Assembly: GCA_049366815.1 (NCBI GenBank)
Contig: JBMNCO010000132.1
Location: 8,891 to 72,890 of the forward strand
Length of the DNA: 64,000 bases
Reading direction: 5' to 3'
Origin: Desulfatiglandales bacterium
GTDB lineage: Bacteria; Desulfobacterota; DSM-4660; Desulfatiglandales; HGW-15
Part shown: one piece after another, positions 1-64,000 of the stretch
How the letters are laid out: each line of letters begins with the position of its first letter
Numbering within the stretch: position 1 is the first letter of the stretch
Program-made: the position numbers and the translations under genes
The notes under the pieces: model-generated
The model's database searches: none
What the model saw: the letters and a program-made list of their open reading frames with translations, nothing else
What the model was told of the DNA's origin: nothing

Positions 1-431
1 CCTCAAACGATCCCAGGATCATTCACGGACTGCGGCATCACCTCGTCGACAAGATCGAAGGGCGTGCCAACGAGATGAGCTACTTTCGGGAGTTTTATCT
101 GGATGACGCCGAAACCGTCCTGATCTCCTACGGGTCCTCCGCTCGATCGGCCCTCCATGTGGTACAAAACCGAAGGGCCCGTGGTTACCGAATGGGGCTT
201 CTGGAGCTTCAAACCCTCTGGCCCTTTCCCGCGGATGTCGTCAGGGGATGCTGCCGGAATGCCAAATACGTAGTGGTCGTGGAAATGAATATGGGACAGA
301 TTGTCGAGGAGGTCAAAAAGGCCTTGGGTGACCAGGAAAAGGTCTTCCTGGCCAACCGGATCGACGGTGAATTTATCACTCCCACGGACATTCGAAACAT
401 CTTGCGCCTGATACAGGGAAAGGGGGTTTAG
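1..431 (+). CDS. korA: 2-oxoacid:ferredoxin oxidoreductase alpha subunit, C-terminal fragment (5' end outside window)
   Basis: Frame 3 is open from base 3 (..IHGLRHHLVDKIEGRANEMSYFREFYLDDAETVLISYGSSARSA..), so the ORF-track Met at 75 is internal. The sequence resembles the C-terminal domain of KorA/PorA-type subunits. The stop lies 4 nt before the beta-subunit gene. Confidence 0.8.
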   Translation, partial: SNDPRIIHGLRHHLVDKIEGRANEMSYFREFYLDDAETVLISYGSSARSALHVVQNRRARGYRMGLLELQTLWPFPADVVRGCCRNAKYVVVVEMNMGQIVEEVKKALGDQEKVFLANRIDGEFITPTDIRNILRLIQGKGV

Positions 432-434
432 AGG

Positions 435-1244
435 GTGGCCTCTTTCAGGTATTATCTGCGTGATCGGTTCATGCCCCACATCTGGTGTGCCGGATGCGGC
501 CACGGCATTGTACTGAACAATCTCATCCGCGCCGTGGACAACCTCGGTCTGAAAAAAAACGACATTGTGATGGTCACCGGTATCGGTTGCTCCTCGCGCA
601 TCTCCGGATACATGGATTTTCATACCCTTCACACCATACACGGAAGGGCCCTGGCCTTTGCATCAGGAGTAAAGCTGAGCCGTCCGGAACTGACGATCAT
701 CGTCCCCATGGGTGACGGCGACGCCGTGGCCATCGGGGGGAATCATTTCATTCACGCGGCCCGCCGCAACATGGATATCACGGCGATCATCATGAACAAC
801 AGCATCTACGGCATGACCGGGGGTCAGATCTCCCCCTTGTCCAAACGGAAAGACAAGGGAACGACGGCCCCCCATGGAAAGATCCATGACGCCTTTGACA
901 TCGTGAACCTTGCCAAGGGGGCAGGGGCATCCTTTGTGGCCCGCACCACGACCTACCACGTCACCTCCATGCGGAAAATTCTCGAAAAGGCCATTATGCA
1001 CAAGGGCTTTTCAGTGGTGGAAATTCTCACCCAGTGCCCGACCTATTATGGGAGAAAAAATAGACAGGGCGACGCCGTAGACATGTTGAGGGCCTACCGA
1101 GACGGTACCGCCTCCATAGGCTCTAAGAAAAAAGGAGAAAATCCCGAATTGATCGAAAGGGGGATATTCATCCAGGAGACCCGGCCGGAATACTGCGAAG
1201 AATATGAGAAAACAATCCGGCAGGCCCGGAAGGGACGGTCGTAG
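435..1244 (+). CDS. korB: 2-oxoacid:ferredoxin oxidoreductase beta subunit (TPP-binding)
   Basis: GTG start. The N-terminal WCAGCGHG motif and the GDGD..GGNH TPP-binding region are typical of KorB/PorB. Tightly packed between the alpha and gamma genes. Confidence 0.9.
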   Translation: MASFRYYLRDRFMPHIWCAGCGHGIVLNNLIRAVDNLGLKKNDIVMVTGIGCSSRISGYMDFHTLHTIHGRALAFASGVKLSRPELTIIVPMGDGDAVAIGGNHFIHAARRNMDITAIIMNNSIYGMTGGQISPLSKRKDKGTTAPHGKIHDAFDIVNLAKGAGASFVARTTTYHVTSMRKILEKAIMHKGFSVVEILTQCPTYYGRKNRQGDAVDMLRAYRDGTASIGSKKKGENPELIERGIFIQETRPEYCEEYEKTIRQARKGRS

Positions 1245-1246
1245 CC

Positions 1247-1789
1247 ATGGAAAGATGCCGCATTATCTTTTCAGGCTCCGGGGGCCAGGGGGTGATCACG
1301 GCCTCCATCGTTCTTGCGGAAGCCGCCGTGTTATACGAGGGCCTCAACGCCGTTCAGTCCCAGGCCTATGGTCCGGAGGCACGGGGTGGCGCCACCCGGG
1401 CGGACGTGATCATCGACGATGAGGAAATCCGTTATCCCAAAGTCAATCAGCCGAATGTGCTGATCTGCCTGACCCAGGAGGCATACAGCAAATTTTCAGG
1501 GATCATAAGACCCGGAGGCCTTCTCCTGATCGACGCCCATTTTGTAAAACCCCAACCAAAGATTGACGCACGCCAGGTCTCTCTGGAGATGTATAAGGCG
1601 ATCATGGACAAGATCGGAGAGCCTGTTGTCTATAATATATGCATGCTCGGCGCGCTGCTGGGCTTGATCCCTGTCGTCAAAACGGAATCCATCATAAAGG
1701 TTCTGGAGACCAAGATACCGCGCGAGTTTCTGCATATGAACCGTGAGGCCCTCGGGATCGGTCTTCGAATAGCCGCGGCTCACGGGTAG
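1247..1789 (+). CDS. korC: 2-oxoacid:ferredoxin oxidoreductase gamma subunit
   Basis: FSGSGGQGVITAS..AYGPEARGG motif typical of the POR/KOR gamma family. Starts 3 nt after the korB stop. Confidence 0.85.
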   Translation: MERCRIIFSGSGGQGVITASIVLAEAAVLYEGLNAVQSQAYGPEARGGATRADVIIDDEEIRYPKVNQPNVLICLTQEAYSKFSGIIRPGGLLLIDAHFVKPQPKIDARQVSLEMYKAIMDKIGEPVVYNICMLGALLGLIPVVKTESIIKVLETKIPREFLHMNREALGIGLRIAAAHG

Positions 1790-1886
1790 CGGTCTCTCGA
1801 CTTCTCTCGCTTGTATCACGCCTCAAACCCCGGCGTCTCTTATCGACGATGATCCCAATCATTCGTGATCAGAAATGGTTTATGTC

Positions 1887-3431
1887 CTACCTGTACTGCC
1901 GCGGATTAATCCCAAACTTTGTGACCTTGTAGCCGAAGATCCGTTCAGTGGTATCCAGGGCCAGCGCCGCCCTTCTCATATTCCCCCGGTGGCTTTTCAG
2001 GGCATCGATCAGCAGTTCCTTTTCAAACCTCTCAACGGCGTCCTTCAAGGACTGGGACTGATGGGTCCCCGTGTCCTCCGCCGTCTGCAGTGTGGGGGGA
2101 AGATGATAACTGTGAATCACCTGATCATCGCAGAGGAGAACCGCCCGCTCCATGCAGTTTTCCAACTCCCTGACGTTCCCAGGCCAGTGATACTGTACAA
2201 GGGCATCGATTGCAGGGGTGGAGATTCTCTTTATATCCTTTTGGTATTCCTTTGCGTATTTCTCCAAAAAATAATCTGAAAGAAGGAGAAGATCCGCTTC
2301 TCTTTCACGAAGTGGAGGCAGGTAAATGGGGTATACATTCAGCCGGTAAAACAGGTCCTCGCGGAACCCCCCCGTTTCCACCAAACCGGCCAGATCCTTA
2401 TTGGCCGCCGCGACGAGCCGCACATTGACTTTGGTGACTTTCGTTCCGCCAAGCCTTTCCAGTTCCCTCTCCTGCAGGACCCGCAGCAGTTTTCCCTGGC
2501 TTTCCAGGGCCAGGGAGCCGATTTCATCCAGGAAGATCGTCCCACCGTTGGCCCGCTCGAATTTCCCTTCTTTGGCACTGCTGGCTCCGGTGAAGGCACC
2601 CTTTTCATAGCCGAACAACTCGGCCTCCACCAGGTTTGCCGGAAGCGCTGCGCAATTGATCTTCACCAAGGGCATCTTCGCCCGCAGGCTGTTGTAATGG
2701 ATGGCATTGGCCACCAGTTCTTTACCCGTCCCGCTCTCTCCAAGGAGAAGAACGCTGGCATTGCTTTTAGCAACCTGTGTGATCAGGTGAAAGACCTCTT
2801 GCATCTTATGGCTGTTTCCGATGATATTGCTGAAGCTGTATTTTTGACCGAGTTCCTTCTTGAGCCGAAGATTTTCCTGATTGAGCAGTTCTTTCTCTCT
2901 CTTGATTTTCTCAAGCATACCCACCTTCTGGGCGATCAGGCTGCTTATGATCGTGAGGAACCTGACGTCTTCCTCCAGGCTGGATTCCCCCTCGAACAGA
3001 TGGTCCGCACTGAGGGCGCCGATCACCCTTCGACCATCTTTTATGGGTACGCAGATAAAGGACATCTTCGACTTTTTCAGTTTGCCCCTACTCCCGGTCC
3101 TGTCCAAGAATAGAGGCTCCGCATCGATATCCGGTACGGCCATGGGCCGTCCGGATTCAATGACCCTGCCCGTCACCCCCTCTCCGAGCTTGTAGCGGCC
3201 CTTTGTCCTTGCCGATGACGAAATGCCGTGAGCCAGCTCGATGTGAATTTCTGCAGTATTGGGGTCAAGAAGGGTTATGGAGCCGCGGTTCATTCCAATC
3301 TGCTGTGACAGCAGATCCAAGACCCCATAGAGGGCCTTTCTCAGGTCAAAGGTCCCATGAAGGGCCTTCGTGATTTCATAGAGACAAGTCATCTCATCCC
3401 GTTGGGATGTCGACCTGATTGAATCCGTCAT
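1887..3431 (-). CDS. sigma-54-dependent transcriptional activator with N-terminal GAF domain (NifA-like architecture)
   Basis: AAA+ core with Walker A GESGTGKE and the sigma-54 contact motif GAFTGA (EKGAFTGA). C-terminal Fis-type HTH and N-terminal GAF-like region. The preferred start is ATG 3431 (MTDSIRS), preceded by AAGGAGAG; the track start at 3614 has no RBS. Confidence 0.9.
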   Translation of the reverse strand: MTDSIRSTSQRDEMTCLYEITKALHGTFDLRKALYGVLDLLSQQIGMNRGSITLLDPNTAEIHIELAHGISSSARTKGRYKLGEGVTGRVIESGRPMAVPDIDAEPLFLDRTGSRGKLKKSKMSFICVPIKDGRRVIGALSADHLFEGESSLEEDVRFLTIISSLIAQKVGMLEKIKREKELLNQENLRLKKELGQKYSFSNIIGNSHKMQEVFHLITQVAKSNASVLLLGESGTGKELVANAIHYNSLRAKMPLVKINCAALPANLVEAELFGYEKGAFTGASSAKEGKFERANGGTIFLDEIGSLALESQGKLLRVLQERELERLGGTKVTKVNVRLVAAANKDLAGLVETGGFREDLFYRLNVYPIYLPPLREREADLLLLSDYFLEKYAKEYQKDIKRISTPAIDALVQYHWPGNVRELENCMERAVLLCDDQVIHSYHLPPTLQTAEDTGTHQSQSLKDAVERFEKELLIDALKSHRGNMRRAALALDTTERIFGYKVTKFGINPRQYR

Positions 3432-3785
3432 CTGTCTGTTCTCTCCTTTTGTTTCTCGCAATATTACAAAATTGTAGAACAACAGGCAAGATTTTTCAGG
3501 TGTGGACGGAAACATGAGGCGGGTTATGCAAGGCGCTGAGGAACCCCGGACCATGCCCGGAACGCGAATTTGTATGCGTTTGGCCGTTGGAAATAGCCCG
3601 GCAATTTGGGCCATGGGAGTCTCTTTTTAAAAACAGAGGCCCATAGTGACGGAAAATGGGAAGTTCGTTGAGATCTCTTTCTCTTGACAATCCGTCTCAT
3701 TTTCTTTAATGGTTCTCTTTCAAAAAAGATAGATCAAACATCCGCCCCAGAGTTCTTCTATAAGACCCCTTTTTTTATTCAAGAA

Positions 3786-4733
3786 ATGGAGTTTTTCATG
3801 ATCCAGGCCCAAAAGCTCACCAAATATTACGGCGACCTCCGCGCCGTAAATCAGATCGATTTTGAGATCCGAAAAGGAGAAATCCTGGGTCTTCTCGGGC
3901 CCAACGGTGCAGGAAAGACTACGGTACTCAGGATGATGACCGGTTACCTGAAACCCACTTCCGGGACCATTCTCGTCAAGGACTACGATATCCGCAGGCA
4001 CCCACTCGAGATCAAAAGGCTGATGGGATATCTGCCCGAATCCGCGCCCCTGTACGATGACATGCTCGTCTATGACTACCTGGACTATATTGCAGCCATC
4101 AGGCGGCTTGAAGGTGAGCGAAAGCTTGATCGGATACGGAAACTGACAGACATTTGCGGCCTCCGGGGGGTCATGCATCAACCCATCGACGAGCTGTCCA
4201 AAGGCTACAAACAACGGGTCGGGCTTGCACACGCCATGATGAGCGACCCGGAGATTCTTGTGCTGGATGAGCCGACTTCCGGTCTCGATCCCAACCAGAT
4301 TATCGAGATCCGGGAGATTATCAGACGCATCGGAAAGGAAAAGACGGTCATTCTTTCAACCCATATCCTCAATGAGGCCGAGGCCGCATGCGACCGTGTC
4401 CTCATCATCAACAGAGGCGATATCGTCGGCCAGGGCACCATGGACAGCCTAAAGCGGTCCGCAGGAAGCGACGACCGGATACATCTATCTCTTCAGGGCG
4501 CGCATTTCGATCAGGTCGAAAAAGAACTTGGGGCCTTGGAGGGCGTGATGCGGGTCCTGCATGACGGGGAAGATGAGCCCACCCTCGGCCTGACGCTGAT
4601 CTGCAGGTCCTCCGAGGACCTACGCGGCAAGATCTACCAAAGGATCAAGGCAACCGACTGGGTGCTCCTTGAATTTTACCGGAAGACCGAATCCCTCGAA
4701 AACATTTTTAGAGAACTCACCAAGGAGAACTGA
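3786..4733 (+). CDS. ABC transporter ATP-binding protein (ABC-2/GldA-like)
   Basis: Walker A GPNGAGKTT, signature LSKGYKQR and Walker B ILVLDEPTSGLD. The start is ambiguous (ATG 3786 or 3798); the track start at 3684 is unlikely. Confidence 0.9.
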   Translation: MEFFMIQAQKLTKYYGDLRAVNQIDFEIRKGEILGLLGPNGAGKTTVLRMMTGYLKPTSGTILVKDYDIRRHPLEIKRLMGYLPESAPLYDDMLVYDYLDYIAAIRRLEGERKLDRIRKLTDICGLRGVMHQPIDELSKGYKQRVGLAHAMMSDPEILVLDEPTSGLDPNQIIEIREIIRRIGKEKTVILSTHILNEAEAACDRVLIINRGDIVGQGTMDSLKRSAGSDDRIHLSLQGAHFDQVEKELGALEGVMRVLHDGEDEPTLGLTLICRSSEDLRGKIYQRIKATDWVLLEFYRKTESLENIFRELTKEN

Positions 4734-4734
4734 C

Positions 4735-5439
4735 ATGCAGCAGGCCGTAAAAATACTCACTAAAGAATTTAAGGGGTATTTCCTTTCCCCGACCGCATAT
4801 ATCCTGATCTCGATCTTTCTGCTGGTCACGGGATGGTTCTTCTTCGCCACATTCTTTCTTCTCAATCAGGCCAGCCTTCGTAATTTCTTTGACCTCCTTC
4901 CGTTCATCTTTTCTTTTGTGATCCCCGCCATCACCATGAAACTGTTTTCAGAGGAACTGAAGTCGGGGTCCTATGAAGTCCTGCTCACGCTGCCCATCAC
5001 CCTGATGGACGTGATCCTGGGGAAATTTCTGGCCGGCGTCGTCTTTGTAGCCGCCATGCTCCTTCCCACACTGGCCTATCCCATTTCCGTTTCATTTCTC
5101 GGGAACCTGGACTGGGGTCCGGTCTTGGGCGGCTATATCGGGGCAATCCTCCTCGGATCCGCATTTTCCGCCATAGGCCTCTGGGCCTCCTCACTCACCC
5201 GCAATCAGATCACCGCCTTCATCATCGCCATGGTCATCTGTTTTGCCCTGACCCTCATCGATAAAATGCTCTTTTTCCTTCCCCAATCCATGCTCGGCGT
5301 GCTCCAGTATATTGGCGCAGGCTTTCATTTTGAAAACATCTCAAAGGGGATACTGGATTCAAGGGATATACTCTATTTTCTTTCTGTGGTCTTCATAGCC
5401 CTCTACGGTGTGCATCTGGTCCTTCAGGAAAAAAAGTAA
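4735..5439 (+). CDS. ABC-2 type permease (GldF-like)
   Basis: Polytopic hydrophobic protein. ATG 4735 follows AAGGAGAA and the upstream stop at 4731-4733, which suggests translational coupling to the ATPase gene. Confidence 0.8.
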   Translation: MQQAVKILTKEFKGYFLSPTAYILISIFLLVTGWFFFATFFLLNQASLRNFFDLLPFIFSFVIPAITMKLFSEELKSGSYEVLLTLPITLMDVILGKFLAGVVFVAAMLLPTLAYPISVSFLGNLDWGPVLGGYIGAILLGSAFSAIGLWASSLTRNQITAFIIAMVICFALTLIDKMLFFLPQSMLGVLQYIGAGFHFENISKGILDSRDILYFLSVVFIALYGVHLVLQEKK

Positions 5440-5449
5440 GGAGTTCGAC

Positions 5450-7651
5450 ATGGGATTCATCAAAAGATCCGGCAAATACGCAAAATTCATCGTCTATATC
5501 GTCGCTGTCATCCTGATCAATGTCGCAGGGATGACACTGTTTTTCAGATGGGACCTCACGAGTAACAGGATGTATACCCTTTCCGAGGCCAGCAAAAACG
5601 CTGTAGCGACGCTTTCCGAACCCCTCACCATTCATGTCTTTTTCACCAAGAACCTGCCCGCCCCTCATAACGGGACCGAAAGATACCTCCGCGACCTGTT
5701 GGAGGAATACGCCATCCATGCCAACCGTTTTTTCAACTACAAGTTTTTCGACGTCAGCCCGGAGGAAGGAGATATCAGCGAGAAGGCGGGAGAAAATCAG
5801 CGACTGGCACGAAACTACGGCATCCATCCCTTGCAGATCCAGGTTATCGAAAAGGATGAAGTCAAGTTCCAGAAGGCCTATATGGGTCTGGTCATGATCC
5901 ATGGAGACCTTTTGGAGCGCCTCCCCTCCATGACCTCGACCGAGGGGCTGGAGTATGCCATCACGAGCGCGATCCAGAAGTTGAACAACAAGATCAGTGC
6001 CCTTTTGAGCCTCAACGAAAAGATAGACGTAAAGCTCTTTCTCTCCTCTTCCCTCACCGATGTGGCGCCCTATCTCGATATGAGGCAACTGGCGGATCTC
6101 GCCGACAGGGTCAAGGATCTCGTTGAAAAATTGAATAGGAAAAATTATGACAAGCTCCGATTTGACCGGATCGATCCCTCGAAAGAAGAAGGGCTGGAAG
6201 AGACCATCGAAAAATACAACATCCTGACGCTCAAATGGCCCCGGTCAGAGGGAAAATTCGAGGAGGGACGGGGTGCCATAGGCCTTGTCATGGAATACGG
6301 GAACAAATGGATCGATGTCCCTCTCATCAATGTCTTTCGAATTCCCCTCTTCGGCACCCGTTATGAAGTGGTGGAACCGGCAAGGCTGGAGGAAGCCCTC
6401 AACGCGAACCTGGAATCCCTGATCGACATCAACGAGGACCTGGGCTATCTTGCGGATCACGGGACCCCCGGCATCTCCCCCCCTTCACCCATGGCCCCCC
6501 AGGATCCCCAAGAAAATGAGACCTTGACCGTTTTCCCGGATCTCCTCTCAAGGGGTTACTCCCTTAAAGAGGTGCGGCTCCAGGAAACACCCCTCGGCAA
6601 TTTCAACTGCCTGATTATATCAGGGCCGAGGGAGCCCTTTTCGGAATACGAACTTTTTCAAATCGACCAATTCCTGATGCAGGGGAAAAGCCTCGCACTC
6701 TTTCTGGACCCCTTCAATGAAGTGCTCCCCCCCCAGCAGGCCATGGGTTTCGGCCGGATGCCCCAATACCTGCCCCTTGACACGGGCCTGGAGAAAGTCC
6801 TCGAACACTACGGCGTTCGTCTGAACAAGGCCTACGTCATGGACGAAAACTGCCTTGTACAACGGATCCCCTCATCACACGGCGGCGGCGAGACGCCTAT
6901 CTATTTCGCCCCCCTGATCAAAAACGAGTTTATTACCAAAGATCTCGCCTTTATGCGGGATATCAAAGAGATGTACGCACTGAAGGTCGCCCCCCTTGAA
7001 CTGGACAAAAAACGTCTCCAGGAAAACGGTCTGAAGGCCACGCCGCTCTTCTCCTCGTCCAAGAAATCCTGGGAGATGAGGGGTCGGATAAATTTGAATC
7101 CCATGTTGATTCAGCCGCCACCGGCTGAGGAATTCAAAGGCCGCATGCCCCTAGCCTGCCTTGTTGAAGGAGAATTCCCCAGCTATTTTGCGGGTAAACC
7201 CATTCCTGAAAAAGAGACCGAACAGGAGAGCACCCCTTCCGAATCAGAAGAAGTGGAGAAGAAGGCATCCCAGGGCGACGATGCTGCGGCTTATCTGAAA
7301 CAGTTAGAACGCGAAGGTGGGATTTTGACCAAGGGGAAGCCGGGGAAAATCATTATCATCGCCTCATCTGAGATGATGAAAGATCCACTGTTGGACCCCA
7401 ACGGGAGAAACCCGAATGCCATGTTCCTATTGAACATGGTGGATTACCTGAATAACCGGGAAGACATTGCAACGATGCGCAGCAAAGAGCTCCGGTTCAA
7501 TCCCCTCAATGAGACCGGAGCGGGGGTCAAGATCTTCGTGAAGTTTTTCAATATCGCAGGGCTCCCGATCCTGGTTTCCCTCTTCGGGCTGGGGATACTG
7601 CTCCGTCGCCACGCAAGAAAGAGGCGCATCCGAATGATGTTTTCCGATTGA
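5450..7651 (+). CDS. GldG-like auxiliary component of ABC-type transport system
   Basis: Has an N-terminal TM helix, then the LTSNRMYTLSEAS region typical of GldG-family proteins, a large soluble domain and a C-terminal TM anchor. Its position after the GldA/F-like genes fits the call. Confidence 0.75.
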   Translation: MGFIKRSGKYAKFIVYIVAVILINVAGMTLFFRWDLTSNRMYTLSEASKNAVATLSEPLTIHVFFTKNLPAPHNGTERYLRDLLEEYAIHANRFFNYKFFDVSPEEGDISEKAGENQRLARNYGIHPLQIQVIEKDEVKFQKAYMGLVMIHGDLLERLPSMTSTEGLEYAITSAIQKLNNKISALLSLNEKIDVKLFLSSSLTDVAPYLDMRQLADLADRVKDLVEKLNRKNYDKLRFDRIDPSKEEGLEETIEKYNILTLKWPRSEGKFEEGRGAIGLVMEYGNKWIDVPLINVFRIPLFGTRYEVVEPARLEEALNANLESLIDINEDLGYLADHGTPGISPPSPMAPQDPQENETLTVFPDLLSRGYSLKEVRLQETPLGNFNCLIISGPREPFSEYELFQIDQFLMQGKSLALFLDPFNEVLPPQQAMGFGRMPQYLPLDTGLEKVLEHYGVRLNKAYVMDENCLVQRIPSSHGGGETPIYFAPLIKNEFITKDLAFMRDIKEMYALKVAPLELDKKRLQENGLKATPLFSSSKKSWEMRGRINLNPMLIQPPPAEEFKGRMPLACLVEGEFPSYFAGKPIPEKETEQESTPSESEEVEKKASQGDDAAAYLKQLEREGGILTKGKPGKIIIIASSEMMKDPLLDPNGRNPNAMFLLNMVDYLNNREDIATMRSKELRFNPLNETGAGVKIFVKFFNIAGLPILVSLFGLGILLRRHARKRRIRMMFSD

Positions 7652-7663
7652 TGGAGGTCGGAC

Positions 7664-8668
7664 ATGAAGATAAAATTGGAATACATCGCCCTCGCAGCTG
7701 TGATAATGGCCGTCGCGCTCTATCTTTTCCTCCGGAGTCCCGACAGGACCCATTATGAATTGCCTCAACTGCCGCAGATCAGCACATCCGCCCTGTCCAG
7801 GATCCAAATCACGAAATCAGGCGCTGTCCTTTCACTCGTAAGAGAGGGGGAAGCCTGGAGCATCTTGCCCCGGCAGTACCCGGCCGACGGCGCTAAAGTA
7901 CACAGGATGGTTGATGCCCTGAAGGATATCACGCTGACCGCCCTTGTATCCGAATCCAGAGAATTTGATCGGTACGGCCTCACGGATGAACAAAAAATCA
8001 CCGTCAGGGCCTGGGAAGGCGAAAACGAGATCAGGCATGTGACCCTGGGCAAGGCCGCCCCCTCCTCCAGCCACACCTTCTTGCAGCCGGCGGGTGATCA
8101 TCGCGTCTATCACGCAAGGGGAAATTTGAAGCCCCTATTTGATCTCACTGAGGAGGACATGAGAGACCGGCAGGTCCTTTCCTTTTCAAAGAATGAGATC
8201 CATGAGATGGCCATCATCAAGGGTGACGAACACGTCCGATTCATCAAAAAACAGTCACCCACCGAGGGCACTGAACTAAAGGAAGGCCGAAAGGAAGCCG
8301 GTTCATCCGCCGGACTGGAGGCGGTTTGGGAAGGGCCCGAAGGGATGGACGTCGACATGTCCAAGCTGGACCGTCTTCTCTATCTCCTTGTCAATCTGCG
8401 CTGCGAGAAGTATCTCACCGCATTCAAAAAGGAGGAGCTTGACCATCCCGTTTATTCTCTACGCCTCAAAGGCACTGAAGAGTATGAACTCAACCTTTTT
8501 GAAAAGACAAACCCAGAGGACAGAAACCACCCCGCGACCAGTTCACAGAACGATTACGTGTTCATGCTCCAGGAATCTCAAATTCCTTCGATCATGATTG
8601 ATCCGGCCGACCTGCTGAAGGAGACACCAAAGCCGGAGGAACCGCACCAGGCATCGGGGAAAGAATAA
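7664..8668 (+). CDS. DUF4340-like protein, N-terminally anchored
   Basis: Single N-terminal TM helix. This is the usual fourth gene after GldG-like genes. The family assignment is from recollection of the synteny and general sequence character. Confidence 0.55.
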   Translation: MKIKLEYIALAAVIMAVALYLFLRSPDRTHYELPQLPQISTSALSRIQITKSGAVLSLVREGEAWSILPRQYPADGAKVHRMVDALKDITLTALVSESREFDRYGLTDEQKITVRAWEGENEIRHVTLGKAAPSSSHTFLQPAGDHRVYHARGNLKPLFDLTEEDMRDRQVLSFSKNEIHEMAIIKGDEHVRFIKKQSPTEGTELKEGRKEAGSSAGLEAVWEGPEGMDVDMSKLDRLLYLLVNLRCEKYLTAFKKEELDHPVYSLRLKGTEEYELNLFEKTNPEDRNHPATSSQNDYVFMLQESQIPSIMIDPADLLKETPKPEEPHQASGKE

Positions 8669-8681
8669 GGGACCCTTGCGC

Positions 8682-9176
8682 TCAGAAGGACTTCCCCACC
8701 CCCAGGCCGAAGAAGAATCTGGGTTGACGGCCCGTCTCTTCCACAGGCCAGAGATAGATTTCCCTTTTCTCAATCAGAGGATAGGTATATTCGATCTCAC
8801 CCAGCGGTCGGGTTTCTTGCCCGGTTATCGTTCCAACGATCGTTACCAGTCGTCCTGACCGATAGATTTCGGGATCAAGAAATCCCGGGGCCGACACGAT
8901 AAATCTCCCCAATGACACACTTTCGGGGTTCGGCTTGTCTCTTGTTCCCAACGTACGTTGCAGGACCAGGATCTCCGTCCTGCGGGAAAGGGGTTTTGTT
9001 TCGAGGATATCTCCCCCGAGGATAACGGATCTTTCCCGAAACGCCTTTGGATTTCTCACAATCGCATCGAAAACGATTTCCCTTTGAACGCCCTGCAAGG
9101 CCTCCTTGGAAATAACCGATGCGCACCCCGAGAGGAGCACGGAAATGACACCAAGCAGAATGATCCCTCGTCCCAT
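8682..9176 (-). CDS. slp: Slp-family outer membrane lipoprotein
   Basis: Lipobox LLSGC after a signal peptide. Slp/YeaY-like body (RSVILGGDILE..RFIV..GRLVTIVG). Confidence 0.7.
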   Translation of the reverse strand: MGRGIILLGVISVLLSGCASVISKEALQGVQREIVFDAIVRNPKAFRERSVILGGDILETKPLSRRTEILVLQRTLGTRDKPNPESVSLGRFIVSAPGFLDPEIYRSGRLVTIVGTITGQETRPLGEIEYTYPLIEKREIYLWPVEETGRQPRFFFGLGVGKSF

Positions 9177-9380
9177 TCCTTTTCTCCCGAGTCAAGGACG
9201 GTTTCATCGGGCCAATGACCCTTGGGTGGATCTGAATCATGGCATAGGCCCCTGAAGATATTTTTTCCCCGTTCAGATGAAGGCCGTTCCAGGCACCTCA
9301 TCGTTCCCCCATCGGTCATGCCGGGACCTGGAGCGCGGCCCTGTCCACGCCCCTTTCGGCAGAGGATATAACCTGTTGCC

Positions 9381-9530
9381 CATCCGGGAATGAGCATTCC
9401 CGGATTCGCGCCAACAGCCCTCAGCGATCAGGTATCAGCAAAGGCTATGCTAAGACAAGGCATGAGGCTGAGCGCTGAATGCCGACAGCGGACCGCACCA
9501 TCCAGAAATCATGTATTTCCGGATGGAAAC
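9381..9530. repeat. Intergenic repeat family A, copy 1 (hairpin-capped, with TCAGCNA heptamers)
   Basis: Near-identical to 48911..49081 and partly to 36190..36326. The 5' hairpin is CCGGGAATG/CATTCCCGG. There are three TCAGCNA-like heptamers and an internal hairpin GGCATgaggctgagcgctgaATGCC. The 3' hairpin is CCATCCAGAAAT/ATTTCCGGATGG. Confidence 0.85.
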
Positions 9531-9555
9531 GACCTAACACCCGGAGCCAACCGAA

Positions 9556-10011
9556 CTAAAGCTCGGACGTGCAATGAGGACAGCGGGTGGCCTTAACCGC
9601 TATGGTTGACATGCAGTGCGGACATTCCTTGGTGGTCACCTCTTTGGGTTTTTCCTCTTCCTGACGCCGGAGTGTGTTAAGCCCCTTGATAAGCATAAAC
9701 ACAGCAAAAGCGACGATTACAAAGCTGATAACGACATTCAAGAAAACGCCGTAATTGATCGTGACGGCTCCGGCGGCCTTGGCATCCGCCAAGGCCGCAT
9801 AGGGAGGAGCAGCATTGGCGCCGGCCTTGAGCACGGCAAAAAGATTTGAAAAGTCGACCCCGCCCAGAAGCAGGCCGATCGGCGGCATCAGGACGTCGTC
9901 CACAAGGCTTTTTACGATGGTCCCGAATGCGCCACCGATTATGATGCCGACGGCCATATCGACGACGTTTCCCCGCAGTGCAAACTCCTTGAATTCCTTC
10001 ATAATCGCCAT
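9556..10011 (-). CDS. mscL: Large-conductance mechanosensitive channel with C-terminal zinc-ribbon extension
   Basis: MscL signature N-terminus ([25 protein letters not shown]). The C-terminal tail is [20 protein letters not shown] (CxxC-x11-CxxC). Confidence 0.9.
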
Positions 10012-10097
10012 TTCAGCCTCCTGTTCTCGTCTATGGGTTCATGTTTCATCATCGAACATACGCATGGAGTGTACAAAACCGTCCTCATTATGATAGG

Positions 10098-10205
10098 TTC
10101 GAAAGGAAATCATGCACCCTTTCTTACGTTCCAAAGCTCCCGGACTGGTCACTTCAGAAAGGGAGCCTGATTTCCTCACAGTTATTGGAAAGGGCTAAAT
10201 TCATA
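10098..10205. repeat. Intergenic palindromic repeat family B, copy 1
   Basis: The core GGAAATCATGCACCCTTTCTTACGTTCCAAAGCTCCCGGACTGGTCACTTCAGAAAGGG..TGATTTCC is shared with 25261..25500. The 29-nt right arm is the exact reverse complement of the left arm of copy 2. Confidence 0.85.
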
Positions 10206-10358
10206 CGAATTGCTCAGCTTTAGAATTTATATAATATTTCAAGGTTGGCTTGAATCCCAAGAAAATTATCTTATTTTAAAAAAGTTTTTGTGGGAGTTAT
10301 TTTGCCTTGACATCTATGGCGGGGAATAATTTTTTAACAGGAATCGGGTTGTTGCTCC

Positions 10359-10823
10359 ATGAGTCATTGTAAATTCTGCGATATGATAGATAACAATGCA
10401 TATGACATCATTTACAGTGATCGTTTGTATGCCGCTTCTCTGGACAATTGTCCCAAAAACGTCGGACATTTTCTGATATTCACCAGAAGACACATCAAAA
10501 GTGTTTTTGATTTGACAGATGAAGAAATGCTTGAAGGCAGAAAGGTCCTGGACAGCGTGCTGAAGGATTTTCCGAATATCGACTTCATAGGAAGGTACAG
10601 GCATTTTATTTCTCTGGCGCCGGCCTCAGACAAAAAGGTTATTGAACGATGCCATAATGCCGTCGAATTTATTGAGCGGGAGTCAAAGCTTGAGCCCTCA
10701 GGGTTTTCTTACGGCGTCAATGAAGGTATGGATTCAGGAAAAGAACACGACCACTTGCATATGCATGTGGTTCCCGCCTATACCAACAGCACGAATAGAC
10801 GCGGCTTCAGGTTTTTGTTTTGA
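10359..10823 (+). CDS. HIT-family (histidine triad) nucleotide hydrolase/transferase
   Basis: Histidine triad HDHLHMHVVP near the C-terminus and an N-terminal CKFC. The gene and its flanks are visibly more AT-rich than their surroundings. Confidence 0.8.
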   Translation: MSHCKFCDMIDNNAYDIIYSDRLYAASLDNCPKNVGHFLIFTRRHIKSVFDLTDEEMLEGRKVLDSVLKDFPNIDFIGRYRHFISLAPASDKKVIERCHNAVEFIERESKLEPSGFSYGVNEGMDSGKEHDHLHMHVVPAYTNSTNRRGFRFLF

Positions 10824-11187
10824 GTCCGTCCCTGGACCGAATCCCACCCTTAGACCTGCGCCGGCACAGCCCGGCCATCGGCCCCGACTTCCGCACTTTC
10901 CATTGATTCAGCCGACAGAACAGGCTGTTTGTCGGTGATGATGCAGCCTTACTTTATTTCGTTTTTCCGGAAGGGCTGGACCACAACATGAGGCATGATA
11001 TTTTGTCTTGACACACCATACCAATATTGCTAGAGCTTGTCTTGCATTGAAAATGCAGGTTTTATCACAGGCCAAGCGTACATCTTCTTGTATATCTGTT
11101 ATCCCTTGACGAGTTCAACAGGTTTTCAAAAATACGGTTCAAGCGTGCTAAAATTTCACCAAATTTCTCAAGTCTGAGAGAGGGAAA

Positions 11188-13557
11188 ATGAAACCTTTTA
11201 GTCATAAGAACGCCAAGACTGTCAAAGAAGCAGTCAAACTGCAGGGCAAAGGCAAGACCAAACTGATTGCCGGCGGGACCGACCTCCTCGGGATATTAAA
11301 GGATAAGATCCTCCCTGAGTATCCGGAGACCGTAATCAATATCAAGACCATCCCAAACCTGGACTACATCAAAGAGGATGCCAGAGGACTCAAGATCGGG
11401 GCCCTGACGAAGCTGGAGGATATCGCGGCCTCCCCCATAGTCAAGGATAAGTATAAGATACTCGCTGAGGCGGCTGATTCAGTAGCGACTCCCCACATCC
11501 GCACCATGGGCACTCTGGGCGGCAACCTTTGCCAGGATGTGCGTTGCTGGTACTACCGATACCCGGACCAGATAGGTGGACGCATCGACTGCTATCTGAA
11601 AGGTGGCAAGGAGTGTTATGCGCTGACCAGGGAGAACCAGTATCACTCGATATTCGGAGGGATGAGGTTTGTCGCTCCACCCTGCCGGTCAGCCTGCCCC
11701 AGTCATGTCAATATACCCGCCTACCTGAATGCCATAGGAGAGGATGACCTCCTTGAAGCAGCCAGGGAGCTACTGAACAACAACCCGCTCCCGGCCATAA
11801 CCGGCCGGGTATGCCCGCATTTTTGTGAACAGTCGTGCAACCGCGGTCATTTCGATGAGTCCCTGTCAATCAGGGATATCGAGCGATTCATCGGAGACTA
11901 TATCCTGGATAAGGGCGATGAAGTCATTGAAAAACCCAGGGAAAGCACGCGCAAGAAGGTGGCGATAATCGGCTCCGGCCCGGCGGGCCTTGCCGCAGCT
12001 TACTACCTCAGGTTATCGGGGCATCGCGTTACTGTCTTCGACCGGATGGAAGAGGCCGGAGGATTACTGAGATATGTCATTCCATCTTACAGGCTCCCGA
12101 AAGATATTGTGAGACGCACGATACAACTGCTCGAGAATATGGGGATTGAATTCAAACTCAAAGTGGATATCGGTCAGGATGTCACCGTCGATAATCTCAG
12201 GAAAGAGTATAACGCCGTCTTTATCGGCACCGGCGCCTGGAATCCCGTATCCATCGGTCTGGACGGCGAAGAAAAAACCGTATTCGGGCTGGATTTTCTG
12301 GCTGATATTCAAAAGGGGATCAAAAAGCCCCTCGGTAAGAAGGTCCTGGTCATTGGAGGAGGCAATGCAGCCATTGATGTAGCCGTCAGTTCGTTGCGCC
12401 TGGGCGCTCAAGAGGCCACGATGGCATGTCTGGAAAAGAAAGAAGAGATGCCGGCACTCCCATGGGAAATTGAGCAGGCCGAAGAAGAGAATATCAGGCT
12501 CATGCCATCCTGGGGCCCTCACAAGATACTCAAAACCAAGGGAAAAGTAGTCGGGATGGAACTCATCCGCTGCACCTCGGTCTATGACTCCCTGGGGCGC
12601 TTTGCCCCGACCTACGATGAGCGTGTCAAGACTACTGTTGAGGCGGACGCCATCCTTATGGCGGTCGGTTATGCGACAGACCTGAAATTTGCGGAAGGAA
12701 TCGTCAACATAAACCGCGGTCTGATCGTAGCTGACCACGAAACCCAGGCAACCAACTTGCGCGGCGTCTTTGCCGGTGGTGCGGTGGCACGCGGTCCTGC
12801 AACGGTCATAGAAGCAATCGCCGACGGGAAGAGGGCTGCATTCGCCATGGACGCATATCTGAAGAAGGTCGGAAGGGAAAAGGAGAATGCCGCCGCGACT
12901 CTATTGAAATTTAATTCCGAATATTACAAAAAATCAGATAAACTGAAGGCATCCAGAATCGCATTAAATAGACGCACAATAGACATTGAAGACACTCCCG
13001 GTTTTGGTCTGAACCAGATCGAGACCGAAGCAAACAGGTGTTTCAACTGTGGTTGCGTGTCCGTTAATGCTTCTGATACCGGGGTAGCCCTTGAGGCTCT
13101 CAATGCCAGGGTGAAGATTGTCGGCGCAAAGGGGACCAGGACTATACCCGTTACTGAATTCTTCGGCTCCTTACCCAATGTGCTCGAAGAAGGGGACATT
13201 GTTACAGAAATTCAGGTCCCTGCACCACGCGACGGGGCCAGGCAGACATTCCTCAAATTCCGTTTGCGTGATGCGATAGATTTTGCCCTGGTGAGTGTTG
13301 CATCTGTGGTTTCTCTGGACAATGGTATCTGTCAGGACGCACGTATCGTGTTGGGTGCAGTCGCCCCGCGTCCGTTAAGGGCCTTTGCAGCGGAAAAAGC
13401 GTTAGTCGGGCAGGCACTCGATGATAAACAGGCCGCTGCTGCGGCGGAGGCTGCTCTTGAGGACGCGCTGCCGCTGGAGAAGAACAGCTATAAGATTCCC
13501 ATTGCCAGGGAAATGGTCCAGCGTGCTGTTGCAAATCTTGAAAATTCCGGGAAATGA
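11188..13557 (+). CDS. Molybdenum-hydroxylase FAD-binding subunit (CoxM/XdhB/HcrB type) with inserted GltD-like FeS/FAD/NAD(P)H oxidoreductase module
   Basis: The N-terminus (KLIAGGTDLLGILKD, GTLGGNLCQ) and residues from about 620 to the end (VALEALNARVKIVG.. plus a CO-DH flavoprotein C-terminal-like domain) form a split FAD subunit. Between them lie Cys clusters (C115,C120,C135,C143; C166,C170; C209,C213,C217) and two dinucleotide folds (VAIIGSGPAGLAAAYYL; VLVIGGGNAAIDVA), as in the glutamate synthase small subunit. Confidence 0.85.
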   Translation: MKPFSHKNAKTVKEAVKLQGKGKTKLIAGGTDLLGILKDKILPEYPETVINIKTIPNLDYIKEDARGLKIGALTKLEDIAASPIVKDKYKILAEAADSVATPHIRTMGTLGGNLCQDVRCWYYRYPDQIGGRIDCYLKGGKECYALTRENQYHSIFGGMRFVAPPCRSACPSHVNIPAYLNAIGEDDLLEAARELLNNNPLPAITGRVCPHFCEQSCNRGHFDESLSIRDIERFIGDYILDKGDEVIEKPRESTRKKVAIIGSGPAGLAAAYYLRLSGHRVTVFDRMEEAGGLLRYVIPSYRLPKDIVRRTIQLLENMGIEFKLKVDIGQDVTVDNLRKEYNAVFIGTGAWNPVSIGLDGEEKTVFGLDFLADIQKGIKKPLGKKVLVIGGGNAAIDVAVSSLRLGAQEATMACLEKKEEMPALPWEIEQAEEENIRLMPSWGPHKILKTKGKVVGMELIRCTSVYDSLGRFAPTYDERVKTTVEADAILMAVGYATDLKFAEGIVNINRGLIVADHETQATNLRGVFAGGAVARGPATVIEAIADGKRAAFAMDAYLKKVGREKENAAATLLKFNSEYYKKSDKLKASRIALNRRTIDIEDTPGFGLNQIETEANRCFNCGCVSVNASDTGVALEALNARVKIVGAKGTRTIPVTEFFGSLPNVLEEGDIVTEIQVPAPRDGARQTFLKFRLRDAIDFALVSVASVVSLDNGICQDARIVLGAVAPRPLRAFAAEKALVGQALDDKQAAAAAEAALEDALPLEKNSYKIPIAREMVQRAVANLENSGK

Positions 13558-13564
13558 GGTCATT

Positions 13565-14065
13565 ATGACTGACAAGAAAACAATAAATCTGGTAGTCAAC
13601 GGTAAGCCCTATGAACTGATGATCGGAAAAGACATCATCCCATCGGACACGTTGGCAGAGACACTGCGAAATCATCTGGGTCTGCTCGGTACAAAGATTT
13701 CTTGCGACCGGGGAGCCTGCGGCTCCTGCACCGTAATCCTTGACGGCAAGGCCGTCCTGTCATGCACGACACTGACCGTGGAGTGCGACGGTGCGAGCGT
13801 GACGACCATCGAAGGTCTGGAAGACCCCAAAACAGGTCAGTTGGACCCGATTCAACAGGCCTTTATTGATCACACCGCCTTTCAGTGCGGTTTTTGCACC
13901 CCCGGCATCATCATGACAGTCAAAGACTTGTTAAACAAAAATCCCAAACCTACGGAGGGTGAAATCAAGAACGCCCTTTCCGGCAATTTCTGCCGCTGTA
14001 TTTCACATTATGAAGTCTTAGAAACCGTCACTGCTGTAATCGAAGGTGGGAAGCATGGCAAATAA
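13565..14065 (+). CDS. Molybdenum-hydroxylase small subunit, 2x[2Fe-2S]
   Basis: Plant-type motif CDRGACGSCTV plus the second cluster motif CGFCTPG..CRC. ATG 13565 lies 8 nt after the upstream stop; the track start at 13421 overlaps the previous gene and is rejected. Confidence 0.9.
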   Translation: MTDKKTINLVVNGKPYELMIGKDIIPSDTLAETLRNHLGLLGTKISCDRGACGSCTVILDGKAVLSCTTLTVECDGASVTTIEGLEDPKTGQLDPIQQAFIDHTAFQCGFCTPGIIMTVKDLLNKNPKPTEGEIKNALSGNFCRCISHYEVLETVTAVIEGGKHGK

Positions 14066-16304
14066 TTACCGTTACATTGGAAAAGATACACCACGTAAAG
14101 ACGCGAGAGATATCGTCACGGGAAAAGCGCAATACCTGGATGACGTACGCCTGCCGAATATGCTGATCGGTAGAGTGTGCAGGAGCCCCATCCCCCATGC
14201 CAACATTATAAGTATAGATGTCGACCGGGCTGCAGCCCTACCCGGTGTCCACGCGGTGCTGACACATAAAGATGTAACAGATGCTATCTGGGGCATCCCC
14301 AATCACATGAAGCTCCTGGACAAAAAGGTCCGTTTTGTCGGTGATGCCGTTGCGCTGGTGGCCGCGGACACCGCCGAGATAGCTGATAAAGCAATTGAAC
14401 TCATCCAGGTGGAATACGAGCCGCTGGCAGCCTGCTACGACGTCGAAGATGCCATCAACCCGAGCCAGCCGCCGCTCTATGACCAGTACCCGAATAACAC
14501 GATTCCCCAGATTTCCAAGCTGTTGCAAAATGTGATCAAGGGAGATGTGGATAAAGGCTTTGCGGAGGCTGATGAAGTCATCGAGGGCACGGGATTCTAT
14601 GAGTGTTTTCCCAATCCACTGCCCCCGGAACCGCCCGGCGTCGTTGCATACTGGGAAAATCCGGATAAACTGGTAGCCTACGTGGCGACTCAATCACTCG
14701 GTCTGAACAAATACCTGGCGCAACCTTTCTTTGGTATGGCGGAAACGCAATTTATCGCCACACAGTGCGGAGGAAGCTATGGGACGAAAAATGCCAACCT
14801 GACACCAATCGGTTATGCAGCCGAACTATCGAAGGCAACCAGACGACCGGTCAAGATCTATTACACAAAAGAGGAGCACCTGGCCGCCTACTCATTGCGC
14901 ATTTCATGCCGCATTAATGCCCGTGTCGGTATCAAAAAGGACGGTACGGTCACGGCCGTAACCGGAGACTGGGTGGTCAACACCGGCGCGGGTTCGGAGG
15001 CGGGACCACATGAGATTGCCGTGGGCTGCGGTGAGCTTCAACTGGTCCTGCGTTGTCCGAACTGGGACCTTCGCTCAAGGCTGGTCCTCACCAACCGGGC
15101 GCCCACGGGCATTGTCCGGGGTTACGGCGGACAGGAACTGGAAAGCTCCATTCTGCCCATCCTGGGCATGGCCATGGAAAAGGTCGGCGTTAACCCGGTG
15201 GACTTCTTCAAAAAGAACTTTGTCAGGGCAGGCGATCAATACTTCTGGCGCAACGGTAAGAAGTACGTCTACCGAGGTGTGGACTTTTCTCCAGCCATTG
15301 ATAACGGCGCAGCAAAATTTGGTTGGAAAGAAAAATGGAAGGGATGGGGGAAACCCACCTCCGTCGATGGGAACAAACGACGGGGTGTGGGGCTGGGCAT
15401 CCACTGTAATGCGGATGTCGGTGAAGACGATTCGGAGGCATGGGTAAAACTGACCCCGGACGGCCGCGCTCTTGTTTTGGCCGCGGTTTCAGAGGCCGGG
15501 CAAGGTCAGCGCAGCAGCTTGGTAAAGATGGCTGCTGAGGTGCTTCAGCTCCCCTTGGACCGTGTCACCATGAGTTTTCCGGATACAGACGGGAATCCGT
15601 TCGATTTCGCCCTGGTAGGTTCACGGGGGACCTTTACCACAGGTTCCGCTGTGATACAGGCCGCCGAGGATGCCCGGCGTCAGCTCCTGGAAATGGCGGC
15701 ATCGGTGATGAACCTCAAACCTGAAGAACTCGATACGGAAGACGGGTACGTATTCGAGATCAAAAATCCCAAGAACAGGTTGCTCTGGCGTAAAGCAACC
15801 GGCCTGACGAGCACTATCCTGGGCAAGGGGAGGTTCGAGGAGGATTTCACGTTAAGTAATTTTCTTATGACATTCGTTGAGGTCGAAGTCGATACGGTCA
15901 CAGGGAAAATTACACTCGTGAAGGTCCTCAACAGCGCTGGATGCGGTCAGGTCATCTCTCCCGCCGTCCTGCAAGGTCAGTTGCACGGCGCCCTGGGGTC
16001 TGCGGGTCTGGACACAGCCATATTCGAAGGCGGTGTGCTGGACCCCAGCATCGGACGCATGGTCAATTCCAACATGATTGACTATAAATGGCGGACTTTC
16101 AATGACCTGCCTCTTTTTGACAACATGACCATGGATACACCTATGCCCACCCACCGTTTCCATGCGGTCGGTGTCGGCGAGATATCCACATCGCCCGGCC
16201 CCAGCGCCGTACTTATGGCTGTTTACAATGCCATCGGCACAAGGATCATGGACTATCCATTTACTCCGGATAAGGTGTTGAAAGCGCTGGGCAAGATTGA
16301 GTAG
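14055..16304 (+). CDS. Molybdenum-hydroxylase large subunit (xanthine dehydrogenase/aldehyde oxidase family, molybdopterin-binding)
   Basis: N-terminal IGKDTPRKDARDIVTGKAQYLDD (a/b-hammerhead) and full-length similarity to CoxL/XdhA/HcrA-type proteins. The start overlaps the small-subunit stop. The substrate cannot be assigned from sequence. Confidence 0.9.
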   Translation: MANNYRYIGKDTPRKDARDIVTGKAQYLDDVRLPNMLIGRVCRSPIPHANIISIDVDRAAALPGVHAVLTHKDVTDAIWGIPNHMKLLDKKVRFVGDAVALVAADTAEIADKAIELIQVEYEPLAACYDVEDAINPSQPPLYDQYPNNTIPQISKLLQNVIKGDVDKGFAEADEVIEGTGFYECFPNPLPPEPPGVVAYWENPDKLVAYVATQSLGLNKYLAQPFFGMAETQFIATQCGGSYGTKNANLTPIGYAAELSKATRRPVKIYYTKEEHLAAYSLRISCRINARVGIKKDGTVTAVTGDWVVNTGAGSEAGPHEIAVGCGELQLVLRCPNWDLRSRLVLTNRAPTGIVRGYGGQELESSILPILGMAMEKVGVNPVDFFKKNFVRAGDQYFWRNGKKYVYRGVDFSPAIDNGAAKFGWKEKWKGWGKPTSVDGNKRRGVGLGIHCNADVGEDDSEAWVKLTPDGRALVLAAVSEAGQGQRSSLVKMAAEVLQLPLDRVTMSFPDTDGNPFDFALVGSRGTFTTGSAVIQAAEDARRQLLEMAASVMNLKPEELDTEDGYVFEIKNPKNRLLWRKATGLTSTILGKGRFEEDFTLSNFLMTFVEVEVDTVTGKITLVKVLNSAGCGQVISPAVLQGQLHGALGSAGLDTAIFEGGVLDPSIGRMVNSNMIDYKWRTFNDLPLFDNMTMDTPMPTHRFHAVGVGEISTSPGPSAVLMAVYNAIGTRIMDYPFTPDKVLKALGKIE

Positions 16305-16462
16305 CCATGCATCATGGGACGGGAAGTGACCGGAATCCGGCGACGGCGCTATTGGAGACTGATCCTCATGAGGGTTAACGCGTATCGCTGATTTTTCTTC
16401 CTCCAACCCTTTTCCGGACCGCAGTAAATGGATGCGTGGGAATCCCTTTTTTTCAAAGATTG

Positions 16463-16490
16463 AAAGACCCCCTTTGATTCGGGGGTCTTT
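16463..16490. terminator. Hairpin between convergent genes (probable bidirectional terminator)
   Basis: Perfect 10-bp stem AAAGACCCCC/GGGGGTCTTT with an 8-nt loop. It has T and A runs on either side and lies between the + strand Mo-subunit stop (16304) and the - strand thiolase stop (16503). Confidence 0.6.
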
Positions 16491-16502
16491 GGTCGGAATA
16501 CG

Positions 16503-17708
16503 CTACAATTCCCTTGTCCAGAGGGACGCCATGGCCGGTCCTCCCCCGACGCAGAGGGAAGCCCCCCCGACACCCAGACCGAGCCGCTCCATTTCATAGT
16601 ACAGGCTGACGATGAGTCGAAGTCCCGTGCAGCCCACGGGATGACCCAGGGAGATTCCGGAACCGTTGTGATTGAAGTCCTCCATGTCCAGATTCATCCC
16701 GAAATCCTGTTTCAGCATTTTTTGCACCCCAATGACCTGCACGCCGAAGGCCTCGTTGATCTCCCAATAATCGACATCCTCAAAGGCCATCCCCGCCTGA
16801 TCGAGGCATTTGGGAATGGCCACCGCCGGTCCCAGCCCCATCATTTCAGGGGCCACCCCTGCGGTACAAACACCGATCAGCCTCAGCAACGGTTTCAACC
16901 CCAATTCATCGGCCTTCTTTCCGGACATCATGACCGCGGCCGCAGCGCCGTCGCTGATCCCCGCACCGTTTGCAATGGTCACCACGCCCTTTTCCTGGAA
17001 CGGCGTCCTCAAGGCCCCGAATTTTTCGAGACCGGCCTCCCTGTCCACATGTTCATCCGTTTCAAAGGGGACGACCCCTTTTCGGGTCTTGACCTCAACG
17101 GGAACGATCTCCCGCCGGAATCGACCCTCATCTATGGCCCGCCCCGCCCTCATGTGGCTCAAGACGGCATATTCATCGCATTCCCGGCGTCCTATCCCAT
17201 ATTTGACGGCAAGCTTTTCGGCGGTCACCCCCATGTGACCGGGGACCAACTCATCCACAAAACCGTCGTAGAGCATGTGGTCTTCAATTTTGCCGGGTCC
17301 CATCCTGTATCCCATCCTTCCTTTAGGAAGGAGATAAGGTGCGTTGGTCATGCTTTCGACGGCTGCAACCAGGGCGATGTCCGTCTTCCCCAGCATGATA
17401 TTATGGGCGGCGATCTCCATGGCCCGCATCCCGGAAGCGCAATTCTGGTTGACCGTGACCGCCCCGCTTCGTTCGGAAAGCCCGATTCTGATCCCTACCT
17501 GGCGGGCGGGCAGGGAACCCTGGAGCGCCGTGAAGATCTGTCCCATACATATCTCATCGATCATAGGGGCATCAATGCCTGCCCTTCTGACGGCCTCCGT
17601 CCCGACCGCCACGGCCAGTTCCCTTGCCGAAACCGTTCGGAGACTTCCCATGAAGTCCCCGATGGCCGTCCGGCAGGCACTCACGATGACGACTTCCTGA
17701 ATTTCCAT
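16503..17708 (-). CDS. Acetyl-CoA C-acetyltransferase (thiolase)
   Basis: Thiolase family along its whole length: VIVSACRTAIG, the active-site Cys region NQNCASG, and the C-terminal GGASLCVGGG. Confidence 0.9.
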   Translation of the reverse strand: MEIQEVVIVSACRTAIGDFMGSLRTVSARELAVAVGTEAVRRAGIDAPMIDEICMGQIFTALQGSLPARQVGIRIGLSERSGAVTVNQNCASGMRAMEIAAHNIMLGKTDIALVAAVESMTNAPYLLPKGRMGYRMGPGKIEDHMLYDGFVDELVPGHMGVTAEKLAVKYGIGRRECDEYAVLSHMRAGRAIDEGRFRREIVPVEVKTRKGVVPFETDEHVDREAGLEKFGALRTPFQEKGVVTIANGAGISDGAAAAVMMSGKKADELGLKPLLRLIGVCTAGVAPEMMGLGPAVAIPKCLDQAGMAFEDVDYWEINEAFGVQVIGVQKMLKQDFGMNLDMEDFNHNGSGISLGHPVGCTGLRLIVSLYYEMERLGLGVGGASLCVGGGPAMASLWTREL

Positions 17709-18002
17709 GAATCATCTCCCTCCTTCGTCCTGCGACAATAGTGCATCCGTCCAATCTCAACAATCAGCATTCTCTTGGTATCCCGGGCATCGCAACCACG
17801 GAATCATCCCCTTCGGCTCTTGTAGGTCAAACGCCGTCAGGAGGAATACCACAATATTGGATCAGATTCAATTTGGAGATCATGGTTTCGGCATCAGAAT
17901 AAAGAAAGCGTTTTAAAACTTTATAATACAGTAAATATAGTATCTTATAAAGATCCTTGAAATGATTGCTTCAAATCTAATGACCACCCATCTTGATGTG
18001 GT

Positions 18003-18986
18003 TCAACACTCCCGACTTTGCTCCATGGCACTCATCAGGGCATAGACGTGCCGGGTGAGCGGCATGGAGACATTCTTTACCTGAGCCTCCCTCAGTGCGA
18101 AACCAAAGATGGACTCCCGCTCGGTGGGACGTCCTGAAATCAAGTCCCGCGCAAGGGAGGCCATGACCTTGGTCGCGCCCTTGGCCTTCAAGTCTTCACC
18201 CCTTGTTTGGAGGAGTCTGACGGCCTCTTCCCTCGAGGCGCGAGAAATCGTTTTGACCTCGAATCCGGGGTAGTCATCGACCTCCACGCCACTCGCCGTG
18301 GCCAGTTCAGCATATTCGCAGTACAACTGTGCGATCAAATCGGCGCTGTGCGGGTTGAGCAGGGCCTTGTAGTAAGGCAGCCCGGTGAGTCCACAAATGG
18401 CGGAACCGGCGGCGAAATTGATCCACTTGCACCAGTCCGCACTCACCACCTTCGTACTAGCCTCGGCCTTCAGCCCCCCATCGTTCATCATTTTCACGGC
18501 GGCCCTTACGCGGGGTGTGATGGATCCATCCAGTTCCCCCAGATAGGTAATGACGCTCATGGTATGCCGAATGATCATTTCATCTTCTCGCGTCGCCGCT
18601 TCAAGGCAACAACCGCCTATGACCTTGTCCCGCCCGAAGTATCTTTCCAGAATGCCTTCTTTGTCCACGCCGTTTTGTATGGAAACGATTGCCTGAATCC
18701 GGTCCCTGAGATGGGCGATTGAAGAGACCGCCTCATCGGTGTGGAAGGTCTTCACGCAAACGATGACAAAATCGATGTCTTTCAATAACCGGCTGTCGTC
18801 CACTGCGTTGAGCCTGACCTTGAAGGATTCCCCAGAATTGGTCCTGATTTCAACCGGTTCCTTGTTGAGCCTCGCGGCGGTTTCAGGTAAATCCAGCATG
18901 GTGACGCCAGCACCGCCCCGCGTCATATAGGCCCCCAGCAGGGTCCCGATGGCCCCTGCCCCGAGGATGAGTGTTTTCATGGACAA
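18003..18986 (-). CDS. Ketopantoate reductase (PanE/ApbA) family oxidoreductase
   Basis: N-terminal Rossmann ILGAGAIGTLLGAYM and ApbA-like N- and C-terminal domains. The substrate is not assignable. Confidence 0.75.
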   Translation of the reverse strand: MSMKTLILGAGAIGTLLGAYMTRGGAGVTMLDLPETAARLNKEPVEIRTNSGESFKVRLNAVDDSRLLKDIDFVIVCVKTFHTDEAVSSIAHLRDRIQAIVSIQNGVDKEGILERYFGRDKVIGGCCLEAATREDEMIIRHTMSVITYLGELDGSITPRVRAAVKMMNDGGLKAEASTKVVSADWCKWINFAAGSAICGLTGLPYYKALLNPHSADLIAQLYCEYAELATASGVEVDDYPGFEVKTISRASREEAVRLLQTRGEDLKAKGATKVMASLARDLISGRPTERESIFGFALREAQVKNVSMPLTRHVYALMSAMEQSREC

Positions 18987-19237
18987 CCTCCCTCAAAATG
19001 CAAAACCTGACCTGATCGGAACAGGCATTCAAGATCATTTCGAAGGTCCCGCAAAAAGTCAAGAAATGACGATTTACGGCCTTTTCCGAGTTCATCAATA
19101 TTGAACAGACTGATCGTCCACCCCGTCCTTGCAGAAGTCCACTTTCGGTCTTAGTATATGTACATTCATTCATGTCCAAAACAAAGCAATTTCCTGTTGT
19201 TCAAGTTTATTTTTGAGGAAGGAAAGAACTGAAGGAT

Positions 19238-22200
19238 TTGAAACACAAAAATATATCCCACCCATTCGTTATCCGTGTCATCGGCGCCCGACAGAACAAC
19301 CTCAAGAACCTGAATATCGATATCCCTTTGAACCGATTCACGGTCATCACAGGGGTGAGCGGTTCCGGCAAGTCCTCCCTGGCCTTTGATACCCTCTATG
19401 CCGAGGGGCAGCGCCGCTATGTTGAAACCTTCTCGCCCTATGCCCGACAGTTCATGGAACGCATGGACCGGCCCCAGGTCGACCGGATCGAAAACATCCC
19501 ACCGGCCATTGCCATCGACCGAAAGGATCCCGTCCGGACCTCCCGCTCCACGGTCGGCACCATGACCGAACTCACGGATTATGTGAAACTCCTCTATGCC
19601 CGTCTCGGACAGCTCCACTGCCGCACATGCGGCAGGCCCGTGCATCCGGAAACCCCTGAACAGGTCTGGCAGGCCATCAAAGAGATCCCGGAAAAATCCG
19701 AGATGATCATCACCTTCCCCGCCCCTCAAAACGGCGCGACACCTCAGGAACTGAAGCGGGATCTCCTGCGCATGGGATTTACCCGGCTCCTTGAGGAGGC
19801 AGAGGTGATTCCCCTTGAGGAGTGGCATCCTGAAGGGGTGGAGAAGCGGGCACCCCAGGTCATCGTGGATCGTCTCGTCTTTGCGGCCTCTGAGAAGAAG
19901 AGGGTCATGGACTCCCTGGAACAGGCCTTTCGCTTCGGCGAGGGGCGGCTGGATGCCTGGATCAAACCCGACCGTCACCTCGCATTCAGCAACCGGCTGG
20001 AATGCCCAAGGTGTCATCTCGCATACCGCCCTCCCATCCCCAACCTCTTTTCCTTTAACAGCCCTGCCGGGGCCTGCGAAACCTGCCGGGGATTCGGCCG
20101 GATCATTGACATCGATATAGACCTGATCATCCCGAACCCGCAGCTCTCCCTTGCACAGGGGGCCGTCAAGCCCTGGGGCGGCCGTGAAGAGGGACGCATG
20201 GAATATGAGGAATTGGCGGCCTTCTGTCAACAGAGCAAGATCCCCCTGGACAAGCCCTTTTCCCGGCTGACACAGGCCCAGCAGACACAGATCATCGGGG
20301 GGACGGATCGTTATTACGGCATACGGGGCTTTTTCAATTGGCTCGAGACCAAGACCTACAAAATGCACGTCCGCGTGTATCTGTCCCGTTACCGCACCTA
20401 CAGAGTCTGTCCGGATTGCGAGGGCACCCGATTCAACAAAGAGGCCCTGCTCTACCGGCTGGAGGGACGCCATATCGGTCAGATCTATGCCCTGAGCGTG
20501 GACAGTGCTCACCAATTCTTTCATGACCTCTCTGTTTCCCATGAAGACAAGGCCGGCCGGCTCATCCTTGACGAGATTCAAAGCCGGCTGACCTACCTGC
20601 GGGAGGTGGGTCTCGGATATCTGAGCCTGGACCGGCAGTCCCGGACCTTATCAGGAGGCGAGGTCCAGCGGGTGGCCCTGACCTCGGCACTGGGTTCTTC
20701 ACTGGTCAACACGCTTTATGTCCTGGACGAACCCAGTATCGGGCTCCATCCCCGGGACAATCACCGCCTGATCCGCATATTGAAGGGTCTGAGGGACCTG
20801 AGAAACACCGTCGTGGTGGTCGAGCATGACCCCGGTATCATCAGCCGGAGCGACTATATGCTGGACCTGGGACCCGGTGCCGGAGAACAAGGCGGGAGGG
20901 TCATGTACTTCGGTCCCACGGCCAAGGTCGGCCGATCTCTGACCGGGCAATATCTCAAGGGAGAAAAGGTCATTCCTTTTCCCAGGATTCGTCGGACACC
21001 GAAGAAAAATCAATGGCTGGTCGTGGAGGGGGCCGCGGAAAACAACCTGAAGGACATCAGAGTCGACATTCCTCTGGGTCTCTTCGTCTGCCTGACCGGC
21101 GTGTCCGGTTCCGGCAAATCCACGCTCGCCGAGGATATCCTCTACAAGGGCATCAAACGGGCGCGGGGCGAGGCCGAGGGTCGGCCGGGAAGCCATAAGG
21201 CCATCAAGGGCTTGAGCGCCATCGACGATGTCATCCTCGTGGATCAACGACCCATCGGGAGAACTCCACGGGCCAATCCCCTGACCTATACAAAGGCCAT
21301 GGACCCCATCCGAAGACTCCTGACCGATACGGACGAGGCCCGGTCCAGAGGCATGGGCCCGGGCCACTTCTCCTTCAATGTCCCCGGGGGGAGATGTGAG
21401 ACCTGCAAGGGGGCGGGTTTTGAAAAGGTGGAGATGCAGTTCCTCTCCGACGTCTACATCACCTGTCCGGATTGCGAGGGAAGGCGCTATCGGCCGGAGG
21501 TCCTGGAGGTCACCTACAGGGACAAAAACATCCACGATATCCTCACCATGACCGTGGATCAGGCCCTCCGTTTCTTCACGGAACAGGCCGGAATCAGGGA
21601 GACCCTGGAACCCCTCAGTGAGGTGGGCATGGGATATATACGTCTTGGGCAACCGCTCCACACCCTTTCGGGGGGTGAGGCACAGCGTCTCAAGCTCTCC
21701 CAGTTTATCAGAAGGAGAAGAGGCCGGCCTCAGCTCTTCATCTTTGACGAACCCACGACGGGACTTCACTTCGAGGATATCCAGAAACTGCTCACCGCTC
21801 TCCGAAAGCTGGTTGCTGAAGGTCACACCGTCTTGGTGATCGAACACAACATGGATGTCGTCAAATGCGCGGACTGGGTCATCGACCTCGGTCCTGAAGG
21901 TGGTGACGCGGGTGGTCGGGTCGTGGCGGCCGGTCCCCCTGAAGCGATCACCGGGCACCCTGCTTCCCACACCGGGATTTTCCTCGCGCCCTATCTCGCC
22001 GGAGAAAGCCCGTTTGAGGAGGCCGTGAGGGCCCCGGCCCTCCCCGCAAGCGATCTTCGCGGAAAGGTGGATGAGATCATCGTTTCCGGGGCAAAGGAGC
22101 ACAACCTCAAGGACCTCAGCCTTTCGATCCCCAGGGAACAGTTCGTGGTCGTCACGGGGGTCTCAGGATCGGGGAAATCGACACTGATTTTCGATATCCT

Positions 22201-24538
22201 CTTTGCCGAGGGGCAACGACGCTACCTGGAAAGCCTGGCCCCCTACGTGCGTCAATACATGCGAATCCTGGAACGCCCGGAGGTTGACGCGATCTCGGGG
22301 CTTCCGCCCACCGTGGCCATCGAACAACGCGTCAGCCATGCGAGCCCACGTTCGACTGTCGCGACCCTGACCGAGATATACCATTTCCTGCGGCTCCTCT
22401 ACAGCAAGCTCGGGACACAGCACTGCCCCCGGTGCGACCGGCCGCTTGCCGCCTTGACGGAGGACGCCATTTTGGAGCATATCGGAAATCGTTATGGGCG
22501 TAGGCGCGCCGTCGTCATGGCCCCAAAGATCATGGCCCGAAAGGGCTTCCACCGGGCCCTTTTGACGGAGGCCTACCTCAAGGGTTTTCGTGAGGCCCGG
22601 ATTGACGGGACCGTTGTCCCCCTGAGGGGGGACCTGGCACTGGACCGGCATCGGGAGCACACCATTGAACTGGTCATGGGAAGACTCCCGGGCAAAGATC
22701 CGGGCGGGCTCGTCTCCCGAGCCCTTGAGGAGGGGAATGGGAGCCTGATCATCCTGGACAACAAGGAGAGAGAAGAGACATTCAGTACCAGGGGCATCTG
22801 CCCTGTGTGCGGCATCGGTCTGCAGGCCCTGGATCCGAGGCTCTTTTCCTTCAACAGCAGGGAGGGCGCCTGCCCCCGGTGCAGGGGGCTGGGGGCCCTG
22901 GGCGACCCCGGGGAAGGCCGGGCCGTCACGTGTCCGCAATGCGGGGGCAGCCGTCTTAAACCCGAGGCCCTGGCGGTCAAGATCAACGGCCGGTCGCTAT
23001 GGGATCTGGTCCGGCAATCCGCCCCTTCACTGATCAATTTCATCGAGAAACTTTCTTTCCCAAGACATGAAGCGCCTATAGCACAGCCCATTCTGGAGGA
23101 GATCAACACACGGCTCTCCTTTTTGAGCCGCCTCGGCCTTTCCTATCTGGCCCTGAGCCGCAGCGGAGACACCCTTTCAGGCGGCGAGGCCCAACGTATC
23201 CGGCTGGCGGCCCAACTCGGCTCCAACCTCACCGGCGTGTGTTACATCCTGGATGAACCCACGATCGGTCTTCACGCCCGTGACAACGCCATGCTCCTGG
23301 ACGCCCTGGGCGAACTCAAAAAACGCGGAAATTCCATCCTTGTCGTCGAACACGATGAAGAAACCGTGGGACGTGCGGACCACATTATTGATCTTGGGCC
23401 CGGGGCCGGACGCCAGGGGGGACTGGTGGTGGCATCCGGGAAACTGGCCGATCTGAAAAAGGTGCCCGAGTCCGTGACGGGGTCCGCTTTAAACAGCAAC
23501 ACCCACGAACTGACATCCCGCCTTCGTATCTACAAAAGGCGGCCCCGCCTCAGGGTCCTGGGAGCGGCTGAACACAATCTGAAAAAGATCGAGGCCGATT
23601 TTCCCCTGGGAACCTTGATTTGTGTGACGGGTGTATCCGGTTCCGGGAAATCCACGCTTCTGAAGGAGACCCTTTATAAGGGGATCCGCAACCGTCTTTA
23701 CAAGACAAGGGACGGGGCGGGACTTTGCACAGACATCAAGGGCTGGGAGGCACTGGAGCGCATACTCGAGGTGGATCACAGCGCCATCGGCCGCACACCG
23801 CGATCCGTCCCCGCTTCCTACATCGGTTTCCTCGGCGAGATCAGAAAACTCCTGGCCATGACCCCCAGGGCCAGGGCCAGGGGGTTCAAACCCGGTCGCT
23901 TTTCCTTTAATGTCAAAGGCGGTCGCTGCGAGCCCTGCAAGGGCCACGGTTCCGTGAAGGTGGAAATGAGCTTTCTCCCGGACGTCTATGTGCCCTGTGA
24001 GGTCTGCGAAGGCCGCCGCTTTAATCAGGAGACCCTGGAGGTGAAGTACAAGGGAAAGGACATCTCGGAGATCCTCGACCTCACCTTCGAGGAGGCCTCG
24101 GATTTCTTTTCGGCTGTGCCGTCTATTCGACATGCAACAGGGCTGGTTTGTGACATCGGCCTGGGATACCTCACCCTCGGGCAATCCAGCCCCACCCTTT
24201 CCGGCGGTGAGGCCCAGCGCATCAAGCTGGCTGAGGAACTGTCCAAACCCACACGGGGCAAGACCCTCTACATCCTGGACGAGCCCACCACGGGGCTGCA
24301 CATCTCGGACGTCGGAAAACTCCTCAAGGTTCTTCAGGCCCTTGTAGACCAGGGAAACACCGTGGCCGTCATCGAACACAACATGGAGGTCATCAAGGAG
24401 GCGGATTATATCATTGACCTGGGTCCGGAAGGTGGGGATCAGGGCGGGTATGTGGCGGTCACCGGCTCGCCCCTGGAGATCATGGACAACCCCGACGGGT
24501 CTCATACAGCGAGGTATCTCAGAAAATATCTCCGGTAG
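19238..24538 (+). CDS. Tandem-duplicated UvrA-like ABC ATPase (two UvrA units in one 1766-aa polypeptide)
   Basis: Four Walker A motifs GVSGSGKS and four ABC signatures LSGGE(V/A)QR. The zinc modules are retained (CPRCH..CETC; CPDCEG; CPVCG..CPRC; CEVCEG). The second unit starts near nt 22065 ([15 protein letters not shown]..). TTG start preceded by GAAGGA. Confidence 0.85.
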
Positions 24539-24559
24539 GGGACCTCTTTTCAGGCATCC

Positions 24560-24775
24560 TCAGTGTTGGGCCGACTCGAGCACATGGCACACGTCGCGGA
24601 TTTGCTGTTCGCTGATAAGGCCTCTCGCGAGAAGTATCTGGCCGATCCGCCTCGGGGTCCATCCTGAGGAGACCTCCATCTTCTGTTGCTGCAGTGCGCC
24701 GATCAGATGTTGCGGCGTGATGTATCCCTTGTCTACGGCCACACCGCCAAAGCGTTGCAACGTACGCATCTCCAT
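24560..24775 (-). CDS. Small hypothetical protein with GspE-N-terminal-like (T2SE_Nter) repeat character
   Basis: ATG 24775 is preceded by GGGGGAGAGG. The segments GYITPQHLIGALQQQ and IGQILLARGLISEQQI resemble the LGxxLvxxGlIteeQL repeats. The call is weak and has no database support. Confidence 0.4.
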   Translation of the reverse strand: MEMRTLQRFGGVAVDKGYITPQHLIGALQQQKMEVSSGWTPRRIGQILLARGLISEQQIRDVCHVLESAQH

Positions 24776-24881
24776 CCTCTCCCCCCCACTGCATCCGGCC
24801 ACCGGCGGTGCAGGCTGAAACTTCAAGCCGCTTAAGCACATTATGGAGTAATTCTCGGAGGCCAAAAGTTTCACAACATAT

Positions 24882-25127
24882 TTACTTCTGCATAAACGAG
24901 TCCCGCTTTATCTGGTCCTTGCGAATCTCATATTCCCTCTGGTCTATCCGACCCGCTTTGTAATCCTGCTCGACCCTTTCCGTCTGCTTTTTCAAGTGAT
25001 ACTCATAACCGCCGGCCCCGGCCGCAGCCCCTCCAATAGCGCCGAGTCCGGCGCTCCCCCAGTTGCTCCCGCAGCCCGACAGCGCCAAAAACCCCACGCA
25101 CACCAAGATCGCCAACCATCTTTTCAT
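24882..25127 (-). CDS. Small lipoprotein with glycine-zipper segment
   Basis: Signal peptide plus lipobox LALSGC, then the Gly/Ala-rich stretch GSAGLGAIGGAAAGAGG and a charged C-terminal half. Confidence 0.6.
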   Translation of the reverse strand: MKRWLAILVCVGFLALSGCGSNWGSAGLGAIGGAAAGAGGYEYHLKKQTERVEQDYKAGRIDQREYEIRKDQIKRDSFMQK

Positions 25128-25260
25128 GATTGCCCTCCTTTTTTGGGTTATTTTACCATAAATAATCCGCTGTCAACGATCAAATTTTTATTCACTCATA
25201 GCGGGTTTCCATTCAGAGACACATGATTTCCGGATGCGCACCGGCTGAATTCGTTTGAGG

Positions 25261-25500
25261 TATGAATTTAGCCCTTTCCAATAACTGTGTGGAAATCATG
25301 CACCCTTTCTTACGTTCCGAAGCTCCCGGACTGGTCTTTTTTGCGATTTATCCATGGGGGAGTTCTGCCCCCTCCCCATTCTCGACTTTGTCGAGCTGGG
25401 GTTTCCCCCACGGATAAATCGCAAAAAGACGGCGTCCTCCCGCTAGTCACTTCAGAAAGGGTGCATGATTTCCTTTCGAATTTTTCAAAGGGCTAAAGTG
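25261..25500. repeat. Intergenic palindromic repeat family B, copy 2 (carries a nested 109-bp insertion)
   Basis: Same core as 10098..10205, interrupted after GGACTGGTC by 25338..25446. Long imperfect inverted arms: TATGAATTTAGCCCTTTCCAATAACTGTG..(left) and ..TTTCGAATTTTTCAAAGGGCTAAAGTG (right). Confidence 0.85.
25338..25446. mobile_element. Nested miniature palindromic insertion inside repeat B copy 2
   Basis: Present in copy 2 and absent from copy 1 at the same point. GTC occurs on both sides of it, consistent with a 3-bp target duplication. It has its own inverted repeats TTTTGCGATTTATCCATGGGGG / CCCCCACGGATAAATCGCAAAA and a central palindrome CTCGACtttGTCGAG. Confidence 0.6.
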
Positions 25501-25772
25501 TTAGCATTTGAGAAAGAGAAAGCAGGGCAGGATTTTTTGGGGCTACCAAATGATTCATGAATAGGATATACCATTTCACGGTCCGGGTTGATTTTTAAAG
25601 CTCAAGGGCAATCGGTCCCTTTTTGCATATAGTCAGCGGTCACGTTTGCCGTCATCCATTCGGGCCTCCTCCCCCTGCCCCCGGGATCTGTCGGGAGGCC
25701 GGCCGACGACCGCCCGATGACCGGGCCGGAGCGGTAAACGAACTCGTCCTGGACACCATGAGGACACACCCT

Positions 25773-26555
25773 ATGAAATTCAGACCCTGTATAGACTTAC
25801 GTAAAGGACGCGTCGTTCAGATTGTGGGAAGCTCCCTTCAGGAAGAGGGGGACCAGGGCCTCGTAACCAATTTCCAGACGGAGCGATCACCCGCAGAATA
25901 TGCACGGATGTACAAACAGCATGGCCTGACCGGTGGACACGTGATCTCGCTCGGCCCTGGAAATGACGAGGCAGCGATTTCGGCCCTCCACGCATTCCCC
26001 GGCGGCCTCCACATGGGTGGGGGTATCACCCCTGAAAATGCCATGGCATTTCTTGATGCGGGTGCAAGCCACGTCATCGTCACATCCTATGTCTTTTCAG
26101 GCGGCCGGATCGATATGGAGCGCCTCCGGTCACTGGTGAAGGCCGTGGGCAAAGACCGTCTCGTTCTGGATCTGAGCTGCCGTCGCAGTGCATCGGCATT
26201 CTGGATCATGACCGACCGATGGCGGCGATTCACCGATGTGCCGGTCAATCCCGAGACCCTCTCCCGACTTGCAGACTTTTGTGATGAATTTCTTGTCCAT
26301 GGGGTCGATGTGGAGGGAAAAAGACAGGGGGTTCTGTCCGACCTCGTCCAGATCCTGGGCAAGTACTCCCCCATACCCGTCACCTATGCGGGAGGGGCAA
26401 AGGCCCTCTCCGATCTTGATAAAGTCAATGAACTCGGACAGGGGCGCGTCGACCTGACCATCGGCAGCGCCCTGGACATCTTCGGTGGAGACATTCCGTT
26501 CCAGGATGTCGTCCAATGGCAGCGTGCCAACCTCGGCTCCCATTCCTCAAGCTAA
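25773..26555 (+). CDS. hisA: HisA-family phosphoribosylformimino-AICAR-P isomerase, His6-like (long) type
   Basis: MKFRPCIDLRKGRVVQIV.., VHGVDVEGKRQG, TYAGGA and LTIGSALDIFGG are typical of (beta/alpha)8 HisA/His6 proteins. The start ATG 25773 is preferred over the track start at 25623. Confidence 0.75.
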   Translation: MKFRPCIDLRKGRVVQIVGSSLQEEGDQGLVTNFQTERSPAEYARMYKQHGLTGGHVISLGPGNDEAAISALHAFPGGLHMGGGITPENAMAFLDAGASHVIVTSYVFSGGRIDMERLRSLVKAVGKDRLVLDLSCRRSASAFWIMTDRWRRFTDVPVNPETLSRLADFCDEFLVHGVDVEGKRQGVLSDLVQILGKYSPIPVTYAGGAKALSDLDKVNELGQGRVDLTIGSALDIFGGDIPFQDVVQWQRANLGSHSSS

Positions 26556-26574
26556 CTGCATCCCGGACCGGCGG

Positions 26575-27507
26575 TCACAACCCCCGCAAGGATTCCGGGC
26601 GAAGCAGACCCGGGTCTTTCAGGGCCGCGCGGATGGTCTGCAGCAGATCTTCTTTGTCCCTGGGCAGGGTACCGCGAAGAGGCAGATAATTAGAGGCATG
26701 GTTTGTGCGGAACACGACAGGTCCCGGGGCCTCGATGTTCTCGATCATCAGCTCCAGTTCCCGCAATATTTCCATGGGGTCCGTGACCAGTTCGAACTCG
26801 CCTCTTCTCACCATATCATCCAGCGGTGTGCCCGGGACGACCATGAGAGTCAGTGCGGAGAAATAAGAAGGGTTCATCGCTGTTGCAGCCTTGCCGGTAT
26901 TGATGGCATGCTGTCTGTAGAGCTTCCTCCCTCCAAGTCCGATGATCACGGTCACCGAGGTCTTTATTCCGGCCCTGTTCGCCTTGACCACCGAATCGAT
27001 CTGTTCCTGAACGGTCGCACCCTTGTTCATGAGCGCCAGGACCTCTGGATCACCGCTTTCCAGGCCTATAAAGACGAGGTTCAGGCCGGCCTCGCGCAAC
27101 TGCCCTAATTCTTCATCGCTCTTTCTCAGGATATCACCGCAGCAGGCATAGCAAGATACCTGTTTGAGATGGGGAAAGGCCGCATAGCATTTCCTGACGA
27201 TCTTCAGGAGCTCCGGAGTCTTGATAATCATGGCATTCGAATCGAGGAGAAAGATCTTGTCCACGCCGATCCCATATTGGTTTCTGGCGATTTCAATGTC
27301 CTCAAGAATCTCGTGGGTCGGCCGGATCCTGAATCGTTTTTCCGGTATCGTCTTGTCAAAGCGGTATGAACTGCAGAAATAGCACCTTCCCGCCGCTGCG
27401 GAGGAGCACCCCACGGTCGCCTGTATCAAGAGAGAATAGGCCTCGCTGGGGGGACGATAGATCGGCTCCGCATAATACATTTCCTGCCTTTTGGTCGCGT
27501 TGTTCAT
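26575..27507 (-). CDS. Radical SAM domain protein
   Basis: IYRPPSEAYSLLIQATVGCSSAAAGRCYFCSSY cluster region followed by a TIM-like body (IFLLDSNA, FIGLESG). ATG 27507 is preceded by GGAGGTG. Confidence 0.8.
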   Translation of the reverse strand: MNNATKRQEMYYAEPIYRPPSEAYSLLIQATVGCSSAAAGRCYFCSSYRFDKTIPEKRFRIRPTHEILEDIEIARNQYGIGVDKIFLLDSNAMIIKTPELLKIVRKCYAAFPHLKQVSCYACCGDILRKSDEELGQLREAGLNLVFIGLESGDPEVLALMNKGATVQEQIDSVVKANRAGIKTSVTVIIGLGGRKLYRQHAINTGKAATAMNPSYFSALTLMVVPGTPLDDMVRRGEFELVTDPMEILRELELMIENIEAPGPVVFRTNHASNYLPLRGTLPRDKEDLLQTIRAALKDPGLLRPESLRGL

Positions 27508-27579
27508 CTTTGATTCACACCTCCAGTGTCTTATTTTTAGGGCCGGAAGGTCCGTCCAAGTGGAAAAGTACTCAGACTT

Positions 27580-27745
27580 CTTGTCCAAATGTAGAATGTG
27601 CCGATCCAGGCGGGACTCCGAGAAAATCCCGACCTCCGCCTTCCGCGCTGCCCAGCCTGTGACATCAATGCAAAATCACCGTTTCTAATCAGCAAATGCC
27701 TAAATGGTATGCGGAACAAAAATTGACTTATTTTAGACACCAATG
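27580..27745. repeat. Intergenic repeat family C, copy 1
   Basis: Shares the ends CTTGTCCAAA(T/A)..TAGAATGTGCCG, the internal CTCCGAGAAAATCCCG and the terminal CAAAAATTGACT..TTTTAGACAC.AATG with 57465..57736. It lies in the divergent region between the radical SAM and ykgJ-like genes. Confidence 0.75.
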
Positions 27746-27903
27746 TACTCATTCAATTACTAAACAATGCGGCATCTCTTGTCAACCGAACTTGGGTCAG
27801 GAGTATGCGGTTGCATGCAGCCCCTTGCCATCCGGCTTTTTGTCTGGCACCCTAGGTCCTATAAAAGGGGCAAGGAACGAAAAATCTCTGATCGGGAAGT
27901 TGG

Positions 27904-28644
27904 ATGCAAGGAGGAAGCCCGGAGGCCGTTGTGACAGAAAAAGAAACCGTCTTTTTGACCCTGGATGAGGCTGTGAGAGCACTCTGCAGCGATTTTCGAC
28001 AATACGATCCCCAGATCCTGTTGCTTTGCCAAACACTGCGCCTTATTTCCAGGGGTGAGACTGTGGTGGTCAAAAGGGACAGGAAAAGGGCCGGGGCCTG
28101 GATCAGCCTCCCCGGCCGCCGGAATATGCATTGGATGGGCCCACCGGAACTGGTCGAACACGTGTGCGAGGCCCTTTCCTCCGCAGAATTGAACCCTGAA
28201 CTGTTGTCGTCAATATGCGGGAGCGTTTTCCATACCCGCGCCTTTCCCGCCCCACAAGCTGACACGGGCCGAATGGGCATTCGCATCGAAACCGGAATGG
28301 AAGACTTTCACTGCCGTCAGTGCGGTCAATGCTGTCAGTCTCTCGATTATCGAAAGGAGGTCACGGCCCAAGATATCTCACAATGGCGGGAACTGGGCAG
28401 ATTGGACATCCTGGAATGGGTAGGGGTATTTGAAGGTGAGGGCCTGGAGCCGGCCTACAGGATCTGGATGATACCGGGAACCTCACAGAGGGCCGAGGAA
28501 TGTCCCTTCCTACACAAAGAATCGTCGGAAAATCGTTGGTATTGCCGGATCCAAGACGTCAAGCCGGCCATCTGCCGGCAGTACCCGGCGAGTCGCAAGC
28601 ATGCCCTATTGACCGGTTGCCCGGGCTTTGAAAAGCCCGCCTGA
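27904..28644 (+). CDS. YkgJ-family (CxxCxxCC) zinc/iron-chelating cysteine-cluster protein with N-terminal extension
   Basis: The C-terminal half carries CRQCGQCC..ECPFL..WYCRIQDVKPAICRQYP, typical of UPF0153/YkgJ. The start is uncertain: ATG 27904, or GTG 27931 after GGAGG. Confidence 0.65.
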   Translation: MQGGSPEAVVTEKETVFLTLDEAVRALCSDFRQYDPQILLLCQTLRLISRGETVVVKRDRKRAGAWISLPGRRNMHWMGPPELVEHVCEALSSAELNPELLSSICGSVFHTRAFPAPQADTGRMGIRIETGMEDFHCRQCGQCCQSLDYRKEVTAQDISQWRELGRLDILEWVGVFEGEGLEPAYRIWMIPGTSQRAEECPFLHKESSENRWYCRIQDVKPAICRQYPASRKHALLTGCPGFEKPA

Positions 28645-28750
28645 CCCCTGGCCGCCTGCCCAAGCCCGGGGATCACTAATTGGCTTGACAGGGTCCCTCG
28701 TTTGAAGTGTAAACTTCAATTCGGCGCCAAGATCGCCGGGGAGAAAAGGC

Positions 28751-29932
28751 ATGAAACTACATGAATACCAGGCCAAGGACATCTTCGGCAAGTTCAATAT
28801 CCCCATACCGGAGGGACGGCTGACCCCATCTTCCGGTGAAGCCCTGAAGGCCGTAAAAGGCCTTAAGGGTCCACCCTGGGTGGTGAAGGCACAGGTACAC
28901 GCCGGCGGCCGCGGAAAGGGCGGGGGCGTCAAGGTGGTGCATTCCGTCAGGGAGTTGGAAAGGGCGGTCGAAACCATCCTCACCCTTCCCCTGGTGACAA
29001 AGCAGACGGGCCCCGAAGGGAGGATGGTTCATCAGGTCTTGATCGAGGAAGGCCTTGAGATCGAACGGGAACTCTATCTCGCCATGGTCGTCGACAGATC
29101 CCGGGCCAGGCCTGTCATGATTTTCAGCCAGGCCGGCGGCATGGATATTGAAAAGGTGGCGACCACCTCCCCGGATCGGGTCCTGAAGGCCTTTGTTGAT
29201 CCGGAGATCGGATGGATGCCCTTTCAGGGCAGAAACCTGGTCTACGGGATAGAAAATCCTTTGAACCCGGGGGCTGCGAAGCGTGTCACGGCGGTCATGG
29301 AACGCCTTTACAGACTTTTCATATCCTGCGACTGTTCCCTTGCTGAGATCAATCCCCTTGTGATCACGAAAGCCGGCAAGGTCGTGGCCGCGGACGCCAA
29401 GATCAACATCGACGACAATGCCCTTTACAGACGAGAGGCACTTGCAGCCCTGGACGACCCCAGGGAAAAGGACCCCCTCGAGGTCAAGGCCCAGGCATTC
29501 CATCTCAATTACATCCGCCTGGGCGGCAACATCGGGGCCATGGTGAACGGGGCCGGGCTTGCCATGGCTACCATGGACATCATCAAACTGGCCGGAGGCG
29601 AGCCTGCCAATTTTCTGGACGTGGGTGGCGGCGCCAGCGAAGACATGATCACCAAGGGCTTTGAAATTATCCTGGAGGACAAGAAGGTCAAGGCGGTTCT
29701 TGTCAACATCTTCGGCGGCATCCTCCGGTGTGATGTCCTGGCCAGGGGACTCCTGGCCGCCGCAAAAAAGACGGATATCCGCGTCCCGCTCATCGTAAGG
29801 CTGGAGGGCACCAATGTGGAGGAGGGACGCAGAATCCTGAGAAATTCTGATCTTAAATTCCTCGTGGCGCGGACAATGGCCGAGGCCGCAGGGCTTGTCA
29901 CACAGCAATTGACCAAAGAGGCCGTGTCATGA
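28751..29932 (+). CDS. sucC: Succinyl-CoA synthetase beta subunit
   Basis: [12 protein letters not shown].., [15 protein letters not shown] and [18 protein letters not shown] are canonical SucC. Confidence 0.95.
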
Positions 29933-30798
29933 GCATACTGGCGGACGAACACACCCGGGTCGTGGTCCAGGGCATCACCGGCAAAGAAGGAAGCTTCCAC
30001 ACCAGACAGATGTTGGGTTACGGCACGGTCATCGCCGCGGGGGTCACCCCGGGTAAAGGGGGCACGACCGTCGAGGGGGTCCCGGTCTTCAACACGGTCC
30101 AAGAGGCCGCGGAAAAGGAGGGCGCAAACACCTCCTGTATCTTCGTTCCCCCGCCCTATGCGGCCGACGCGGTTATGGAGGCGGCGGCGTCCGGTTTGGA
30201 ACTGGTGGTTTGCATCACCGAGGGGATACCCGCCCTGGACATGATCAGGGCGACCCGCTTCCTGGAGGGGACAAACACCGTCCTCATAGGTCCCAACGGG
30301 CCCGGGATCATCTCTCCGGGCAGGACAAAGGTCGGCATCATGCCCGGACATATTCACAAGCCCGGCCATATCGGTGTTATCTCCAGGAGCGGGACACTCA
30401 CCTATGAGGTGGTGGACCAGTTGACACGCGCCGGGCTTGGGCAGTCATCGTGCATCGGCCTTGGTGGAGACGCCATTGTCGGCACGAACTTTGTCAGCCA
30501 CTTGAGGCGGTTCAAGACGGATACCGACACAAAGGGAGTCGTCCTCATCGGTGAGATCGGCGGTTCTGCGGAAGAGGAGGCTGCGGAATACATACGGGCG
30601 TCCTTTGACAAACCCGTCCTGGCCTTTATCGCCGGACAAACGGCTCCCGCCGACAGGCGGATGGGACATGCCGGCGCCATTATTTCAGGAAAAGAGGGCA
30701 GAGCGGAAGACAAGATCAAGGCACTTGAAGCCGCCGGGATAAGGGTTGTCCGGAACCTGGGGAGACTGGGAGAAATCGCTCTCGAAGTGCTGGGATAG
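29929..30798 (+). CDS. sucD: Succinyl-CoA synthetase alpha subunit
   Basis: [23 protein letters not shown] and the phosphohistidine loop MGHAGAII. Overlaps the sucC stop by 4 nt. Confidence 0.95.
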
Positions 30799-30940
30799 AG
30801 TCGGGCTTGATGGCTCAAATTCACGCTCTTGACGAATCCTTTTCCAGGTGATAATCTCAAAAATATTAAGCATTTCAAACTAAAATCCACGATGACCCCC
30901 GGCCTTTTACGGCGCGGATAAAATATACGGAGGGGAATCC

Positions 30941-31138
30941 ATGTTTGGATTAGGCATGCCCGAACTCATTATCATCCTGATTATCATCCTGATTATTTTT
31001 GGAGCAGGAAAACTCCCCGAAATAGGCAGCGGCATAGGCAAGGGAATTCGCAACTTTAAGAAGGCCACCAAGGAGAAACCCGAAGAAATTGCTCCCCCGG
31101 AGGGGGAACAGAAGGAAAACAAAGAAGAAACGCATTGA
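30941..31138 (+). CDS. tatA: Twin-arginine translocase TatA/E family protein
   Basis: [42 protein letters not shown] is the canonical TatA TM plus amphipathic helix. RBS GGAGGGG upstream. Confidence 0.85.
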
Positions 31139-31229
31139 AATATCCGGGACCTTGTCGCATCGACAAAACCGGAATCCGGAATTCGCGGCTCTAGGATATG
31201 AAAGTCCCTAGTGACTACTCAGCTAGATA

Positions 31230-31450
31230 GGCTGTAGTCATTAAGGCTGTGAGGTGTCGCAGGAAGGGAACATGCGTGATCACAGGAAACTCAAAGCGTT
31301 TGAATCAAAGCGCCTGGGGTATTCTTATGAACGTGAATTTTCTACCTGTGAAACAAAATTTGTGGGAGCCGGGAAGGTTTTGGGCGCCCTGCTTCGATCC
31401 ATGCGCGGATAGCGAAGGGTCCGGAAACTCATAGCCTTCAGGCTACAGCC
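31230..31450. repeat. Long-range inverted repeat enclosing a ~220-nt unassigned element (structured RNA or MITE-like)
   Basis: GGCTGTAG(31230-37)/CTACAGCC(31443-50) and AAGGCTGTGAG(31243-53)/CTCATAGCCTT(31428-38, one G-U) form a two-part closing helix. An internal hairpin CTTCGATCC..GGATAGCGAAG lies at about 31393-31418. The element sits between convergent tatA and ssb and has no credible ORF. Confidence 0.35.
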
Positions 31451-31595
31451 TAACCAACCTGAACAGTTGCAGTTCCTATTCCCCTATTCCAGGCTCTGGC
31501 GTCTGGATTTCAGCCTGGACACAACATACGACGGGAGACTTCGGCCTGTAAAAAACGATTCCTCCACTTGATGATCCGCACCCTTCGGATTCGGT

Positions 31596-32015
31596 TTAAA
31601 AGGGGATATCATCTTCGGGAATGGATACGGGTTCCTCATAGGGATATCGCTCTTCCTGGGTCTTTGCCTCTCTGCCTTTCGCAGGGGCCGTTCCCAGCAT
31701 CTGCATGGTTTGGGCATTGATTTCGGTCGTGTATCGCTTGTTGCCGTCCTTGTCTTCCCATGAGCGCGTTTGGAGTTTGCCCTCAATATACACCTGACTT
31801 CCTTTACGCAGGTATTCGCCGCATATTTCACCCAGCTTTGCCCAGGCGACGATCCTGTGCCATTCGGTACGCTCTTCCTTTTGCCCGTCCTTCCCTGTCC
31901 ACTGTTCTGTTGTGGCGATTCTGAAACTGGCTACGGGCCTCCCGCTGGGTGTATATTTCAGTTCCGGATCAGCGCCCAGATTGCCGACTAGAATGACCTT
32001 GTTTACGCTCGCCAT
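31596..32015 (-). CDS. ssb: Single-stranded DNA-binding protein
   Basis: [24 protein letters not shown]-fold N-terminus and acidic C-terminal tail ending DDIPF. ATG 32015 is preceded by GGAGGAGG. Confidence 0.9.
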
Positions 32016-32289
32016 GCCATATCCTCCTCCCAAATTGAATAGGTGCAAAACGGAAAGTTTTTACTCGAAAATTTGTGAAAGCCCCTGTTTCGGCCGCAAG
32101 ATCTTTTTCACCAGCCAAGGTCGCCGGGGAACCGGCCGCAATGCCATCAAAGCCTTCGAGACAGGCACTCACCTTACACAATCAAAATCTTCAGATCAAG
32201 GTCTTTCCTTGATTTCCATGTTGACGTATGATCCCTGAAGTTTTAAGCTGCTGAAAAATTAACCCAATTGAAGTAAGAAGAGAAATAAT

Positions 32290-33939
32290 ATGCTAAAGTT
32301 AATCCCACTGGGAGGGCTGGGGGAAATCGGATTGAATATGATGGTCCTGGAATATGACCAGACCATGCTCATCATCGATGCAGGGCTGATGTTCCCTGAA
32401 GACTACATGCCGGGGGTGGATGTGGTGATCCCAGACATCCAATTTATTCTGGACAACAGGGACAAGGTCCATTCTATAATCCTCACCCACGGACATGAAG
32501 ATCACATCGGTGCCCTGCCCTTTTTCATCAAACAGATCGACAGGCCCGTTTGGGGCACCAGTTTCACATTGAAACTCCTTCAAGAAAAACTGAAAGAGCA
32601 CAAACTGTCGGATGACGTCGAACTGAAGACGGTCCGGCCTGGGGATGTGCGCCCCTTCGGGCCTTTCAACGTGGAATTCATCGGAGTCAACCACAGCATC
32701 GTGGACGGTGTGGGACTGGCCGTTGAGACACCGGAAGGGATCATTGTGCACTCCGGCGATTTCAAAATCGACCAGACACCCGTTGACGGCCAGTACACGG
32801 ATCTGGTCCGATTCGCCCATTATGGCGAGCGCAACGTCCTGGCCCTCCTTTCCGACTCGACGAATGTGGAAAAGGAAGGGTTTACCCTGAGCGAAAATGA
32901 TGTAAAGAAAACCCTGGAGGGTCTCTTTCAGACATGCGAGGGGCGCCTGTTCATAGCCGTCTTTGCCTCGAACGTCTCGCGCATCAAGCAGGTCATTGAA
33001 CTGGCGGCCAAATTCAACCGAAAAGTGCTGTTCAGCGGTAAGAGCATGATCACGAACATCCGCATAGCCGTCGATGAAGGCATCATAGGCATTCCACCCG
33101 GCACCGAAATCCGGGAGCAGGAAATCGATCGTCTTCCAGACAATGAAGTCGCCATCATAACAACCGGCAGCCAGGGTGAACCCATGTCCGCCCTGACCCG
33201 TATGGCACAGGATAAACACAGGGGGATCAAGATTCGTAAGGGAGATACCATCATCCTTTCCTCCCGTTTCATCCCCGGCAACGAGAAGGCGATCACCGCC
33301 ATCATCAACAAGCTCTACCGATTGGGAGCTGAAGTCGTATACGAAAGGGTCTCCCAGATCCATTCCTCAGGACATGCCTACCAGGAAGAGCTTAAAATGA
33401 TGCTCAACCTGGTCAGGCCCCGCTACTTCATCCCCATTCATGGTGAATACCGCCATCTGGTCAAACACATCCAGCTGGCCGGGGAAACGGGTATGCCATC
33501 CGAGCGACTTCTCCTGGCGGAGGATGGCGATACGGTCTGCTTTTCCAACGGCAGGGCCGAAATCGGGAACCGGATTCACACAGGCAGGATCCTTGTCGAC
33601 GGCAAGGGCGTGGGGGATGTCGGGGACCTCGTTCTCAGAGAACGCAGGAGACTTGCAGGAGAAGGCGTAGTCATCGTCCTATTGGCCGTGGATGAACTGA
33701 CCGGAGAAATCATATACGGTCCTGACATCATTTCCAGGGGATTTGTATTTGAGGACCAAGGTGGATTTATATTTGAACAGGCCAAGGATATCGTTTTACA
33801 GGTTTTGGCTGAACCTGAACGATCTGCGCCCATTGATTGGGGAGAGGTGGGTCCTGCTATCAAAAAGAATCTGAAGCGCTTTTTTTACAAGATAATCGAA
33901 AGACGGCCCATTATCATGCCGATCATCATCCCGTTGTGA
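32290..33939 (+). CDS. rnj: Ribonuclease J (metallo-beta-lactamase/beta-CASP)
   Basis: IPLGGLGEIGLNM, the THGHEDHIG motif, beta-CASP region and C-terminal domain. The length is typical of RNase J. Confidence 0.9.
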   Translation: MLKLIPLGGLGEIGLNMMVLEYDQTMLIIDAGLMFPEDYMPGVDVVIPDIQFILDNRDKVHSIILTHGHEDHIGALPFFIKQIDRPVWGTSFTLKLLQEKLKEHKLSDDVELKTVRPGDVRPFGPFNVEFIGVNHSIVDGVGLAVETPEGIIVHSGDFKIDQTPVDGQYTDLVRFAHYGERNVLALLSDSTNVEKEGFTLSENDVKKTLEGLFQTCEGRLFIAVFASNVSRIKQVIELAAKFNRKVLFSGKSMITNIRIAVDEGIIGIPPGTEIREQEIDRLPDNEVAIITTGSQGEPMSALTRMAQDKHRGIKIRKGDTIILSSRFIPGNEKAITAIINKLYRLGAEVVYERVSQIHSSGHAYQEELKMMLNLVRPRYFIPIHGEYRHLVKHIQLAGETGMPSERLLLAEDGDTVCFSNGRAEIGNRIHTGRILVDGKGVGDVGDLVLRERRRLAGEGVVIVLLAVDELTGEIIYGPDIISRGFVFEDQGGFIFEQAKDIVLQVLAEPERSAPIDWGEVGPAIKKNLKRFFYKIIERRPIIMPIIIPL

Positions 33940-33942
33940 GAA

Positions 33943-36174
33943 ATGAACAGGCACGCACACATGAGTAAAAAATCGAAGGCAAAGAGAGAAATCCATTCCA
34001 ACAAACAGCCTGAACCGATCAAAAGGGAGATTGCGGGCATCCTTCTCTTGTTATTCGCCGTTTTTCTGGGTGTCAGCCTCTTTTCCTTTCACCCCGCAGA
34101 TCCCCTCGTCTGGATCAGGACGGGCGTGGATGGAAAGGTTCACAACCTTTTCGGCACGGTCGGTGCGAATGCTGCGGGTTGGATCTTCCTGGCTTTGGGT
34201 TTTTCCTCCTACTGGTTCGTCATCATCTGCCTGGCCGCAGCCGTGCTTTCCTTCCGCCAGCAGTCCCTTTCATCCCCTCTGAAAAACGTGACGGCCGCAA
34301 TCTTTCTCGTCGCCTCCTTTGCAGGCATCATCCACCTCTACAGGCCCGAGGAGATCTCCTTCAGAGGTCACATCATTCAGGCCGGTGGCGTCGTGGGGGA
34401 TTACATCTCCCGTTTTACCAGTGGATTGCTCAATGATTTCGGGGCATATGTACTCCTTGTCGCGGTCTTTACCGTTTCTTTCATGATCTGCACCCATCTC
34501 TCCTTTGGATTTCTTCTTTCAAGGGCCTTTGTGTGGAGCAAAATCGCGCTCAGGGGGCTCCGTGATACCTTTATAAAGTGGAAGGAGAAGCGTCGAAAGA
34601 AGAGGGTACGCCTGGAGACCTTTGAAAAGAACACATCAAGGCCGAAGCGAAAGGTCAACATCGTCGAGCCCCAAAAGACCCAAGTGCGACGTAAACCCCA
34701 ACAGGAATCTTTTTCCTTTATGGAGGTAGCCGGCAAATTCAATCTCCCGTCCCTCGATCTTCTGGATGACCCGGAAAGAAATGAAGGAGCACAAATCCAG
34801 AGACAAAGTCTGGAAATGAACGCAAGGCGTCTTGAGAAAAAACTGGCCGACTTCGGTGTACAGGGTGAAGTTGTGGAGATCCTTCCCGGTCCCGTCATCA
34901 CCATGTATGAGCTGAAGCCGGCCCCCGGTGTAAAGATCAGTAAGGTTGTCGGGCTTTCCGACGACCTTGCCATGGCCCTCAGGGCACCCGCTATAAGGAT
35001 AGTCGCCCCCTTGCCCGGTAAAGGGGCGATCGGCGTTGAGATCCCCAATAACAAGAGGGAGATGGTCTTGCTCAAGGAGGTTATCTCGGCCGCTGACTTC
35101 AAGACCTCGGCAAACAAACTGACCATTGCCCTCGGCAAGGATATCACGGGATCCCCTGTCATAGCCGACCTCACCAGAATGCCCCATCTACTTGTGGCCG
35201 GGGCCACGGGCACAGGGAAAAGCGTCTCGCTGAATGCGATGATCAACAGTCTGCTCTTCAAGGCCTCCCCGGACATGGTCCGCTTCCTCATGATCGACCC
35301 GAAAAGAATCGAACTCTCGGTTTACCAGGACATTCCTCATCTTCTCCATCCGGTAGTGACCAATCCCAAGGAGGCCACCAGGGCGCTCCGCTGGGCCGTT
35401 GAGGAAATGGAGCGACGTTATATGCTCCTCTCGGACCGTGGTGTCAGAAACATCGAGGCCTATAACCGGAAGGCCGTAAAGGAGAAAAAGACACCCGAGG
35501 AGGAGGCTGCAACAGGCAAAGACAATGTGCTTCCCTATATCATCCTTGTCATTGACGAGCTGGCGGACCTCATGATGACTTCCTCCAGGGAAGTAGAAGA
35601 GGCCATCACGCGCCTCGCCCAAATGGCCCGGGCCGCAGGCATCCACTTGATCATCGCCACGCAGCGGCCTTCCGTCGATGTGCTGACCGGCATTATCAAG
35701 GCAAACTTCCCGGCACGCGTGTCTTTTCAGGTGTCCTCCAAGGTCGATTCCCGGACCATTCTTGACACCATTGGAGCTGAAAATCTCCTTGGTGACGGAG
35801 ACATGCTTTTCCTTCCGCCGGGTGTCGGCCGAATCGTAAGGATCCATGGCGCCTTCATATCGGAAGAAGAGGTCAAACGCGTGACGGCGTTTCTGAGGTC
35901 ACAAATGAAGCCTGAATATGATCCCACGATCATGGCCGAAGTGGCCAAGGAGGAAGAGGATGCCGACGATGATTTCGAGCTTGACGAGAAATACGACAAG
36001 GCGGTGGAACTGGTTACCCAGACGGGGCACGCCTCCATCTCCATGATCCAGCGCAAGCTGAGGGTGGGCTACAACCGCGCGGCCCGCATGATCGAGGTCA
36101 TGGAAAGAGAGGGGATTGTGGGCCCCTCGGACGGCGTGAAGCCCCGGGATGTTTACGGCAGGAAAAGCCTCTAA
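33943..36174 (+). CDS. ftsK: DNA translocase FtsK
   Basis: N-terminal TM helices and a linker. Motor domain with Walker A GATGTGKS and Walker B VIDELADL. C-terminal gamma winged helix (SISMIQRKLRVGYNRAARMIEVME). The start is ATG 33943 or 33961. Confidence 0.9.
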   Translation: MNRHAHMSKKSKAKREIHSNKQPEPIKREIAGILLLLFAVFLGVSLFSFHPADPLVWIRTGVDGKVHNLFGTVGANAAGWIFLALGFSSYWFVIICLAAAVLSFRQQSLSSPLKNVTAAIFLVASFAGIIHLYRPEEISFRGHIIQAGGVVGDYISRFTSGLLNDFGAYVLLVAVFTVSFMICTHLSFGFLLSRAFVWSKIALRGLRDTFIKWKEKRRKKRVRLETFEKNTSRPKRKVNIVEPQKTQVRRKPQQESFSFMEVAGKFNLPSLDLLDDPERNEGAQIQRQSLEMNARRLEKKLADFGVQGEVVEILPGPVITMYELKPAPGVKISKVVGLSDDLAMALRAPAIRIVAPLPGKGAIGVEIPNNKREMVLLKEVISAADFKTSANKLTIALGKDITGSPVIADLTRMPHLLVAGATGTGKSVSLNAMINSLLFKASPDMVRFLMIDPKRIELSVYQDIPHLLHPVVTNPKEATRALRWAVEEMERRYMLLSDRGVRNIEAYNRKAVKEKKTPEEEAATGKDNVLPYIILVIDELADLMMTSSREVEEAITRLAQMARAAGIHLIIATQRPSVDVLTGIIKANFPARVSFQVSSKVDSRTILDTIGAENLLGDGDMLFLPPGVGRIVRIHGAFISEEEVKRVTAFLRSQMKPEYDPTIMAEVAKEEEDADDDFELDEKYDKAVELVTQTGHASISMIQRKLRVGYNRAARMIEVMEREGIVGPSDGVKPRDVYGRKSL

Positions 36175-36189
36175 TTCGCGTTTAGTGCG

Positions 36190-36326
36190 CCCTTTCGGCA
36201 CTTATAGCGTAGCCGTAAGCGATCAGGTATCAGCAAAAGGTTGCGCAAAAATAAGGCTCTTGGCTGAGCGCGGAATGCTGATAGCTGAGCGCTCCATCCA
36301 AAAATCCTGTATTTCTGCATGCAAAC
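36190..36326. repeat. Intergenic repeat family A, copy 2 (diverged/partial)
   Basis: GCGATCAGGTATCAGCAAAAGG..GGCTGAGCGC..GCTCCATCCAAAAATC..TATTTCTG aligns with the central and 3' parts of copies 1 and 3. The 5' hairpin is replaced. Confidence 0.55.
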
Positions 36327-36373
36327 AAGATAGAATAGTCCTGTTTCACTTACATAAATCGTTATATTTGGAT

Positions 36374-37108
36374 ATGAATGTGATGATAAATCTTATGCCT
36401 TTCCATGGATTGTTCCCGCGCAGTAGGCGGCACTTCGTATGCAGGGCGGGCATCTCGCTGGCCCTTCTTTTTCTCCTGCTCTGCTGCACCCGGCCCGCAT
36501 GGGCGGAAGACCTCCTGTTCAAGATCCTCGACGGGATAAAAAAGCGCTACGATTCGCTTCCCGGACTGACCATCCCCTATGAAAGGGACGTGGTCACGAG
36601 ATCCATGGCCTTGCTGGATGACAGCATCAAGAGTGATCTTGCCGAGGGATATATTCATTTCAAACCGCCGGGACTTCTCCGCATTGATCAGGAAAAACCC
36701 AGACCGGAGCTTGTCGTTTCCGACGGACAAACCCTCTGGTGGTACATCCCCGAAAAGAAGGAGGTCTACCAATACCCCAAGGACAAACTCGGGCCGGAGT
36801 TGAAGCTCTTGACCGACATCTTTCAGGGTCTCAGAGAGGTGGCGGACGGCTTTATCGTGGAACTCACGGACTCGGAGGAAAACGGGCGCCGAGACCTCAG
36901 GCTGACCCCGAATCCGCCCTGGCCGGAGATCGATTTTATCCATCTTTCCGTGTCCCAAGAGGATTACACCATCCGTTCAGTGAAGCTTCACAACTATCTC
37001 GGCGGTTTCACGCGTTTTACACTTGGTGATTTGGAGGTCAAAAAAGGCTTTCAGAAAGGGTTCTTTCAGTTCACGGTCCCACAGGGCGTCAAGGTCGTTA
37101 CGGAATAA
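36374..37108 (+). CDS. lolA: LolA-like outer-membrane lipoprotein carrier protein
   Basis: Signal peptide ending AWA. LolA-like body (GYIHFKPPGLLRIDQEKP..VVSDGQTLWWYIPEKKEVYQY). Shows the conserved ftsK-lolA synteny. The track start at 36149 runs through repeat A2 and is rejected. Confidence 0.7.
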   Translation: MNVMINLMPFHGLFPRSRRHFVCRAGISLALLFLLLCCTRPAWAEDLLFKILDGIKKRYDSLPGLTIPYERDVVTRSMALLDDSIKSDLAEGYIHFKPPGLLRIDQEKPRPELVVSDGQTLWWYIPEKKEVYQYPKDKLGPELKLLTDIFQGLREVADGFIVELTDSEENGRRDLRLTPNPPWPEIDFIHLSVSQEDYTIRSVKLHNYLGGFTRFTLGDLEVKKGFQKGFFQFTVPQGVKVVTE

Positions 37109-37741
37109 ATCGGCCTGATGTCCTTTGACCGACACTCCGGCGGAACCCACGGCAGAAGGATACAATACACCGGGCTGTCGGCCCTGCCCATTGCAGGGGC
37201 ATTTTTCGATGATCACCCCCATATCGTCATCCAGTCCGCCCACAAAAAACAATTTGACATATTTTTGCGCTTCCCTTACCATCCCCCTGACCAAAATATA
37301 AAAGAATTCCTACCTAAACTGAGATGTATGCCGCCTCGTTCAGCCGGGGCCGATTCCGTAAACAATATGCTGTAGGGGACCAGGGTATTATTCCAAGACC
37401 CCTTCAAAGATGTTGAACCTTTTAAACGAGGCTTGACCTTTGAGTATTCGGCAGATTTATCCCATATTTCACGTAACCATTTTTCACTTATTTTTATTTG
37501 TCGTTTGTCGCCGCCTTTGACACAGGTTCTTTGGCATGCCAATTTCGGGCTAGTCCACCGGAACGATTGGAGCTGGGAGATGCGTTCAGATGCAGTCCTC
37601 CAACGGGAACCTTTACAGGGAAAACAACACAAAGTCTGATGGGGCTGAAAGGAGGTGATAAGGGCTCAATACAGGAAGTGGATACCTCACGGCTAGAAAC
37701 CCGAAGCAATGCAAATCAAAAAAAAGAAAGGGCTACTTAAT

Positions 37742-39598
37742 ATGGCAGATAAAAAGCGATTTCCCTATCCAGATGAAGTTGTCCTGCCACCCGAACTGGA
37801 GGGATGGGAGGAGATGTATCCGCCTCAAAGGCTTTTCAGTGATGACCGGGCCGACTGGGAAAAAAGGCATTTCTGGTATCAGGACAAGATCCACGCATCC
37901 GAGCCCATGTATCCACTGGACGACATTTTCCAGGAGGCCTGGCAAATCGCGCTCTCCCAGTTTACCACAAGGGTATTCTGCATCCCTCCCGCCCAGGGCG
38001 TGGCACACAGGATGCTGGGTTGCTACATGTACATCGCCGCGGTCGAACCACCCCCTCCCGAGGTGATTCAAAAGAAGGCTGAGTTGTTCGGCAAAAGGGT
38101 CCCCTACACCTTTGAGAATTATCTGAAGCAGTTTGAGGTATGGCTTGAAAGATTTCAAAAACTGGGTAGAGAAATGGAACAGCTCTCCATACCGGAAAAA
38201 TTGCCCCAGTTTGTGCCTGACGAAGAGGTTATCCCCATGCCCAAGGGGGTCACGGACGGCCATCAGGTGATGGAAAACTTCAATACCATCATCAGCCAGA
38301 TCTTCAAGGCCTGGCAATACCATTTCCAGTACCTGAACCTCGCCTATCTGGCCTATCTCATGTTCGTGGATACAGCAAGAAAACTCTTCCCGGGGATCAA
38401 AGAGTCCACCATCGGCAAGATGGTTGCAGGCGCCGAGGTCTCCATGTTCCGCCCCGAGGAGGAACTGTGCCGGCTGAGCAAGCTGGCGGCCGCCAAAGAC
38501 AATGTCAAAGACATCCTCAAGGGAGCCGGCCCCGCTGCGGACAAGATCAAGGCCCTGAGTGGGACCGATGAAGGCAAGGCGTGGCTCGATGAGATCGAGA
38601 AGATCAAGGACCCCTGGTTCTTTGTATCCTGCGGCAGTGGGTGGTACCACCAGGAGGGAAGCTGGATCACCAAGATGGATGTCCCCTTCAGTTATATGCA
38701 GAGTTATATTGAAAGACTCGAGCAGGGACATGAGATTGAACGTAATCTAAACGAGATCTCTGAAGAGCGGGATAGGATCGTCGGGGAGTACAGGGCCCTG
38801 ATCAAATCGGAAGACGATCTGAAATCCTTCGATGATGCCTATCATGTGGTCCGATCCATTTACAGGTATGCGGAGGACCACCTGTTCTGGGTGGAACATT
38901 GGCTGCACACCATCTGGTTTGCCAAGATCCGGAATTTCGGTGATCTTCTGGTGAATCAGAACGTATTGAAGGAGACGGATGACATCTTTCTCTTCAACCG
39001 TTTTGAGATCCCCATGATGCTGGAGGATATGGTCACGGCCTGGGCCCTGGGAGAGGGTGTCCCAACCAGAAAAATGTGGATGGAAAAGGCCGAGAAGCGA
39101 GCCAAGATCCTCCAGGCGGCCAATAAATGGAATGCAACCCCAGCCCTCGGAGTGCCCCCTGAAGAGATCGCGGAGCCCTTTACCCTGATGTTGTGGGGAG
39201 TGACGACCGACAAAGTCGATGAATGGCTCAAGGGAACGGCAACGGGAACGGGGGAAGTGAGCGAAGATATAACCGAACTCAGGGGATTCGCCTCGTCGGC
39301 CGGTATTGCGGAAGGCCCGGCCAGGGTGCTCAAGCTCCTCCGGGACGTGGTGGATCTCCAGCCCGGCGAGATCATGGTCGCCCCGACGACCAACCCGTCA
39401 TGGGCGCCCGTGTTTACCAAGCTGAAGGGGGCGGTTACGGATATCGGTGGCCTCACCTCCCATGCGGCCATTGTCTCCCGGGAATACGGTCTGCCTTCCG
39501 TAACCGGGACAGGGGTCGCAACCACCGTGATCAAGACCGGAGATATCATCCGGATTGACGGCAGCACCGGAGTCGTTACGATTGTAAAGAGGGCATAG
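37742..39598 (+). CDS. Phenylphosphate-synthase alpha-like subunit (PEP-utilizing enzyme, mobile phosphohistidine domain), paralog 1
   Basis: 618 aa, matching the ~70 kDa size of the Thauera-type protein 1. The C-terminal swivel domain is SWAPVFTKLKGAVTDIGGLTSHAAIVSREYGLP..TGDIIRIDGSTG. There is no ATP-grasp domain, which is supplied by the next gene. Confidence 0.8.
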   Translation: MADKKRFPYPDEVVLPPELEGWEEMYPPQRLFSDDRADWEKRHFWYQDKIHASEPMYPLDDIFQEAWQIALSQFTTRVFCIPPAQGVAHRMLGCYMYIAAVEPPPPEVIQKKAELFGKRVPYTFENYLKQFEVWLERFQKLGREMEQLSIPEKLPQFVPDEEVIPMPKGVTDGHQVMENFNTIISQIFKAWQYHFQYLNLAYLAYLMFVDTARKLFPGIKESTIGKMVAGAEVSMFRPEEELCRLSKLAAAKDNVKDILKGAGPAADKIKALSGTDEGKAWLDEIEKIKDPWFFVSCGSGWYHQEGSWITKMDVPFSYMQSYIERLEQGHEIERNLNEISEERDRIVGEYRALIKSEDDLKSFDDAYHVVRSIYRYAEDHLFWVEHWLHTIWFAKIRNFGDLLVNQNVLKETDDIFLFNRFEIPMMLEDMVTAWALGEGVPTRKMWMEKAEKRAKILQAANKWNATPALGVPPEEIAEPFTLMLWGVTTDKVDEWLKGTATGTGEVSEDITELRGFASSAGIAEGPARVLKLLRDVVDLQPGEIMVAPTTNPSWAPVFTKLKGAVTDIGGLTSHAAIVSREYGLPSVTGTGVATTVIKTGDIIRIDGSTGVVTIVKRA

Positions 39599-39683
39599 GC
39601 TGACATCGTAGTATGCCGGGGGTACACCTTCAAGGACCCCCGGCCCGTGTCAGTGATACGGCATGAACAGATAGGAGGGCAAA

Positions 39684-40760
39684 ATGCCAGAGCAATGGAT
39701 ATTCGGATTTGGGGAACTCGGTAAAGACCATAATAACATCGTGGGCAAAAAGTGCGCGAACCTCGGAGAAATGACCAAAGCCGGCTTTCACGTGCCGCCC
39801 GGCTTTGCCTTGAGTATCCTCGCATACGAACGGTTTATGAGAGAGACGGAAGCTGAAAAAAGCGTGCTGAAATACCTGGAAAATTTCCATGCGGACCCCG
39901 AGTCCGTGGAGGAAACGCCGAAATTTGACGCCGCCTCCAAGGAGATAAGAGGCATTGTCGAATCCATCAGGATGCCGGCCGATATGGAAGAAACCATTAA
40001 GGATTACTACGCTCAATTGTGCAAAGAAACAGGTATCGAAAACACATTCGTAGCCACTAGGTCGGCAGGGGCCTCGAGCCATCCCGGTCAATATGAGACC
40101 TATCTCAATGTGAGCGGGCCTGACGAAGTGGTCAGGAATGTGATACGTGTGTGGTCAAGCACATTCAATACCCGTTCGATGATTTCGAGGGCAAGGCTTG
40201 GGCTGCCGCTTCATTTTGATCCCATCGGGGTGGCCGTTCTCACCATGGTGGACGCAAAGGCCGCCGGCGTGATGCTCACCGTCAACCCGGTGAACGGTGA
40301 CGAATCGAAAGTCGCCCTTGAGGCCGGTTTCGGTGTCGGTGAAGCGGTCGTCTCGGGGAACGTGACCCCTGATCGGTATCTGGTCGACAAGATCACGTTG
40401 GAAATAGACGAAAAGTTCATCTCTGAGAAGGGCGCAGAGTACGCCTACAACCCTGAAACCAGGAAAATGGAATGGAAAGAACTCCCGCCCGAAAAAAGAA
40501 AGCTGCCTTCTCTTGACGACATAGAGATCATCGAGCTGACAAAGATCGCCAAGAAGGTGGAGGCCCATTTCGGCTGCCTGCAGGACATCGAGTTCTCCGT
40601 CTCGAGGACCTTGCCCTTTCCAGAAAACATCTTTCTCGTACAGGCCCGCCCCGAGAGCGTCTGGGCAAAGAAAGAAAAAAAATCGGTTTTGGGCAAAAAG
40701 AGTGGTTTTGAATTATTATTCGAAAAGGCGACAACGCCTATCAAGCTGAAGACAGATTAA
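39684..40760 (+). CDS. Phenylphosphate-synthase beta-like subunit (PPDK/PEP-synthase N-terminal ATP-grasp domain), paralog 1
   Basis: 358 aa (~40 kDa). VGKKCANLGEMTKAGFHVPPGFAL, TRSAGASSHPGQYETYLNV and LQDIEFSV are typical of the nucleotide-binding domain of PEP synthase-like enzymes. Confidence 0.8.
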   Translation: MPEQWIFGFGELGKDHNNIVGKKCANLGEMTKAGFHVPPGFALSILAYERFMRETEAEKSVLKYLENFHADPESVEETPKFDAASKEIRGIVESIRMPADMEETIKDYYAQLCKETGIENTFVATRSAGASSHPGQYETYLNVSGPDEVVRNVIRVWSSTFNTRSMISRARLGLPLHFDPIGVAVLTMVDAKAAGVMLTVNPVNGDESKVALEAGFGVGEAVVSGNVTPDRYLVDKITLEIDEKFISEKGAEYAYNPETRKMEWKELPPEKRKLPSLDDIEIIELTKIAKKVEAHFGCLQDIEFSVSRTLPFPENIFLVQARPESVWAKKEKKSVLGKKSGFELLFEKATTPIKLKTD

Positions 40761-40772
40761 GGAGGCTGGACA

Positions 40773-41285
40773 ATGGAGGAACGCAGTTTACTGAATGGCA
40801 AAAAGATCCTAGCTGTGGACGATGAGCCGGATATTCTTGAATTCCTTGAAGAACACTTGAACATGTGTCAGATCGTGAAGGCTGCCAGCTTCACGGATGC
40901 AAAGAATTTACTGGAATCTCAGGATTTCGATGCGGCCATTCTGGATATCATGGGCGTTAACGGCTACGAACTTCTCGAAATTGCGAACAGGAGGAAGATT
41001 CCCTGCCTCATGTTGACGGCCCATGCCTTCAGTCCGGACAACATCGTGCGATCCATCAAGGAGGGCGCAGCGTCTTACGTGCCCAAGGAGGAGATAGCGA
41101 AGGTCGAAGCTTTTCTGAATGACATATTTCTCGCACAGGAAAAGGGCGAAAATCCCTGGGTGTCATGGCAGGAACGACTCCCCGGTTCTTATTTCAGAAT
41201 GAGGTTTGGTGCGGCCTGGGATGCAGCGGACGATCAATTCCGGAATGCCCTTAAGGATGTCCTTCGATCCAGATCGAAGACCTAG
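40773..41285 (+). CDS. Stand-alone response-regulator receiver domain protein with ~50-aa C-terminal extension
   Basis: All receiver catalytic positions are present: acidic pair VDDEPD, phospho-acceptor AAILDIMG, LMLTAH (Thr) and SYVPKE (Lys). There is no output domain. RBS AAGGAGG. Starts 12 nt after the beta-like gene stop. Confidence 0.85.
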   Translation: MEERSLLNGKKILAVDDEPDILEFLEEHLNMCQIVKAASFTDAKNLLESQDFDAAILDIMGVNGYELLEIANRRKIPCLMLTAHAFSPDNIVRSIKEGAASYVPKEEIAKVEAFLNDIFLAQEKGENPWVSWQERLPGSYFRMRFGAAWDAADDQFRNALKDVLRSRSKT

Positions 41286-41996
41286 ATGAAACTGGGGGGA
41301 GTGACCGTTGACCGGCCGCCCCCTCCCCTTTCAATTCTATGAGACCATCCCGGTGCCCTCACGTTGCAGGCCCTTGCTTTCCTTTTACAACGCACTGCCC
41401 GATTAGATCCAAGAAGACAGAATAACTCCCCCGGAATCATTGCTGATCTCGGGAACTGAATCGTGCCAATCCTTAGCGCTGGCTGCCTTCAAGGCGCAGG
41501 TCCATCGCGCCATAATTACATAAATTAATTTTATGTATTTCATATATTTAATTTATTTGACTCGGATAAGTTAAAGTTTTATTAGGACCCAAAACACAGG
41601 ATCAATTTTCCTGACTATTTCGTGGACCATTAATAGAGAATCATTGTGCAACGATCCAAAGCAATAACTGAGGGAATGACCTTTTCTCCCGACACAGCGG
41701 TCTGCACTTTGAGAAAGCCTTAAACCTGTCAAACCCAGAGCTTGTTGAGGATAACATCACTGAGCGATATGCGGCGTACTGAGCACTAAAGATTCAATCA
41801 GCAGTGAAATATGACCCGATAGTCCTACATCTCAAAAATCACAGAGGAAGGGGCTGTAGCGCACCCCGATAAACGTGCTTTGATTCAAAAAGATAGGTCT
41901 TTTTGTGTGATCCGGATAATGGTTAAAGGTTAAGCCCCAGGCGCTGGGCCCGGGAAACAGACCAATTTATTAATCCATGAAATAGGAGGAACCATT

Positions 41997-43097
41997 ATGG
42001 CAAACGGAAAGATTGGAATCGGACCGGAAGGCTCTTTAGGAGGCTTCATTCAACTCATCATTTTATCATTCCTTGGCATTGTCCTCTGCGTCTACGCTCT
42101 CCCACTGGACCTCATCATCCTAAAAATCATGCCGGCCACACTCATCATGCTCGTCGCCCTGGGGCACCTTTCCCTGCTGGGAGACAGCTTCCCCTACGCC
42201 CCCCCCGGGGGAGACTGGACCCCTGAGAAATCCCGTTTCTCCGCAGGGCTCAGAATGACCTGCATCTGGGTCGTTTTCACTTTTGCTGTCTTGCTCTTTA
42301 TGCGGTTTGTCTATCCAGGATGGCCCATCGGTCCCCTCTATATCTGGTTCGGCGCGATCGCATTCGGGCTCACCCTGCTCTATGGTATCAACTGGAACGG
42401 CTGGCCCTTTAAGGGGCACATGCACCCCTGGGCCATGATGGCCGTGGGTTTTGTCGTCATCATGGGTCTCTCCATCCTGATCTGGACCACCCTGACAAAC
42501 CTGGATGGAACCCCCCTCGCGGACACACCGATGAATCATCACGGGCCTCTCCAGGCTGAGTGGTTCACCGGATACATCGTCTGGGTCATAGCCTGGTTTT
42601 TCGTCTTCAACCCCGTTTTCACCACCCAGGGCTGGCCTTTCGGCAAATTGGGCCACCCGGGCGCAGCCGTTGCACAAACCATTATTGCCCTCATCCTGGG
42701 CTACATCTTCTGGAACGGCAGCCTGTCCATGGGAATAAGTCCGAGCCTTTCCTTCGGCGCGATCGCTTCTTCCATCATCCTTTGGGGCCTGATCTACGGC
42801 TGGCATCTCCAGTTCTGGGGCATCACCAAACAGACCTTCGGCACAAGGGCGGTCCTCGCGTTTATCATTCAGTGTATCATCGTCGTTGTCTGGATATTCA
42901 TTTTGAGGCTGATCCTGGCTCCGGCCGCAGCAGCCTTAGCAGCGGCGCAACTCCCGGCCGACATCAATATCCTGATCCTTTACTTTAATCTCTGCATCCT
43001 GGGTCCGGCCCTGATCGGCCACAATGCCTTCTGGCTCAGATGGCCCTTGACCATGCCGGCCCCTCCGGGAACCCCGCCGCCGGATCAGTCGGTCTAA
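41997..43097 (+). CDS. Polytopic Trp/Gly-rich integral membrane protein, family unassigned
   Basis: 366 aa with about 9-10 hydrophobic segments and many W/G/P residues at segment ends. The C-terminus is Pro-rich. RBS AGGAGGAA precedes the ATG. I recognise no motif. Confidence 0.7.
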   Translation: MANGKIGIGPEGSLGGFIQLIILSFLGIVLCVYALPLDLIILKIMPATLIMLVALGHLSLLGDSFPYAPPGGDWTPEKSRFSAGLRMTCIWVVFTFAVLLFMRFVYPGWPIGPLYIWFGAIAFGLTLLYGINWNGWPFKGHMHPWAMMAVGFVVIMGLSILIWTTLTNLDGTPLADTPMNHHGPLQAEWFTGYIVWVIAWFFVFNPVFTTQGWPFGKLGHPGAAVAQTIIALILGYIFWNGSLSMGISPSLSFGAIASSIILWGLIYGWHLQFWGITKQTFGTRAVLAFIIQCIIVVVWIFILRLILAPAAAALAAAQLPADINILILYFNLCILGPALIGHNAFWLRWPLTMPAPPGTPPPDQSV

Positions 43098-43241
43098 CGG
43101 CCTGTGGTGGTCCCATGCGCTTCATAAAACGAGAGGCACTGGAATATTTAATCAACACGAGTGTTACAAAGGCGTCACACGGCAGTCTTTTCAGTCTCAC
43201 GGTCATTACTAACCCAACACCTTAGAGGAGGAAGAAAAGAA

Positions 43242-45092
43242 ATGGCGAAAAAATTTACAGACCCCCACGATATCCCAACCATCCCCGGCACCGAAGGATG
43301 GGAAAGGATGTACCCCTACCAGTATATCTTCTCCACGGACGATCCCGACAGGGCGAAACACGAAAGTGCCCAGTTGTGGTACAACGACGGGCTCCACTAC
43401 CCGGACCCCCACTGTCCCTTTGATCTCCTTTGGGATGAATTCTGGTTCATGGGCCTGTCCCAGAACAACACCCGGGTCTTCTGTCTGCCCCCGGCCAAGG
43501 GCATCGAACACAGGATCGTCAACGGGTACGTCTATATCGCGCCCATCGGCGTCGAAGACCCCAAGGAGATCGAGGCCCGTGTTCCCCTTTTTATGAAAAG
43601 GGCCGGATACTACTATGACAACTGGGAAACCCTCTGGGACGAGTGGGAGGCGAAGTTCAACGTCCTCCTGAGGCAGCTCGAGGCCGTCTCATTCCAGGCC
43701 CTTCCGGAAGTGGAGGATGAATCGCGTGTTTTCGATGCAGACAAAAGGGGGCTCTCAAGCGGCTATGTGCTCCTGACCAAATACGACGAGCTCATCAACA
43801 TGGGCTTCAAGTGCTGGCAATATCACTTTGATATGCTGAACCTCTGCTACGCGGGTTTTCTCACCTACAAGAATACCTTTGACCAGATCTTCCCGAACAC
43901 CCCGATCGGCACCATCACAAAGCTTGTCTCGGGTATGGATGCCATGGTCATGAGACCGGACGCGGAACTCATCAAGCTGGCAAAAATGGCCATAGATAAA
44001 GGTGTTGACGGCATACTCCTCAAGGACCAGGATGCAGCCGCCTGCATGAAGGAAATGGAGGGTTCGGCCGCGGGTAAGGAATGGTTGGCCCAGCTGGAAG
44101 AATCCCGGTATCCCTGGTTCTATATCTCAAGCGGTACAGGCTGGTACCATTATGACGCCTCATGGAACGACAACCTGAACATCCCCTTTGCTTCCCTAAA
44201 GAAGCATATCGAGTCCCTGAAGGCGGGCAAGGACCCCTCACGGCCCATGGAAAAACTGGTCGCGGAAAAGGACAGGGTCACCGAGGAATACCGTTCCCTG
44301 ATCCAGACCGACGAGGACCGGGTTGCCTTTGATCAGACCCTTTCGATTGCCCGCCGCATCTTCCCCTATGCCGAGAACCACATGTTCTATGTCGAACAGT
44401 GGTTCCACAGTGTCTTCTGGAACAAGATGCGCCAGGTCGCGGACATCCTCAAGGATGCCAATTTTATTGAAGACCGGGAAGATATATGGTATTTGAAGAG
44501 GGGAGAGATCCGAGACGCCCTGCAGGATTACGGCACGGCCTGGGCCACCGGTGTGAAACCGAGGGGACCTGCTTACTGGCCGAAGGAGATCGAATGGCGC
44601 AAAGGGGTCATGCAGAAATTCAAGGAATGGACCCCGCCTCCGGCCCTGGGGACACCTCCTGAGGTCATGACCGAACCCTTCTCGATCATGAGCTGGGGCA
44701 TTACGGACGAAGTCCTCCAAAACTGGCTCGCAGCCGGCGATGTTTCAGGAGAGGAAGGACCTTCCGATGAATTGAAGGGCTCTCCCGGCGCCCCGGGTGT
44801 TGCAGAAGGCAAGGCCAGGATTATTAAGTCGGTTGATGAGCTGGCCCTGTTGCAGCAGGGAGAGATCCTTGTCGCCAGGATCACGGCCCCAAGCTGGGCA
44901 CCGGCCTTCGCTCAGCTCAAGGGAGCCGTTACGGACGTGGGTGGCTCCATGTGTCACGCGGCCATCATCTGTCGCGAATACGCCCTGCCCACGGTCGTGG
45001 GAACAGGGACTGCCACTTCCGCTATTAAGACGGGGGATCTGATCCGCATAGACGGTGATACCGGTACGGTAAAGATTCTTCAAAGGGCCTAA
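43242..45092 (+). CDS. Phenylphosphate-synthase alpha-like subunit, paralog 2 (diverged)
   Basis: Collinear with 37742..39598 (EGWE.MYP, TRVFC.PPA.G..HR, KCWQYHF, WF(Y/F)(I/V)S.G.GWYH, SWAPAF..LKGAVTD.GG). The phosphohistidine loop reads GGSMCHAAIICREYALP instead of GGLTSHAAIVSREYGLP. RBS GAGGAGGA. Confidence 0.8.
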   Translation: MAKKFTDPHDIPTIPGTEGWERMYPYQYIFSTDDPDRAKHESAQLWYNDGLHYPDPHCPFDLLWDEFWFMGLSQNNTRVFCLPPAKGIEHRIVNGYVYIAPIGVEDPKEIEARVPLFMKRAGYYYDNWETLWDEWEAKFNVLLRQLEAVSFQALPEVEDESRVFDADKRGLSSGYVLLTKYDELINMGFKCWQYHFDMLNLCYAGFLTYKNTFDQIFPNTPIGTITKLVSGMDAMVMRPDAELIKLAKMAIDKGVDGILLKDQDAAACMKEMEGSAAGKEWLAQLEESRYPWFYISSGTGWYHYDASWNDNLNIPFASLKKHIESLKAGKDPSRPMEKLVAEKDRVTEEYRSLIQTDEDRVAFDQTLSIARRIFPYAENHMFYVEQWFHSVFWNKMRQVADILKDANFIEDREDIWYLKRGEIRDALQDYGTAWATGVKPRGPAYWPKEIEWRKGVMQKFKEWTPPPALGTPPEVMTEPFSIMSWGITDEVLQNWLAAGDVSGEEGPSDELKGSPGAPGVAEGKARIIKSVDELALLQQGEILVARITAPSWAPAFAQLKGAVTDVGGSMCHAAIICREYALPTVVGTGTATSAIKTGDLIRIDGDTGTVKILQRA

Positions 45093-45293
45093 ACGCATAG
45101 GCACGATAGACTTAGGGTAAATCGTGTGGTTCCAGCCGGAAATGGACCCGGCATCCGCCTCAAACTTGGCAACTCGCGGCGGGAGGGTCCATCTCCGGCA
45201 TATTACATAACAGGGCTGGATCAAAAAAAGACAGTCCGCTTCAACGTGTGCACACTGTGTGCACCGTATATTTTGTTCTATTTGGGGGTAGAC

Positions 45294-46364
45294 ATGGTTG
45301 AAAAAGAAAAACGCATAACCATTTGGTATGATGAATTGTCGGGGGACGAATTCAATCTGGTCGGGAAAAAAAACGCGAATTTGGGCGAGATGACCAAGGC
45401 CAAGATTCCGGTAAGTCCAGGGTTCGCCCTCACGATTTACGCAAATGATCTTTTTGTGACGGAAACGGGCATCAAGGACAAACTGAGAGAGTGCGTCAAA
45501 GGCATCGAGAAATTCGACTACGAAAACAGCCGCAGGGCAAGTGAATTTGCCGTTGACCTCATCGAAAACACGCCCATTCCCGCCAGCATCACCGATCAAA
45601 TCTTTCAGGACTACAAGAGGCTCTGCGGCATGTCCGGTTGCGAGAATGTGCCGGTTGCCACGCGTTCAAGCGGCGCGGTATCCATGCCGGGACAGATGGA
45701 GACCTACCTGAATGTACGGGGGGAAGAGGACCTTCTCAAATACATCAAGAAGACCTGGGCCAGCGCCTACTTTGTAGAGGCCATCACCTACCGCATGGAA
45801 AAAGGCATGCACTTCATCCTCAATATCGGGGTGGGCGTTCCCAAAATGGTCAATTCCAGGGTATCGGGCATCATTTTTACGATGAACCCGCTGAACGGCG
45901 ACCGCTCCAAGATCTCGGTGGATGTCAGTTACGGGCTCGGTGAGGCCGTTGTGAGCGGCCTGGTCACTCCGGACAACTACCTGGTGGACAAGGTTACTCT
46001 TGAGACCATCACCGCCACCAAGGGTGAAAAGAAGATCAAGATGGTCTACAGAGAAGACGGCAGCACGATCAAAGAGGTCGAAGTTTCCGAGGAAGAGCGG
46101 AACAAGTTCAGCATCACCCAAGAAGAACTCAGTGAGATCTGCAGGATCGCCAAGTCCATTGACAAATACTACGGCAAACCCTATGACATCGAATTTGCTA
46201 TTGATGGAGACCTGCCTTTCCCGCAAAACGTCATCGTTCTTCAGGTAAGGCCCGAATCCGTATGGTCCAAAAAGCAGGCTGAAGCAAAGACCGAACCAAA
46301 GAGGGACGTGATGGACAGGATCCTCGGCACCATGGTGGCCGGCGTCAAGTTGAAGAAGTCGTAA
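45294..46364 (+). CDS. Phenylphosphate-synthase beta-like ATP-grasp subunit, paralog 2
   Basis: VGKKNANLGEMTKAKIPVSPGFAL, TRSSGAVSMPGQMETYLNV and YDIEFAI are collinear with 39684..40760. ATG 45294 follows GGGGG; the track start at 45126 is rejected. Confidence 0.8.
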   Translation: MVEKEKRITIWYDELSGDEFNLVGKKNANLGEMTKAKIPVSPGFALTIYANDLFVTETGIKDKLRECVKGIEKFDYENSRRASEFAVDLIENTPIPASITDQIFQDYKRLCGMSGCENVPVATRSSGAVSMPGQMETYLNVRGEEDLLKYIKKTWASAYFVEAITYRMEKGMHFILNIGVGVPKMVNSRVSGIIFTMNPLNGDRSKISVDVSYGLGEAVVSGLVTPDNYLVDKVTLETITATKGEKKIKMVYREDGSTIKEVEVSEEERNKFSITQEELSEICRIAKSIDKYYGKPYDIEFAIDGDLPFPQNVIVLQVRPESVWSKKQAEAKTEPKRDVMDRILGTMVAGVKLKKS

Positions 46365-46451
46365 TGTCTCGTATCAAACCAAGGTGAAAAATAACCCGTC
46401 CAAGAAGACTTCAGGACGGCACACATTCTGTCCTCATCTGAAGGAGGAGGC

Positions 46452-47663
46452 ATGGGAACTCAGGGAATTATCGCAATTCTTGGGACGTTTGACTCCAAAC
46501 CGGAGGAACATCTTTTTCTTAAAAGAAACATCGAGGACAGGGGACTCAAGACACTGACAATAAACGTGGGGACTCGATGTCCAGCGGCCTTTGCGCCGGA
46601 CATCGACCTCCACGAAAAGCTCACGGAGGAAGACCGAAGGAGCCGAGACGCCGCTATTCAGGCCACCGTTGACAGGGGTCGGAAGCTGGTCAGGGATTTG
46701 TACGACCGGGGTGAAATCTCGGGCATCATTTCGGCCGGGGGCGGGACAGGGACACATCTCGGTACGAGCATCATGCACGTCCTCCCGCTCGGCGTGCCGA
46801 AGGTCATGGTCTCCACTGTGGCCTCCAGAAACATGGCCAAGGTGGTGGGGACCAAAGACATCACCATGATGCACAGCGTGGTCGATCTCCTTGGCATCAA
46901 CAGCATTTCCGGAGGCGTGCTCGAAAGGGCCGCGGGGGCTGTCTGCGGCATGGCGCAGAACAGGTGGAGGCCCGATACCACCAGAAGGCGTGTTGCACTC
47001 ACCTTTTTCGGTTTCATCACAGCGGCCGCCGAGGCCGTGAAGGAATGCCTGGAAGGCATGGACTACGAGGTCATCCCGTTTCACGCAAATGGGACGGGCG
47101 GTATGGCTATGGAGGAATTGGCGGCCGAGGGTTATTTTCACGCCATCCTGGACCTCGCCACCCATGAACTCGCCGACGAGATGATGGGCGGTTACTGCCG
47201 CGGTATCGGTCCCGAGAGGCTGAGACCGCTGACGAACGGCCACATCCCCCGCCTCGTCGTCCCGGGAGGGCTCGATTGCGCGGTCCTCGAATTTACCCGT
47301 CAAAACATTCCCGAGGAATTCAGGGACAGAAAGCTTTTCTTTTACGATTTCAGATCGGCCATCCGTCTCACACTTGAAGAAACCCTCACCCTTGCGGAAC
47401 AACTTGTTGAGAAGCTGAAAATTCACCCAACCCACACCAAGGTCCTTGTCCCTGTTCAGGGCTGGTCTGAAGCCGATCGGAAGGGCGGTCCTCTCTATGA
47501 TCCCCCAATCAGTGAGGCCCTCGTCAAGGTACTCAGGACTGCATTGCACCCGAGAATCGAGGTACGGGAGGCGGACCTCCATATCAATGACCCGGCCTTT
47601 GCCCGTGCGGCCGGCATGTTAATGGACGAGATGGTCAAAGAAGCGATGGGCAGCTCCCAATAA
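46452..47663 (+). CDS. UPF0261 family protein (Tm-1-like ATP-binding domain)
   Basis: IAILGTFDSKPEEHLFLK, ISAGGGTGTHLGT, LGVPKVMVSTVAS and IPFHANGTGGMAMEEL are, as I recall, characteristic of the UPF0261/Tm-1 N-terminal family. The usual TIM-barrel PEP-hydrolase-like partner gene is not adjacent. Confidence 0.7.
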   Translation: MGTQGIIAILGTFDSKPEEHLFLKRNIEDRGLKTLTINVGTRCPAAFAPDIDLHEKLTEEDRRSRDAAIQATVDRGRKLVRDLYDRGEISGIISAGGGTGTHLGTSIMHVLPLGVPKVMVSTVASRNMAKVVGTKDITMMHSVVDLLGINSISGGVLERAAGAVCGMAQNRWRPDTTRRRVALTFFGFITAAAEAVKECLEGMDYEVIPFHANGTGGMAMEELAAEGYFHAILDLATHELADEMMGGYCRGIGPERLRPLTNGHIPRLVVPGGLDCAVLEFTRQNIPEEFRDRKLFFYDFRSAIRLTLEETLTLAEQLVEKLKIHPTHTKVLVPVQGWSEADRKGGPLYDPPISEALVKVLRTALHPRIEVREADLHINDPAFARAAGMLMDEMVKEAMGSSQ

Positions 47664-47698
47664 AGACACAACCGTCCGGGACCCCAATTCGTCAAAAA

Positions 47699-48631
47699 TC
47701 ACCTCACACGCCCTCGATACCCCATCCCCTCAAAGGGGATACTCTCTCCAGCCAATTTCTGCAGAATACGCAAAAAGGCCTGAGCCGCGGGTGAAAGGGG
47801 CACCTCCCGGTGATAGGAGATGCTGACCTCCAACCCTACCTCTTCCCCTTTCAGGGACAAGGCGATTATTTTCCCCTCCTGCACCTCTTTTCGCACCGCC
47901 TCCTTGACCAGAAAGGCGACCCCGCCCCCACTCCCCACGATCTGCTTGATGAAACCCGCGTTGCTGGTCTCCATCAGTATTCTGGGCGTGATATTGTTGC
48001 GTGCGAACAGTTCGTCCACCACACCCCGTGTTGATGATCCGACTTCCCGCATAATGAGCGGCTCATCCATCAGATCTTCAAGGGTAACGATCTTATTTTC
48101 TGCAAGCCGGTGATTTTTCGGAACAATAACCAACAATGGCTCTTTGCGGAATGGGATGGAAATGATCTTGGGATCCTTCACGTTATGGGCCACGATTGCC
48201 AGATCAATATCAAGATTGAACAGGCTTCGCATCACTTCCGCTGAACTCCCCTGATACAGACACACCTTGATCTTGGGATAGGCGTAATGAAACGTGCTGA
48301 TCAGAAAGGACATACGGTATCGCGCATACATGGTACTCGTTCCAATACGGAGGGTGCCGCATTTCAAGCCCTTCATATCCTCGATCACCCCTTCGATCTC
48401 CTTTTCGAGGTCGAACAGCTTTTTCACATGGAGGTATAAGGACTTGCCTTCTTCGGTGAGTTCTATATGCCTTCCCTTTTTTTTGAACAGTTTCAGATCG
48501 CATGCATCTTCAAGAAACTTTATCTGGGCGGTCACGGCCGGCTGGGTAACCATGAGTTCCTGAGCAGCCACGGTAATACTCTTATTTCTGCCAACATGAT
48601 AGAATACCCTGAGTTGGTTGAGGTTCAACAT
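47699..48631 (-). CDS. LysR-family transcriptional regulator (paralog 1)
   Basis: N-terminal wHTH MLNLNQLRVFYHVGRNKSITVAAQELMVTQPAVTAQIKFLE plus a LysR substrate-binding domain. Divergent from the UbiD cluster. Confidence 0.9.
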   Translation of the reverse strand: MLNLNQLRVFYHVGRNKSITVAAQELMVTQPAVTAQIKFLEDACDLKLFKKKGRHIELTEEGKSLYLHVKKLFDLEKEIEGVIEDMKGLKCGTLRIGTSTMYARYRMSFLISTFHYAYPKIKVCLYQGSSAEVMRSLFNLDIDLAIVAHNVKDPKIISIPFRKEPLLVIVPKNHRLAENKIVTLEDLMDEPLIMREVGSSTRGVVDELFARNNITPRILMETSNAGFIKQIVGSGGGVAFLVKEAVRKEVQEGKIIALSLKGEEVGLEVSISYHREVPLSPAAQAFLRILQKLAGESIPFEGMGYRGRVR

Positions 48632-48910
48632 CGCGTCTCACCCTCCCGCATGCAAAGCGTTTCCTTTCTAAAAAAGCCCACTTGTCACTATCTGTTGTTA
48701 TAGCTCGGCCATATTTTACGGTCCCATGAGCGGTTTCGGCCGCTGTATCCACTGTCCTTTTGACCCCCGCACCATAAAAGCGAGACTGCGGGTCTGTCTC
48801 CACAACGTATCCCGTCCTGGAAGGATTTTTATGTATACCCCATTTTATCGGCAATAAAAAATATTTTTTATAGCTCTCTTGATTATTAAGATATTATTAT
48901 AATTTGTGCT

Positions 48911-49081
48911 CATCCGGAAATGAGCATTCCCGGATTCGCGCTAACAGCTATCAGCGATCAGCCATCAGCGATCAGCGATCAGCTATCAGCAAAAGCTATG
49001 CAAAGACAAGGCATTAGGCTGAGCGCTGAATGCCGATAGCAGACCGCTCCATCCAGAAATCATTTATTTCTGGATGGAAAC
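48911..49081. repeat. Intergenic repeat family A, copy 3 (expanded heptamer tract)
   Basis: Has the same termini as copy 1, but the TCAGCNA tract is expanded to six units (TCAGCGA TCAGCCA TCAGCGA TCAGCGA TCAGCTA TCAGCAA). The 12-bp 3' hairpin is CCATCCAGAAAT/ATTTCTGGATGG. Confidence 0.85.
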
Positions 49082-49571
49082 TAATTTAGGCATGATCTTC
49101 AGGGCCTTTTACCTGGAGCGATTTCCCTTTGGCCGAAGACGACGGGGGAGTTCTCATGAAGGATTCCTGAATTTTCATTATCGATGAGGTCACAGCAGTG
49201 TCTGGACCCGGCTGGACAGGTCAGGGAAAGCACCTCAACACACAGAGAGAGACATGGCGTGGACCGGCGCACTGGATTTCAGATGTGTGGAGCAAAATCG
49301 AAAAAAGGATAGTACGTCTATAGCGTTGGAACTTGCCAACAGACAAAAAGTAGAATACGAAGAAGAAACATGGAAATGGCCTCGATGATAACATAATCTT
49401 ATCCTGCTTCCAAATGCATAATAATATGTTATGAGTCACATAAGAATAATGAAATTGACAAGCATGGACCGGATAGGTCATCCTGAAGCGCGTTCCATAA
49501 TATTACAAGTGGGATGAAAGGCCTCTTTTTTACCTACCGACGACAAAACCTTGGACACATGGAATCTGTCG

Positions 49572-49599
49572 TTGACAACACAATAAAACGCTTTATACT
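49572..49599 (+). promoter_or_regulatory. Candidate sigma-70 promoter for the UbiD/HAD carboxylase operon
   Basis: TTGACA (49572-77), a 16-nt spacer, then TATACT (49594-99), about 175 nt upstream of ATG 49773. Motif match only. Confidence 0.4.
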
Positions 49600-49772
49600 T
49601 TTCGTTTTTGACGCTTGAAGTTTTTGTTTTGTGCTCTTAGTTTCCCGTAATTCCCGATTCTCCAGGGCGGGCCTGTAACAGGCCCACTTTTCGATCGTAA
49701 ACCTGGAGGCCGGGATTCATCGTGACATTCTAGAATTCTAAACCGTTTATCCTTTTAAGGGAGGTATCTCCA

Positions 49773-51191
49773 ATGAAAGATCTAAGAGATTATGTCGCCA
49801 AGGCTGAAGAGATAGGTCAGCTCCGCCGGGTAAAGGCTGAAGTGGACTGGGATCTCGAACTTTCACACATCTGCAAAGTCACTGAAGAAAAGAGTGGGCC
49901 CGCCCTTCTTTTTGAGAACGTGAAGGGGTATTCTAGCCCCGTCCTGACGGGTGCATTCGGCACGACCGAGAGATTGGCCCTCATCCTCGGAGCGGATCCC
50001 AAGCTCTCCATGGTCGGACTGACAAAAGAGTGGGTGAACGCCTCTGTCAAGGATCTCATCCCGGCCCAAGAGGTCAAAGACGGCCCCATCTTTGAAAATG
50101 TGGTCGAGGCTGATAAGGTGGACACCTTTGCCTTTCCTTCACCAAGGTTTTACGAACTGGACGGCGGGCGCTACTTCGGTACCGCTGTGTTCATGGCCAT
50201 CCAGGACCCTGACACGGGTAAGGTCAACCTCGGCACCTACCGCATGGGTATCCTGGATGACAAAACCGTGGGTGTCCAGATCCTCAGAGGAAAGACGGCC
50301 GATAGGATCCTGCAGAAATGGGGAAAGAAGGGCAAAAAGATGCCCGCATGCGCGATCATAGGCGGTGACCCCCTGCATATCTTTGCCGGGGCCGCTACCG
50401 TGCCCAATGCCAAGAGCGGATACGACGTGGTGGGATCTCTTCGCGGCGCCCCGGTTGAAATTGTGAAGTCCCAACTGAGTGGCCTGCCCATTCCGGCCGC
50501 GGCAGAAATCGTGCTGGAAGGTGAGATCGACGCCGAGCAGCTGAGAGAAGAGGGACCCTTCGGCGAATACACCGGCTACTACACGGAAGAGTTGATCAAG
50601 CCGATTCCCAAGCCCGCGCTCGAAGTCAAACGCGTCTACTATCGAAACAACCCCATCCTGTGGGAGACGAGTGTCGGCAGGCCCGTAGGCGACCAGCACA
50701 TGCTCTATGCCTTTGTGCGAAACGCCAGCCTGTGGTCGGAACTGACCAGGTGGAATATGCCCGGCATCAAGTCCGTGTACACCATGCCGGAGGCGTCCGG
50801 CCGCTTCTGGGTCATCGTCTCCGTACAGCAGATGTATCCCGGTCACGCCGATCAGATAGCCGCGGCGGTCATCGCAAGCAATACGGGAACTTACGGAATC
50901 AAGGGCATCATTCTTGTTGACGACGACATCGACGCGGACGATCTGCCAAGGGTATGGTGGGCGCTCGGCACCCGATACAACCCGGACCGCGGCACACAGA
51001 TTATCAAAAGAGGAAGGTCCACCCCGCTCGATCCGGCCCTCGGTGCGGACGAGAACAAGTTCATCACCTCACGCATCATCCTGGATGCGACCATACCTTT
51101 CGATTGGAAGATCAAGCCCACGGAAATCAAGCTTACGGAAAGCGTCATGGAAAAGGTGAAGGCCAGGTGGGCCGAATACGGCATAGACTAA
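49773..51191 (+). CDS. UbiD-family (de)carboxylase, phenylphosphate-carboxylase alpha/beta-like, paralog 1
   Basis: 472 aa. MKDLRDYV..IGQLRRVKAEVDWDLELS..GPALLFENVKGY and FGEYTGYYT are the UbiD family hallmarks. RBS GGGAGG. Confidence 0.85.
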   Translation: MKDLRDYVAKAEEIGQLRRVKAEVDWDLELSHICKVTEEKSGPALLFENVKGYSSPVLTGAFGTTERLALILGADPKLSMVGLTKEWVNASVKDLIPAQEVKDGPIFENVVEADKVDTFAFPSPRFYELDGGRYFGTAVFMAIQDPDTGKVNLGTYRMGILDDKTVGVQILRGKTADRILQKWGKKGKKMPACAIIGGDPLHIFAGAATVPNAKSGYDVVGSLRGAPVEIVKSQLSGLPIPAAAEIVLEGEIDAEQLREEGPFGEYTGYYTEELIKPIPKPALEVKRVYYRNNPILWETSVGRPVGDQHMLYAFVRNASLWSELTRWNMPGIKSVYTMPEASGRFWVIVSVQQMYPGHADQIAAAVIASNTGTYGIKGIILVDDDIDADDLPRVWWALGTRYNPDRGTQIIKRGRSTPLDPALGADENKFITSRIILDATIPFDWKIKPTEIKLTESVMEKVKARWAEYGID

Positions 51192-51204
51192 TAAGGAGGT
51201 CAGT

Positions 51205-51762
51205 ATGGGCTTCGATAAGGATATAAAAGACGCACAGGAAAGGGCCAAAAAGCTCAAACTTTTTGCCCATGACGTTCATGGGATACTTACCCAGAACAAT
51301 TTTTATTGTGACATCGAGGGACGTCGCAGATATGGCTTCTGGCATATGGACGGCTTCGGGGACCTCTCCCTGGTGGCCAATAAGATCCAAGTTGCCTTTT
51401 TGGACAGCACATCTGTGGACGAAGAGGGCCTGTTCCGGGCCAAGGAGTTGAAACTTGACAAGTTCTACTACAAAGTCACGAATAAGCTGGCCAAGCTGGA
51501 GGAACTCAAAAAGGAACTGGATATAGCCGATGAGAACATCGGTTATATGGGGTGCGAAGTCACGGATCTCCCGGCCATGAAGCGAGTCGGTTTCGCTGTG
51601 GCCACGGCGGACGCCATTGATGATGTCAAGGAGGTCGCACATTATATTACCACGGCCCCCGGAGGAAGAGGGGCCATGCGTGAGATCTGCGAATTCATTC
51701 TCAGGGCCATGGGACAATGGGAAACCTGGGTCGATATGGTCACCAAGAAGGGTTACAAGTAG
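51205..51762 (+). CDS. KdsC-like HAD-superfamily protein (phenylphosphate carboxylase delta-like), copy 1, with altered catalytic motifs
   Basis: Collinear with KdsC-type phosphatases. Motif I reads DVHG rather than DxDG. Motif IV reads GCEVTD rather than GDDxxD. The GGRGA(M/V)RE tail is retained. Confidence 0.75.
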   Translation: MGFDKDIKDAQERAKKLKLFAHDVHGILTQNNFYCDIEGRRRYGFWHMDGFGDLSLVANKIQVAFLDSTSVDEEGLFRAKELKLDKFYYKVTNKLAKLEELKKELDIADENIGYMGCEVTDLPAMKRVGFAVATADAIDDVKEVAHYITTAPGGRGAMREICEFILRAMGQWETWVDMVTKKGYK

Positions 51763-51784
51763 CCGTTAAAGGAGGGGTGACATA

Positions 51785-52324
51785 ATGGTAAGTATGGAAA
51801 ATGCAATAGAAAAGGCAAAGCAAGTCAAGTTCGTCATCCTGGACATCCATGGGATCCTCACGGATAACACGCTTTATTATACGGATGAGGGGACGAAGTC
51901 GGAGTGTTTCTCCCTGGCGGATCGGCTGGGGTGTATGGCCCTGATGGAAGCGGGAATCGGCGTGTCCTTCCTGACCACCAAAATTTCCCGGGCGGATCAA
52001 CAGGTCGGAAAGGTCTATACGGTCCCTGATGACAAGCTCTGGGGCACAGGCGCCAAGATGGGTAGGCTCGACGAATTTGAAAAGGAATCGGGTTACCAGG
52101 ATCACGACTTCTGCTATGTTGGTGATGAGATGATCGACCTCGGCATCATGAAGCGGGTCGGTTTTGCCGTTGCGCCGGCCGACGGCGCGACAGAGGCCAA
52201 GGGTGTCGCCGATTTGATCACAAAGGCCAACGGCGGCAAGGGAGTCGTCAGAGAAACTGCGGAATTCATTCTCAAGGCCCAGGGAAAGTGGGATTCAGTG
52301 ATACAAACACTGACGCAGTCATAG
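51785..52324 (+). CDS. KdsC-like HAD-superfamily protein (phenylphosphate carboxylase delta-like), copy 2
   Basis: FVILDIHGILTDN (motif I is again D-x-H), YVGDEMIDLGIMKRVGFAVAPADG and GGKGVVRE. RBS AAAGGAGGGG. Confidence 0.75.
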   Translation: MVSMENAIEKAKQVKFVILDIHGILTDNTLYYTDEGTKSECFSLADRLGCMALMEAGIGVSFLTTKISRADQQVGKVYTVPDDKLWGTGAKMGRLDEFEKESGYQDHDFCYVGDEMIDLGIMKRVGFAVAPADGATEAKGVADLITKANGGKGVVRETAEFILKAQGKWDSVIQTLTQS

Positions 52325-52538
52325 TGAAGTCCAAAAGCGGATAAGGAGGGTTGATACAGGAACCCTTTTCATGCTCCGGCCTGTAATAATCTATTTGAAA
52401 AAAAAGAGTGAACGCTTTCAGGTGCGCAACGGAAGAGAGCGCCGGGACAACCGGCGCATCTCCCAGCCGAGAGGATCGTACCGGTGTGGGAGTCAGATTC
52501 TCCGGATGCCTACCGTTTATATCAAAAAGGAGGTTTAG

Positions 52539-53984
52539 ATGTCCTACTCATGTCCTAAAGACAACAGAGAATTTATCAAACTATTGGAAAAATCCGGGGA
52601 CCTGGTCACGATTGAGCAGGAAGTGGATTGGGATCTCGAGTTAGGAGCGATTGTGCGAAGGGTTTGCGAGTTGAACCTGCATACCCCCTACTTCAAAAAA
52701 ATTAAGGATTACCCTGGATTCGAGGCCCTTGGTGCACCTCTGGCCACCTACCGAAGGCTCGCCCTGGCCATGGGCATGGACGGCGAGTCCACCATTCCGC
52801 AGATTGCCGACGAATATGTCAGACGCACCACTTCCGATAAGGGCATCCCGCCGGTTATCCTGGACAAAAAGGATGCGCCCTGTAAAGAGAACATTCTTCT
52901 TGGGGATGACGCGAATCTGATGAACATTATGGGACCCATGGTTCACGACGGGGACGGGGGAAGATACCTGTGTACATGGCATTTTGTGGTGGCGCAGGAT
53001 CCGGACGACAAGCACATCAACTGGGGGATGTATCGACAAATGGTCTTTGACGAAAAGACCATGGTCGGCCCCGTCCTCCCCTTCTCAGACATGGGAAAGA
53101 TGTTCTACGGAAAGCACGTTCCCAGGAACGAGCCCATGCCTTTTGCCACGGTCATCGGTATTGATCCCCTCTCAGGCGTGGCGGCCAGTGCGCCCGCTTC
53201 CATTCCGGAAGATTTATTCGCCGGCATGTTGAGGGGCGAACCCATGGAACTGGTCAAATGCGAAACCTGCGATCTCCAGGTGCCTGCCCACGCTGAGGTC
53301 ATTATCGAGGGCGAGGTCATCCCGAACATCATGATCGAAGAGGCCCCCTTTGGGGAATATACGGGGTACCGCACCTCTCCGAGGGAACCGAGGACGGTCT
53401 ATCGCGTCAAGGCCATCACCCACAGAAACAACCCCATCATCACCGTTTCCAACATGGGCGTACCCACCGATGAGGGGCAACTTCTGAGGTCCTTTTCCCT
53501 GGGTCTCGAAATGCGTAGGCTTTTGGAAAGCCAGGGCATTCCCATAACAGGGGTCTTCATGCTTCCCGAGTCGACCCACCACCTGGTCGTGGTCGGCGTG
53601 AAACCCGCCTACAGTGGTATCGCTCAGCAGATCGCCGGTCTGATCTACGGCAGCAAACTGAGTCCATGGTTCCACATGACCATCGTAGTGGATGATGAGA
53701 CGGACATCTACAGCAAGGAAGAAGTCATCCACGCCCTGTCCACAAAATGTCATCCGATCCGAGGGATTCATAAGTACGACAACGCACCCGGAACCCCGCT
53801 CAATCCTTATGCCTCTCCCGAGGAGCGCAAGATGAGCTTCGGGGCGAAGGTCCTTTTCGACTGCACCTTCCCTCTGAATTGGCCCAAATCCGACCTGCCC
53901 ATTAAGGTCGCATTCAACACCGTATATCCCGAGCACATCCAGGAAAAGGTCCTGGCAAACTGGACGAGCTACGGTTTCAAATAA
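52539..53984 (+). CDS. UbiD-family (de)carboxylase, phenylphosphate-carboxylase alpha/beta-like, paralog 2
   Basis: 481 aa. GDLVTIEQEVDWDLELGAI and FGEYTGYRTS. RBS AAAGGAGG. Confidence 0.85.
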   Translation: MSYSCPKDNREFIKLLEKSGDLVTIEQEVDWDLELGAIVRRVCELNLHTPYFKKIKDYPGFEALGAPLATYRRLALAMGMDGESTIPQIADEYVRRTTSDKGIPPVILDKKDAPCKENILLGDDANLMNIMGPMVHDGDGGRYLCTWHFVVAQDPDDKHINWGMYRQMVFDEKTMVGPVLPFSDMGKMFYGKHVPRNEPMPFATVIGIDPLSGVAASAPASIPEDLFAGMLRGEPMELVKCETCDLQVPAHAEVIIEGEVIPNIMIEEAPFGEYTGYRTSPREPRTVYRVKAITHRNNPIITVSNMGVPTDEGQLLRSFSLGLEMRRLLESQGIPITGVFMLPESTHHLVVVGVKPAYSGIAQQIAGLIYGSKLSPWFHMTIVVDDETDIYSKEEVIHALSTKCHPIRGIHKYDNAPGTPLNPYASPEERKMSFGAKVLFDCTFPLNWPKSDLPIKVAFNTVYPEHIQEKVLANWTSYGFK

Positions 53985-54000
53985 ACAGGAGGAAAAATCC

Positions 54001-54273
54001 ATGGCAAGAAAAGAATATGATACCTACGTGTTAGTCGATCCTGCGACGGTCCCCGAGGATCAGGAGATGGAAGTTATCCTCCGGGATCTGAACCCTGAGG
54101 ACAGACGACACAAATATCGAAGCTTCTTCGCGAAAGTCAAGATCTCCAAGTCCGACAGCAAGTACCCGAATTTGCTCCAGGTCAGACTTGGCCGAGGCCA
54201 GCTTCAGGAAAAACGTTGGTCCGTCGAGGTTCTGCAGGTAGTGGATAAATTCGCGCAGGGAGCAGCTGCATGA
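54001..54273 (+). CDS. Small (90 aa) protein, candidate phenylphosphate-carboxylase gamma-like subunit
   Basis: Its ~10 kDa size and its position between UbiD paralogs match the small gamma subunit reported for the Thauera enzyme. RBS AGGAGGAA. The stop overlaps the next gene's start. No motif is recognisable. Confidence 0.5.
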   Translation: MARKEYDTYVLVDPATVPEDQEMEVILRDLNPEDRRHKYRSFFAKVKISKSDSKYPNLLQVRLGRGQLQEKRWSVEVLQVVDKFAQGAAA

Positions 54274-55637
54274 GAGACGTGCGCGGTCTCAAGGAGTTTG
54301 TCCAGATACTGGAGGGCCAGGGAGAACTTCAGCGGATTAAGGAGCCCCTGGACCCCCGGTATGAGATTTCCAGTGTCCTGTCGGAGATTGGCCGAAGGGA
54401 GGGCCCTGCCCTCCTTTTCGAATCCGTCAAGGGGTGCAGTACGCCCCTTGTCGGCAATCTCCTGGGAACCAATAAGCGTATTGCCTTGGCGCTGGGAGTC
54501 CAGGAGGAGGATATTCGAGAGGGTCGACTCCCAAACATGGAAAGGAGAATCCCCCCGGTCCTCCTGGGTAAAAAATCCGAGAGAGAGCTTATAAGCTCGA
54601 AAAAGGACATCGATCTTCGGAGAATCATCCCGGCCCTGACCTATTATATCAAGGATTCCGGCCCCTACATCACTGCCGGGATCACCTCTGCCCGGGATCC
54701 CAGGGACGGGACCATGGGAAGGGGCCTGCATCGCATGGAAATGCGGGGCGAAAGTGAAATCGGTATTTCTCTGATCAATCCGCCTCTTTCAGATATCTAT
54801 GCCTATCACCGGGGACAAGGCACCCGAATGGAAGTGGCCACCGCACTCGGTGTCGATCCTTCCATCCTCTTTGCCACCATACAAAACATACCCCGTGGAA
54901 CCGATAAATTCGCCTTCGCCGGAGGGCTCATGGGTGAGGCGATCGCAACGAAAAAGGCCGAGACCGTGGACGTGGAGGTCCCTGCCTACGCCGAGATCAT
55001 CATTGAAGGGATTATTGATCCCCGAGGTGAAGAAAATGACGGCACGCTTGGTGAGGCGAGCGGCTACTATATGGCGTTTTCAAGCAGTCCCACCATCCAT
55101 GTGACTGCCGTCAGTTACCGAAAAAATCCTTGTTTTCAGGCCATCCTGCCCTGGAGTCTCGAAGTTGATCATCTTGTCTCCCTATTCCACGGGCTGGATT
55201 TCATTCCCAAGATGAAGAGGGATGTCCCCAATATCCTGGATGTCCACTTCGTACCGGGTACCTTCGGCTCTCACGTGGTCTTTTCCATTGACTCTGAAAA
55301 CAAGGCGGATATCCGGAGGGCATTGACCCTGGCCCTCACCTTTACACGTACTAAAAAGGCGACGGCGGTCGACGCGGATGTCAACCCCCGGGATCATCTG
55401 GAGGTCGAATGGGCCATGGCCACGAGGTTTCAGGCCGACAGGGATCTCATCGTGATCCCGTCACTCCGTGGGCAGCCGATCGATCCCTCCACCGGACCGG
55501 GGTTCGCAACGTCGAAGGTGGGAATTGATGCCACTAAGCCGAATAAAGAAGCCTTTGAGAAGGTGGATTTCCCTGAGGACGTAAAAGATCGAATGTCCTC
55601 GCTGATCGCTGATATTGTGAAAGAGGGATGGAAATGA
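54270..55637 (+). CDS. UbiD-family (de)carboxylase, paralog 3 (more UbiD-like, coupled to UbiX)
   Basis: 455 aa. GELQRIKEPLDPRYEISSV..GPALLFESVKG and LGEASGYYM. Overlaps the UbiX gene start by 10 nt. Confidence 0.85.
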   Translation: MRDVRGLKEFVQILEGQGELQRIKEPLDPRYEISSVLSEIGRREGPALLFESVKGCSTPLVGNLLGTNKRIALALGVQEEDIREGRLPNMERRIPPVLLGKKSERELISSKKDIDLRRIIPALTYYIKDSGPYITAGITSARDPRDGTMGRGLHRMEMRGESEIGISLINPPLSDIYAYHRGQGTRMEVATALGVDPSILFATIQNIPRGTDKFAFAGGLMGEAIATKKAETVDVEVPAYAEIIIEGIIDPRGEENDGTLGEASGYYMAFSSSPTIHVTAVSYRKNPCFQAILPWSLEVDHLVSLFHGLDFIPKMKRDVPNILDVHFVPGTFGSHVVFSIDSENKADIRRALTLALTFTRTKKATAVDADVNPRDHLEVEWAMATRFQADRDLIVIPSLRGQPIDPSTGPGFATSKVGIDATKPNKEAFEKVDFPEDVKDRMSSLIADIVKEGWK

Positions 55638-56284
55638 AAAGACTGGTTGTGGGCATTTCAGGTGCGACCGGCGCGATTTACGGTATCCGGCTCCTTGAGG
55701 TTTTGTCTCAATTGGACATTGAGAGCCATGTAGTCATTTCGGAGGCTGCGATCAGGACGATCCACATGGAAACCCCTTGGACGATAGAGGGGGTCAAGGC
55801 CCTGGCCCATACCTGGTATGACATACGGGACGTTGGGGCGGATATTGCGAGTGGATCCTTCATTTGCGAGGGCATGGTCGTGATCCCGTGCGCTATCAAG
55901 ACCCTGTCCGGAATCGCCCATTCCTACAATGACAATCTCCTGCTCCGTGCCGCTGACGTGGCCTTGAAGGAAAAACGCAAGCTGGTTGTCGTTGTCAGGG
56001 AGACACCTCTGCATAAAGGCCACTTGAGCCTCATGTTGACCCTGGCGGATCTCGGTGCCACGATCCTTCCCCCCATCCCCGCCTTCTACTCACTCCCCAA
56101 GACGATTGATGATCTCATCAATCATTTGGTAGGCAAGGTCCTGGACATGTTCCACATCGAGCACCAGCTGTTCGCCCGGTGGGGCAGCGACAAACTGAAA
56201 AGCACGGTCACCGAAAAAGAGAAATCAAAATGCGCGGGGGTGACCGATCCCGCAACAGACCCCGGCAACAGAGGAAAGCTTTAA
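55628..56284 (+). CDS. ubiX: UbiX-family flavin prenyltransferase (prFMN synthase)
   Basis: KRLVVGISGATGAIYGIRLLEVL, MVVIPCAIKTLSGIAHS and VVRETPLH are the canonical UbiX/Pad1 motifs. Confidence 0.9.
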   Translation: MEMKRLVVGISGATGAIYGIRLLEVLSQLDIESHVVISEAAIRTIHMETPWTIEGVKALAHTWYDIRDVGADIASGSFICEGMVVIPCAIKTLSGIAHSYNDNLLLRAADVALKEKRKLVVVVRETPLHKGHLSLMLTLADLGATILPPIPAFYSLPKTIDDLINHLVGKVLDMFHIEHQLFARWGSDKLKSTVTEKEKSKCAGVTDPATDPGNRGKL

Positions 56285-56288
56285 GGTA

Positions 56289-57230
56289 TCAAGATATTCT
56301 CTCTTTGGAGATAAGGGACTGGATACCCCTGATAGGTCCCTTTTCTGCAATTAATTGTTCCAGGATCGCGAGAAAGGCCTTTGCAGAGGGTGAGAGGGGT
56401 TGATTTTTTAAATAGGCAATGTTGACCCCCAGGGTCATGGACTCCCCAAGGATCGGGCGGGTGACGAGTTTTTTCTGCTCGAGTTCTGCAACAACGGATC
56501 CCTTGACCAAAAAAGATATCCCATCCCCACGTTCAACAACCTGCATGATAAATTCAGCGTTGGAGGTTTCCATCAGGATTCTTGGTGACCTGTCGTGGCG
56601 TTTGAACAGGTCGTCGACCAACTTCCTTGTTACGGACCCGACTTCCTTCATGATAATAGGCTGTTGGGCGATCTCTTCGAATGTTACGACCTCTCTTTGG
56701 GCCAAAGGGTGATCCGGTGGAAAGAGCGGAATCAATTCTTCCTCACTGAAGGGGATGAATTCCACATCGGGTTCTTCTATGACCTTGGCAATAAGGGCCA
56801 CCTCATTCTTTAGATCACAAATACTCTTGATCATTGCAGCGGAACTGCCCTCGTCCAGATGAATCTCAATGTGACAATACTTTTCATGAAATTTACGCAC
56901 GAGACCGGGCATGATGTAACGGGCGTAGCTTTTGCTCGTGCCCAGGCGTAGCACCCCCCGCTTTAACGCCCTCAAATCTTCTATGACGTTTTCGACCTCC
57001 TTCTCCTGTTCAAAAATGGGTCGGATATAGTTGAAAATGGTCCTACCCTCGTCCGTCATCCGAATACCCCTGCCCCGTTTTTTGAACAGATTGAGGTCAC
57101 AATATTCCCCGAAGGCCTTGACCTGTGCTGTGACGGCCGGCTGGCTGATAAGAAGTTCCTTTGCCGCTGACGTGAAACTGAGGTTTTTGGCAACGTGATA
57201 AAAGACCCTGACTTGGTTCAGATTCAACAT
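56289..57230 (-). CDS. LysR-family transcriptional regulator (paralog 2)
   Basis: MLNLNQVRVFYHVAKNLSFTSAAKELLISQPAVTAQVKAF is a clear paralog of 47699..48631. ATG 57230 is preceded by GGAGGA; the track start at 57359 is rejected. Confidence 0.9.
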   Translation of the reverse strand: MLNLNQVRVFYHVAKNLSFTSAAKELLISQPAVTAQVKAFGEYCDLNLFKKRGRGIRMTDEGRTIFNYIRPIFEQEKEVENVIEDLRALKRGVLRLGTSKSYARYIMPGLVRKFHEKYCHIEIHLDEGSSAAMIKSICDLKNEVALIAKVIEEPDVEFIPFSEEELIPLFPPDHPLAQREVVTFEEIAQQPIIMKEVGSVTRKLVDDLFKRHDRSPRILMETSNAEFIMQVVERGDGISFLVKGSVVAELEQKKLVTRPILGESMTLGVNIAYLKNQPLSPSAKAFLAILEQLIAEKGPIRGIQSLISKERIS

Positions 57231-57464
57231 ATGATCCTCCGTCACCCGACATCGAGCATCCGGCTTGTCTTGGAGTCCCCTGTACGCCACGAGGGATTCT
57301 AATCCACCTTTATCAAAAGAGATTTCTGCAGAAAGGAATGGATTGGGGTCTGGAGTCAACCCGTCTCCCTTATCTGTAAATCTCTACAGATCCATAAAAA
57401 TCCCTGATAAATACCATAAGAAAAATAAAGTTGACATCTCTTTTTCTTTAAACAAAATCTCACT

Positions 57465-57736
57465 CTTGTCCAAAATAGAATGTGCCGCTCCAAGCAGGGA
57501 TCGGCATGTTCTCTCCGCTACGCTCCCTCCGCCATCCATGGCTCCGGTCGCTGCGGGATTTTGGCCCTTCATCTGTCCTGATTCAGGGCCAAAATACGCC
57601 CGCTCCGAGAAAATCCCGGTCCCTGCTTTCCGCTACCTGGGTTGGAACCTCAACGCGAAGATGACTGTTTTGCGTTCCCAACTGCCTGATTTAACACTAT
57701 CCCGTGCAAAAAATTGACTCGTTTTGGACACTAATG
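57465..57736. repeat. Intergenic repeat family C, copy 2 (longer, with extra internal hairpin)
   Basis: Same ends as 27580..27745. It has about 105 extra nt, including the hairpin ATTTTGGCCC/GGGCCAAAAT (57558-57595). It lies in the divergent region between LysR paralog 2 and the HD-domain gene. Confidence 0.75.
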
Positions 57737-57848
57737 ACAAAATCTATTGTTTAAGAGAAACCATTCATTCCGGTCCCAGACGGGCACGCCCCTCTCTTTC
57801 TGCCTCCGATGCTTTTTTTCCATTCAAATGCCGCAGGAATGATAAAAA

Positions 57849-58522
57849 ATGGACAAGGTCTTGGAAAACCAATTGAAAGGACGGATCAAACCCCTTTTCC
57901 GGCAGGGCAGAGGGGGTGACTGGGAACATACCCTCCGAGCGGTGGAGTATGGAAAGACGCTCTTGTGTCACGAGGCGGGCGAAAGTGAAGTGGTCATCCC
58001 AGCCCTGTATCTCCACGACATCGGGTGGAGTAAAGTGGACTTCCAGGATTTCACACAGACCCCTCCGGCGCGGAAAAACCGCACAATGAGCCTCTCTCTC
58101 CACATGGAGTATGGTGCCCGACTTGCAGAGGAATTTTGCGGGACCTTGATTACGACATTCCATTGATTGGGCGAATTGCCTCGATCATTGCCACACATGA
58201 CGAAGCTGAAAAGGCCTTTTCCAGGAACGATCCTTCAACGACCCTCGTCGTTGAAGCCGACCGTCTTGATCGCTACGGTCCTGAGAGTCTCAGGCGTTTT
58301 TCCGCTATGAACAGTAAGAGCAATTCGACTTTAAAGAGGCGGCACCGGGAGGAAGCCTTTTCATATCTCAGGGAAGGGCTCGACCGGTGGTTCCGGACCA
58401 CAACGGCCCGGATCATGGCCCTGCATCTTGCCAAGAGCACCGGATTGATTTCAGATTCAACCGATATTTTTAAAAAAAGGACCGTTCCTGACTTGAATAA
58501 AAAGGGCTCCTGCGCTCCTTAA
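57849..58522 (+). pseudogene. HD-domain phosphohydrolase interrupted by a 1-nt frameshift
   Basis: ORF 57849..58166 (..ALYLHDIGW..HMEYGARLAEE) and ORF 58136..58522 (LRDLDYDIPLIGRIASIIATHDE..ADRLD) are two halves of one HD protein in different frames. The frames meet at GAGGAATTTTGCGGG (about 58128-58140). One extra base there would restore ..AEEILRDLDYD.. Confidence 0.7.
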
Positions 58523-58691
58523 GGACTGACCTTCGGCGTCTGCACCGAAAACCCCACTTCGATATGAACTAATCGCAGGGCCATGTCGTCCGTCAGGTGG
58601 GGGGATCAGACTGCACATTTTTGAGGGAGGGGATAAGTCGAGGTCTTGCTTCAGGATCGCAACCCATTGGAGCGCAACTTTTTCACTCCGG

Positions 58692-59003
58692 CTAAGACTT
58701 CTTCCTGAAAAGCGCCTCCAGAGCCTCCTTTGCGTCTCTGGTCCTGTTGAATCTACTGCTCTTACCACCACCCTTTGAGCCCCTTATCTGGAAAAAATCG
58801 CAAAAATTGGCTCTCTCCTTTTCAACAATACGCTCGGCGGAAACCTCCCTGCACTCGTTGTAGGCATTTTGATCATAGAACCTGCATTGTTTGCAGCATC
58901 GTAGGTCTCGATGGCAGTGTGGGCACGTGTCTTTTCTGCCCACTTTCCCCTCAATCTTCAAGACGCCGTGACAAAATGCACAATTCATATTCCTACTCCT
59001 CAT
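58692..59003 (-). CDS. Small cysteine-rich (multi-CxxC) zinc-ribbon-like protein
   Basis: Contains CAFCHG..CPHCH..CCKQC..C..C followed by a basic C-terminal tail. The start is either ATG 59003 or ATG 58988 (MNCAFCHG). Divergent from archease-rtcB. Confidence 0.55.
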   Translation of the reverse strand: MRSRNMNCAFCHGVLKIEGKVGRKDTCPHCHRDLRCCKQCRFYDQNAYNECREVSAERIVEKERANFCDFFQIRGSKGGGKSSRFNRTRDAKEALEALFRKKS

Positions 59004-59145
59004 CGGAAAACGTTTCTTAGTATAGCTTGGTATAGATGGATAATGCAGTTATACGTCCAAATCCAAACTGCGTTTCTCCACTCGCTCAATGCTTTTTTTG
59101 ACAACCTCTCTGCGCGGGGCTAAAATGAAAATCTGAAAGGCGATA

Positions 59146-59571
59146 ATGCGTACCCCCAAATACTACAAGATTCTGGACCACACAGCAGATCTTGCTATCA
59201 GGATTTTCGGCAAGGATCTGGTCGGCCTCTATGAAAACGCAGGGAACTCCCTGGTGCATCTCATGCTTTCAGGCAAATTCCCAGGCCGGGGCACACCCCT
59301 GCAAATCTCACTCTCAGCTCAGGATTTGCCCGATCTCATGGTCCGCTGGCTCAATGAAATACTCTATCTGATTGAAGGTGAAAGACTTGTTGTGACCGAT
59401 CTGAAAGTCCGCTCCGTCACGCCCCGTCAAATTGAAGCAACGGTCAATACAGTGCCTTTCGATCCGGAAATTCATGAAGGACTCACCGAGATAAAAGCCG
59501 TTACCTATCATCAAATCGAAGTGGCGGAAAAAGGCAATCATTGGGAAGCCAGGGTCATCATGGACGTTTAA
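59146..59571 (+). CDS. Archease (RtcB activator)
   Basis: Has the N-terminal ILDHTADLAIRIFG motif and is ~140 aa long. It lies directly upstream of rtcB. Confidence 0.85.
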   Translation: MRTPKYYKILDHTADLAIRIFGKDLVGLYENAGNSLVHLMLSGKFPGRGTPLQISLSAQDLPDLMVRWLNEILYLIEGERLVVTDLKVRSVTPRQIEATVNTVPFDPEIHEGLTEIKAVTYHQIEVAEKGNHWEARVIMDV

Positions 59572-59580
59572 GGACAAAGA

Positions 59581-61020
59581 ATGACGATTAAACTGCAAAA
59601 ATTGGATGACTACCGTTGGCTTATTCCCAGGACCGGGAACATGCGCGTTCCAGGTCTCGTCTTTACAAATGAAAATCTCACGAAGAGCATCGAGCAGGAT
59701 CAAAGCCTCCAGCAGGTGGTGAACGTCGCGACCCTGCCTGGAATTCGTCGGTACTCTCTTGCCATGCCTGACATCCATTGGGGATATGGTTTTCCAATCG
59801 GGGGAGTTGCAGCCTTCGATATGGAAGAAGGCATTATCTCCCCGGGAGGTGTCGGCTATGACATCAACTGCGGTTGCCGCCTCATGACGACCCAGCTCAT
59901 GGCCAGCGAGATCCGGCCCTATCTCAAAACACTGGTTTCCGCCCTTTTTACCACGATTCCAACGGGCGTGGGTTCACGCGGGGGAATCCATCTCTCGGCG
60001 AAAGAAGAGGCCAAAGTGGCCGTTGAGGGCGCTGCCTGGGCTGTAAGACGGGGATTAGGTCTCCTCGAAGACCTCGAGAGGACTGAGGATCACGGCGCGA
60101 TGGCGGGCGCGGATCCCTCCGTCCTGAGCGAAAGGGCCATCAAAAGGGGGCTCGATCAGCTGGGGACTCTGGGTTCGGGCAACCATTTCCTCGAAGTTCA
60201 AGTGGTTGAAAAGGTCTATGACCAGGAATTGGCCCGGGTCTTTCATTTATTTGAAGGTCAGGTCAGCGTTTTTCTCCACTCCGGCTCCCGAGGATTCGGG
60301 CATCAGATATGCGACGATTTTCTCAGGGAAATGGGCAGCAAGCTTTCCATCAAACTCCCGGAGCTGCCCGACAGGCAGCTCGCCTGTGCCCCTATTGCTT
60401 CGGAGCTCGGGCGTCGCTATTTGGCCGCTATGGCCTGTGCCGCCAATTATGCCTGGGCCAACCGACAGATCCTCATGCATTTAACCAGGGAAACCTTCCA
60501 AAGCGTATTTTCTCTCGCGCCGAAGGAACTTGACATGAAACTCCTCTATGACGTCTGCCACAACATCGCCAAGATCGAGCGACATCGCGTGGAAGGCGGG
60601 GAGACAAGACTTTGCGTACACCGAAAAGGTGCAACCCGTTCCTTACCGCCCGGACACCCCCATGTGCCGGAAATATATCGAACCGCAGGACAACCTGTCC
60701 TCATTCCTGGTGATATGGGCACCTATTCCTATGTTCTTGCAGGGTCCCAAGGGGCCATGGACAAAAGCTTTGGATCCAGTTGTCACGGCGCGGGCCGTCT
60801 ATTGAGCCGTTCAAAAGCTATCAAGGTGGCCAAGGGACGGTCAATAAATCGGGAGCTGGAAGACAAAGGCATCTTTGTACAATCCAAGGGCAAAACAACT
60901 TTAAAGGAAGAAATCCCTGAGGCCTATAAGGACGTATCCCAAATCGTTGAAGTAGTCCACCAGGCTGGTCTCGCCAGGAAGGTGGCACGTCTCAGGCCGA
61001 TGGGCGTAATCAAGGGATAG
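59581..61020 (+). CDS. rtcB: RNA 3'-phosphate/5'-OH ligase RtcB
   Basis: MPDIHWGYGFPIGGV, GGVGYDINCG, GSGNHFLE and the C-terminal SCHGAGR (nucleophilic His) motifs. Confidence 0.95.
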   Translation: MTIKLQKLDDYRWLIPRTGNMRVPGLVFTNENLTKSIEQDQSLQQVVNVATLPGIRRYSLAMPDIHWGYGFPIGGVAAFDMEEGIISPGGVGYDINCGCRLMTTQLMASEIRPYLKTLVSALFTTIPTGVGSRGGIHLSAKEEAKVAVEGAAWAVRRGLGLLEDLERTEDHGAMAGADPSVLSERAIKRGLDQLGTLGSGNHFLEVQVVEKVYDQELARVFHLFEGQVSVFLHSGSRGFGHQICDDFLREMGSKLSIKLPELPDRQLACAPIASELGRRYLAAMACAANYAWANRQILMHLTRETFQSVFSLAPKELDMKLLYDVCHNIAKIERHRVEGGETRLCVHRKGATRSLPPGHPHVPEIYRTAGQPVLIPGDMGTYSYVLAGSQGAMDKSFGSSCHGAGRLLSRSKAIKVAKGRSINRELEDKGIFVQSKGKTTLKEEIPEAYKDVSQIVEVVHQAGLARKVARLRPMGVIKG

Positions 61021-61133
61021 GATGCTCCGCCTTGATGGCATAACAATGAGCTTTCTGCTGCAAAACCGTATTACGCCCGGCATGGCTTCATAAGGCCTAT
61101 TTATCAGCATGTTTTACGCCGGTCAATATAAAA

Positions 61134-62024
61134 ATGGAGATCATATTGGAAACTTTTCTCAACAACGAAGTTGGTTCACTGGTCATGGCTGCTGGCAAGG
61201 GAAGCCGCATGAAAGGCTTCGAAGGGAATAAGACGCTGCTTCCGCTTGTTCCCGGTCCCACTCCCTTTGAGGGAGAACGCCCCATATTGCTCCACATCCT
61301 TTGCAATCTACCACCGGGTCCCAAGGCCCTGGTCGTGAATCACCGAAAACAGGACGTTATAGAGAGCACGCGGGATATGGAAATGCTTTATTACGAACAA
61401 CCCGTTCTCAACGGAACCGGTGGCGCGTTGCTCGCTGCAAGGGCCTTTATTGAGTCTGAACCCATTGACCAAATCATCATTACCATGGGGGATGTACCTT
61501 TTGTTCTCAATATCACCTATATGAATCTTATCAACAGGTTAAAAGACTACGCTCTGGTCGTTCTTGGGTTCCGTCCCAGAGACAAAAAACAGTACGGTGC
61601 CTTGGAGCTCGAAGGAGATCTCGTAAAAAAGATCGTTGAATGGAAATATTGGAGCGCCTTCCCTGAAGAGGAACAGGCTCAGCTCGGTATCTGCAATTCG
61701 GGCATCTATGCCGCCCGGAGAAAAGAACTCACACGATACCTTGGCAGGCTTGAAAACATGCCGCACCGGATCAAAAAGGAACGGGATGGGCGGACGGTGG
61801 AAATTGAGGAGTTCTTTATCACGGATCTGGTGGAACTGATGCGGACGGATGGATTGAAGGTCGGCTATGTGGTGGCTGAAAACGAAAAAGAGGTCATGGG
61901 GTTGGACGATCTCCATTCCCTCCGGGCGGCCCAGGAATATTTCAAGGAATTAGAGAATCCAGGCACGGAGGAACCGGTATGCCGGGCAAAAATAAACGGC
62001 CTGTCGGGTGTCGTTCCGTTGTAA
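61134..62024 (+). CDS. Nucleotidyltransferase (GlmU N-terminal/NTP_transferase-like)
   Basis: LVMAAGKGSRMK..NKTLLPL signature and NGTGGAL. The substrate is unknown. Confidence 0.7.
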   Translation: MEIILETFLNNEVGSLVMAAGKGSRMKGFEGNKTLLPLVPGPTPFEGERPILLHILCNLPPGPKALVVNHRKQDVIESTRDMEMLYYEQPVLNGTGGALLAARAFIESEPIDQIIITMGDVPFVLNITYMNLINRLKDYALVVLGFRPRDKKQYGALELEGDLVKKIVEWKYWSAFPEEEQAQLGICNSGIYAARRKELTRYLGRLENMPHRIKKERDGRTVEIEEFFITDLVELMRTDGLKVGYVVAENEKEVMGLDDLHSLRAAQEYFKELENPGTEEPVCRAKINGLSGVVPL

Positions 62025-62145
62025 TTCTTCTTAACCACAAGAATTCTCCGTTCGCCCTGCACCTGCAATCTGATGTGTATTTTCAGGAATGGCCCTATTG
62101 CTTCAAAACCGAGAAAATCGTGCCACATATTGAGATGCTTTGTTC

Positions 62146-62175
62146 TTGACACACAACATCTTTTGCTCTTATAGT
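62146..62175 (+). promoter_or_regulatory. Candidate sigma-70 promoter upstream of the acyl-CoA ligase gene
   Basis: TTGACA (62146-51), an 18-nt spacer, then TATAGT (62170-75). This would give a leader of about 300 nt before ATG 62477. Motif match only. Confidence 0.35.
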
Positions 62176-62476
62176 CCCCCAAACGAACAGCATTCACGGA
62201 AGTGTCGCACCTGATTGCCTTGTGTTTCCGGGGTACGGGTGAACTTGAATATCGGATATCCGGACCTCCTGGTTAGGTGCAAAGTCTACGCTCCGCTTTT
62301 TGTATGTTTGAGTTCCGGCCCCAAGCCCTTTTGGTTCTATCCCCTCACCCCGCAGCAAAAAGAGGCATCCCGACTGGACAATACACCGCATGACTTCAAA
62401 GCTCACCAGTCGTGTCCGCTCATGCAAAATGCCGATGGGCCAATGCTGCTCCCTTTCATAGGATGGGGTCTGACCA

Positions 62477-64000
62477 ATGAATACAAGATCTCTGGGTGAA
62501 CGCATATGGTATAGAATGTGGCCGGTTCAAGTGCCGAAATGCCTTGACTATCCCAAGTGTTCCCTGGCCGATTTCCTTAGGGATACAGCATCCAGACATG
62601 CCTCAAGACCTGCCGTTGTCTTCCTTGACACCATCATAACCTATCGCCAGCTCTTGGAATTGGTGCAAAGGCTGGCCTCAGCACTGCACGCTCTCGGCCT
62701 GCGTAAGGGCGATACCTGCGCCCTCATGCTGCCCAATTCCATCCAGTACGTTGTGAGTTATTATGCGTGTCAGTTTTTGGGCGTAACCGTGACAGCGGTC
62801 AATCCGACCTACAAGGCCCTTGAAATTCAACATCAGCTCAAGGATTCCGGAACCAGAGCACTGATCGTCTTGGATGCCGTGTTCGAGGAGGCCGAAAAGG
62901 CCCTTTCAGGAACAGAGGTCAAACACATTATCGGAACGAATATCATCGATTTGTGCGGCTTTTCCTCCTTCAAACGTATCATGGGACGGTTACTGAAAAA
63001 GATACCATCAGGCAAATTGCCTAAATACGCCGTCAGGCTTGCGGACCTCATCAAGGCCGAACCCCAACCTCCCGGCGTGGAAATCGACCCGGAGAATGAC
63101 ACGGCGGTCCTGCAATACACCGGCGGCACAACGGGCCTGCCCAAAGGTGCCATGTTGACCCATCGCAATGTGGTGGCCAACGCCGCCCAGTGTGAGGCCA
63201 TCCTTTGGCAACAAAAGCCCGGAATGTGTTTCATCGGGGTGCTGCCCCTGTTCCATTCCTACGCCATGACCGTTGTGATGAATACGGCAATCCGGATTGG
63301 GGGCTTTCAACTCCTTTTTCCCAGGCCTCCGGCCGATTTGGCCGATCTGTTTAGCGCTATCCAAAAATACAGCCCGGACGAAGGGTCCATCATGCCCGGG
63401 GTCGCCCTACTGTTCGACAAGATCAACAACCATCCAAGGGTGGGAGAATACGACCTGTCTTCTCTCATGATGGGCGTATCAGGGGCCGGTCCCCTACCCC
63501 TCCAGGTCCAGGACAAATTCGAGGAATTGACCGGGTCCATTATCATCGAGGGGTATGGGCTGTCGGAGGCCACACCGGTGACCCATGCCAATCCCCTGGA
63601 CAAAGACCTGCGCAAGGTGGGGACGATAGGTCTTCCCCTGCCTGATACGGACATGAGGATCGTAGATCAGGAGACCGGGACCAAGGTCCTTTCCCCCATG
63701 CCCTTTTCTTTGGCCAAAACCGGCGGGCTCACGCCCGAACAGGCCCTTGAAGCCGATGCCTATACCGGAGAACTCGTGGTCAAGGGACCACAGGTCATGA
63801 AGGGGTACATGAACCGCCCACAAGAAACCGTCTCGGCGATTCGTGATGGTTGGCTCCACACGGGAGACATCGCATGTATCGATGCTGACGGCTTCACGAC
63901 GATTCGTGATCGGGCCAAGGATATGATCAAATGCAAGGGATACGCCGTCTTTCCCGCCGAGGTGGAGGATCTCCTTCACCATCATCCGGACATCCAGAGT
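62477..64000 (+). CDS. AMP-dependent acyl-CoA synthetase/ligase (FadD-like), 3' end outside window
   Basis: Not in the ORF track, because no stop codon occurs before the window ends. My own translation of frame 2 from ATG 62477 gives MNTRSLGERIWYRMWPVQVPKCLDYPKCSLADFLRDTASRH..LQYTGGTTGLPKGAMLTHRN..GYGLSEATP..WLHTGDI..DRAKDMIKCKGYAVFPAEVE. This contains the complete AMP-binding motif set. Confidence 0.85.
   Translation, partial: MNTRSLGERIWYRMWPVQVPKCLDYPKCSLADFLRDTASRHASRPAVVFLDTIITYRQLLELVQRLASALHALGLRKGDTCALMLPNSIQYVVSYYACQFLGVTVTAVNPTYKALEIQHQLKDSGTRALIVLDAVFEEAEKALSGTEVKHIIGTNIIDLCGFSSFKRIMGRLLKKIPSGKLPKYAVRLADLIKAEPQPPGVEIDPENDTAVLQYTGGTTGLPKGAMLTHRNVVANAAQCEAILWQQKPGMCFIGVLPLFHSYAMTVVMNTAIRIGGFQLLFPRPPADLADLFSAIQKYSPDEGSIMPGVALLFDKINNHPRVGEYDLSSLMMGVSGAGPLPLQVQDKFEELTGSIIIEGYGLSEATPVTHANPLDKDLRKVGTIGLPLPDTDMRIVDQETGTKVLSPMPFSLAKTGGLTPEQALEADAYTGELVVKGPQVMKGYMNRPQETVSAIRDGWLHTGDIACIDADGFTTIRDRAKDMIKCKGYAVFPAEVEDLLHHHPDIQS

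Follow-up and report, generated by a model that had tools for sequence, protein, structure and literature searches.

The operon at the left of the 64,000-nucleotide stretch of Desulfatiglandales DNA analyzed here (the window) raises the question of what an FAD subunit of 789 aa contributes to a molybdenum enzyme whose relatives in solved structures normally have FAD subunits of 278–330 aa, and with which partner such an enzyme exchanges electrons. The operon is a three-gene Mo enzyme of the xanthine-dehydrogenase family; features of the alpha-beta-gamma xanthine oxidase/Mo-hydroxylase family were present in all three subunits, including the Mo-hydroxylase domains PF01315, PF02738, and PF20256 in alpha (Pfam, E 1.8e-30 to 1e-49) and PF00111 plus PF01799 in the small gamma subunit. 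The cofactor of alpha is probably MCD. The coordinates of all features are given in Table 1, those of gamma and alpha following the genes called on L001, a contig of 99% identity. An AT-rich spacer 5′ of the operon holds both sigma-70-like matches, and a Shine-Dalgarno-like run, GAGAGAGGGAAA, lies ahead of the ATG at 11188. The operon is flanked by genes for a HIT protein, a thiolase, and an ApbA-like reductase; across 20 loci, the only conserved neighbors were the three genes themselves, and the unit thus appears to be self-sufficient.

Table 1. Features of the operon and of its beta subunit, in window coordinates.
Feature	Position	Strand	Evidence
Two overlapping sigma-70-like promoter matches	11106..11154	+	Consensus scan, 9/12 each; weak evidence
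Beta subunit, a 789-aa FAD subunit of the xanthine-dehydrogenase type with nested, predicted NfnL/GltD-type module	11188..13557	+	ORF, Pfam/NCBIfam, AF2
Beta residues 1–116, first half of FAD_binding_5	11188..11535	+	Pfam stretch 8–116
Beta residues 117–162, putative HcrB/PaoB-type [4Fe-4S] loop	11536..11673	+	Alignment to 1RM6_B; conservation
Beta residues 163–242, Fer4_20 domain	11674..11913	+	Pfam; alignment to Csac NfnA
Beta residues 256–547, two-Rossmann flavoprotein core	11953..12828	+	Pfam Pyr_redox_2
Beta residues 548–613, helix and linker leading the chain back to the FAD fold	12829..13026	+	AF2 pLDDT profile
Beta residues 614–623, EANRCFNCGC	13027..13056	+	Motif alignments, conservation
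Beta residues 624–789, second FAD_binding_5 half, CO_deh_flav_C, and stop codon	13057..13557	+	XdhB model, alignments
Gamma subunit, 166 aa, two [2Fe-2S] domains	13565..14065	+	Pfam Fer2, Fer2_2; L001 gene call
Alpha subunit, 749 aa, molybdopterin-binding catalytic subunit	14055..16304	+	Pfam Ald_Xan_dh_C, MoCoBD_1, MoCoBD_2

Domain parsing of beta with Pfam recovered FAD_binding_5 as two stretches, the best at residues 8–116 (E 2.8e-37), together with Fer4_20 at 163–242 (2.9e-22), Pyr_redox_2 at 256–547 (1.6e-30), and CO_deh_flav_C at 694–782 (2e-17). Among the NCBIfam models, HcrB spanned residues 3–158 and XdhB restarted at residue 623, equivalent to model position 116, and the FAD fold is therefore interrupted by ∼500 aa. 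The first half carries the FAD motifs AGGTDL (28–33) and TLGGN (109–113), in which G29, T31, D32, T109, G112, and N113 were invariant or nearly so in the 31 family members (36–81% identity) used to assess conservation throughout; the second half aligned to CutM, QorM, HcrB, and others. The AF2 model of beta was confident as one body (pLDDT 88.8, pTM 0.82), with low confidence at residues 564–568; these belong to a segment that has an aligned counterpart in Bfu-type NfnA and StnC. The insert of this model superposed on Pyrococcus furiosus NfnI-L at 2.0–2.3 Å, or 2–3 Å with GltD included, and a Foldseek comparison of the beta model with 5jca_L gave an rmsd of 2.3 Å (TMt 0.79). As modeled, the insert is an NfnL/GltD-type pyridine-nucleotide module with FAD and two [4Fe-4S] clusters, and by alignment it is predicted to lie within an HcrB-type [4Fe-4S] loop, a detail that is new here. 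The main elements of the preliminary description, namely an oversized FAD subunit, FAD-fold halves ∼500 aa apart, an HcrB-like [4Fe-4S] loop at the insertion point (alignment to 1RM6_B), and a GltD-like unit with both of its Rossmann motifs, were all recovered, with the four Pfam families placed in the nested order that had been anticipated.

The cysteines listed in that description, at beta positions 115, 120, 135, 143, 166, 170, 209, 213, and 217, were likewise all in place, but their grouping was only partly upheld. C120, C135, and C143 line up with C122, C138, and C146 of HcrB in the alignment to 1RM6_B and were conserved in 31/31, 31/31, and 30/31 members, respectively, so that these three positions of the proposed four-Cys loop stand; C115, kept in only 27/31, gives way to C623, which was invariant (31/31) and aligns as the fourth HcrB ligand, C155, and with a Cys of 5y6q_B. 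These HcrB residues are reportedly its [4Fe-4S] ligands (Unciuleac et al., 2004), their identities and numbers being backed here by the conservation pattern. Of the Cys motifs assigned to the insert, 166/170 and 209/213/217 were found as described, but a third motif after the insert, E614-A-N-R-C618-F-N-C621-G-C623, had been overlooked; it is common to 9n5u_A, 9bov_A, 8oh5_C, and Escherichia coli YgfK, and its E614, R617, C618, C621, and C623 were invariant. C166, C170, C209, C213, and C217 were also invariant, giving eleven Cys that are invariant or nearly so, in addition to E232, which was at least 90% conserved. C170, C209, C213, and E232 map to the ligands of the A7 cluster of Csac NfnA, Cys108, Cys147, Cys151, and Lys170 (PMC11829005).

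The eleven conserved Cys and Glu232 would account for three [4Fe-4S] clusters: a putative flavin-proximal cluster at C170, C209, C213, and E232, a putative distal cluster at C166, C217, C618, and C621, and a loop cluster with the candidate ligands C120, C135, and C143 and with C623 as the fourth. Since C618/C621 and C623 fall within six residues, the distal and loop clusters are forced close together. The CxxCxC motif also occurs in Bfu-type relatives without the HcrB loop, so that C623 may instead belong to the distal cluster; in most members, C115 would then supply the loop. H153, also in the loop, was nearly invariant.

The fold of the insert is shared with the NfnSL large subunit, GltD, and the N-terminal module of dihydropyrimidine dehydrogenase (DPD) (rmsd 2.0–3.7 Å over ∼425 columns), all of which have FAD, two [4Fe-4S] clusters, and a nucleotide site as predicted for the insert; however, those modules are free-standing subunits or N-terminal, with NfnS, GltB, or DPD partners that are absent here. 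No GltB-like gene was found nearby, and scores on the GltD/NfnB models were under their cutoffs (TIGR01317, 238.9 vs 447.7; TIGR01318, 263.8 vs 482.95). The nearest relatives by sequence were the NfnL-like domains of the Bfu-type NfnABC and StnABC enzymes (9BOV, 9N5U, 8OH5), at 343, 322, and 277 bits, compared with 238–242 bits for NfnL. These domains share with the insert a truncated Fer4_20 start (PPCxxxCP) and a C-terminal EAxRCxxCGC, and serve as the pyridine-nucleotide entry into a cluster chain; unlike the insert, they are fused to an Fdh/NuoG-like domain and work with a BfuBC bifurcating core, and no genes like HydB or HydC, as expected for BfuB and BfuC partners, were present in the operon. 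They also differ in the Lys (Lys170) at the proximal cluster, where the window protein has Glu232, and in their nucleotide site. In beta, the FAD site of the insert reads GSGPAG (262–267) and the NAD(P)H site GGGN (390–393), the latter ending in A413-C-L-E416 where NADPH enzymes carry YRR; the triplet was found in all of 9n5u_A, 9bov_A, 8oh5_C, and 4ylf_B, and the Bfu-type/Stn enzymes are NADPH-specific. By the general rules for Rossmann folds, the replacement of the NADPH-marking YRR by CLE suggests that NADH rather than NADPH is used. The family is split at this position, with CLE or TLE in 20 members, YRR in 10, and another sequence (LFDR) in one.

The nested architecture and the NfnL/GltD-type module together imply direct wiring to pyridine nucleotides, in keeping with what had been proposed at the outset, and the enzyme probably exchanges electrons directly with NADH. 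Overall, the best explanation, and one that we consider reasonably probable, is an HcrB-derived FAD subunit with an inserted NfnL/GltD module that forms a linear wire from NADH to Mo. The ancestor of beta would have been an HcrB/PaoB-type subunit with a surface [4Fe-4S] loop for external ferredoxin, and this loop would have gained an entire NfnL/GltD-type module, equipped with FAD, two [4Fe-4S] clusters, and an NAD(P)H site, which supplanted soluble ferredoxin as the redox partner. Electrons would pass from NADH to the distal FAD, through the proximal, distal, and loop [4Fe-4S] clusters in turn to the xanthine-dehydrogenase-type FAD, and from there through the two [2Fe-2S] clusters of gamma to the Mo cofactor of alpha; the wire would be linear because the eleven Cys and Glu232 would make up three [4Fe-4S] clusters. 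A canonical counterpart is HcrABC of Thauera aromatica (1RM6), likewise an alpha-beta-gamma xanthine-oxidase-family enzyme, in which the 324-aa HcrB has its extra [4Fe-4S] loop at the exact site of the window insert and receives electrons from soluble ferredoxin, whereas beta has its NAD(P)H module between the third and fourth aligned ligands.

Such a fused architecture has already been described for UxdC, the extended FAD subunit of UxdFOC, the 10-hydroxy-urolithin dehydroxylase of the gut Firmicute Enterocloster asparagiformis (Pidgeon et al., 2025, PMC12658268). That subunit has extra 4Fe-4S-binding and FAD/NAD(P)-binding domains, is part of a three-gene operon, and was modeled with two FADs at opposite ends, and its authors proposed that the clusters relay electrons to the proximal FAD from the distal one (PMC12658268); the insertion point and ligand set are not described in that paper. 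Likened by this published description, the window operon has an extended FAD subunit of the same kind and as many genes and would add another member, in the order beta-gamma-alpha rather than gamma-alpha-beta; Uxd differs in its known substrate and gut Firmicute host. A paralogue recovered from E. asparagiformis (P0288, 788 aa) was 45% identical to window beta, with all conserved ligands present; no ucd operon neighbors its locus, and the ucd-uxd arrangement was not recovered in the metagenome scan. Given that Uxd is a reductive phenol dehydroxylase and that beta has HcrB-type ancestry, we lean toward the reductive direction for the window enzyme, that is, an NADH-driven reductase or dehydroxylase, with a substrate that is plausibly phenolic or aromatic.

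A conventional oxidative role, as a Mo hydroxylase or dehydrogenase for an aldehyde, an N-heterocycle, or similar, with the insert as an outlet that passes electrons to NAD(P)+ rather than to ferredoxin, quinone, or O2, seems unlikely to us but deserves serious weight. Xanthine-oxidase-family enzymes are mostly oxidative, the wire is reversible in principle, and alpha has a GVGE motif near its C-terminus, the Glu of which is presumably the catalytic Glu of the family. The loop cluster is compatible with oxidation, being carried by, and aligned through, PaoB of an oxidative enzyme and the medium subunit of the Methylobacillus aldehyde oxidase. Moreover, E. coli has the same three predicted functions side by side as separate proteins in the purine-related cluster ygfK-ssnA-ygfM-xdhD: the GltD-like Fe-S flavoprotein YgfK, which matches the full length of the insert at 30% identity and shares its EAxRC motif, the FAD_binding_5 subunit YgfM, and the Mo/Fe-S subunit XdhD; however, YgfK retains YRR and carries extra domains, and YgfM lacks an aligned loop cluster region. 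What tips the balance is that Uxd, which by its published description is the one operon of this design to have been functionally tested, is reductive, that the FAD fold has its closest canonical relatives among HcrB-type subunits, and that some family members accompany HcrA-like subunits in phenol clusters. Members also stem from strict anaerobes, in which reductive reactions of the family are increasingly documented.

If the enzyme is a reductase, it might be the host's 4-hydroxybenzoyl-CoA reductase, using NAD(P)H in place of ferredoxin and finishing the route from phenol through 4-hydroxybenzoate to benzoyl-CoA; we consider this improbable. The genomic context that first suggested it is real: TPP and POR-gamma subunits of a ferredoxin-reducing, KOR-type 2-oxoacid:ferredoxin oxidoreductase lie at the left edge (435–1789), and genes for conversion of phenol to 4-hydroxybenzoate, encoding phenylphosphate synthase-like, UbiD-like (putative ppc), and UbiX proteins, lie downstream at 37.7–56.3 kb; the window lacks canonical hcr genes, and this operon encodes its sole xanthine-oxidase-family enzyme. 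The best solved relative of alpha was also 1RM6_A (219.7 bits, next 188.7), and beta has the HcrB-type loop. However, alpha scored far under the cutoff of every NCBIfam equivalog model, reaching 347.6 bits against 994.55 for HcrA (TIGR03194), below its 366.3 for XdhA, and beta (TIGR03195, 162.1 vs 404.55) and gamma (TIGR03193, 153.4 vs 257.8) fell similarly short; as judged from these scores, alpha is neither an HcrA nor an XdhA equivalog. No CoA ligase was found adjacent to the operon or in the phenol cluster of the window, and the 21 kb between operon and phenol genes are occupied by housekeeping genes (UvrA-like, SucCD, RNase J, FtsK, LolA). Alpha orthologues (59–91% identity, 77–91% in four of five loci) occur beside unrelated neighbors in Chloroflexota and other MAGs, and the canonical three-subunit reductase is present in the phenol cluster of D. 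anilini (PMC6114531). The operon is not an orthologue of 4-hydroxybenzoyl-CoA reductase. The suggested substrate class instead fits other bearers of the fused design. In a MAG of the Syntrophorhabdales and in one related contig (L006, L087), the fused subunit is paired with clearly HcrA-like Mo subunits (712–751 bits on the HcrA model; 529 bits against 1RM6_A for L006, the one tested against the structure) in phenol-type clusters that adjoin phenylphosphate-synthase-like and CoA-ligase genes. Window alpha and the L006 alpha share only 31% identity.

The preliminary description had also raised flavin-based bifurcation or confurcation, in which the NfnL-like flavin would retain the crossed-potential character of its NfnSL relatives and couple NAD(P)H, the substrate at the Mo site, and ferredoxin. 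If so, NADH (∼−320 mV) could feed a ferredoxin-grade, low-potential electron to the loop cluster and a Birch-type Mo reductase while the high-potential companion exits to a partner encoded outside the operon, or, in an equivalent scheme, ferredoxin reduction would be powered by an exergonic dehydroxylation; among molybdenum enzymes, this one would be the first with a built-in flavin-based bifurcation site. The insert is homologous and nearly identical in structure to NfnL, in which the FAD has been proven to bifurcate, it has Glu at the proximal cluster as in Thermotoga maritima NfnB where Bfu-type domains have Lys, and the enzyme is predicted to have two flavins; nevertheless, the evidence leaves bifurcation very improbable. 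The closest relatives by sequence, the NfnABC/Stn domains, are non-bifurcating: the NfnL-like domain only oxidizes NADPH and feeds single electrons to the cluster chain, and the bifurcation site of NfnABC is elsewhere, at B1-FMN-C1 (PMC11829005). GltD and DPD have the same fold and do not bifurcate, and the YRR that marks NfnL as NADPH-specific is missing here. Every conserved Cys would be used by one linear chain, and the operon contains neither an NfnS-like partner ([2Fe-2S] plus FAD with an NAD site) nor a third redox site; across the 20 loci, no NfnS-like or other fourth gene was conserved beside it.

That the 789-aa ORF might have arisen from two neighboring genes through a sequencing or assembly error, named early on as a possible undoing of the fused subunit, was rejected because the GltD-like part has halves of one fold on either side, the C-terminal half following in frame, an arrangement beyond the reach of a simple merger, and because the same length and order recur in hundreds of independent assemblies. 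These carry the same ∼790-aa protein and range from Desulfobacterota to gut Clostridia, with isolate genomes such as Sporobacter termitidis and Enterocloster among them. More than 120 proteins of equal length were 65–99% identical, full-length matches formed ∼30 clusters at 50% identity, and the same architecture was present in 17 genomes and >30 metagenome loci. The fused beta is partnered with highly varied Mo subunits, alpha identities spanning 25–91% while those of beta span 38–85%.

The molybdenum-hydroxylase operon at 11188–16304 consists of three tightly packed genes in one direction, encoding a FAD subunit (beta), a subunit with two [2Fe-2S] domains (gamma), and a subunit with three Mo-hydroxylase large-subunit domains (alpha), as assigned with Pfam. 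Gene calls were taken from a 99%-identical contig (L001) as a stand-in for the window; an exact-sequence lookup with the window beta returned no match. Along beta, the NCBIfam model for the 4-hydroxybenzoyl-CoA reductase beta subunit covered residues 3–158, the GltD-like model PRK12771 spanned residues 163–623, and the XdhB model picked up again at residue 623, equivalent to model position 116. Because of this Pfam and NCBIfam layout, the preliminary description of a FAD subunit split by an inserted GltD/NfnB-like unit was correct, as were the Cys positions and Rossmann motifs that it listed.

Coordinates of the Mo-enzyme operon, the domains of its beta subunit, and other features of the window
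Feature	Position	Strand	Size or content	Basis
beta	11188–13557	+	789 aa	ORF and gene calls of 99%-identical contig
gamma	13565–14065	+	166 aa	gene calls of 99%-identical contig
alpha	14055–16304	+	749 aa	gene calls of 99%-identical contig
beta, FAD_binding_5	two stretches, best at residues 8–116			Pfam
beta, Fer4_20	residues 163–242			Pfam
beta, Pyr_redox_2	residues 256–547			Pfam
beta, CO_deh_flav_C	residues 694–782			Pfam
Phenol-carboxylation-type cluster	37709–56284		two PpsA-like (629, 643 aa), two PpsB-like (358, 412 aa), LysR (opposite strand), three UbiD-like, UbiX, two small HAD-like (185, 179 aa)	
UvrA-like ORF	19238–24538	+	1766 aa	
Sigma-54 enhancer-binding protein	1887–3614	−		

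Alignment with HcrB (1RM6_B) paired the beta segment GGNLCQDVRCWYY...C...C with GGNLCQDTRCTFY...C...C, and the third Cys of RCFNCGC, located behind the insert, with HcrB Cys155; this Cys also aligned with its equivalent in the medium subunit of a Methylobacillus aldehyde oxidase. The HcrB cluster ligands, which Unciuleac et al. are said to have identified in 2004 as C122, C138, C146, and C155, presumably correspond to C120, C135, C143, and C623 of beta. These were conserved in 31, 31, 30, and 31 of the 31 members of the family alignment (36–81% identity), respectively; C115, earlier counted with the loop, was kept in only 27 and was dropped as a ligand. On the HcrB alignment and this ligand conservation, the NfnL/GltD-type module is placed between the third and fourth ligands of a predicted HcrB/PaoB-type [4Fe-4S] loop. 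His153 (nt 11644–11646; motif YHSIFG), located past the loop cluster and ahead of the insert, was kept in 30 of the 31 family members, whereas HcrB has no His at the equivalent position.

The best sequence relatives of the insert were the NfnL-like domains of Thermococcus NfnABC (9n5u_A, 343 bits), Caldicellulosiruptor NfnABC (9bov_A, 322 bits), and Sporomusa StnC (8oh5_C, 277 bits), followed by NfnB/NfnL (238–242 bits), GltD (203), and DPD (161); membership of beta in GltD was rejected. Like beta, the first three begin Fer4_20 with PPCxxxCP and carry a distal EAxRCxxCGC motif. The flavin-proximal cluster A7 of Csac NfnA is bound by Cys108, Cys147, Cys151, and Lys170 (PMC11829005), which map in the alignment to C170, C209, C213, and E232 of beta; T. 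maritima NfnB, like beta, has Glu at the E232 position. This would leave C166, C217, C618, and C621 for a distal [4Fe-4S] cluster, such that 11 Cys and one Glu account for three predicted [4Fe-4S] clusters. The insert-cluster ligands were invariant among the 31 family members, except E232, conserved at ≥90%, and since C621 and C623 are two residues apart, the predicted distal and loop clusters must be neighbours. The predicted flavin sites look intact, with AGGTD and TxGGN in the xanthine-dehydrogenase fold and GSGPAG in the insert. An AlphaFold2 model from the 31-sequence alignment formed one confident body (pLDDT 88.8, pTM 0.82); its insert superposed on P. furiosus NfnI-L at 2.0–2.3 Å and on GltD at 2.7–2.9 Å (Foldseek), and coverage of the model by any solved chain stopped at roughly one half (TMq ≤0.56).

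These assignments are consistent with a linear wire, in which electrons would pass from the nucleotide through the distal FAD, the proximal, distal, and loop [4Fe-4S] clusters, the xanthine-dehydrogenase-type FAD, and the two [2Fe-2S] clusters to Mo. Soluble ferredoxin delivers electrons to HcrB at the loop cluster, whereas in beta the NAD(P)H module sits at that point, so that a covalently attached NAD(P)H dehydrogenase would take the place of ferredoxin; the homologous NfnL-like domain performs the same pyridine-nucleotide entry role in NfnABC and Stn, which supports the direct coupling to pyridine nucleotides originally suggested. In alignments, the beta2 strand of the second Rossmann motif ends with YRR in all solved NADPH-dependent relatives and with A413-C-L-E416 in beta. 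An acidic residue there normally excludes the 2′-phosphate, and we therefore infer that the window enzyme is NADH-type. Across the family (n = 31), 20 members had CLE or TLE, 10 had YRR, and one had another sequence, a split that predicts NADH-type and NADPH-type members.

Flavin-based bifurcation at the inserted module, raised in the preliminary description, is very unlikely: although the insert has the fold of the bifurcating subunit by both sequence and Foldseek, the same fold is found in the non-bifurcating GltD, DPD, and Bfu-type domains, and NfnSL requires a second exit from its flavin, the NfnS [2Fe-2S] cluster, for which the operon encodes no partner. Beta also has no spare conserved Cys, and an all-against-all BLAST of ORFs from 20 loci found no conserved neighbours beyond the three subunits. 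The conserved context, being limited to those subunits, gives no clue to the substrate.

A reductive dehydroxylation of the 4-hydroxybenzoyl-CoA reductase type had been proposed as a plausible substrate class, partly from phenol-type genes 21 kb downstream. Those genes were indeed present, at 37.7–56.3 kb, but they lie beyond UvrA-like, SucCD, RNase J, FtsK, and LolA genes; the two small HAD-like proteins of this cluster are possibly PpcD-like, and no CoA ligase or reductase was found in it. The operon itself is flanked by genes for a HIT protein, a divergent thiolase, and an ApbA-like reductase. With HMM and PDB bit scores used as a proxy for phylogeny with characterised enzymes, the HcrA equivalog model, with a cutoff of 994.55, gave alpha 347.6 bits, and an XdhA model gave 366.3; among solved structures HcrA came first, narrowly, at 219.7 bits, with Desulfovibrio aldehyde oxidoreductase at 188.7, and a search with a 300-aa segment of alpha did not retrieve HcrA. 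Alpha has Asn directly after the GGSYGTK motif, unlike xanthine-specific enzymes, which presumably have Glu. Metagenome contigs and two MAGs, one Chloroflexota and one deltaproteobacterial, carried close alpha orthologues, at 77–91% identity in four loci, where alpha was more conserved than beta, and 59% in a fifth; their neighbours were unrelated. HcrABC membership was rejected on the low HcrA score, the unrelated neighbours, and the distance to the phenol genes, and the window operon is probably not a 4-hydroxybenzoyl-CoA reductase. Of the interpretation as a whole, the nucleotide coupling stands, bifurcation is unlikely, and the 4-hydroxybenzoyl-CoA substrate is not supported for this operon.

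Across loci with a fused beta, identity to the window proteins ranged from 25 to 91% for alpha and from 38 to 85% for beta; because very different alphas share the same fused beta, the latter seems to be a general cassette for electron input. The alpha of a Syntrophorhabdales MAG (L006) reached 714 bits with the HcrA model and 529 against 1RM6_A, compared with 352 for the next structure; downstream of its operon lay PpsA-like genes and a gene for an MFS transporter. At a second locus (contig L087), where alpha was likewise HcrA-like (712 bits) and the fused beta had 793 aa, the surrounding genes encoded a PaaK-like CoA ligase, a LysR regulator, and PpsA/PpsB-like proteins. The proposed 4-hydroxybenzoyl-CoA reductase with a fused beta very probably exists in these two organisms rather than in the window operon. 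A related HcrA-like alpha (751 bits) on a Desulfobacteraceae contig was accompanied by a canonical 335-aa HcrB-like beta. Directly after its fused-beta operon, L087 encoded a DMSO-reductase-family molybdopterin oxidoreductase (884 aa), a 4Fe-4S ferredoxin-like subunit, and an NrfD-type membrane subunit (15416–19569), a possible quinone-linked complex in a phenol-type cluster. Two other contigs each carried two complete fused-type operons side by side, divergent in L099 (1547–12376) and convergent in L114 (5000–17106); in L114, one was the window orthologue (alpha 91%) and the other had an alpha 56% identical, an arrangement that suggests paralogous expansion with different substrates.

The length and domain list of beta recurred in >120 proteins (65–99% identity), and an exhaustive profile-free search found ∼30 clusters at the 50% identity level that match it full-length, down to 38% identity. 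In a one-genome-per-species scan, the full-length form was found in MAGs of Desulfobacteraceae, Syntrophorhabdales, Desulfobacula, Myxococcota, Dehalococcoidaceae, Acidimicrobiia, Peptococcaceae, Bacteroidales, Lachnospiraceae, and Christensenella, and in isolate genomes of Enterocloster and Sporobacter termitidis; a metagenome scan added >30 further loci. The earlier concern that two adjacent genes had been merged is refuted by the recurrence of this architecture in many assemblies and by the domain order, since the second half of one FAD fold lies behind the insert and a merger cannot explain it. The whole fused beta was also found with further sequence in a 1511-aa Myxococcota ORF (L008, 2259–6794) and a 1730-aa protein (P0130, match at residues 903–1470), and a 1164-aa ORF (L106, 8999–12493) contained beta; these larger fusions probably include alpha-beta fusions. 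In a Peptococcaceae MAG (L020, 9956–12359), the fused beta was split over two ORFs (224 and 555 aa) and alpha was fragmented as well, into several pieces, reflecting either a pseudogene or assembly frameshifts.

Reductive chemistry in the xanthine-oxidase family is a young topic, beginning with 4-hydroxybenzoyl-CoA reductase and followed by the urolithin dehydroxylases Ucd and Uxd (2025). The FAD subunit of Ucd is of the normal type and lacks the loop; with NADH added to the assay, urolithin C was dehydroxylated by purified Ucdh. The window locus belongs to a type of xanthine-oxidase-family enzyme noticed only recently, to which Uxd is matched by its published description: uxdFOC of Enterocloster asparagiformis encodes a xanthine-dehydrogenase-family 10-hydroxy-urolithin dehydroxylase that converted uroM7 to uroA when expressed in C. 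sporogenes, its AlphaFold3 model has two FADs at opposite ends, and its authors consider that 4Fe-4S clusters probably relay electrons between the two FADs, like those of 4-HBCR (Pidgeon et al., NPJ Biofilms Microbiomes 2025, PMC12658268). HcrB ancestry and this one functional precedent tilt the balance modestly toward the reductive over the oxidative direction. A 788-aa fused subunit of E. asparagiformis (P0288, 45% identical to beta) comes from an operon of the order gamma-alpha-beta that has TetR and MFS genes beside it; it was rejected as Uxd and taken as a paralogue because no ucd operon occurs within 10 kb. Likewise, no ucd-like operon with a small FAD subunit adjoined any of 30+ fused loci in the metagenome scan with gut-type queries. 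The same pairing exists in trans in E. coli, where YgfK, 30% identical across the insert, with the EAxRC motif and a retained YRR, adjoins YgfM and XdhD.

Family members were already named GltD-like/CO-xanthine-dehydrogenase FAD-subunit fusions in JGI annotation, and literature searches found no description of the insertion point, ligand set, or YRR/CLE split, nor of a fused-beta or bifurcating 4-hydroxybenzoyl-CoA reductase. The locus falls in a large, little-studied class, ranging over Desulfobacterota, Chloroflexota, Syntrophorhabdales, and gut Clostridia in those ∼30 clusters, in which an HcrB-type ferredoxin-accepting loop appears to have been converted to a hard-wired entry for NAD(P)H. 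To the single published description, this analysis adds where exactly the module is inserted, a full ligand assignment for three predicted [4Fe-4S] clusters, the YRR/CLE split, and the pairing of the module with very different catalytic subunits. The last include HcrA-like subunits inside phenol-degradation clusters of syntrophs, a pairing that would provide a testable explanation of how strict anaerobes short of energy could reduce 4-hydroxybenzoyl-CoA without spending reduced ferredoxin.

Elsewhere in the window, the sigma-54 enhancer-binding protein has a GAF domain and, near the left edge, adjoins the genes for 2-oxoacid:ferredoxin oxidoreductase subunits; no connection with the Mo operon was apparent. 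The UvrA-like ORF contains UvrA_inter, UvrA_DNA-bind, and ABC_tran domains at about twice the normal UvrA length, lies in the highest-GC stretch of the window (0.59–0.61), and is one gene in the L001 calls.

Follow-up and report, generated by a model that had tools for sequence, protein, structure and literature searches.

The region is probably the kinase half of an anaerobic phenol activation and carboxylation island of about 20 kb (37.7-57.4 kb), in which two isoenzyme kinases serve one pathway. This is the best reading in view of the orthology of the first kinase pair, the canonical affinity of the second, and the single carboxylase downstream. Coordinates refer to the window, that is, the whole 64 kb of a Desulfatiglandales MAG that was analysed; the open reading frames at these positions agree with genes called independently on a Logan contig that is nearly identical. 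The genes are as follows:

37742..39598, + strand: alpha1, 618 aa, substrate-binding and phosphohistidine swivel subunit, aryl dikinase of the D. anilini Pps-alpha type
39684..40760, + strand: beta1, ATP-grasp (ATP-presenting) subunit of pair 1 (PPDK_N, E 3.7e-81)
40773..41285, + strand: receiver (CheY-like) protein, 170 aa (Response_reg, E 2.3e-12)
41997..43097, + strand: conserved integral membrane protein, about 11 helices, no family assigned
43242..45092, + strand: alpha2, 616 aa, substrate-binding and swivel subunit of the second dikinase
45294..46364, + strand: beta2, ATP-grasp subunit of pair 2 (PPDK_N, E 3.5e-90)
46452..47663, + strand: UPF0261/Tm-1-like protein, MarK family (both UPF0261 domains, E 9e-52 and 9e-60)
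47699..48631, - strand: LysR-type regulator (HTH_1 and LysR_substrate domains)
49773-51191, + strand: PpcB, downstream carboxylase module
51205-51762, + strand: first PpcD-like HAD protein, same module
51785-52324, + strand: second PpcD-like HAD protein, same module
52539-53984, + strand: PpcA, same module
54001-54273, + strand: PpcC, same module
54270-55637, + strand: third UbiD, same module
55628-56284, + strand: UbiX (NF004685 match)
56289..57359, - strand: second LysR-type regulator (NCBIfam LysR-family matches), closing the island

The original prediction had read two alpha/beta pairs here as aryl kinases, and the reading frames and domain matches agree with it. Both alphas match PRK08296 families over their full length and have a PEP-utilizers swivel domain at the C-terminus (Pfam, E 1.7e-24 for alpha1 and 2.4e-23 for alpha2), and the PPDK_N ATP-grasp domain spans the full length of both betas. 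Pfam domains also confirmed that the third genes encode a receiver (pair 1) and a UPF0261 protein (pair 2). The profile matches of pairs and third genes are strong, and chance is ruled out. The pairs are collinear and, as had been claimed, strongly diverged, with 40% identity between the alphas (250/618) and between the betas (132/326). Their catalytic loops differ exactly as quoted earlier, GGLTSHAAIVSRE in pair 1 versus GGSMCHAAIICRE in pair 2; the catalytic residues are His574 of alpha1 (loop GGLTSH, nt 39461-39463) and His572 of alpha2 (loop GGSMCH, nt 44955-44957). Each pair is an intact aryl dikinase with two components, of the PpsAB family; both are full length, and keep the catalytic histidine and every family-invariant residue. 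The absence of a CBS protein after either pair was likewise upheld, as a tblastn search of the whole 64-kb window found no CBS/PpsC homolog.

In the mechanism we propose, which is established for the family of AMP-forming small-molecule dikinases, the beta subunit would present ATP. The swivel histidine of alpha (H574 or H572) would be pyrophosphorylated and then lose Pi, and the remaining phosphoryl group would pass to a phenolic oxygen bound in the alpha N-terminal domain. Both pairs would most likely supply phenylphosphate, or close aryl phosphates, to the single PpcB-D-D-A-C carboxylase, as isoenzymes of different ancestry that are perhaps unlike in affinity, regulation or side-substrate range.

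Judged by identity, gene order and trees, pair 1 and its receiver are orthologs of the phenol-induced D. anilini set Pps-alpha/Pps-beta/H567DRAFT_02050. The identities of alpha1, beta1 and the receiver to D. anilini 02052 (WP_051184705), 02051 and 02050, which stand in the same order, are 74%, 74% and 64%. Alpha1 groups with D. anilini Pps-alpha in 94 of 100 bootstraps, within a clade recovered in 100 of 100, and beta1 falls in the same group as Pps-beta in the beta tree. Alpha1 matches NF006153 (810 bits), and is 42% identical to Azoarcus PpsA; relative to canonical PpsA, its clade is no nearer than a Cre-like Rhodococcus protein. In D. anilini, the three proteins are 5-9-fold up on phenol, and extracts of phenol-grown cells form phenylphosphate (PMC6114531; Table_1 of PMC7500099). 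The basis for assigning the alpha1 clade to phenol is proteomics and assays of extracts in D. anilini, not a purified enzyme. A full Ppc set adjoins alpha1-type pairs in five loci (L006, L007, L009, L075 and L076).

The alpha2 lineage is placed by its tree as the sister of the canonical Azoarcus/Thauera PpsA type (97 of 100 bootstraps for the alpha2 clade, 92 for alpha2 plus canonical). Alpha2 exceeds the NCBI equivalog cutoff of NF006152 (857 vs 723 bits), which is defined by the canonical Azoarcus PpsA of the ppsABC-ppcBDAG cluster; Azoarcus KH32C PpsA itself scores 1300 bits. It is 54% identical to Azoarcus PpsA, which is used here, on grounds of synteny, in place of the Thauera enzyme on which the biochemistry was done. 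Beta2 belongs to a separate clade of the beta tree, whose members are partnered by alpha2-type alphas only. In L170 and L089, alpha2-type genes are interleaved with ppcB, two HAD genes, ppcA and ppcC. Both alpha branches have prior links to phenol.

The complete phenylphosphate carboxylase set, the only one in the island and not mentioned in the original prediction, starts 2 kb downstream (49773-56284: PpcB, two PpcD, PpcA, PpcC, UbiD and UbiX). It matches TIGR02724 (644 bits) and TIGR02723 (703 bits) above their cutoffs, and the delta and gamma models below cutoff; PpcB and PpcA share 58-61% identity with their Azoarcus counterparts. The first LysR gene runs towards the UPF0261 gene and away from the ppc operon. 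A LysR gene lies near 31/42 alpha1-clade loci, mostly directly upstream and divergent, and the second LysR of the window is 50-57% identical to those found upstream of alpha1-type pairs in many loci.

The receiver gene, third in the pair 1 operon, starts 12 nt past beta1 and encodes a single domain, which is extended at its C-terminus by some 60 conserved aa. Among 36 homologs, D16/D17, the phospho-acceptor D58, T82 and K105 are at least 90% conserved, as is the C-terminal motif W..W...LP.SYF.R.GA.W. In a survey of about 75 loci, it depends on the clade whether a receiver or a CBS gene is present: the receiver was found in 22/42 alpha1-clade loci vs 0/28 canonical-clade loci, and the CBS gene in 1/42 vs 28/28 (Fisher p 7e-7 and 1e-18, values inflated by kinship of loci). 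The co-occurrence supports the view that the receiver gene acts as a substitute for ppsC specific to its clade. The D. anilini receiver is raised on phenol and as abundant as the Pps subunits (signal areas 6.0e9 for the receiver, 4.0e9 for Pps-beta and 7.4e9 for Pps-alpha; Table_1 of PMC7500099). As the alpha1-lineage counterpart of PpsC, the receiver may be an abundant, phosphorylatable partner modulating the kinase. The roles proposed for it and for the UPF0261 protein are drawn from position, co-occurrence and homology only.

The newest lead of the analysis is the connection of UPF0261 to the aryl kinase MarK, a member of this family shown in 2025 to be an autonomous, ATP-to-ADP aryl kinase (PMC12624787). 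The window protein matches MarK over its full length (PDB 9MPY, E 1.2e-43). The ATP-site residues D14-T15-K16 of MarK are D-S-K, and its phenol-oxygen ligands G195 and H219 are retained; H304 is replaced by Tyr and the ketone ligand H348 by Ala. Orthologs in 20 related loci (54-64% identity) have an identical or near-identical pocket signature. The protein is thus a putative ATP-dependent aryl-O phosphotransferase of the MarK type, which would act on a phenolic or aryl-phosphate intermediate rather than as a subunit of pair 2. A role as pair 2 accessory subunit was considered and is probably to be rejected, as UPF0261 genes also occur in 22/28 CBS-containing canonical clusters and MarK works alone. 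Such genes accompany most clusters among the roughly 75 loci, and a D. anilini-type subfamily lacks MarK His219, which indicates that cluster-linked UPF0261 proteins need not all be kinases.

The pairs had been thought to act on different substrates, at least one of them of unknown specificity. Different phenolic substrates are possible, and the wider proposal of kinases for different aromatics (phenol vs cresol, catechol, hydroquinone or another phenolic), each with its own accessory protein, has perhaps a little better than one chance in four. PpsA, CreH and HpeH, at about 45% identity, prefer phenol (PpsAB), 4-cresol (CreHI) and hydroxyacetophenones (HpeHI) (PMC12167813), and the two pairs, 40% identical and with unlike loop signatures, are as distant, so that sequence alone does not fix the substrate. 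Both clades share a locus in at least three lineages (the window; L011 and L012; L066), which suggests non-redundant roles, and the upkeep of two costly kinases for one substrate needs explaining. However, pair 1 is a 74% ortholog of a phenol-induced Pps, alpha2 passes the PpsA cutoff, and both clades have phenol-linked members and are associated with bona fide ppcA/B/C/D genes, relatives of alpha2 lying within ppc operons. A second aryl phosphate might be handled by the additional UbiD paralog (54270-55637), but the Azoarcus cluster, canonical and with one kinase, has this UbiD as well, so that it is not evidence for a second pathway. The island has a single complete carboxylase, as do the two-kinase Syntrophorhabdus loci L011 and L012, and these dikinases are promiscuous, since phenol and cresol are further substrates of HpeHI (PMC12167813) and the Pas enzyme phosphorylates phenol too. 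Simple redundancy or decay, with one pair a recent horizontal gain that is unexpressed or being lost, appears improbable. The ancestries of the pairs do differ, and only the alpha2-type pair is found in a related genome that shares the FtsK-LolA flank (L168); against this, both pairs are intact, base composition is even along the island, and the tandem design recurs in Syntrophorhabdus and another Desulfatiglandales MAG. Least probable is that either pair makes phenylphosphoamidate from aniline, as a synthase of the D. anilini Pas-alpha/beta kind. The lineage is Desulfatiglandales, and in the D. anilini ani cluster a UPF0261 gene (03869), whose protein is detected only on 4-aminobenzoate and aniline, lies between Pas-beta and Pas-alpha. 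Neither pair is Pas-like by sequence, and aniline is an unlikely substrate: Pas-alpha has 554 aa and shares 28% identity with Thauera PpsA and no more than 36% with D. anilini phe-cluster proteins (PMC7500099), figures to be set against the 74% and 54% given above for alpha1 and alpha2. Alpha2 has only 26% identity to a short alpha of the Pas-like type (L104, 559 aa), which forms a long branch of its own, and 4-aminobenzoyl-CoA genes are absent beside the pairs. Of the earlier interpretation, the intact PpsAB-type dikinases and the missing CBS protein stand; separate substrates and undescribed accessory genes are not supported, and aniline is unlikely. Both accessory types figure in the phe and ani clusters published for D. 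anilini and in the proteome tables, where their roles are not discussed.

A further alternative, to which we give about one chance in four, is that UPF0261, perhaps together with the receiver, is no kinase but works for the UbiD/UbiX carboxylase. It might take over from the HAD delta subunit in handing over or dephosphorylating phenylphosphate, or help in prFMN cofactor supply or maturation. UPF0261 is found in 42/46 single-UbiD clusters vs 3/9 with PpcA/C/D (p 5e-4, uncorrected for relatedness), and many loci have the order ligase, UPF0261, LpdD chaperone, UbiX. D. anilini 02057 adjoins ubiX and is phenol-specific, a low-molecular-weight aryl phosphatase lies between two UPF0261 genes in L168, and D. 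anilini extracts failed to show phenylphosphate carboxylase activity. However, the window protein is of another subtype than the UbiX-adjacent one and keeps the MarK kinase residues, MarK being active as a kinase by itself (PMC12624787); the Ppc set of the island is full and includes two HAD subunits, and phenylphosphoamidate is converted in vitro by two UbiD subunits alone.

Between the pairs lies the membrane protein noted earlier, which had no Pfam or NCBIfam match in profile searches; its 121 homolog clusters are all labelled 'hypothetical'. The AF2 model, a confident one, has 11 helices (pLDDT 86.8, pTM 0.85), and Foldseek found no PDB match at E<=0.001 (best TM-score 0.28). Its gene probably opens a second transcription unit, and uptake of the phenolic substrate is our guess as to function. 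In related alpha1-clade loci, homologs with 65-72% identity directly follow alpha-beta pairs. The receiver, the putative MarK-like kinase and the membrane protein are widespread companions of the phenol pathway.

The gene order of the region was obtained from the ORF listing and from profile searches. In the list, alpha is the swivel subunit and beta the ATP-grasp subunit of a kinase pair.

Genes of the kinase and carboxylase island
37742-39598, + strand, alpha1
39684-40760, + strand, beta1
40773-41285, + strand, REC, a receiver-domain protein (a gap of 711 nt separates it from the membrane protein)
41997-43097, + strand, membrane protein
43242-45092, + strand, alpha2
45294-46364, + strand, beta2
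46452-47663, + strand, UPF0261 protein
47699-48631, - strand, LysR-type regulator
49773-51191, + strand, PpcB (TIGR02724, 644 bits against a cutoff of 469)
51205-51762, + strand, HAD protein (PpcD-like), first copy
51785-52324, + strand, HAD protein (PpcD-like), second copy
52539-53984, + strand, PpcA (TIGR02723, 703 bits against a cutoff of 565)
54001-54273, + strand, PpcC
54270-55637, + strand, third UbiD
55628-56284, + strand, UbiX
56289-57359, - strand, second LysR-type regulator

Every element of the original prediction is present, namely the two pairs with their coordinates and exact loops, the receiver, the UPF0261 protein and the membrane protein. The larger gene order indicates that the region it covered is the kinase half of a bigger island for phenol activation and carboxylation. 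The linkage to ppcA/B/C/D known from canonical PpsABC is found here as well: PpcB and PpcA are encoded 3 to 7 kb downstream, together with HAD and gamma homologs, and the island holds one complete carboxylase. It is a hybrid, in which a Desulfatiglans-type kinase module is combined with a Thauera-like kinase and a full carboxylase. The DNA comes from a Desulfatiglandales MAG; NCBI MFZ7111863.1 matches alpha2 at 100% identity, and the same genes were found on a near-identical Logan contig.

An Rfam search of the window returned no RNA family. Promoter and terminator scans of the window gave nothing above shuffled expectation, and operon boundaries were therefore drawn from gene spacing alone. 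A 1.1-kb low-GC stretch without genes lies between LysR and ppcB (48632-49772); the region's top sigma-70-like hit is located there (49572-49599, 11/12), in a scan that overall did not exceed shuffled expectation. The tandem PpcD-like HAD phosphatase genes, of which the canonical Azoarcus cluster has one, are kept as a duplication in the related loci L009, L011, L075 and L170.

The pairs are collinear and strongly diverged, as predicted: alpha1 and alpha2 are 40% identical (250/618), and so are beta1 and beta2 (40%). Both alphas carry a C-terminal swivel domain of PEP-utilizers (PF00391, E about 1e-24) with the motif T/SxxGGxxxH, which reads TDIGGLTSH in alpha1 and TDVGGSMCH in alpha2. The catalytic His is kept in both (H574 and H572, respectively), its column being invariant over 12 aligned homologs. 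PF01326 spans nearly all of beta1 (E 3.7e-81) and beta2 (E 3.5e-90), and the alpha and beta genes are separated by 85 nt in pair 1 and 201 nt in pair 2. By these features both pairs are assigned to the two-component small-molecule dikinases (PpsAB/CreHI/HpeHI/PasAB), with a predicted activity in which ATP would be converted to AMP and Pi and the beta-phosphate transferred to a phenolic oxygen. A PDB sequence search with alpha2 gave swivel-domain matches only (RPH, PEP synthase), and no PpsA or HpeH structure.

A neighbour-joining tree was built by reducing 157 alphas to 40 representatives, with bootstrap on Kimura-corrected p-distances. The canonical reference was the plasmid cluster of Azoarcus sp. 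KH32C, taken as a stand-in for the Thauera enzyme; the D. anilini Pps was recovered via cluster membership, and the scan of genome contigs gave alpha1-clade loci only. Three clades were found: alpha1 with D. anilini (100/100), alpha2 (97) and canonical (100), the last two being joined in 92/100 replicates. In the beta tree, every beta partners its own alpha type. The catalytic loop is a signature of the clade, with GGLT[S/C]H for alpha1, GG[S/P/A]MCH for alpha2 and GGVMSH for the canonical clade. Two residues before the His there is thus a Thr throughout the alpha1 clade (His574 of alpha1 is encoded at 39461-39463) and a Met in the two others; this position is the regulatory phosphorylation site in PEP synthase and PPDK, and a Met in characterised phenolic dikinases (PMC12167813).

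Pair 1 is of the Desulfatiglans anilini type. A homolog search and a cluster look-up identified as relatives of alpha1 WP_051184705 (D. anilini) and ABN80334, named 'phenylphosphate synthase subunit A' (strain AK1). The D. anilini phe cluster (H567DRAFT_02049-02059, contig L086; Xie & Muller 2018, Xie et al. 2020) contains a UbiD (Ppc-beta2), a ligase, a UPF0261 protein, UbiX, three HCR subunits, Pps-alpha, Pps-beta, a 175-aa receiver protein and a CoA ligase. Alpha1, beta1 and REC are 74, 74 and 64% identical to its products 02052 (Pps-alpha), 02051 (Pps-beta) and 02050 (receiver), in identical gene order. The catalytic loop GGLTSHAAIVSRE is identical between alpha1 and D. anilini Pps-alpha, and the two are sister leaves in 94/100 bootstraps. 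Orthology to H567DRAFT_02052 and 02051 extends over the full length of pair 1, whereas pair 2 is only 40% identical. For D. anilini itself, and for it only (PMC6114531, PMC7500099), it is known that the pps genes are phenol-induced and that extracts of phenol-grown cells form phenylphosphate (PMC6114531). The two clusters share pair 1 with REC, in order and sequence, as well as UPF0261, UbiX and a PpcB-type UbiD, and neither has a linked CBS-domain subunit PpsC. The phe cluster lacks PpcC and contains just one kinase pair and one UbiD, whereas the window has a complete PpcB-D-D-A-C set and, in addition, the membrane protein and a second kinase pair. At 63446 begins a ligase-like AMP-binding gene with 33% identity to D. 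anilini 02058; it continues past the window end at 64000.

Pair 2 is a sister of canonical PpsA. A tblastn search of plasmids led to a textbook cluster on pAZKH of Azoarcus sp. KH32C, with a sigma-54 regulator, PpsA, PpsB, the CBS protein PpsC, ppcB, ppcD, ppcA, ppcG, UbiD and UbiX. Alpha2 is 54% identical to this PpsA, compared to 42% for alpha1. In the NF006152 equivalog (cutoff 723 bits), alpha2 scores above the cutoff (857 bits), as does Azoarcus PpsA (1300); the scores of a Cre-like Rhodococcus protein (602), alpha1 (586) and D. anilini Pps-alpha (577) do not reach it. Membership of NF006152 is thus common to alpha2 and the canonical PpsABC/PpcBCAD system of Thauera aromatica and Aromatoleum aromaticum, compared here via Azoarcus KH32C. 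PpcC, HAD, UbiD and UbiX are also common to both, and PpcB and PpcA of the window are 58 to 61% identical to the canonical proteins. The differences are that beta2 shares only 38% identity with PpsB, that the HAD gene is duplicated in the window, that the regulators are LysR-type instead of sigma-54-dependent, and that the window has a UPF0261 gene, found in 0/4 canonical clusters with full Ppc. The window also lacks the CBS PpsC of the canonical system, in line with the original prediction: tblastn with the PpsC protein found no homolog in the 64 kb. Alpha2-type genes occur within ppc operons elsewhere, in the order PpcB, f11, beta, HAD, HAD, PpcA, PpcC, alpha (L170 and L089). The f11 family (about 215 aa, no Pfam match) is encoded just upstream, and another no-Pfam family of about 365 aa just downstream, of alpha2-type and Syntrophorhabdus pairs (L010-L012, L168, L170). 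The f11 protein that precedes the L168 and L010-L012 pairs is absent from the window; the 365-aa protein that follows them was considered as a counterpart of the window membrane protein and rejected, the two not being homologous.

The dual kinases with partners other than CBS thus stand as predicted, but to read them as differing in specificity, or as of unknown specificity, is not the best interpretation. We moderately favour the reading that one pathway is supplied by two phenylphosphate synthases that differ in ancestry, because both alpha clades have phenol-linked members and positions beside genuine ppcA/B/C/D genes, because the island has one complete carboxylase, and because the design recurs: two kinases with one carboxylase are also found in the Syntrophorhabdus loci L011 and L012, and both kinase clades lie within one locus of another Desulfatiglandales MAG (L066). 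Annotators should note that at least two phenol-linked types exist among the 'PEP-utilizing enzyme' pairs of these organisms. That the pairs act on different phenolic substrates, as originally proposed, is possible but rather doubtful; it is kept alive by the promiscuity of HpeHI/CreHI/PpsAB-type enzymes and by HpeH, CreH and PpsA, which are about 45% identical but differ in their preferred phenolic (PMC12167813). HpeHI, AcvAB and CreHI, which belong to aerobic phenolic catabolism, share with the window pairs the split into an alpha of about 70 kDa (swivel His) and a beta of about 40 kDa (ATP-grasp) as well as the T/SxxGGxxxH motif, and Rhodococcus homologs are about 41 to 46% identical. Their neighbours, however, are P450/SDR/HD or biotin carboxylase genes, compared to a UbiD carboxylase for the window pairs, and the Cre-like Rhodococcus alpha forms a separate NCBIfam subfamily. 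This subfamily, NF006150, is defined by the alpha of a beta-alpha pair on Rhodococcus oxybenzonivorans pRB98 (41% identical to alpha2), in a Cre-like 4-cresol cluster with P450, SDR, ferredoxin and its reductase, HD phosphohydrolase and aldehyde dehydrogenase.

Aniline had been named among the candidate substrates. Orthology to the aniline enzyme Pas (phenylphosphoamidate synthase; 03871 and 03868 of the D. anilini ani cluster) is improbable for both pairs, judged by its published length and identities. Pas-alpha is of the same family, and the ani cluster likewise has an embedded UPF0261 gene. At 554 aa, however, Pas-alpha is shorter, and its identity is 28% with Thauera PpsA and no more than 36% with the phe proteins (PMC7500099). 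These published values, on which the comparison rests, are incompatible with the 74% identity of alpha1 to D. anilini Pps-alpha and the 54% of alpha2 to PpsA; Pas is probably a distant relative, orthologous to neither window pair. In locus L104, a canonical PpsAB-UbiD-UPF0261-CBS-UbiX cluster is preceded by a very divergent short alpha (1940-3619, 559 aa, no NCBIfam match at 1e-80), with 26% identity to alpha2, and by a beta (5994-7049); these may be a Pas-like second kinase.

The third genes had been proposed as accessory partners, which fits the receiver and not the UPF0261 protein. REC (170 aa) has the receiver hallmarks D16, D17, D58, T82 and K105, with conservation of 90% or more across 36 homologs, and hence looks phosphorylatable; a motif in its C-terminal extension is equally conserved (at least 90%), and no known output domain was found. 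Among loci in which alpha is followed by 7 kb or more of sequence, REC is present in 22 and CBS in 1 of the 42 alpha1-clade loci, compared to none and all of the 28 canonical-clade loci (Fisher tests, P = 7e-7 for REC and 1e-18 for CBS, both inflated by kinship of the loci); CBS is present in 0/5 alpha2-clade loci. Thr or Met before the catalytic His correlates with REC or CBS as partner gene. These patterns support REC as a putative alternative third partner, which may stand in for PpsC, perhaps accepting a phosphoryl group from the kinase phosphohistidine; a histidine kinase is the other candidate donor. The phenylphosphate-synthase family divides into lineages that differ in third partner: CBS for the canonical clade, and for the Desulfatiglans clade a receiver that looks phosphorylatable. 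The D. anilini receiver is drawn in the published cluster and listed in the proteome table, its role never being discussed; its area is 1.06e9 on 4-aminobenzoate, 8.8e8 on aniline, 6.9e8 on benzoate and 6.0e9 on phenol, the last value matching the abundance of Pps-beta (4.0e9) and Pps-alpha (7.4e9) on phenol (PMC7500099). Contrary to what had been supposed, the accessory genes are therefore not new: both already stand in the published D. anilini clusters and proteome, though unremarked.

The UPF0261 protein was considered as a PpsC substitute for pair 2 and rejected, since UPF0261 and CBS occur together in 22/28 canonical-clade loci, in the order A, B, UbiD, UPF0261, CBS, UbiX. Overall, UPF0261 was found in 54/75 loci, about 70% of the pps/ppc loci examined, and in 42/46 single-UbiD clusters compared to 3/9 clusters with PpcA/C/D. 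Canonical-clade clusters from metagenomes (L090-L164) take two forms, one with PpsABC and full PpcB/D/A and no UPF0261, the other with A, B, a single UbiD, UPF0261, CBS and UbiX.

The first catalytic assignment in the UPF0261 family dates from 2025: MarK (PDB 9MPY) is a homodimeric kinase of phenolic hydroxyls that converts ATP to ADP (PMC12624787). The window protein matches both PF06792 and PF23189, and MarK over its full length (E 1e-43, 28% identity, same two-domain fold family). Its D14-S15-K16 aligns to D14-T15-K16 of the MarK ATP site, and its G187 and H211 to the phenolic-oxygen ligands Gly195 (backbone N) and His219; Tm-1 carries the same His, which is thus a family trait and no proof of kinase activity. 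The acetovanillone pocket is not kept: the ketone-binding His348 is replaced by Ala341, and Thr196, Phe283, Ile285 and His304 by Phe188, Cys276, Val278 and Tyr298, so a different ligand is expected. The contexts also differ, MarK (Saro_1862, Novosphingobium aromaticivorans) acting in an aerobic acetovanillone pathway with biotin carboxylase and the window gene lying in an anaerobic, UbiD-type phenol island. Both published D. anilini clusters contain a UPF0261 gene that is induced substrate-specifically and never discussed there. One, 02057, adjoins ubiX in the phe cluster and is phenol-specific (areas in the same substrate order 0, 5e7, 5e7 and 2.5e9); the other, 03869, lies between Pas-beta and Pas-alpha (5.4e9, 6.5e8, 0 and 0) (PMC7500099). 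The former is of another subfamily than the window protein (33% identical), in which Ser replaces His219.

Across the loci, UPF0261 proteins fall into at least five subfamilies, each with its own pocket signature, and a cluster may have up to three paralogs. From this diversification, ligand-specific enzymes would fit better than a generic chaperone. A role in the carboxylase or prFMN step instead seems less likely but has support: many loci have the order ligase, UPF0261, LpdD chaperone, UbiX, and L168 has an aryl-type LMW phosphatase gene between two UPF0261 genes. L168 is the closest alpha2-type relative and shares an FtsK-LolA flank with the window; its phosphatase (PF01451), in the stretch 18173-21786, is downstream of a single UbiD. 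The LpdD prenylated-flavin chaperone gene (PF21758, 128 to 138 aa) lies between UPF0261 and UbiX in L083 (3534-3950) and in many of L002-L081, and the window has no copy.

The UPF0261 proteins could be ADP-forming phenol kinases or, alternatively, aryl-phosphate phosphotransferases partnering single-UbiD carboxylases. Either role, if true, would alter the ATP bookkeeping of the anaerobic phenol pathway. Reaching 4-hydroxybenzoyl-CoA by that pathway takes as many as four ATP equivalents, an expense described as unexplained in sulfate reducers (PMC6114531). In the literature searched, 'phenylphosphate synthase' and 'UPF0261' appear nowhere in one paper, and the MarK paper makes no mention of phenylphosphate (PMC12624787). 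The island as such can be recognised as a phenol pathway, and the useful part is the comparison it prompted: the systematic association of MarK-family UPF0261 and receiver proteins with anaerobic phenol/aniline clusters is a lead worth following. That both are unrecognised working parts of phenol/aniline activation in strict anaerobes is a tentative proposal, and on balance quite an improbable one. Because an ADP-forming aryl kinase was shown in the family only in 2025, UPF0261 is nevertheless a concrete, testable candidate for (de)phosphorylation steps of phenol/aniline carboxylation in energy-limited anaerobes.

The membrane protein between the pairs has no Pfam or NCBIfam match, and all 121 clusters of its homologs bear the name 'hypothetical'. 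Its confident AlphaFold model has 11 helices (pLDDT 86.8), with no Foldseek match in the PDB. Homologs with 65 to 72% identity directly follow alpha-beta pairs in related loci, among them L006, L007, L046, L058, L072, L074, L075, L078 and L079, so that the link between membrane protein and kinase is recurrent.

Elsewhere in the window, an HcrB-like flavoprotein gene (11188-13557, 789 aa, FAD_binding_5 ... CO_deh_flav_C), split by an inserted module of Fer4_20 and pyridine-nucleotide oxidoreductase, is followed by a gene for an HcrA-like molybdopterin subunit (14046-16304). Together these may encode a 4-hydroxybenzoyl-CoA reductase of unusual make-up; in the phenol pathway this enzyme acts once carboxylation and CoA ligation are complete. 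A single ORF of 1766 aa (19238-24538), about twice the normal length of UvrA, has repeated UvrA-type ABC, UvrA_inter and DNA-binding domains.

Follow-up and report, generated by a model that had tools for sequence, protein, structure and literature searches.

A single-domain receiver with a tryptophan-rich tail follows the beta subunit gene of a PpsAB-like synthase pair in a Desulfatiglandales bacterium and belongs to a widespread family attached to metabolic enzymes

Results

Genes at the locus

The window, i.e. the whole stretch of DNA analysed here (64,000 nt, G000:C132:8891-72890), originates from contig JBMNCO010000132.1 of assembly GCA_049366815.1, from a Desulfatiglandales bacterium. 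Judging by the genes that it encodes, the window is a predicted phenol-type degradation island. It carries two alpha/beta synthase pairs (alpha1/beta1 and alpha2/beta2), a CoA ligase, a homologue of the phenylphosphate carboxylase beta subunit (TIGR02724, 644 bits), a UPF0261 protein and a LysR regulator, and its Mo-enzyme genes are read, on domain composition only, as 4-hydroxybenzoyl-CoA-reductase-like. The gene of interest, REC1 (P0001), lies directly after beta1 (Table 1) and is the sole Response_reg match on the 84.8-kb contig.

As described in the earlier note, REC1 starts 12 nt 3' of the stop codon of beta1, behind a strong ribosome-binding site. Read-through translation showed that nothing but a single TAA interrupts a reading frame common to beta1 and REC1. 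Alignment of the swivel domains revealed that alpha1 retains its swivel His within a TSH motif. The absence of any histidine kinase gene from the window, also claimed earlier, was borne out by a genome-wide search for HATPase_c, which returned 84 matches: none falls in the window, and the single one on this contig (C132:77065-77370) lies ~4 kb past the window end.

On the 3' side, REC1 is followed by a 711-bp non-coding gap (41286-41996), in which a promoter and terminator scan detected a weak hairpin only (41597-41613), and then by a gene for an unassigned 366-aa protein. A scan for sigma-54 -24/-12 elements gave chance-level matches, none of which falls in 37109-37708 or 41286-41996. The gene for this 366-aa membrane protein is found ~260-340 nt after beta, with no receiver between, in the orthologous loci L106 and L111. 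UPF0261 genes adjoin PpsAB-like pairs repeatedly (window 46452-47663; L021, L022, L023, L026, L036 and L133), often in two copies and downstream of the receiver, and form a second conserved accessory gene of PpsAB-like clusters. Elsewhere in the window, a 1766-aa ORF on the plus strand (19238-24538) encodes UvrA DNA-binding and interaction domains together with several ABC ATPase P-loops, and the minus-strand ORFs that overlap it matched no family. UvrA proteins are about half as long as this ORF.

Table 1. Features of REC1, of the synthase genes upstream of it and of candidate kinases encoded in the same genome. Coordinates are window positions unless a contig is given.
Feature	Coordinates	Strand	Basis or remark
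alpha1-like subunit, 629 aa, C-terminal PEP-utilizers swivel domain	37709..39598	+	Pfam PF00391; NCBIfam NF006153, 810 bits
beta1, ATP-grasp subunit-like (PPDK_N), 358 aa	39684..40760	+	Pfam PF01326, 273 bits
Junction beta1-REC1	40758..40772	+	In-frame TAA 40758-40760, GGAGG 40761-40765, 7-nt spacer, ATG 40773
REC1 (P0001) gene, stop codon included	40773..41285	+	ORF translation of 170 aa; Pfam Response_reg; AF2
Receiver domain proper, residues 10-124	40800..41144	+	Secondary structure E11-15 through H105-124; conservation; VIA-align
Pocket codons D16/D17	40818-40823	+	
Pocket codon D58 (predicted phospho-acceptor)	40944-40946	+	
Pocket codon T82	41016-41018	+	
Pocket codon K105	41085-41087	+	
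Family-specific Trp/aromatic-rich tail, residues 125-168	41145..41276	+	AF2: helices 128-135, 138-145, 147-168
Small sensor-less kinase, 250 aa	C209:24357-25109 (L102:4358-5110)	-	Usual adjoining receiver missing
Orphan PAS-PAS-GAF-GAF-HisKA-HATPase kinase, 950 aa	C132:76864-79716 (L101:4865-7717)	-	27 kb downstream of REC1

REC1 is a receiver with a conserved C-terminal tail

Residues 12-106 of REC1 match Pfam Response_reg (PF00072) with 47.5 bits against a cut-off of 30.2, and the Pfam scan of the protein detected no other domain, CBS included. An AF2 model built from a 48-row family alignment (pLDDT 89, pTM 0.85) displays a (beta-alpha)5 fold, in which a strand followed by a helix occurs five times. 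Using VIA-align, we observed that solved receivers superpose on residues 8-126 of this model with Z 14-16.5 and rmsd 1.4-1.6 A, the NtrC1 receiver reaching Z 16.5 across residues 10-126. Residues D16, D17, D58 (within LDIMG), T82 (within LTAH) and K105 (within PKE) line up with the pocket residues of the solved receivers, and none of the five varies among 48 members of the family, confirming the intact Asp-phosphorylation pocket reported in the earlier note. Conservation of the switch aromatic Y102 reaches at least 90% among the 48 sequences, and K105 is followed by Glu, not by the usual Pro. By sequence threshold, modelled fold and pocket residues, REC1 is assigned as a receiver domain, the phosphorylation of which is predicted. 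The possibility that REC1 is a spurious ORF or a pseudogene was rejected because many assemblies encode a counterpart with 60-89% identity and the pocket is invariant.

The receiver is extended by a C-terminal tail, modelled as three helices (Table 1). In the family conservation profile, W149 of the tail is invariant, while G146 and F156 are at least 90% conserved, and the tail is present in all 13 full-length paralogs of the same genome. Searches with the full model, by Foldseek against pdb and by a wide VIA-align comparison, matched the receiver part only and found no structural relative of the tail. Therefore, the earlier description of REC1 as a receiver without output domain holds insofar as no recognised output domain is present, and has to be amended for the conserved Trp-rich three-helix tail at residues ~125-168. 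Furthermore, paralogs that adjoin unrelated enzymes show the same conservation of tail and receiver surface. Such conservation, whatever the neighbour, is more in keeping with a partner common to all of them than with docking to a specific enzyme.

The receiver-plus-tail family

The best 120 database relatives of REC1 share at least 59% identity with it and come from Desulfobacterales, Desulfatiglandales and 'Deltaproteobacteria' assemblies; all but three are stand-alone receivers of 169-183 aa. Clustering of REC1 relatives with E up to 1e-30 at 50% identity produced 46 clusters. In the genome that carries the window, the 13 full-length paralogs share 43-55% identity over residues 1-157 or more, tail included, and the five pocket residues are the same in all 13, as are the motifs LDIMGV, LTAH, PK[DE] and W..W..RL..FG..W..D..FW. 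The family is characterized by full-length similarity that includes the tail (W..W..RL..YF..FG..W..D..FW) and by the motifs LDIMGV, LTAH and PK[DE], and REC1 belongs to it on this basis. Family members occur in 173 of the 201 sampled genomes of the class, with copy numbers ranging from 1 to at least 17 per genome.

A search of the literature on receivers in connection with phenylphosphate synthase, swivel, USP or Desulfobacter found no description of this family, and the D. anilini literature examined does not mention a receiver. We conclude that the receivers bearing the Trp-rich tail are an undescribed variant of single-domain response regulators in Desulfobacterales-type bacteria. The marks of the family are its specific tail, its high copy number, its position at the end of operons or fused C-terminally on metabolic enzymes, and its repeated joining to PpsAB-type proteins. 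The family is also co-distributed with a sensor-less kinase (see below).

Two of the 13 paralogs, REC1 and one on contig C96, follow an alpha/beta pair. The 11 others adjoin unrelated enzymes or transporters with no swivel protein nearby. Their neighbours comprise a hydantoinase, a flavoprotein, an M20 peptidase with a dihydroxy-acid dehydratase, a TRAP DctM protein, an AI-2E transporter, a HEAT-repeat protein, an AcrB pump, and an acyl-CoA ligase with an ABC transporter; some paralogs have no co-oriented neighbour at all. Across 58 family loci, a same-strand gene lies at most 150 nt upstream in 25 cases, and the downstream gene is on the opposite strand in 34, indicating that the receiver tends to end its unit.

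In longer relatives, the receiver-plus-tail module is fused C-terminally to USP, V4R, a SpoU methylase, UbiD, PAC_bac, beta subunits and alpha-like proteins. USP is by far the commonest partner, with very many fusions of about 300 aa. USP-receiver fusions were located in L045, L047, L054, L056, L059, L061 and L067 (ORFs of ~300 aa) as well as in L029 and L031 (~290 aa), and the ~300-aa group is usually found 3' of a Liv-type ABC transporter operon encoding permeases, a binding protein and an ATPase. Fusions of the module to V4R, a small-molecule-binding domain (P0189, P0196, P0208, P0210 and P0232), form one clade on the tree described below.

Synteny and fusions with the synthase subunits

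REC1 orthologs (54-76% identity) keep the gene order alpha1-beta-(UbiD)-REC-(CoA ligase)-UPF0261. Within the genome sample, we compared where receiver matches and beta matches lie; since the best 150 receiver matches were used, the resulting counts are lower bounds. At least 27 other genomes of the order have the arrangement beta-REC or beta-UbiD-REC, so that conservation of the gene order, a check set beforehand, was verified. The receiver lies directly 3' of beta with a gap of 14-51 nt in at least 9 other genomes, and 1.5-1.9 kb 3' of beta on the same strand in at least 19 genomes, with a UbiD homolog filling the interval in L022, L024 and L026.

Ten loci with close beta1 orthologs (at least 71% identity) were informative. 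The receiver is the next gene in six of them and is missing from the other four, two of which have the 366-aa membrane protein and two nothing related within 1.5 kb. The receiver is also missing from 3 of the 5 alpha/beta pairs of the genome that carries the window, pair 2 among them. Its absence from these loci and pairs indicates that the receiver is not needed for catalysis. A search for CBS-domain genes near synthase pairs found none on contigs C132, C96, C80, C11 and C34.

Receiver and beta subunit are also found as single proteins. Both P0121 (73% identical across all 532 residues) and P0123 have a sense codon at the position of the TAA and are thus beta-REC fusions without interruption, and P0152 is a third C-terminal beta-REC fusion bearing a receiver of another lineage. 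The order opposite to that of P0121 and P0123, i.e. REC-tail-beta (PPDK_N) with an N-terminal receiver, was found in two reference genomes, in L130:982-2571 (G019) and, on the reverse-complement strand, in L121:979-2565 (G050), in frames of 528-529 codons that encode proteins of ~527 aa. In a quick ML tree of 91 receivers, the synthase-linked ones fall into at least four groups kept apart by well-supported branches. The window clade to which REC1 belongs (97% SH-aLRT) also contains UbiD-REC and PAC_bac-REC fusions.

Prediction of a complex between alpha1 (residues 500-629), beta1 and REC1 gave an ipSAE of 0.00 in two runs carried out without controls, which we count neither for nor against an interaction. 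An AF2 model of the P0121 fusion, based on a shallow 26-row alignment, had pLDDT 68 and pTM 0.51, with a low-confidence linker at 325-365 and no confident packing of the domains. The conserved gene order, the beta-REC and REC-beta fusions and the shared reading frame support a functional tie of the receiver to the synthase for this clade, as had been proposed.

The swivel histidine as a phosphodonor

The earlier note had proposed that the receiver takes phosphate from the phosphohistidine of the swivel domain, either as its acceptor or as its phosphate sink. Our observations do not support this proposal, as 11 of the 13 paralogs have no swivel neighbour, HisKA kinases pair with the family elsewhere, and the His is lost from most alpha-REC fusions. 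In these fusions, a stretch of ~8-12 residues separates the swivel domain from the start of the receiver. Nine of 10 alpha-REC fusion clusters, and likewise the genome copy L133, have Ser, Asp, Glu or Gly in place of the swivel His, with an intact Asp pocket. The carrier His is thus not conserved in every protein to which a receiver is attached; alpha1 retains it. Furthermore, in two further clusters, P0151 and P0179, the N-terminal, substrate-side domain of alpha is joined straight to the receiver, with no swivel domain. Replacement of the swivel His in most alpha-REC fusions and absence of the swivel domain from these two clusters show that the swivel His cannot be the general donor for synthase-attached receivers. 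For alpha1 and REC1 of the window itself, donation by the swivel His is possible, but unsupported.

The His-less alpha-REC fusions measure 710-760 aa (L133:2496-4661, P0142, P0154, P0168, P0169, P0178, P0180, P0185, P0187 and P0223). TSH is changed to LSS, LSD, LSE, LLG or DAS in these proteins, and P0163 alone keeps the His. Judged from their sequences, they look like pseudo-synthase sensors, or else Asp may replace His in them.

HisKA kinases associated with the family

A HisKA/HATPase_c kinase is encoded within about 3-4 genes of the receiver in 15 of the 58 family loci. At 11 loci it is a small kinase whose gene converges with that of the receiver, the gene order being Sir2 ... REC, kinase, Memo, M50, and at 7 loci a GAF-HisKA kinase is found near the receiver. 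The small kinase is single-copy and was found in 148 of the 173 family-bearing genomes vs 3 of the 28 others, counts that are uncorrected for shared ancestry. The nearest structures in the ESM Atlas include HisKA-HATPase-REC hybrids with the receiver-plus-tail shape, which we regard as a lead only.

The genome that carries the window has orphan copies of both the small and the GAF-type kinases (Table 1). The locus of the small kinase (G000:C209:22800-26920, L102) contains Sir2, a small ORF, the kinase, Memo and an M50 peptidase, with the receiver gene missing and only ~420 bp between the small ORF and the kinase. Four GAF-type kinases are encoded in this genome. The orphan one on the contig of REC1 lies ~4 kb past the window end, and related GAF kinases adjoin family receivers in other genomes. 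On the ML tree of 91 receivers, kinase-adjacent receivers sit in other clades than the enzyme-attached ones; the pairing with a kinase is therefore extrapolated to REC1.

Discussion

To our knowledge, no study explains how sulfate reducers regulate the anaerobic activation of phenol and aniline, and even for Thauera the third synthase subunit has no clearly assigned role. REC1 resembles CheY, Spo0F, DivK and CpdR in its (beta-alpha)5 fold, its DD/D/T/K pocket, its switch Tyr and its lack of a DNA-binding or enzymatic output, and is expected, like CheY-type regulators, to act by protein contacts after kinase-driven phosphorylation of the Asp. In contrast to these regulators, it has a Trp-rich three-helix tail of ~45 residues, P-K-E instead of K-P after beta5, and LDIMG after the acceptor Asp. 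Its family also departs from them by its abundance (at least 10 copies per genome), its location at the ends of catabolic or transport operons and its frequent fusion to the C-termini of enzymes. The alpha-REC fusions recall hybrid histidine kinases, in which the receiver is likewise C-terminal to a phosphoryl-carrying protein. However, the protein that precedes the receiver is an ATP-grasp or swivel protein of the PEP-utilizer type rather than a DHp/CA module, and its carrier His is mostly gone.

The reading that we put forward, with an even chance of being right, is that REC1 is a pathway-attached single-domain response regulator: an orphan HisKA kinase would charge it, and it would serve the synthase, or the activation module, as a regulatory subunit that depends on phosphorylation. 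REC1 would most likely be translated together with the beta subunit and work with the synthase. As a phospho-dependent regulatory subunit, it would gate the ATP-grasp/swivel cycle. Its Asp58 would most likely be charged by a conventional HisKA kinase encoded elsewhere, i.e. the small kinase of contig C209 or the PAS-GAF kinases. The clade of REC1 is the one attached to the phenol-type activation cluster made up of the alpha/beta synthase, the UbiD carboxylase, the CoA ligase and UPF0261. This proposal builds on the pocket, family membership, synteny and fusions observed here, on kinase pairing at other loci and on the loss of the swivel His from alpha-REC fusions; that REC1 docks to the synthase, in which direction control runs and which kinase is involved are what we infer.

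Three other explanations were weighed against this proposal. It is improbable that the swivel phosphohistidine of alpha hands its phosphoryl group to Asp58, with the receiver acting as a phosphate sink or as a reporter of flux. His-to-Asp transfer is chemically ordinary in two-component systems, and such a relay would suit the 12-nt adjacency with its GGAGG, the recurrent fusions of receivers to both synthase subunits and the position of the receiver just C-terminal of the swivel in alpha-REC proteins, an order like that of hybrid kinases. Yet the pocket is intact where the swivel His is replaced (9 of 10 alpha-REC clusters and L133), and it is invariant in the 11 of 13 paralogs that have no swivel protein nearby. 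UbiD-receiver and PAC_bac-receiver fusions in the clade of REC1 and the pairing of HisKA kinases with the family also argue against the swivel as donor. We likewise give little credence to the idea that the receiver is a phosphorylation-independent third subunit and a functional stand-in for gamma (protein 3) of the phenylphosphate synthase of Thauera aromatica, a CBS-domain protein (cited in PMC6114531). Like gamma, REC1 is a small third product whose gene comes after those of alpha and beta, and it may plausibly regulate or stimulate the enzyme. No CBS-domain gene lies near any synthase pair of the genome, and the gamma homologue of D. anilini also lies outside the phenol cluster (PMC6114531). 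However, REC1 has no CBS-domain pair and no sequence or fold relation to CBS proteins. Furthermore, its invariant phospho-acceptor pocket argues for phosphorylation, and the receiver, missing from 4 of the 10 orthologous loci and from pair 2, accompanies only some synthase pairs, whereas the same family is found on many unrelated enzymes and mostly in contexts without a synthase. Replacement of protein 3, which had also been suggested, is not supported in the sense of homology.

The third explanation, which we consider rather unlikely but less so than the two preceding ones, is that the receiver does not act on the synthase and is instead a node in a network of one kinase and many receivers, its tail signaling to a common partner and cross-regulating substrate use. 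Each catabolic operon would then co-express its own receiver, which would compete for, or relay, the phosphoryl groups of the shared kinase. Such a network would account for the number of paralogs (13 here, up to 17 or more elsewhere), for the co-distribution of a single-copy sensor-less kinase with the family and for a tail that is conserved regardless of the neighbouring gene. It is also consistent with fusions to ligand-binding domains (V4R, USP and His-less alpha-like proteins), which resemble sensor-plus-receiver proteins. In contrast, no candidate for the common partner was found, the family has neither an Hpt nor a downstream regulator linked to it, and the repeated fusions to catalytically plausible beta subunits are easier to read as local control of an enzyme.

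We also tentatively consider a broader and rather speculative scheme, in which the receiver-plus-tail module would be a modular phospho-switch through which one conserved sensor-less kinase, together with a few PAS-GAF kinases, controls a dozen catabolic enzymes and transporters post-translationally. In such a scheme, the synthase-linked receivers would gate the ATP-grasp/swivel proteins or even exchange phosphate with them, and in the His-less alpha-REC proteins the Asp may do the work of the lost His.

Our analysis identifies a conserved, putatively regulatory partner of the synthase and shows that, in most of the genomes sampled from the class, the same module is attached to many further catabolic enzymes and transporters. 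If a shared kinase controls the activity of these enzymes through the module, this would be a layer of catabolic control so far undescribed, in bacteria of environmental importance, and one of the rare instances in which receivers act on metabolic enzymes directly. Should the module prove to be a modular switch, sulfate reducers that degrade aromatics would control their substrate use globally through it, with a logic analogous to inducer exclusion by the PTS.

Follow-up and report, generated by a model that had tools for sequence, protein, structure and literature searches.

The seven plus-strand genes at positions 49773-56284 of the window (the 64,000-nucleotide stretch of a Desulfatiglandales MAG analysed here) are an intact copy of the phenol-carboxylating operon common in strictly anaerobic bacteria. 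From sequence comparison, and with a probability of roughly 0.6, we read them as one conserved operon that would encode the phenylphosphate carboxylase of Desulfobacterota and Syntrophorhabdia that are strict anaerobes, together with its cofactor module, in which two delta paralogues, δ1 and δ2, would form an obligate heteromer and a third UbiD paralogue, PpcX, would have an accessory role.

The seven open reading frames lie exactly where the original prediction had placed them, and its parts list (PpcB, two delta-like proteins, PpcA, gamma, a third UbiD and UbiX) was confirmed by coordinates and profile scores. Chance matches can be dismissed because the E-values of the profile matches for the seven genes span 1e-15 to 1e-211. 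PpcB, a UbiD-family beta subunit of 472 aa (49773-51191) with three UbiD Pfam domains, scores 644 bits against the TIGR02724 (phenyl_P_beta) cut-off of 469, and PpcA, the UbiD-family alpha subunit of 481 aa (52539-53984), 703 bits against the TIGR02723 (phenyl_P_alpha) cut-off of 565. Between them are the genes of two KdsC-type HAD proteins, δ1 (ppcC1-type, 185 aa, 51205-51762) and δ2 (ppcC2-type, 179 aa, 51785-52324). The gamma mini-protein of 90 aa (54001-54273) is recognized by PF09662 (Phenyl_P_gamma; 55.7 bits, cut-off 25) and falls below the NCBIfam cut-off (TIGR02725; 55 bits versus 135). It is followed by PpcX (455 aa, 54270-55637), matched by the generic TIGR00148 only, and by PpcY, a UbiX-family flavin prenyltransferase (218 aa, 55628-56284; NF004685, 258 bits versus a cut-off of 188).

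The gamma-PpcX and PpcX-UbiX junctions are both ATGA overlaps. The original prediction had the third UbiD translationally coupled to UbiX by a 10-nt overlap, but an overlap of 4 nt is more likely, with UbiX starting at the ATG at 55634, since a GAGGG ribosome-binding site lies 6 nt upstream of this codon and the modal value of the overlap in relatives is -4 nt. A plus-strand promoter-like site (TTGACA-16-TATACT, 49572-49599) agreeing with 11 of 12 consensus positions lies about 170 nt 5' of PpcB; it is a consensus match only, and shuffles of the region yield at least as many such sites in total.

Among the 80 species-level genomes gathered with PpcA, the commonest gene order was PpcB-δ1-δ2-PpcA-γ-UbiD-UbiX. 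The identical seven-gene order was found in 28 loci that are complete and in further, partial ones; the δ1-δ2 pair is carried by 43 non-redundant loci in total, and a single-delta version of the cluster by 31. Loci with the order of the window include the operon of Syntrophorhabdus aromaticivorans UI (PMC5946492), which has PpsB, UPF0261 and LysR genes upstream and a PpsB2-type gene as the only synthase gene within the fetched flank. Desulfosarcina variabilis and D. cetonica have PpcA in two copies, and the gene order around their δ1-δ2 pair differs. The phenol cluster of D. variabilis str. Montpellier (CP159846) reads ppcC1-ppcC2-PpcA1-PpcA2-PpcD-ppcX-PpcY; it shares both delta paralogues with the window, as well as the relative order of gamma, PpcX and UbiX, but has two PpcA-type genes and a PpcB-like gene apart on the other strand, whereas in the window there is one PpcA and PpcB comes first. 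Flavin-supply genes follow UbiX in D. variabilis; in relatives, those found 3' of UbiX are a CTP-dependent riboflavin kinase gene and an FMN_dh-type gene. The same relatives also encode the prFMN chaperone LpdD, on the 5' side of the ppc genes and following UPF0261; LpdD is present in the locus of a Syntrophorhabdus sp. MAG, but was missing when looked for in the window.

The phenylphosphate carboxylase of Thauera aromatica, as reportedly described by Schühle and Fuchs in 2004, is an alpha-beta-gamma-delta enzyme with UbiD-like and UbiX-like (ORF8) genes downstream. The likening of the cluster to this enzyme in the original prediction was correct: the window likewise encodes two UbiD-type large subunits above the NCBIfam alpha and beta equivalog cut-offs, a small gamma, KdsC-type HAD delta proteins and a downstream UbiD-like/UbiX-like pair. 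The Thauera-type order, beta-delta-alpha-gamma-X-Y, is seen in proteobacterial loci (L077-L081). Thauera has one delta with a canonical DVDG motif I, and proteobacterial relatives score at the delta equivalog cut-off (TIGR02726, 282 bits), whereas the window has two deltas, both with D-x-H-G in motif I (DVHG in δ1, DIHG in δ2) and both far below that cut-off (118 and 126 bits, respectively).

Judged by their identity of just 38%, δ1 and δ2 are ancient paralogues and not products of a recent tandem duplication; the two tandem delta-like genes are therefore real, but not as recent duplicates. They are 68 and 74% identical, respectively, to ppcC1 and ppcC2 of D. variabilis, and mean identity is 73% within the δ1 clade, 70% within the δ2 clade and 37% between them. 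In the tree, δ1 and δ2 each form a clade with 100% bootstrap, all Ppc-linked HADs stand apart from KdsC at 92%, and the sister grouping of δ1 and δ2 has a bootstrap of only 33%. The pair is also fixed in its arrangement: δ1 comes first and on the same strand as δ2 in all 43 non-redundant two-delta loci, with a gap within 200 nt in 40 of them, and δ1 never occurs without δ2, while δ2 alone is found only at contig edges (L037, L045). Both genes are under strong purifying selection, their dN/dS values (δ1, 0.057; δ2, 0.051) being similar to that of PpcA (0.034).

KdsC, the 3-deoxy-D-manno-octulosonate 8-phosphate phosphatase, is a cap-less (C0) HAD tetramer, and in tetramers of this type the flap and tail cap the active site of the neighbouring subunit. 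Solved KdsC structures match both deltas over their full length (E-values down to 1e-27), and the nucleophile Asp, the flap insert and the Lys of motif III are common to KdsC and the deltas. The deltas differ from KdsC in having His in place of the Asp+2 general acid and in their genomic context, which is aromatic catabolism rather than lipopolysaccharide synthesis. In addition, motifs II and IV are degenerate in δ1, where Asp replaces the motif II Thr and motif IV reads GCE, its first Asp being lost; these two residues are kept in δ2 (motif IV GDEMID) and in all single deltas. δ1 could nevertheless retain activity, because its nucleophile Asp is still present, as are the Lys of motif III and Glu and Asp in motif IV.

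The losses in the two paralogues are complementary. When the 88 columns conserved in single deltas were scored, 40 were kept in both proteins, 15 in δ1 only (including H47, G50 and F51 of the flap and K178, V179 and G183 of the tail) and 15 in δ2 only (including T64 and K66 of motif II, and D114 of motif IV with its neighbours). Together with the fixed co-occurrence, this pattern points to partners in one complex rather than interchangeable subunits. The delta component would be an obligate δ1/δ2 heteromer derived by complementary loss from an ancestral KdsC-like homo-oligomer, δ2, the keeper of the catalytic motifs, performing phosphoryl transfer and δ1 contributing the ancestral flap and C-terminal tail.

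The original prediction had instead suggested that δ1 and δ2 could be alternative subunits with which the PpcA/PpcB core builds two assemblies, one for the activated substrate of each synthase pair. Two such pairs, phenylphosphate-synthase-like, do lie upstream on the plus strand, as predicted, and the phospho-histidine motif is intact in the alpha subunit of each. PpsA1/PpsB1 (37709-40760; NF006153, 810 bits versus a cut-off of 578; motif GGLTSHAAI) is followed by a receiver-domain protein, the whole spanning 37709-41285; PpsA2/PpsB2 (43161-46364; NF006152, 857 bits versus 723; motif GGSMCHAAI) has PEP-utilizers and PPDK_N domains. The pairs are intact and share just 40% identity, the flap region, a possible determinant of substrate specificity, is strongly divergent between δ1 and δ2, and related enzymes of D. 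anilini serve both phenol and aniline (PMC7500099). However, within 10 kb the 43 other two-delta loci have a single synthase pair (19 loci) or none at all (24 loci), and never two, so the delta pair is not linked to the synthase pair; with the invariable co-occurrence and order of the deltas, the loss from δ1 of residues kept by all single deltas, and losses that are complementary and not parallel, alternative subunits are unsupported and seem to us quite improbable.

Degenerate motifs under strong purifying selection could also mean that δ1 is a regulatory or gating pseudo-phosphatase, which would, for example, block wasteful hydrolysis of phenylphosphate by δ2 or sense substrate. Going by genome titles, the two-delta form is confined to strict anaerobes, for which energy is scarce, and phenylphosphate is hydrolysed, if slowly, by the Thauera delta on its own (PMC6114531, background section). 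We regard such a role as very doubtful: δ1 has no separate regulatory domain, and the proposal overlaps largely with the heteromer model, as gating also needs binding.

As to the large subunits, the original prediction held that the need of the UbiD paralogues for prFMN could not be decided from sequence, and proposed an inspection of the prFMN- and metal-binding residues. This inspection, in Fdc1 numbering (Mn ligands N168, H191 and E233; catalytic R173, E277 and E282; ligand identities from PMC4947166 and PMC8379154), answers the question in part: the site is nearly complete in PpcA, incomplete in PpcB and non-canonical in PpcX. All 77 PpcA orthologues have N168, R173, E233, E277 and E282, and the H191 position of PpcA is an acidic Asp in the broader alignment. 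PpcB keeps N168, R173, E277 and E282, but its Mn ligand E233 is replaced by Gly, where Thauera has Gln. PpcA is therefore likely to be the catalytic subunit, its canonical prFMN/Mn site holding prFMN made by UbiX (PpcY). To our knowledge, prFMN dependence has never been directly shown for phenylphosphate carboxylase. For a related carboxylase with two UbiD proteins, the work on aniline in D. anilini reported FMN to be enough (PMC7500099).

PpcX has none of the three ligands: N168 is Gly (Gly or Ala across orthologues), and all 59 orthologues have Pro at H191 and Lys at E233. As all three are lost in every orthologue, PpcX is probably not a conventional decarboxylase; for comparison, in a diverse set of 124 UbiD representatives, about 110 keep N168 and E233. 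The PpcX orthologues have R173 and E282 without exception, and 57 of the 59 have an acidic residue at 277; PpcX may therefore still act catalytically, binding its cofactor without a metal. The closest solved structure is 6h6v/6h6x (E-value 1e-74, aligned residues 6-437), which we take to be HmfF, the 2,5-furandicarboxylate decarboxylase of Pelotomaculum thermopropionicum; its gene too is paired with a UbiX-type gene, but its Mn site is N, H, E where PpcX has G, P, K.

The residues at 173, 277 and 282, the UbiD-family decarboxylase as nearest structure and the resemblance of the gene pair to known decarboxylase and prenyltransferase pairs would all suit PpcX and PpcY as a separate prFMN-dependent reversible 4-hydroxybenzoate decarboxylase or phenol carboxylase, independent of the Ppc complex, and exactly such a role has been speculated upon (PMC5946492). 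The lost ligands weaken this possibility, which the original prediction had raised, and the gene for PpcX is under the weakest constraint in the operon (dN/dS 0.11). Moreover, PpcX and UbiX follow gamma in most complete clusters, two-delta and single-delta alike, and this position, with the ATGA overlap here, suggests a role tied to the Ppc complex. We consider a separate enzyme unlikely, although less so than the alternatives for δ1 and δ2. PpcX would rather be a conserved UbiD paralogue in an accessory role, its translation coupled to that of gamma and UbiX and its site unfit for the usual Mn-prFMN binding, with a function more likely in cofactor handling than as a second conventional decarboxylase. 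Nor is the pair peculiar to this cluster, since it is found in both cluster types and already named: PpcX and PpcY in print for S. aromaticivorans (PMC5946492), and ppcC1, ppcC2, ppcX and PpcY in the deposited D. variabilis record.

A UPF0261 gene (46452-47663, plus strand) is conserved next to Pps genes in relatives, and LysR genes lie beside most related clusters; the window has two on the minus strand, one convergent with the operon (56289-57359; HTH_1 and LysR_substrate domains) and another divergent from it (47699-48631), 48% identical to the first. The plus-strand gene at 41997-43097 encodes a conserved hydrophobic Trp-rich protein that had no family match in Pfam and NCBIfam; at no fewer than 10 loci, proteins encoded next to Pps/Ppc genes are 62-69% identical to it, and it probably belongs to the same island as a membrane protein. 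D. anilini, of the same order-level lineage, has PpsA/B-type synthases, UbiD-type carboxylase subunits and a ubiX-like gene in its phenol cluster, but in that organism alpha, beta and delta are encoded at scattered sites and gamma was not found (PMC6114531, PMC7500099), whereas in the window all parts are contiguous, gamma among them.

Phosphorylation of phenol by PpsA/PpsB followed by carboxylation is established in Thauera aromatica. By analogy, the substrate here would be phenol or another phenolic compound: a PpsA/PpsB synthase would phosphorylate phenol or a close analogue, the phosphoryl group would then pass to the HAD-type delta component, and the UbiD-type core of PpcA, PpcB and gamma would carboxylate the phenolate in para position to 4-hydroxybenzoate. 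The duplicated small subunit and the third UbiD with its UbiX are standard parts of this operon and no sign of a second enzyme. The layout of the cluster is not unusual, and the Desulfatiglandales locus adds to a known cluster type.

Seven tightly spaced ORFs are found on the forward strand between positions 49773 and 56284, and their assignment with Pfam and NCBIfam bears out the parts list of the original prediction. The first encodes PpcB (49773-51191; 472 aa), a UbiD-family protein matching the phenylphosphate carboxylase (Ppc) beta subunit with 644 bits (TIGR02724, cut-off 469), and the fourth PpcA (52539-53984; 481 aa), which matches the alpha subunit with 703 bits (TIGR02723, cut-off 565). 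Between them lie the genes of two adjacent KdsC-type HAD proteins, δ1 (51205-51762; 185 aa) and δ2 (51785-52324; 179 aa). PpcA is followed by the gamma subunit of the ~10 kDa class (54001-54273; 90 aa), which is recognized by Pfam PF09662 (Phenyl_P_gamma; 55.7 bits, cut-off 25) but missed by the narrower NCBIfam equivalog TIGR02725 (55 versus 135 bits). The last two genes code for a third UbiD paralogue, PpcX (54270-55637; 455 aa), assigned to the generic UbiD family (TIGR00148; 286 bits, cut-off 245), and for the flavin prenyltransferase UbiX, or PpcY (55628-56284; 218 aa; NF004685, 258 versus 188 bits; TIGR00421, 233 versus 109 bits). All three UbiD paralogues, which share 26-33% identity, carry the UbiD_N, UbiD and UbiD_C domains. 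The matches of alpha, beta and gamma (gamma through Pfam) mark this as a phenylphosphate carboxylase operon in function, as judged from family membership, and two pairs of phenylphosphate-synthase-like genes (ppsA/ppsB) lie upstream in the window. The predicted reaction, with the substrate assigned by homology, is the conversion of phenylphosphate and CO2 into 4-hydroxybenzoate and phosphate.

The delta proteins fit the existing models less well. TIGR02726, the equivalog for the single ~18 kDa HAD delta subunit, is the best match of both δ1 (118 bits) and δ2 (126 bits), and neither reaches its cut-off of 282. Only proteobacterial deltas do so, the one of locus L080 with 282 bits, whereas deltas of Bacillota and Actinomycetota score 131-164. 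The model is thus tuned to Proteobacteria.

The gamma and PpcX genes overlap by an ATGA. Coupling of PpcX to UbiX had been proposed on the basis of a 10-nt overlap; an overlap does exist, but its length of 10 nt stems from using the upstream ATG at 55628. The junction is most likely also an ATGA overlap with the UbiX start at 55634, since a GAGGG ribosome-binding site lies 6 nt upstream of this ATG and since -4 occurs more often than any other overlap among relatives, where spacings are approximate because ORF starts are first-start calls. The remaining junctions are 13-22 nt long, apart from a non-coding spacer of 214 nt between δ2 and PpcA (52325-52538), which in relatives varies from 17 to 165 nt. 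No structured RNA was detected in this spacer or in the rest of the 36-60 kb region, for which Rfam returned one sub-threshold chance match. Upstream of PpcB lies a 1.1-kb intergenic region of low GC content (48632-49772; 0.465), which contains the best promoter-like match around the operon (11/12) at 49572-49599; a GC-rich hairpin (49669-49685) is located downstream of it, inside the presumed leader.

The two Pps pairs (pair 1, 37709-40760, subfamily NF006153; pair 2, 43161-46364, NF006152) are 40% identical, keep the phospho-histidine motif in both alpha subunits and may act on different substrates. They are accompanied by a receiver-domain protein (40773-41285), a UPF0261 protein (46452-47663) and two LysR regulators on the reverse strand (47699-48631 and 56289-57359). 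A highly hydrophobic Trp-rich protein of 366 aa (41997-43097), which has no Pfam or NCBIfam match, has counterparts of 62-69% identity adjoining Pps/Ppc genes in 10 or more of the related loci; it may belong to the phenol island as a membrane component, for example an uptake protein. Further upstream, a molybdenum hydroxylase with three subunits (11188-16304), of the 4-hydroxybenzoyl-CoA reductase type, fits a route from phenol through 4-hydroxybenzoate to benzoyl-CoA. Besides a 2Fe-2S subunit (~13563-14065) and a MoCo subunit (14046-16304), it has an FAD subunit of 789 aa (11188-13557) with an insertion of ~400 aa (Pyr_redox_2 and a Fer4_20 4Fe-4S domain) between FAD_binding_5 and CO_deh_flav_C, an arrangement suggestive of an integrated electron module linked to NAD(P)H or ferredoxin. 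The window also holds an ORF of 1766 aa (19238-24538) in which UvrA-like ABC ATPase domains and UvrA interaction/DNA-binding domains are duplicated, and which has roughly double the length of a normal UvrA.

To place the operon among its relatives, we scanned the PpcA alignment against one genome per species, obtaining 80 loci (59-83% identity), called the ORFs in each and matched them to the window proteins. The order PpcB-δ1-δ2-PpcA-gamma-UbiD-UbiX recurs in 28 complete loci and in partial ones, and both deltas are present in 43 non-redundant loci. Their hosts include Syntrophorhabdus aromaticivorans UI and many MAGs of Syntrophorhabdales, Syntrophaceae, Desulfobacterales and Thermodesulfobacteriota. 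A single delta occupies the same position in 31 loci from Alpha- and Gammaproteobacteria, Dethiobacter, Syntrophomonadaceae, Actinomycetota and Deferrisomatales. Desulfosarcina variabilis and D. cetonica differ in having the order δ1-δ2-PpcA-PpcA-gamma-PpcX-UbiX. Two tandem PpcA-type genes stand there where PpcB would sit (L002 10562-13508 in D. variabilis; L042 in D. cetonica), and a PpcB-like gene is found at another place, on the other strand. In the D. variabilis record as deposited, the genes are called ppcC1, ppcC2, PpcA1, PpcA2, PpcD, ppcX and PpcY. PpcX and PpcY have already been described for syntrophs and nitrate reducers, PpcY being the counterpart of ORF8 of Thauera aromatica (PMC5946492), so that, together with the D. 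variabilis gene names, all elements of the cluster have previously been seen and named. As the PpcX and UbiX genes follow gamma in both the two-delta and the single-delta types, they are a standard part of ppc clusters. The operon is an uncultured Desulfatiglandales example of a cluster type that is both known and widespread. None of the texts retrieved in our literature search discussed the two delta genes, prior recognition of which was confined to the deposited D. variabilis names.

The original prediction gave, as one example of how two carboxylase assemblies could arise alongside the two synthase pairs, the use of the two deltas as alternative subunits. The comparative data do not support it: within 10 kb of the 43 other two-delta loci, two Pps pairs were found in none, one pair in 19 and no pair in 24, so the delta pair does not track the synthase pair and a tie between the two is ruled out. 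The genomic association is instead between the deltas themselves. δ1 precedes δ2 on one strand in 43/43 loci, at an approximate distance of <=200 nt in 40 of them and across larger gaps in three; δ2 without δ1 occurs only where a contig ends. A recent tandem duplication is ruled out by the identity of only 38% between δ1 and δ2 and by the separate deep orthologue family of each, with 65-84% identity across orders. In a distance-based neighbour-joining tree rooted on KdsC structures, the monophyly of δ1 and that of δ2 each receive 100% bootstrap, and the Ppc-linked HADs, including δ1 and δ2 of the window, are split from KdsC at 92%; a sister relationship of δ1 and δ2 receives 33%, and the tree gives no branching order among δ1, δ2 and the single deltas. 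Both paralogues are strongly constrained, as indicated by dN/dS ratios over 11 genome pairs of 0.057 for δ1 and 0.051 for δ2 (PpcA, 0.034; PpcB, 0.038). Decay of δ1 into a pseudogene is ruled out by this ratio, which is on a par with that of δ2.

Complementary losses in the HAD motifs also speak against interchangeable deltas. Motif I, DxDG in KdsC, is DxHG in both δ1 (DVHG) and δ2 (DIHG), as in 25/30 single deltas; the nucleophile Asp is present, and the general acid of the KdsC-type DxD, Asp+2, is replaced by His. Among single deltas, DVDG occurs only in five loci of the Proteobacteria type (L077-L081). The motif III Lys is shared by KdsC, single deltas, δ1 and δ2. In motif II, the Ser/Thr of KdsC is Thr in single deltas and δ2, and Asp in δ1. 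In motif IV, GDD in KdsC and GDE or GDD in single deltas, δ2 has GDE and δ1 has GCE or GSE (GDEMID and GCEVTD in the window). Thus, δ2 has both the motif II Ser/Thr and the acidic pair of motif IV, and δ1 has neither. Single deltas conserve 88 alignment columns, and both paralogues retain 40 of these. A further 15 are retained by δ1 alone, concentrated in the flap that separates motif I from motif II (H47, G50, F51) and in the tail at the C terminus (K178, V179, G183); another 15 are retained by δ2 alone, concentrated in motif II (T64, K66) and motif IV (C110, V112, D114, I117, G120). HAD tetramers of the cap-less KdsC type have each active site closed by the flap and tail of the neighbouring subunit. 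If a homo-oligomer had turned into an obligate hetero-oligomer, complementary losses of this kind, one paralogue losing the catalytic half and the other the capping half, would be expected, and this is the reading of δ1 and δ2 that we prefer: δ2 would carry out phosphoryl transfer, and δ1 would act as a cap or gate on δ2. The interpretation of the two as a split catalytic/capping pair is a prediction and may be novel.

The cofactor sites were compared in an alignment of 77 PpcA, 70 PpcB and 59 PpcX sequences with E. coli UbiD, the 6h6v protein and a reference that we take to be Aspergillus niger Fdc1; its numbering reproduces N168, R173, H191, E233, E277 and E282, and its columns are consistent with those of E. 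coli UbiD and 6h6v, whose sequences were taken from PDB alignments. N168, H191 and E233 are ligands of the Mn2+ by which the phosphate of the cofactor is held (PMC4947166), and R173, E277 and E282 are catalytic residues (PMC4947166, PMC8379154). The original prediction held that dependence on prFMN could not be decided from the sequence, which is too pessimistic; inspection of these positions, as it had advised, separates the three paralogues (N,D,E at the ligand positions of the window PpcA versus N,T,G in PpcB and G,P,K in PpcX). PpcA keeps N168, E233 and all three catalytic residues invariant, with Asp at H191, and may be read as the canonical cofactor-binding catalytic subunit. PpcB keeps N168, and at least 69/70 sequences keep R173, E277 and E282, but position 191 is Thr in the window and Arg or Lys in most orthologues, and position 233 is Gly in 33/38 two-delta loci, Gln in Proteobacteria and Glu in Bacillota and Actinomycetota. 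The latter position tracks cluster type among the orthologues (L006-L085), with Gly/Ala in 35/38 two-delta and Glu/Gln in 29/31 single-delta loci. The metal site of PpcB looks compromised.

PpcX has lost the entire ligand set: position 168 is mostly Gly or Ala, 191 is Pro and 233 is Lys in 59/59 sequences each. Its R173 and E282 are invariant and position 277 is Asp or Glu, so that the window residues read R,D,E compared with R,E,E in PpcA and PpcB. Since N168 and E233 are both kept in ~110/124 diverse UbiD representatives, PpcX is a clear outlier. These representatives came from a PpcA search of 50%-cluster representatives, whose ten top-scoring full-length matches fell short of the alpha cut-off and proved to be UbiD relatives other than Ppc, and were used solely to show how conserved the ligands are across the family. 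PpcX therefore seems unable to bind Mn-prFMN in the known manner, and its invariant Lys may substitute for the metal. PpcX may conceivably act as the separate reversible decarboxylase that had been proposed, but this idea is weakened by the replacement of all three Mn ligands. Recognition that PpcX is predicted to have no Mn site may also be novel.

UbiX is read here as the supplier of prFMN. In relatives, genes for flavin supply are linked to ppcX/ppcY. Downstream of UbiX they carry genes for an FMN_dh-type protein, a HAD hydrolase and a CTP-dependent riboflavin kinase (L002 15747-18625; L004 15105-15479), none of which was found downstream of UbiX in the window. Upstream of the ppc genes, an LpdD-type prFMN chaperone gene (PF21758) follows UPF0261 in L004 (7057-7470) and in a Syntrophorhabdus sp. 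MAG (L005 3594-4010); tblastn found no counterpart in the window. O2-dependent systems are known to mature prFMN oxidatively. A sequence search of the PDB returned no solved Ppc structure.

As a more speculative reading, to which we give a probability of about 15%, PpcX might bind prFMN or a precursor of it without a metal, the invariant Lys replacing Mn2+ at the cofactor phosphate. The product of the translationally coupled UbiX would pass to PpcX, to be matured there or handed on to PpcA without oxygen. Likewise, δ1 and δ2 would represent a homo-oligomeric HAD enzyme divided into catalytic and capping subunits.

In anaerobic phenol breakdown, the key step of CO2 fixation is that of phenylphosphate carboxylase. 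The biochemically studied one-delta form of the Thauera type, for which our statements follow what PMC6114531 and PMC7500099 give as background, is a minority in the genome sample, and the two-delta form predominates in syntrophs and sulfate reducers. For the genome scan, the main yield here is correct annotation; for enzymology, the sequence patterns provide the predictions that PpcA has the sole canonical prFMN site, that catalytic and capping functions are split between the deltas and that PpcX has no Mn ligands. The cluster marks out this Desulfatiglandales organism as a probable anaerobic phenol degrader.
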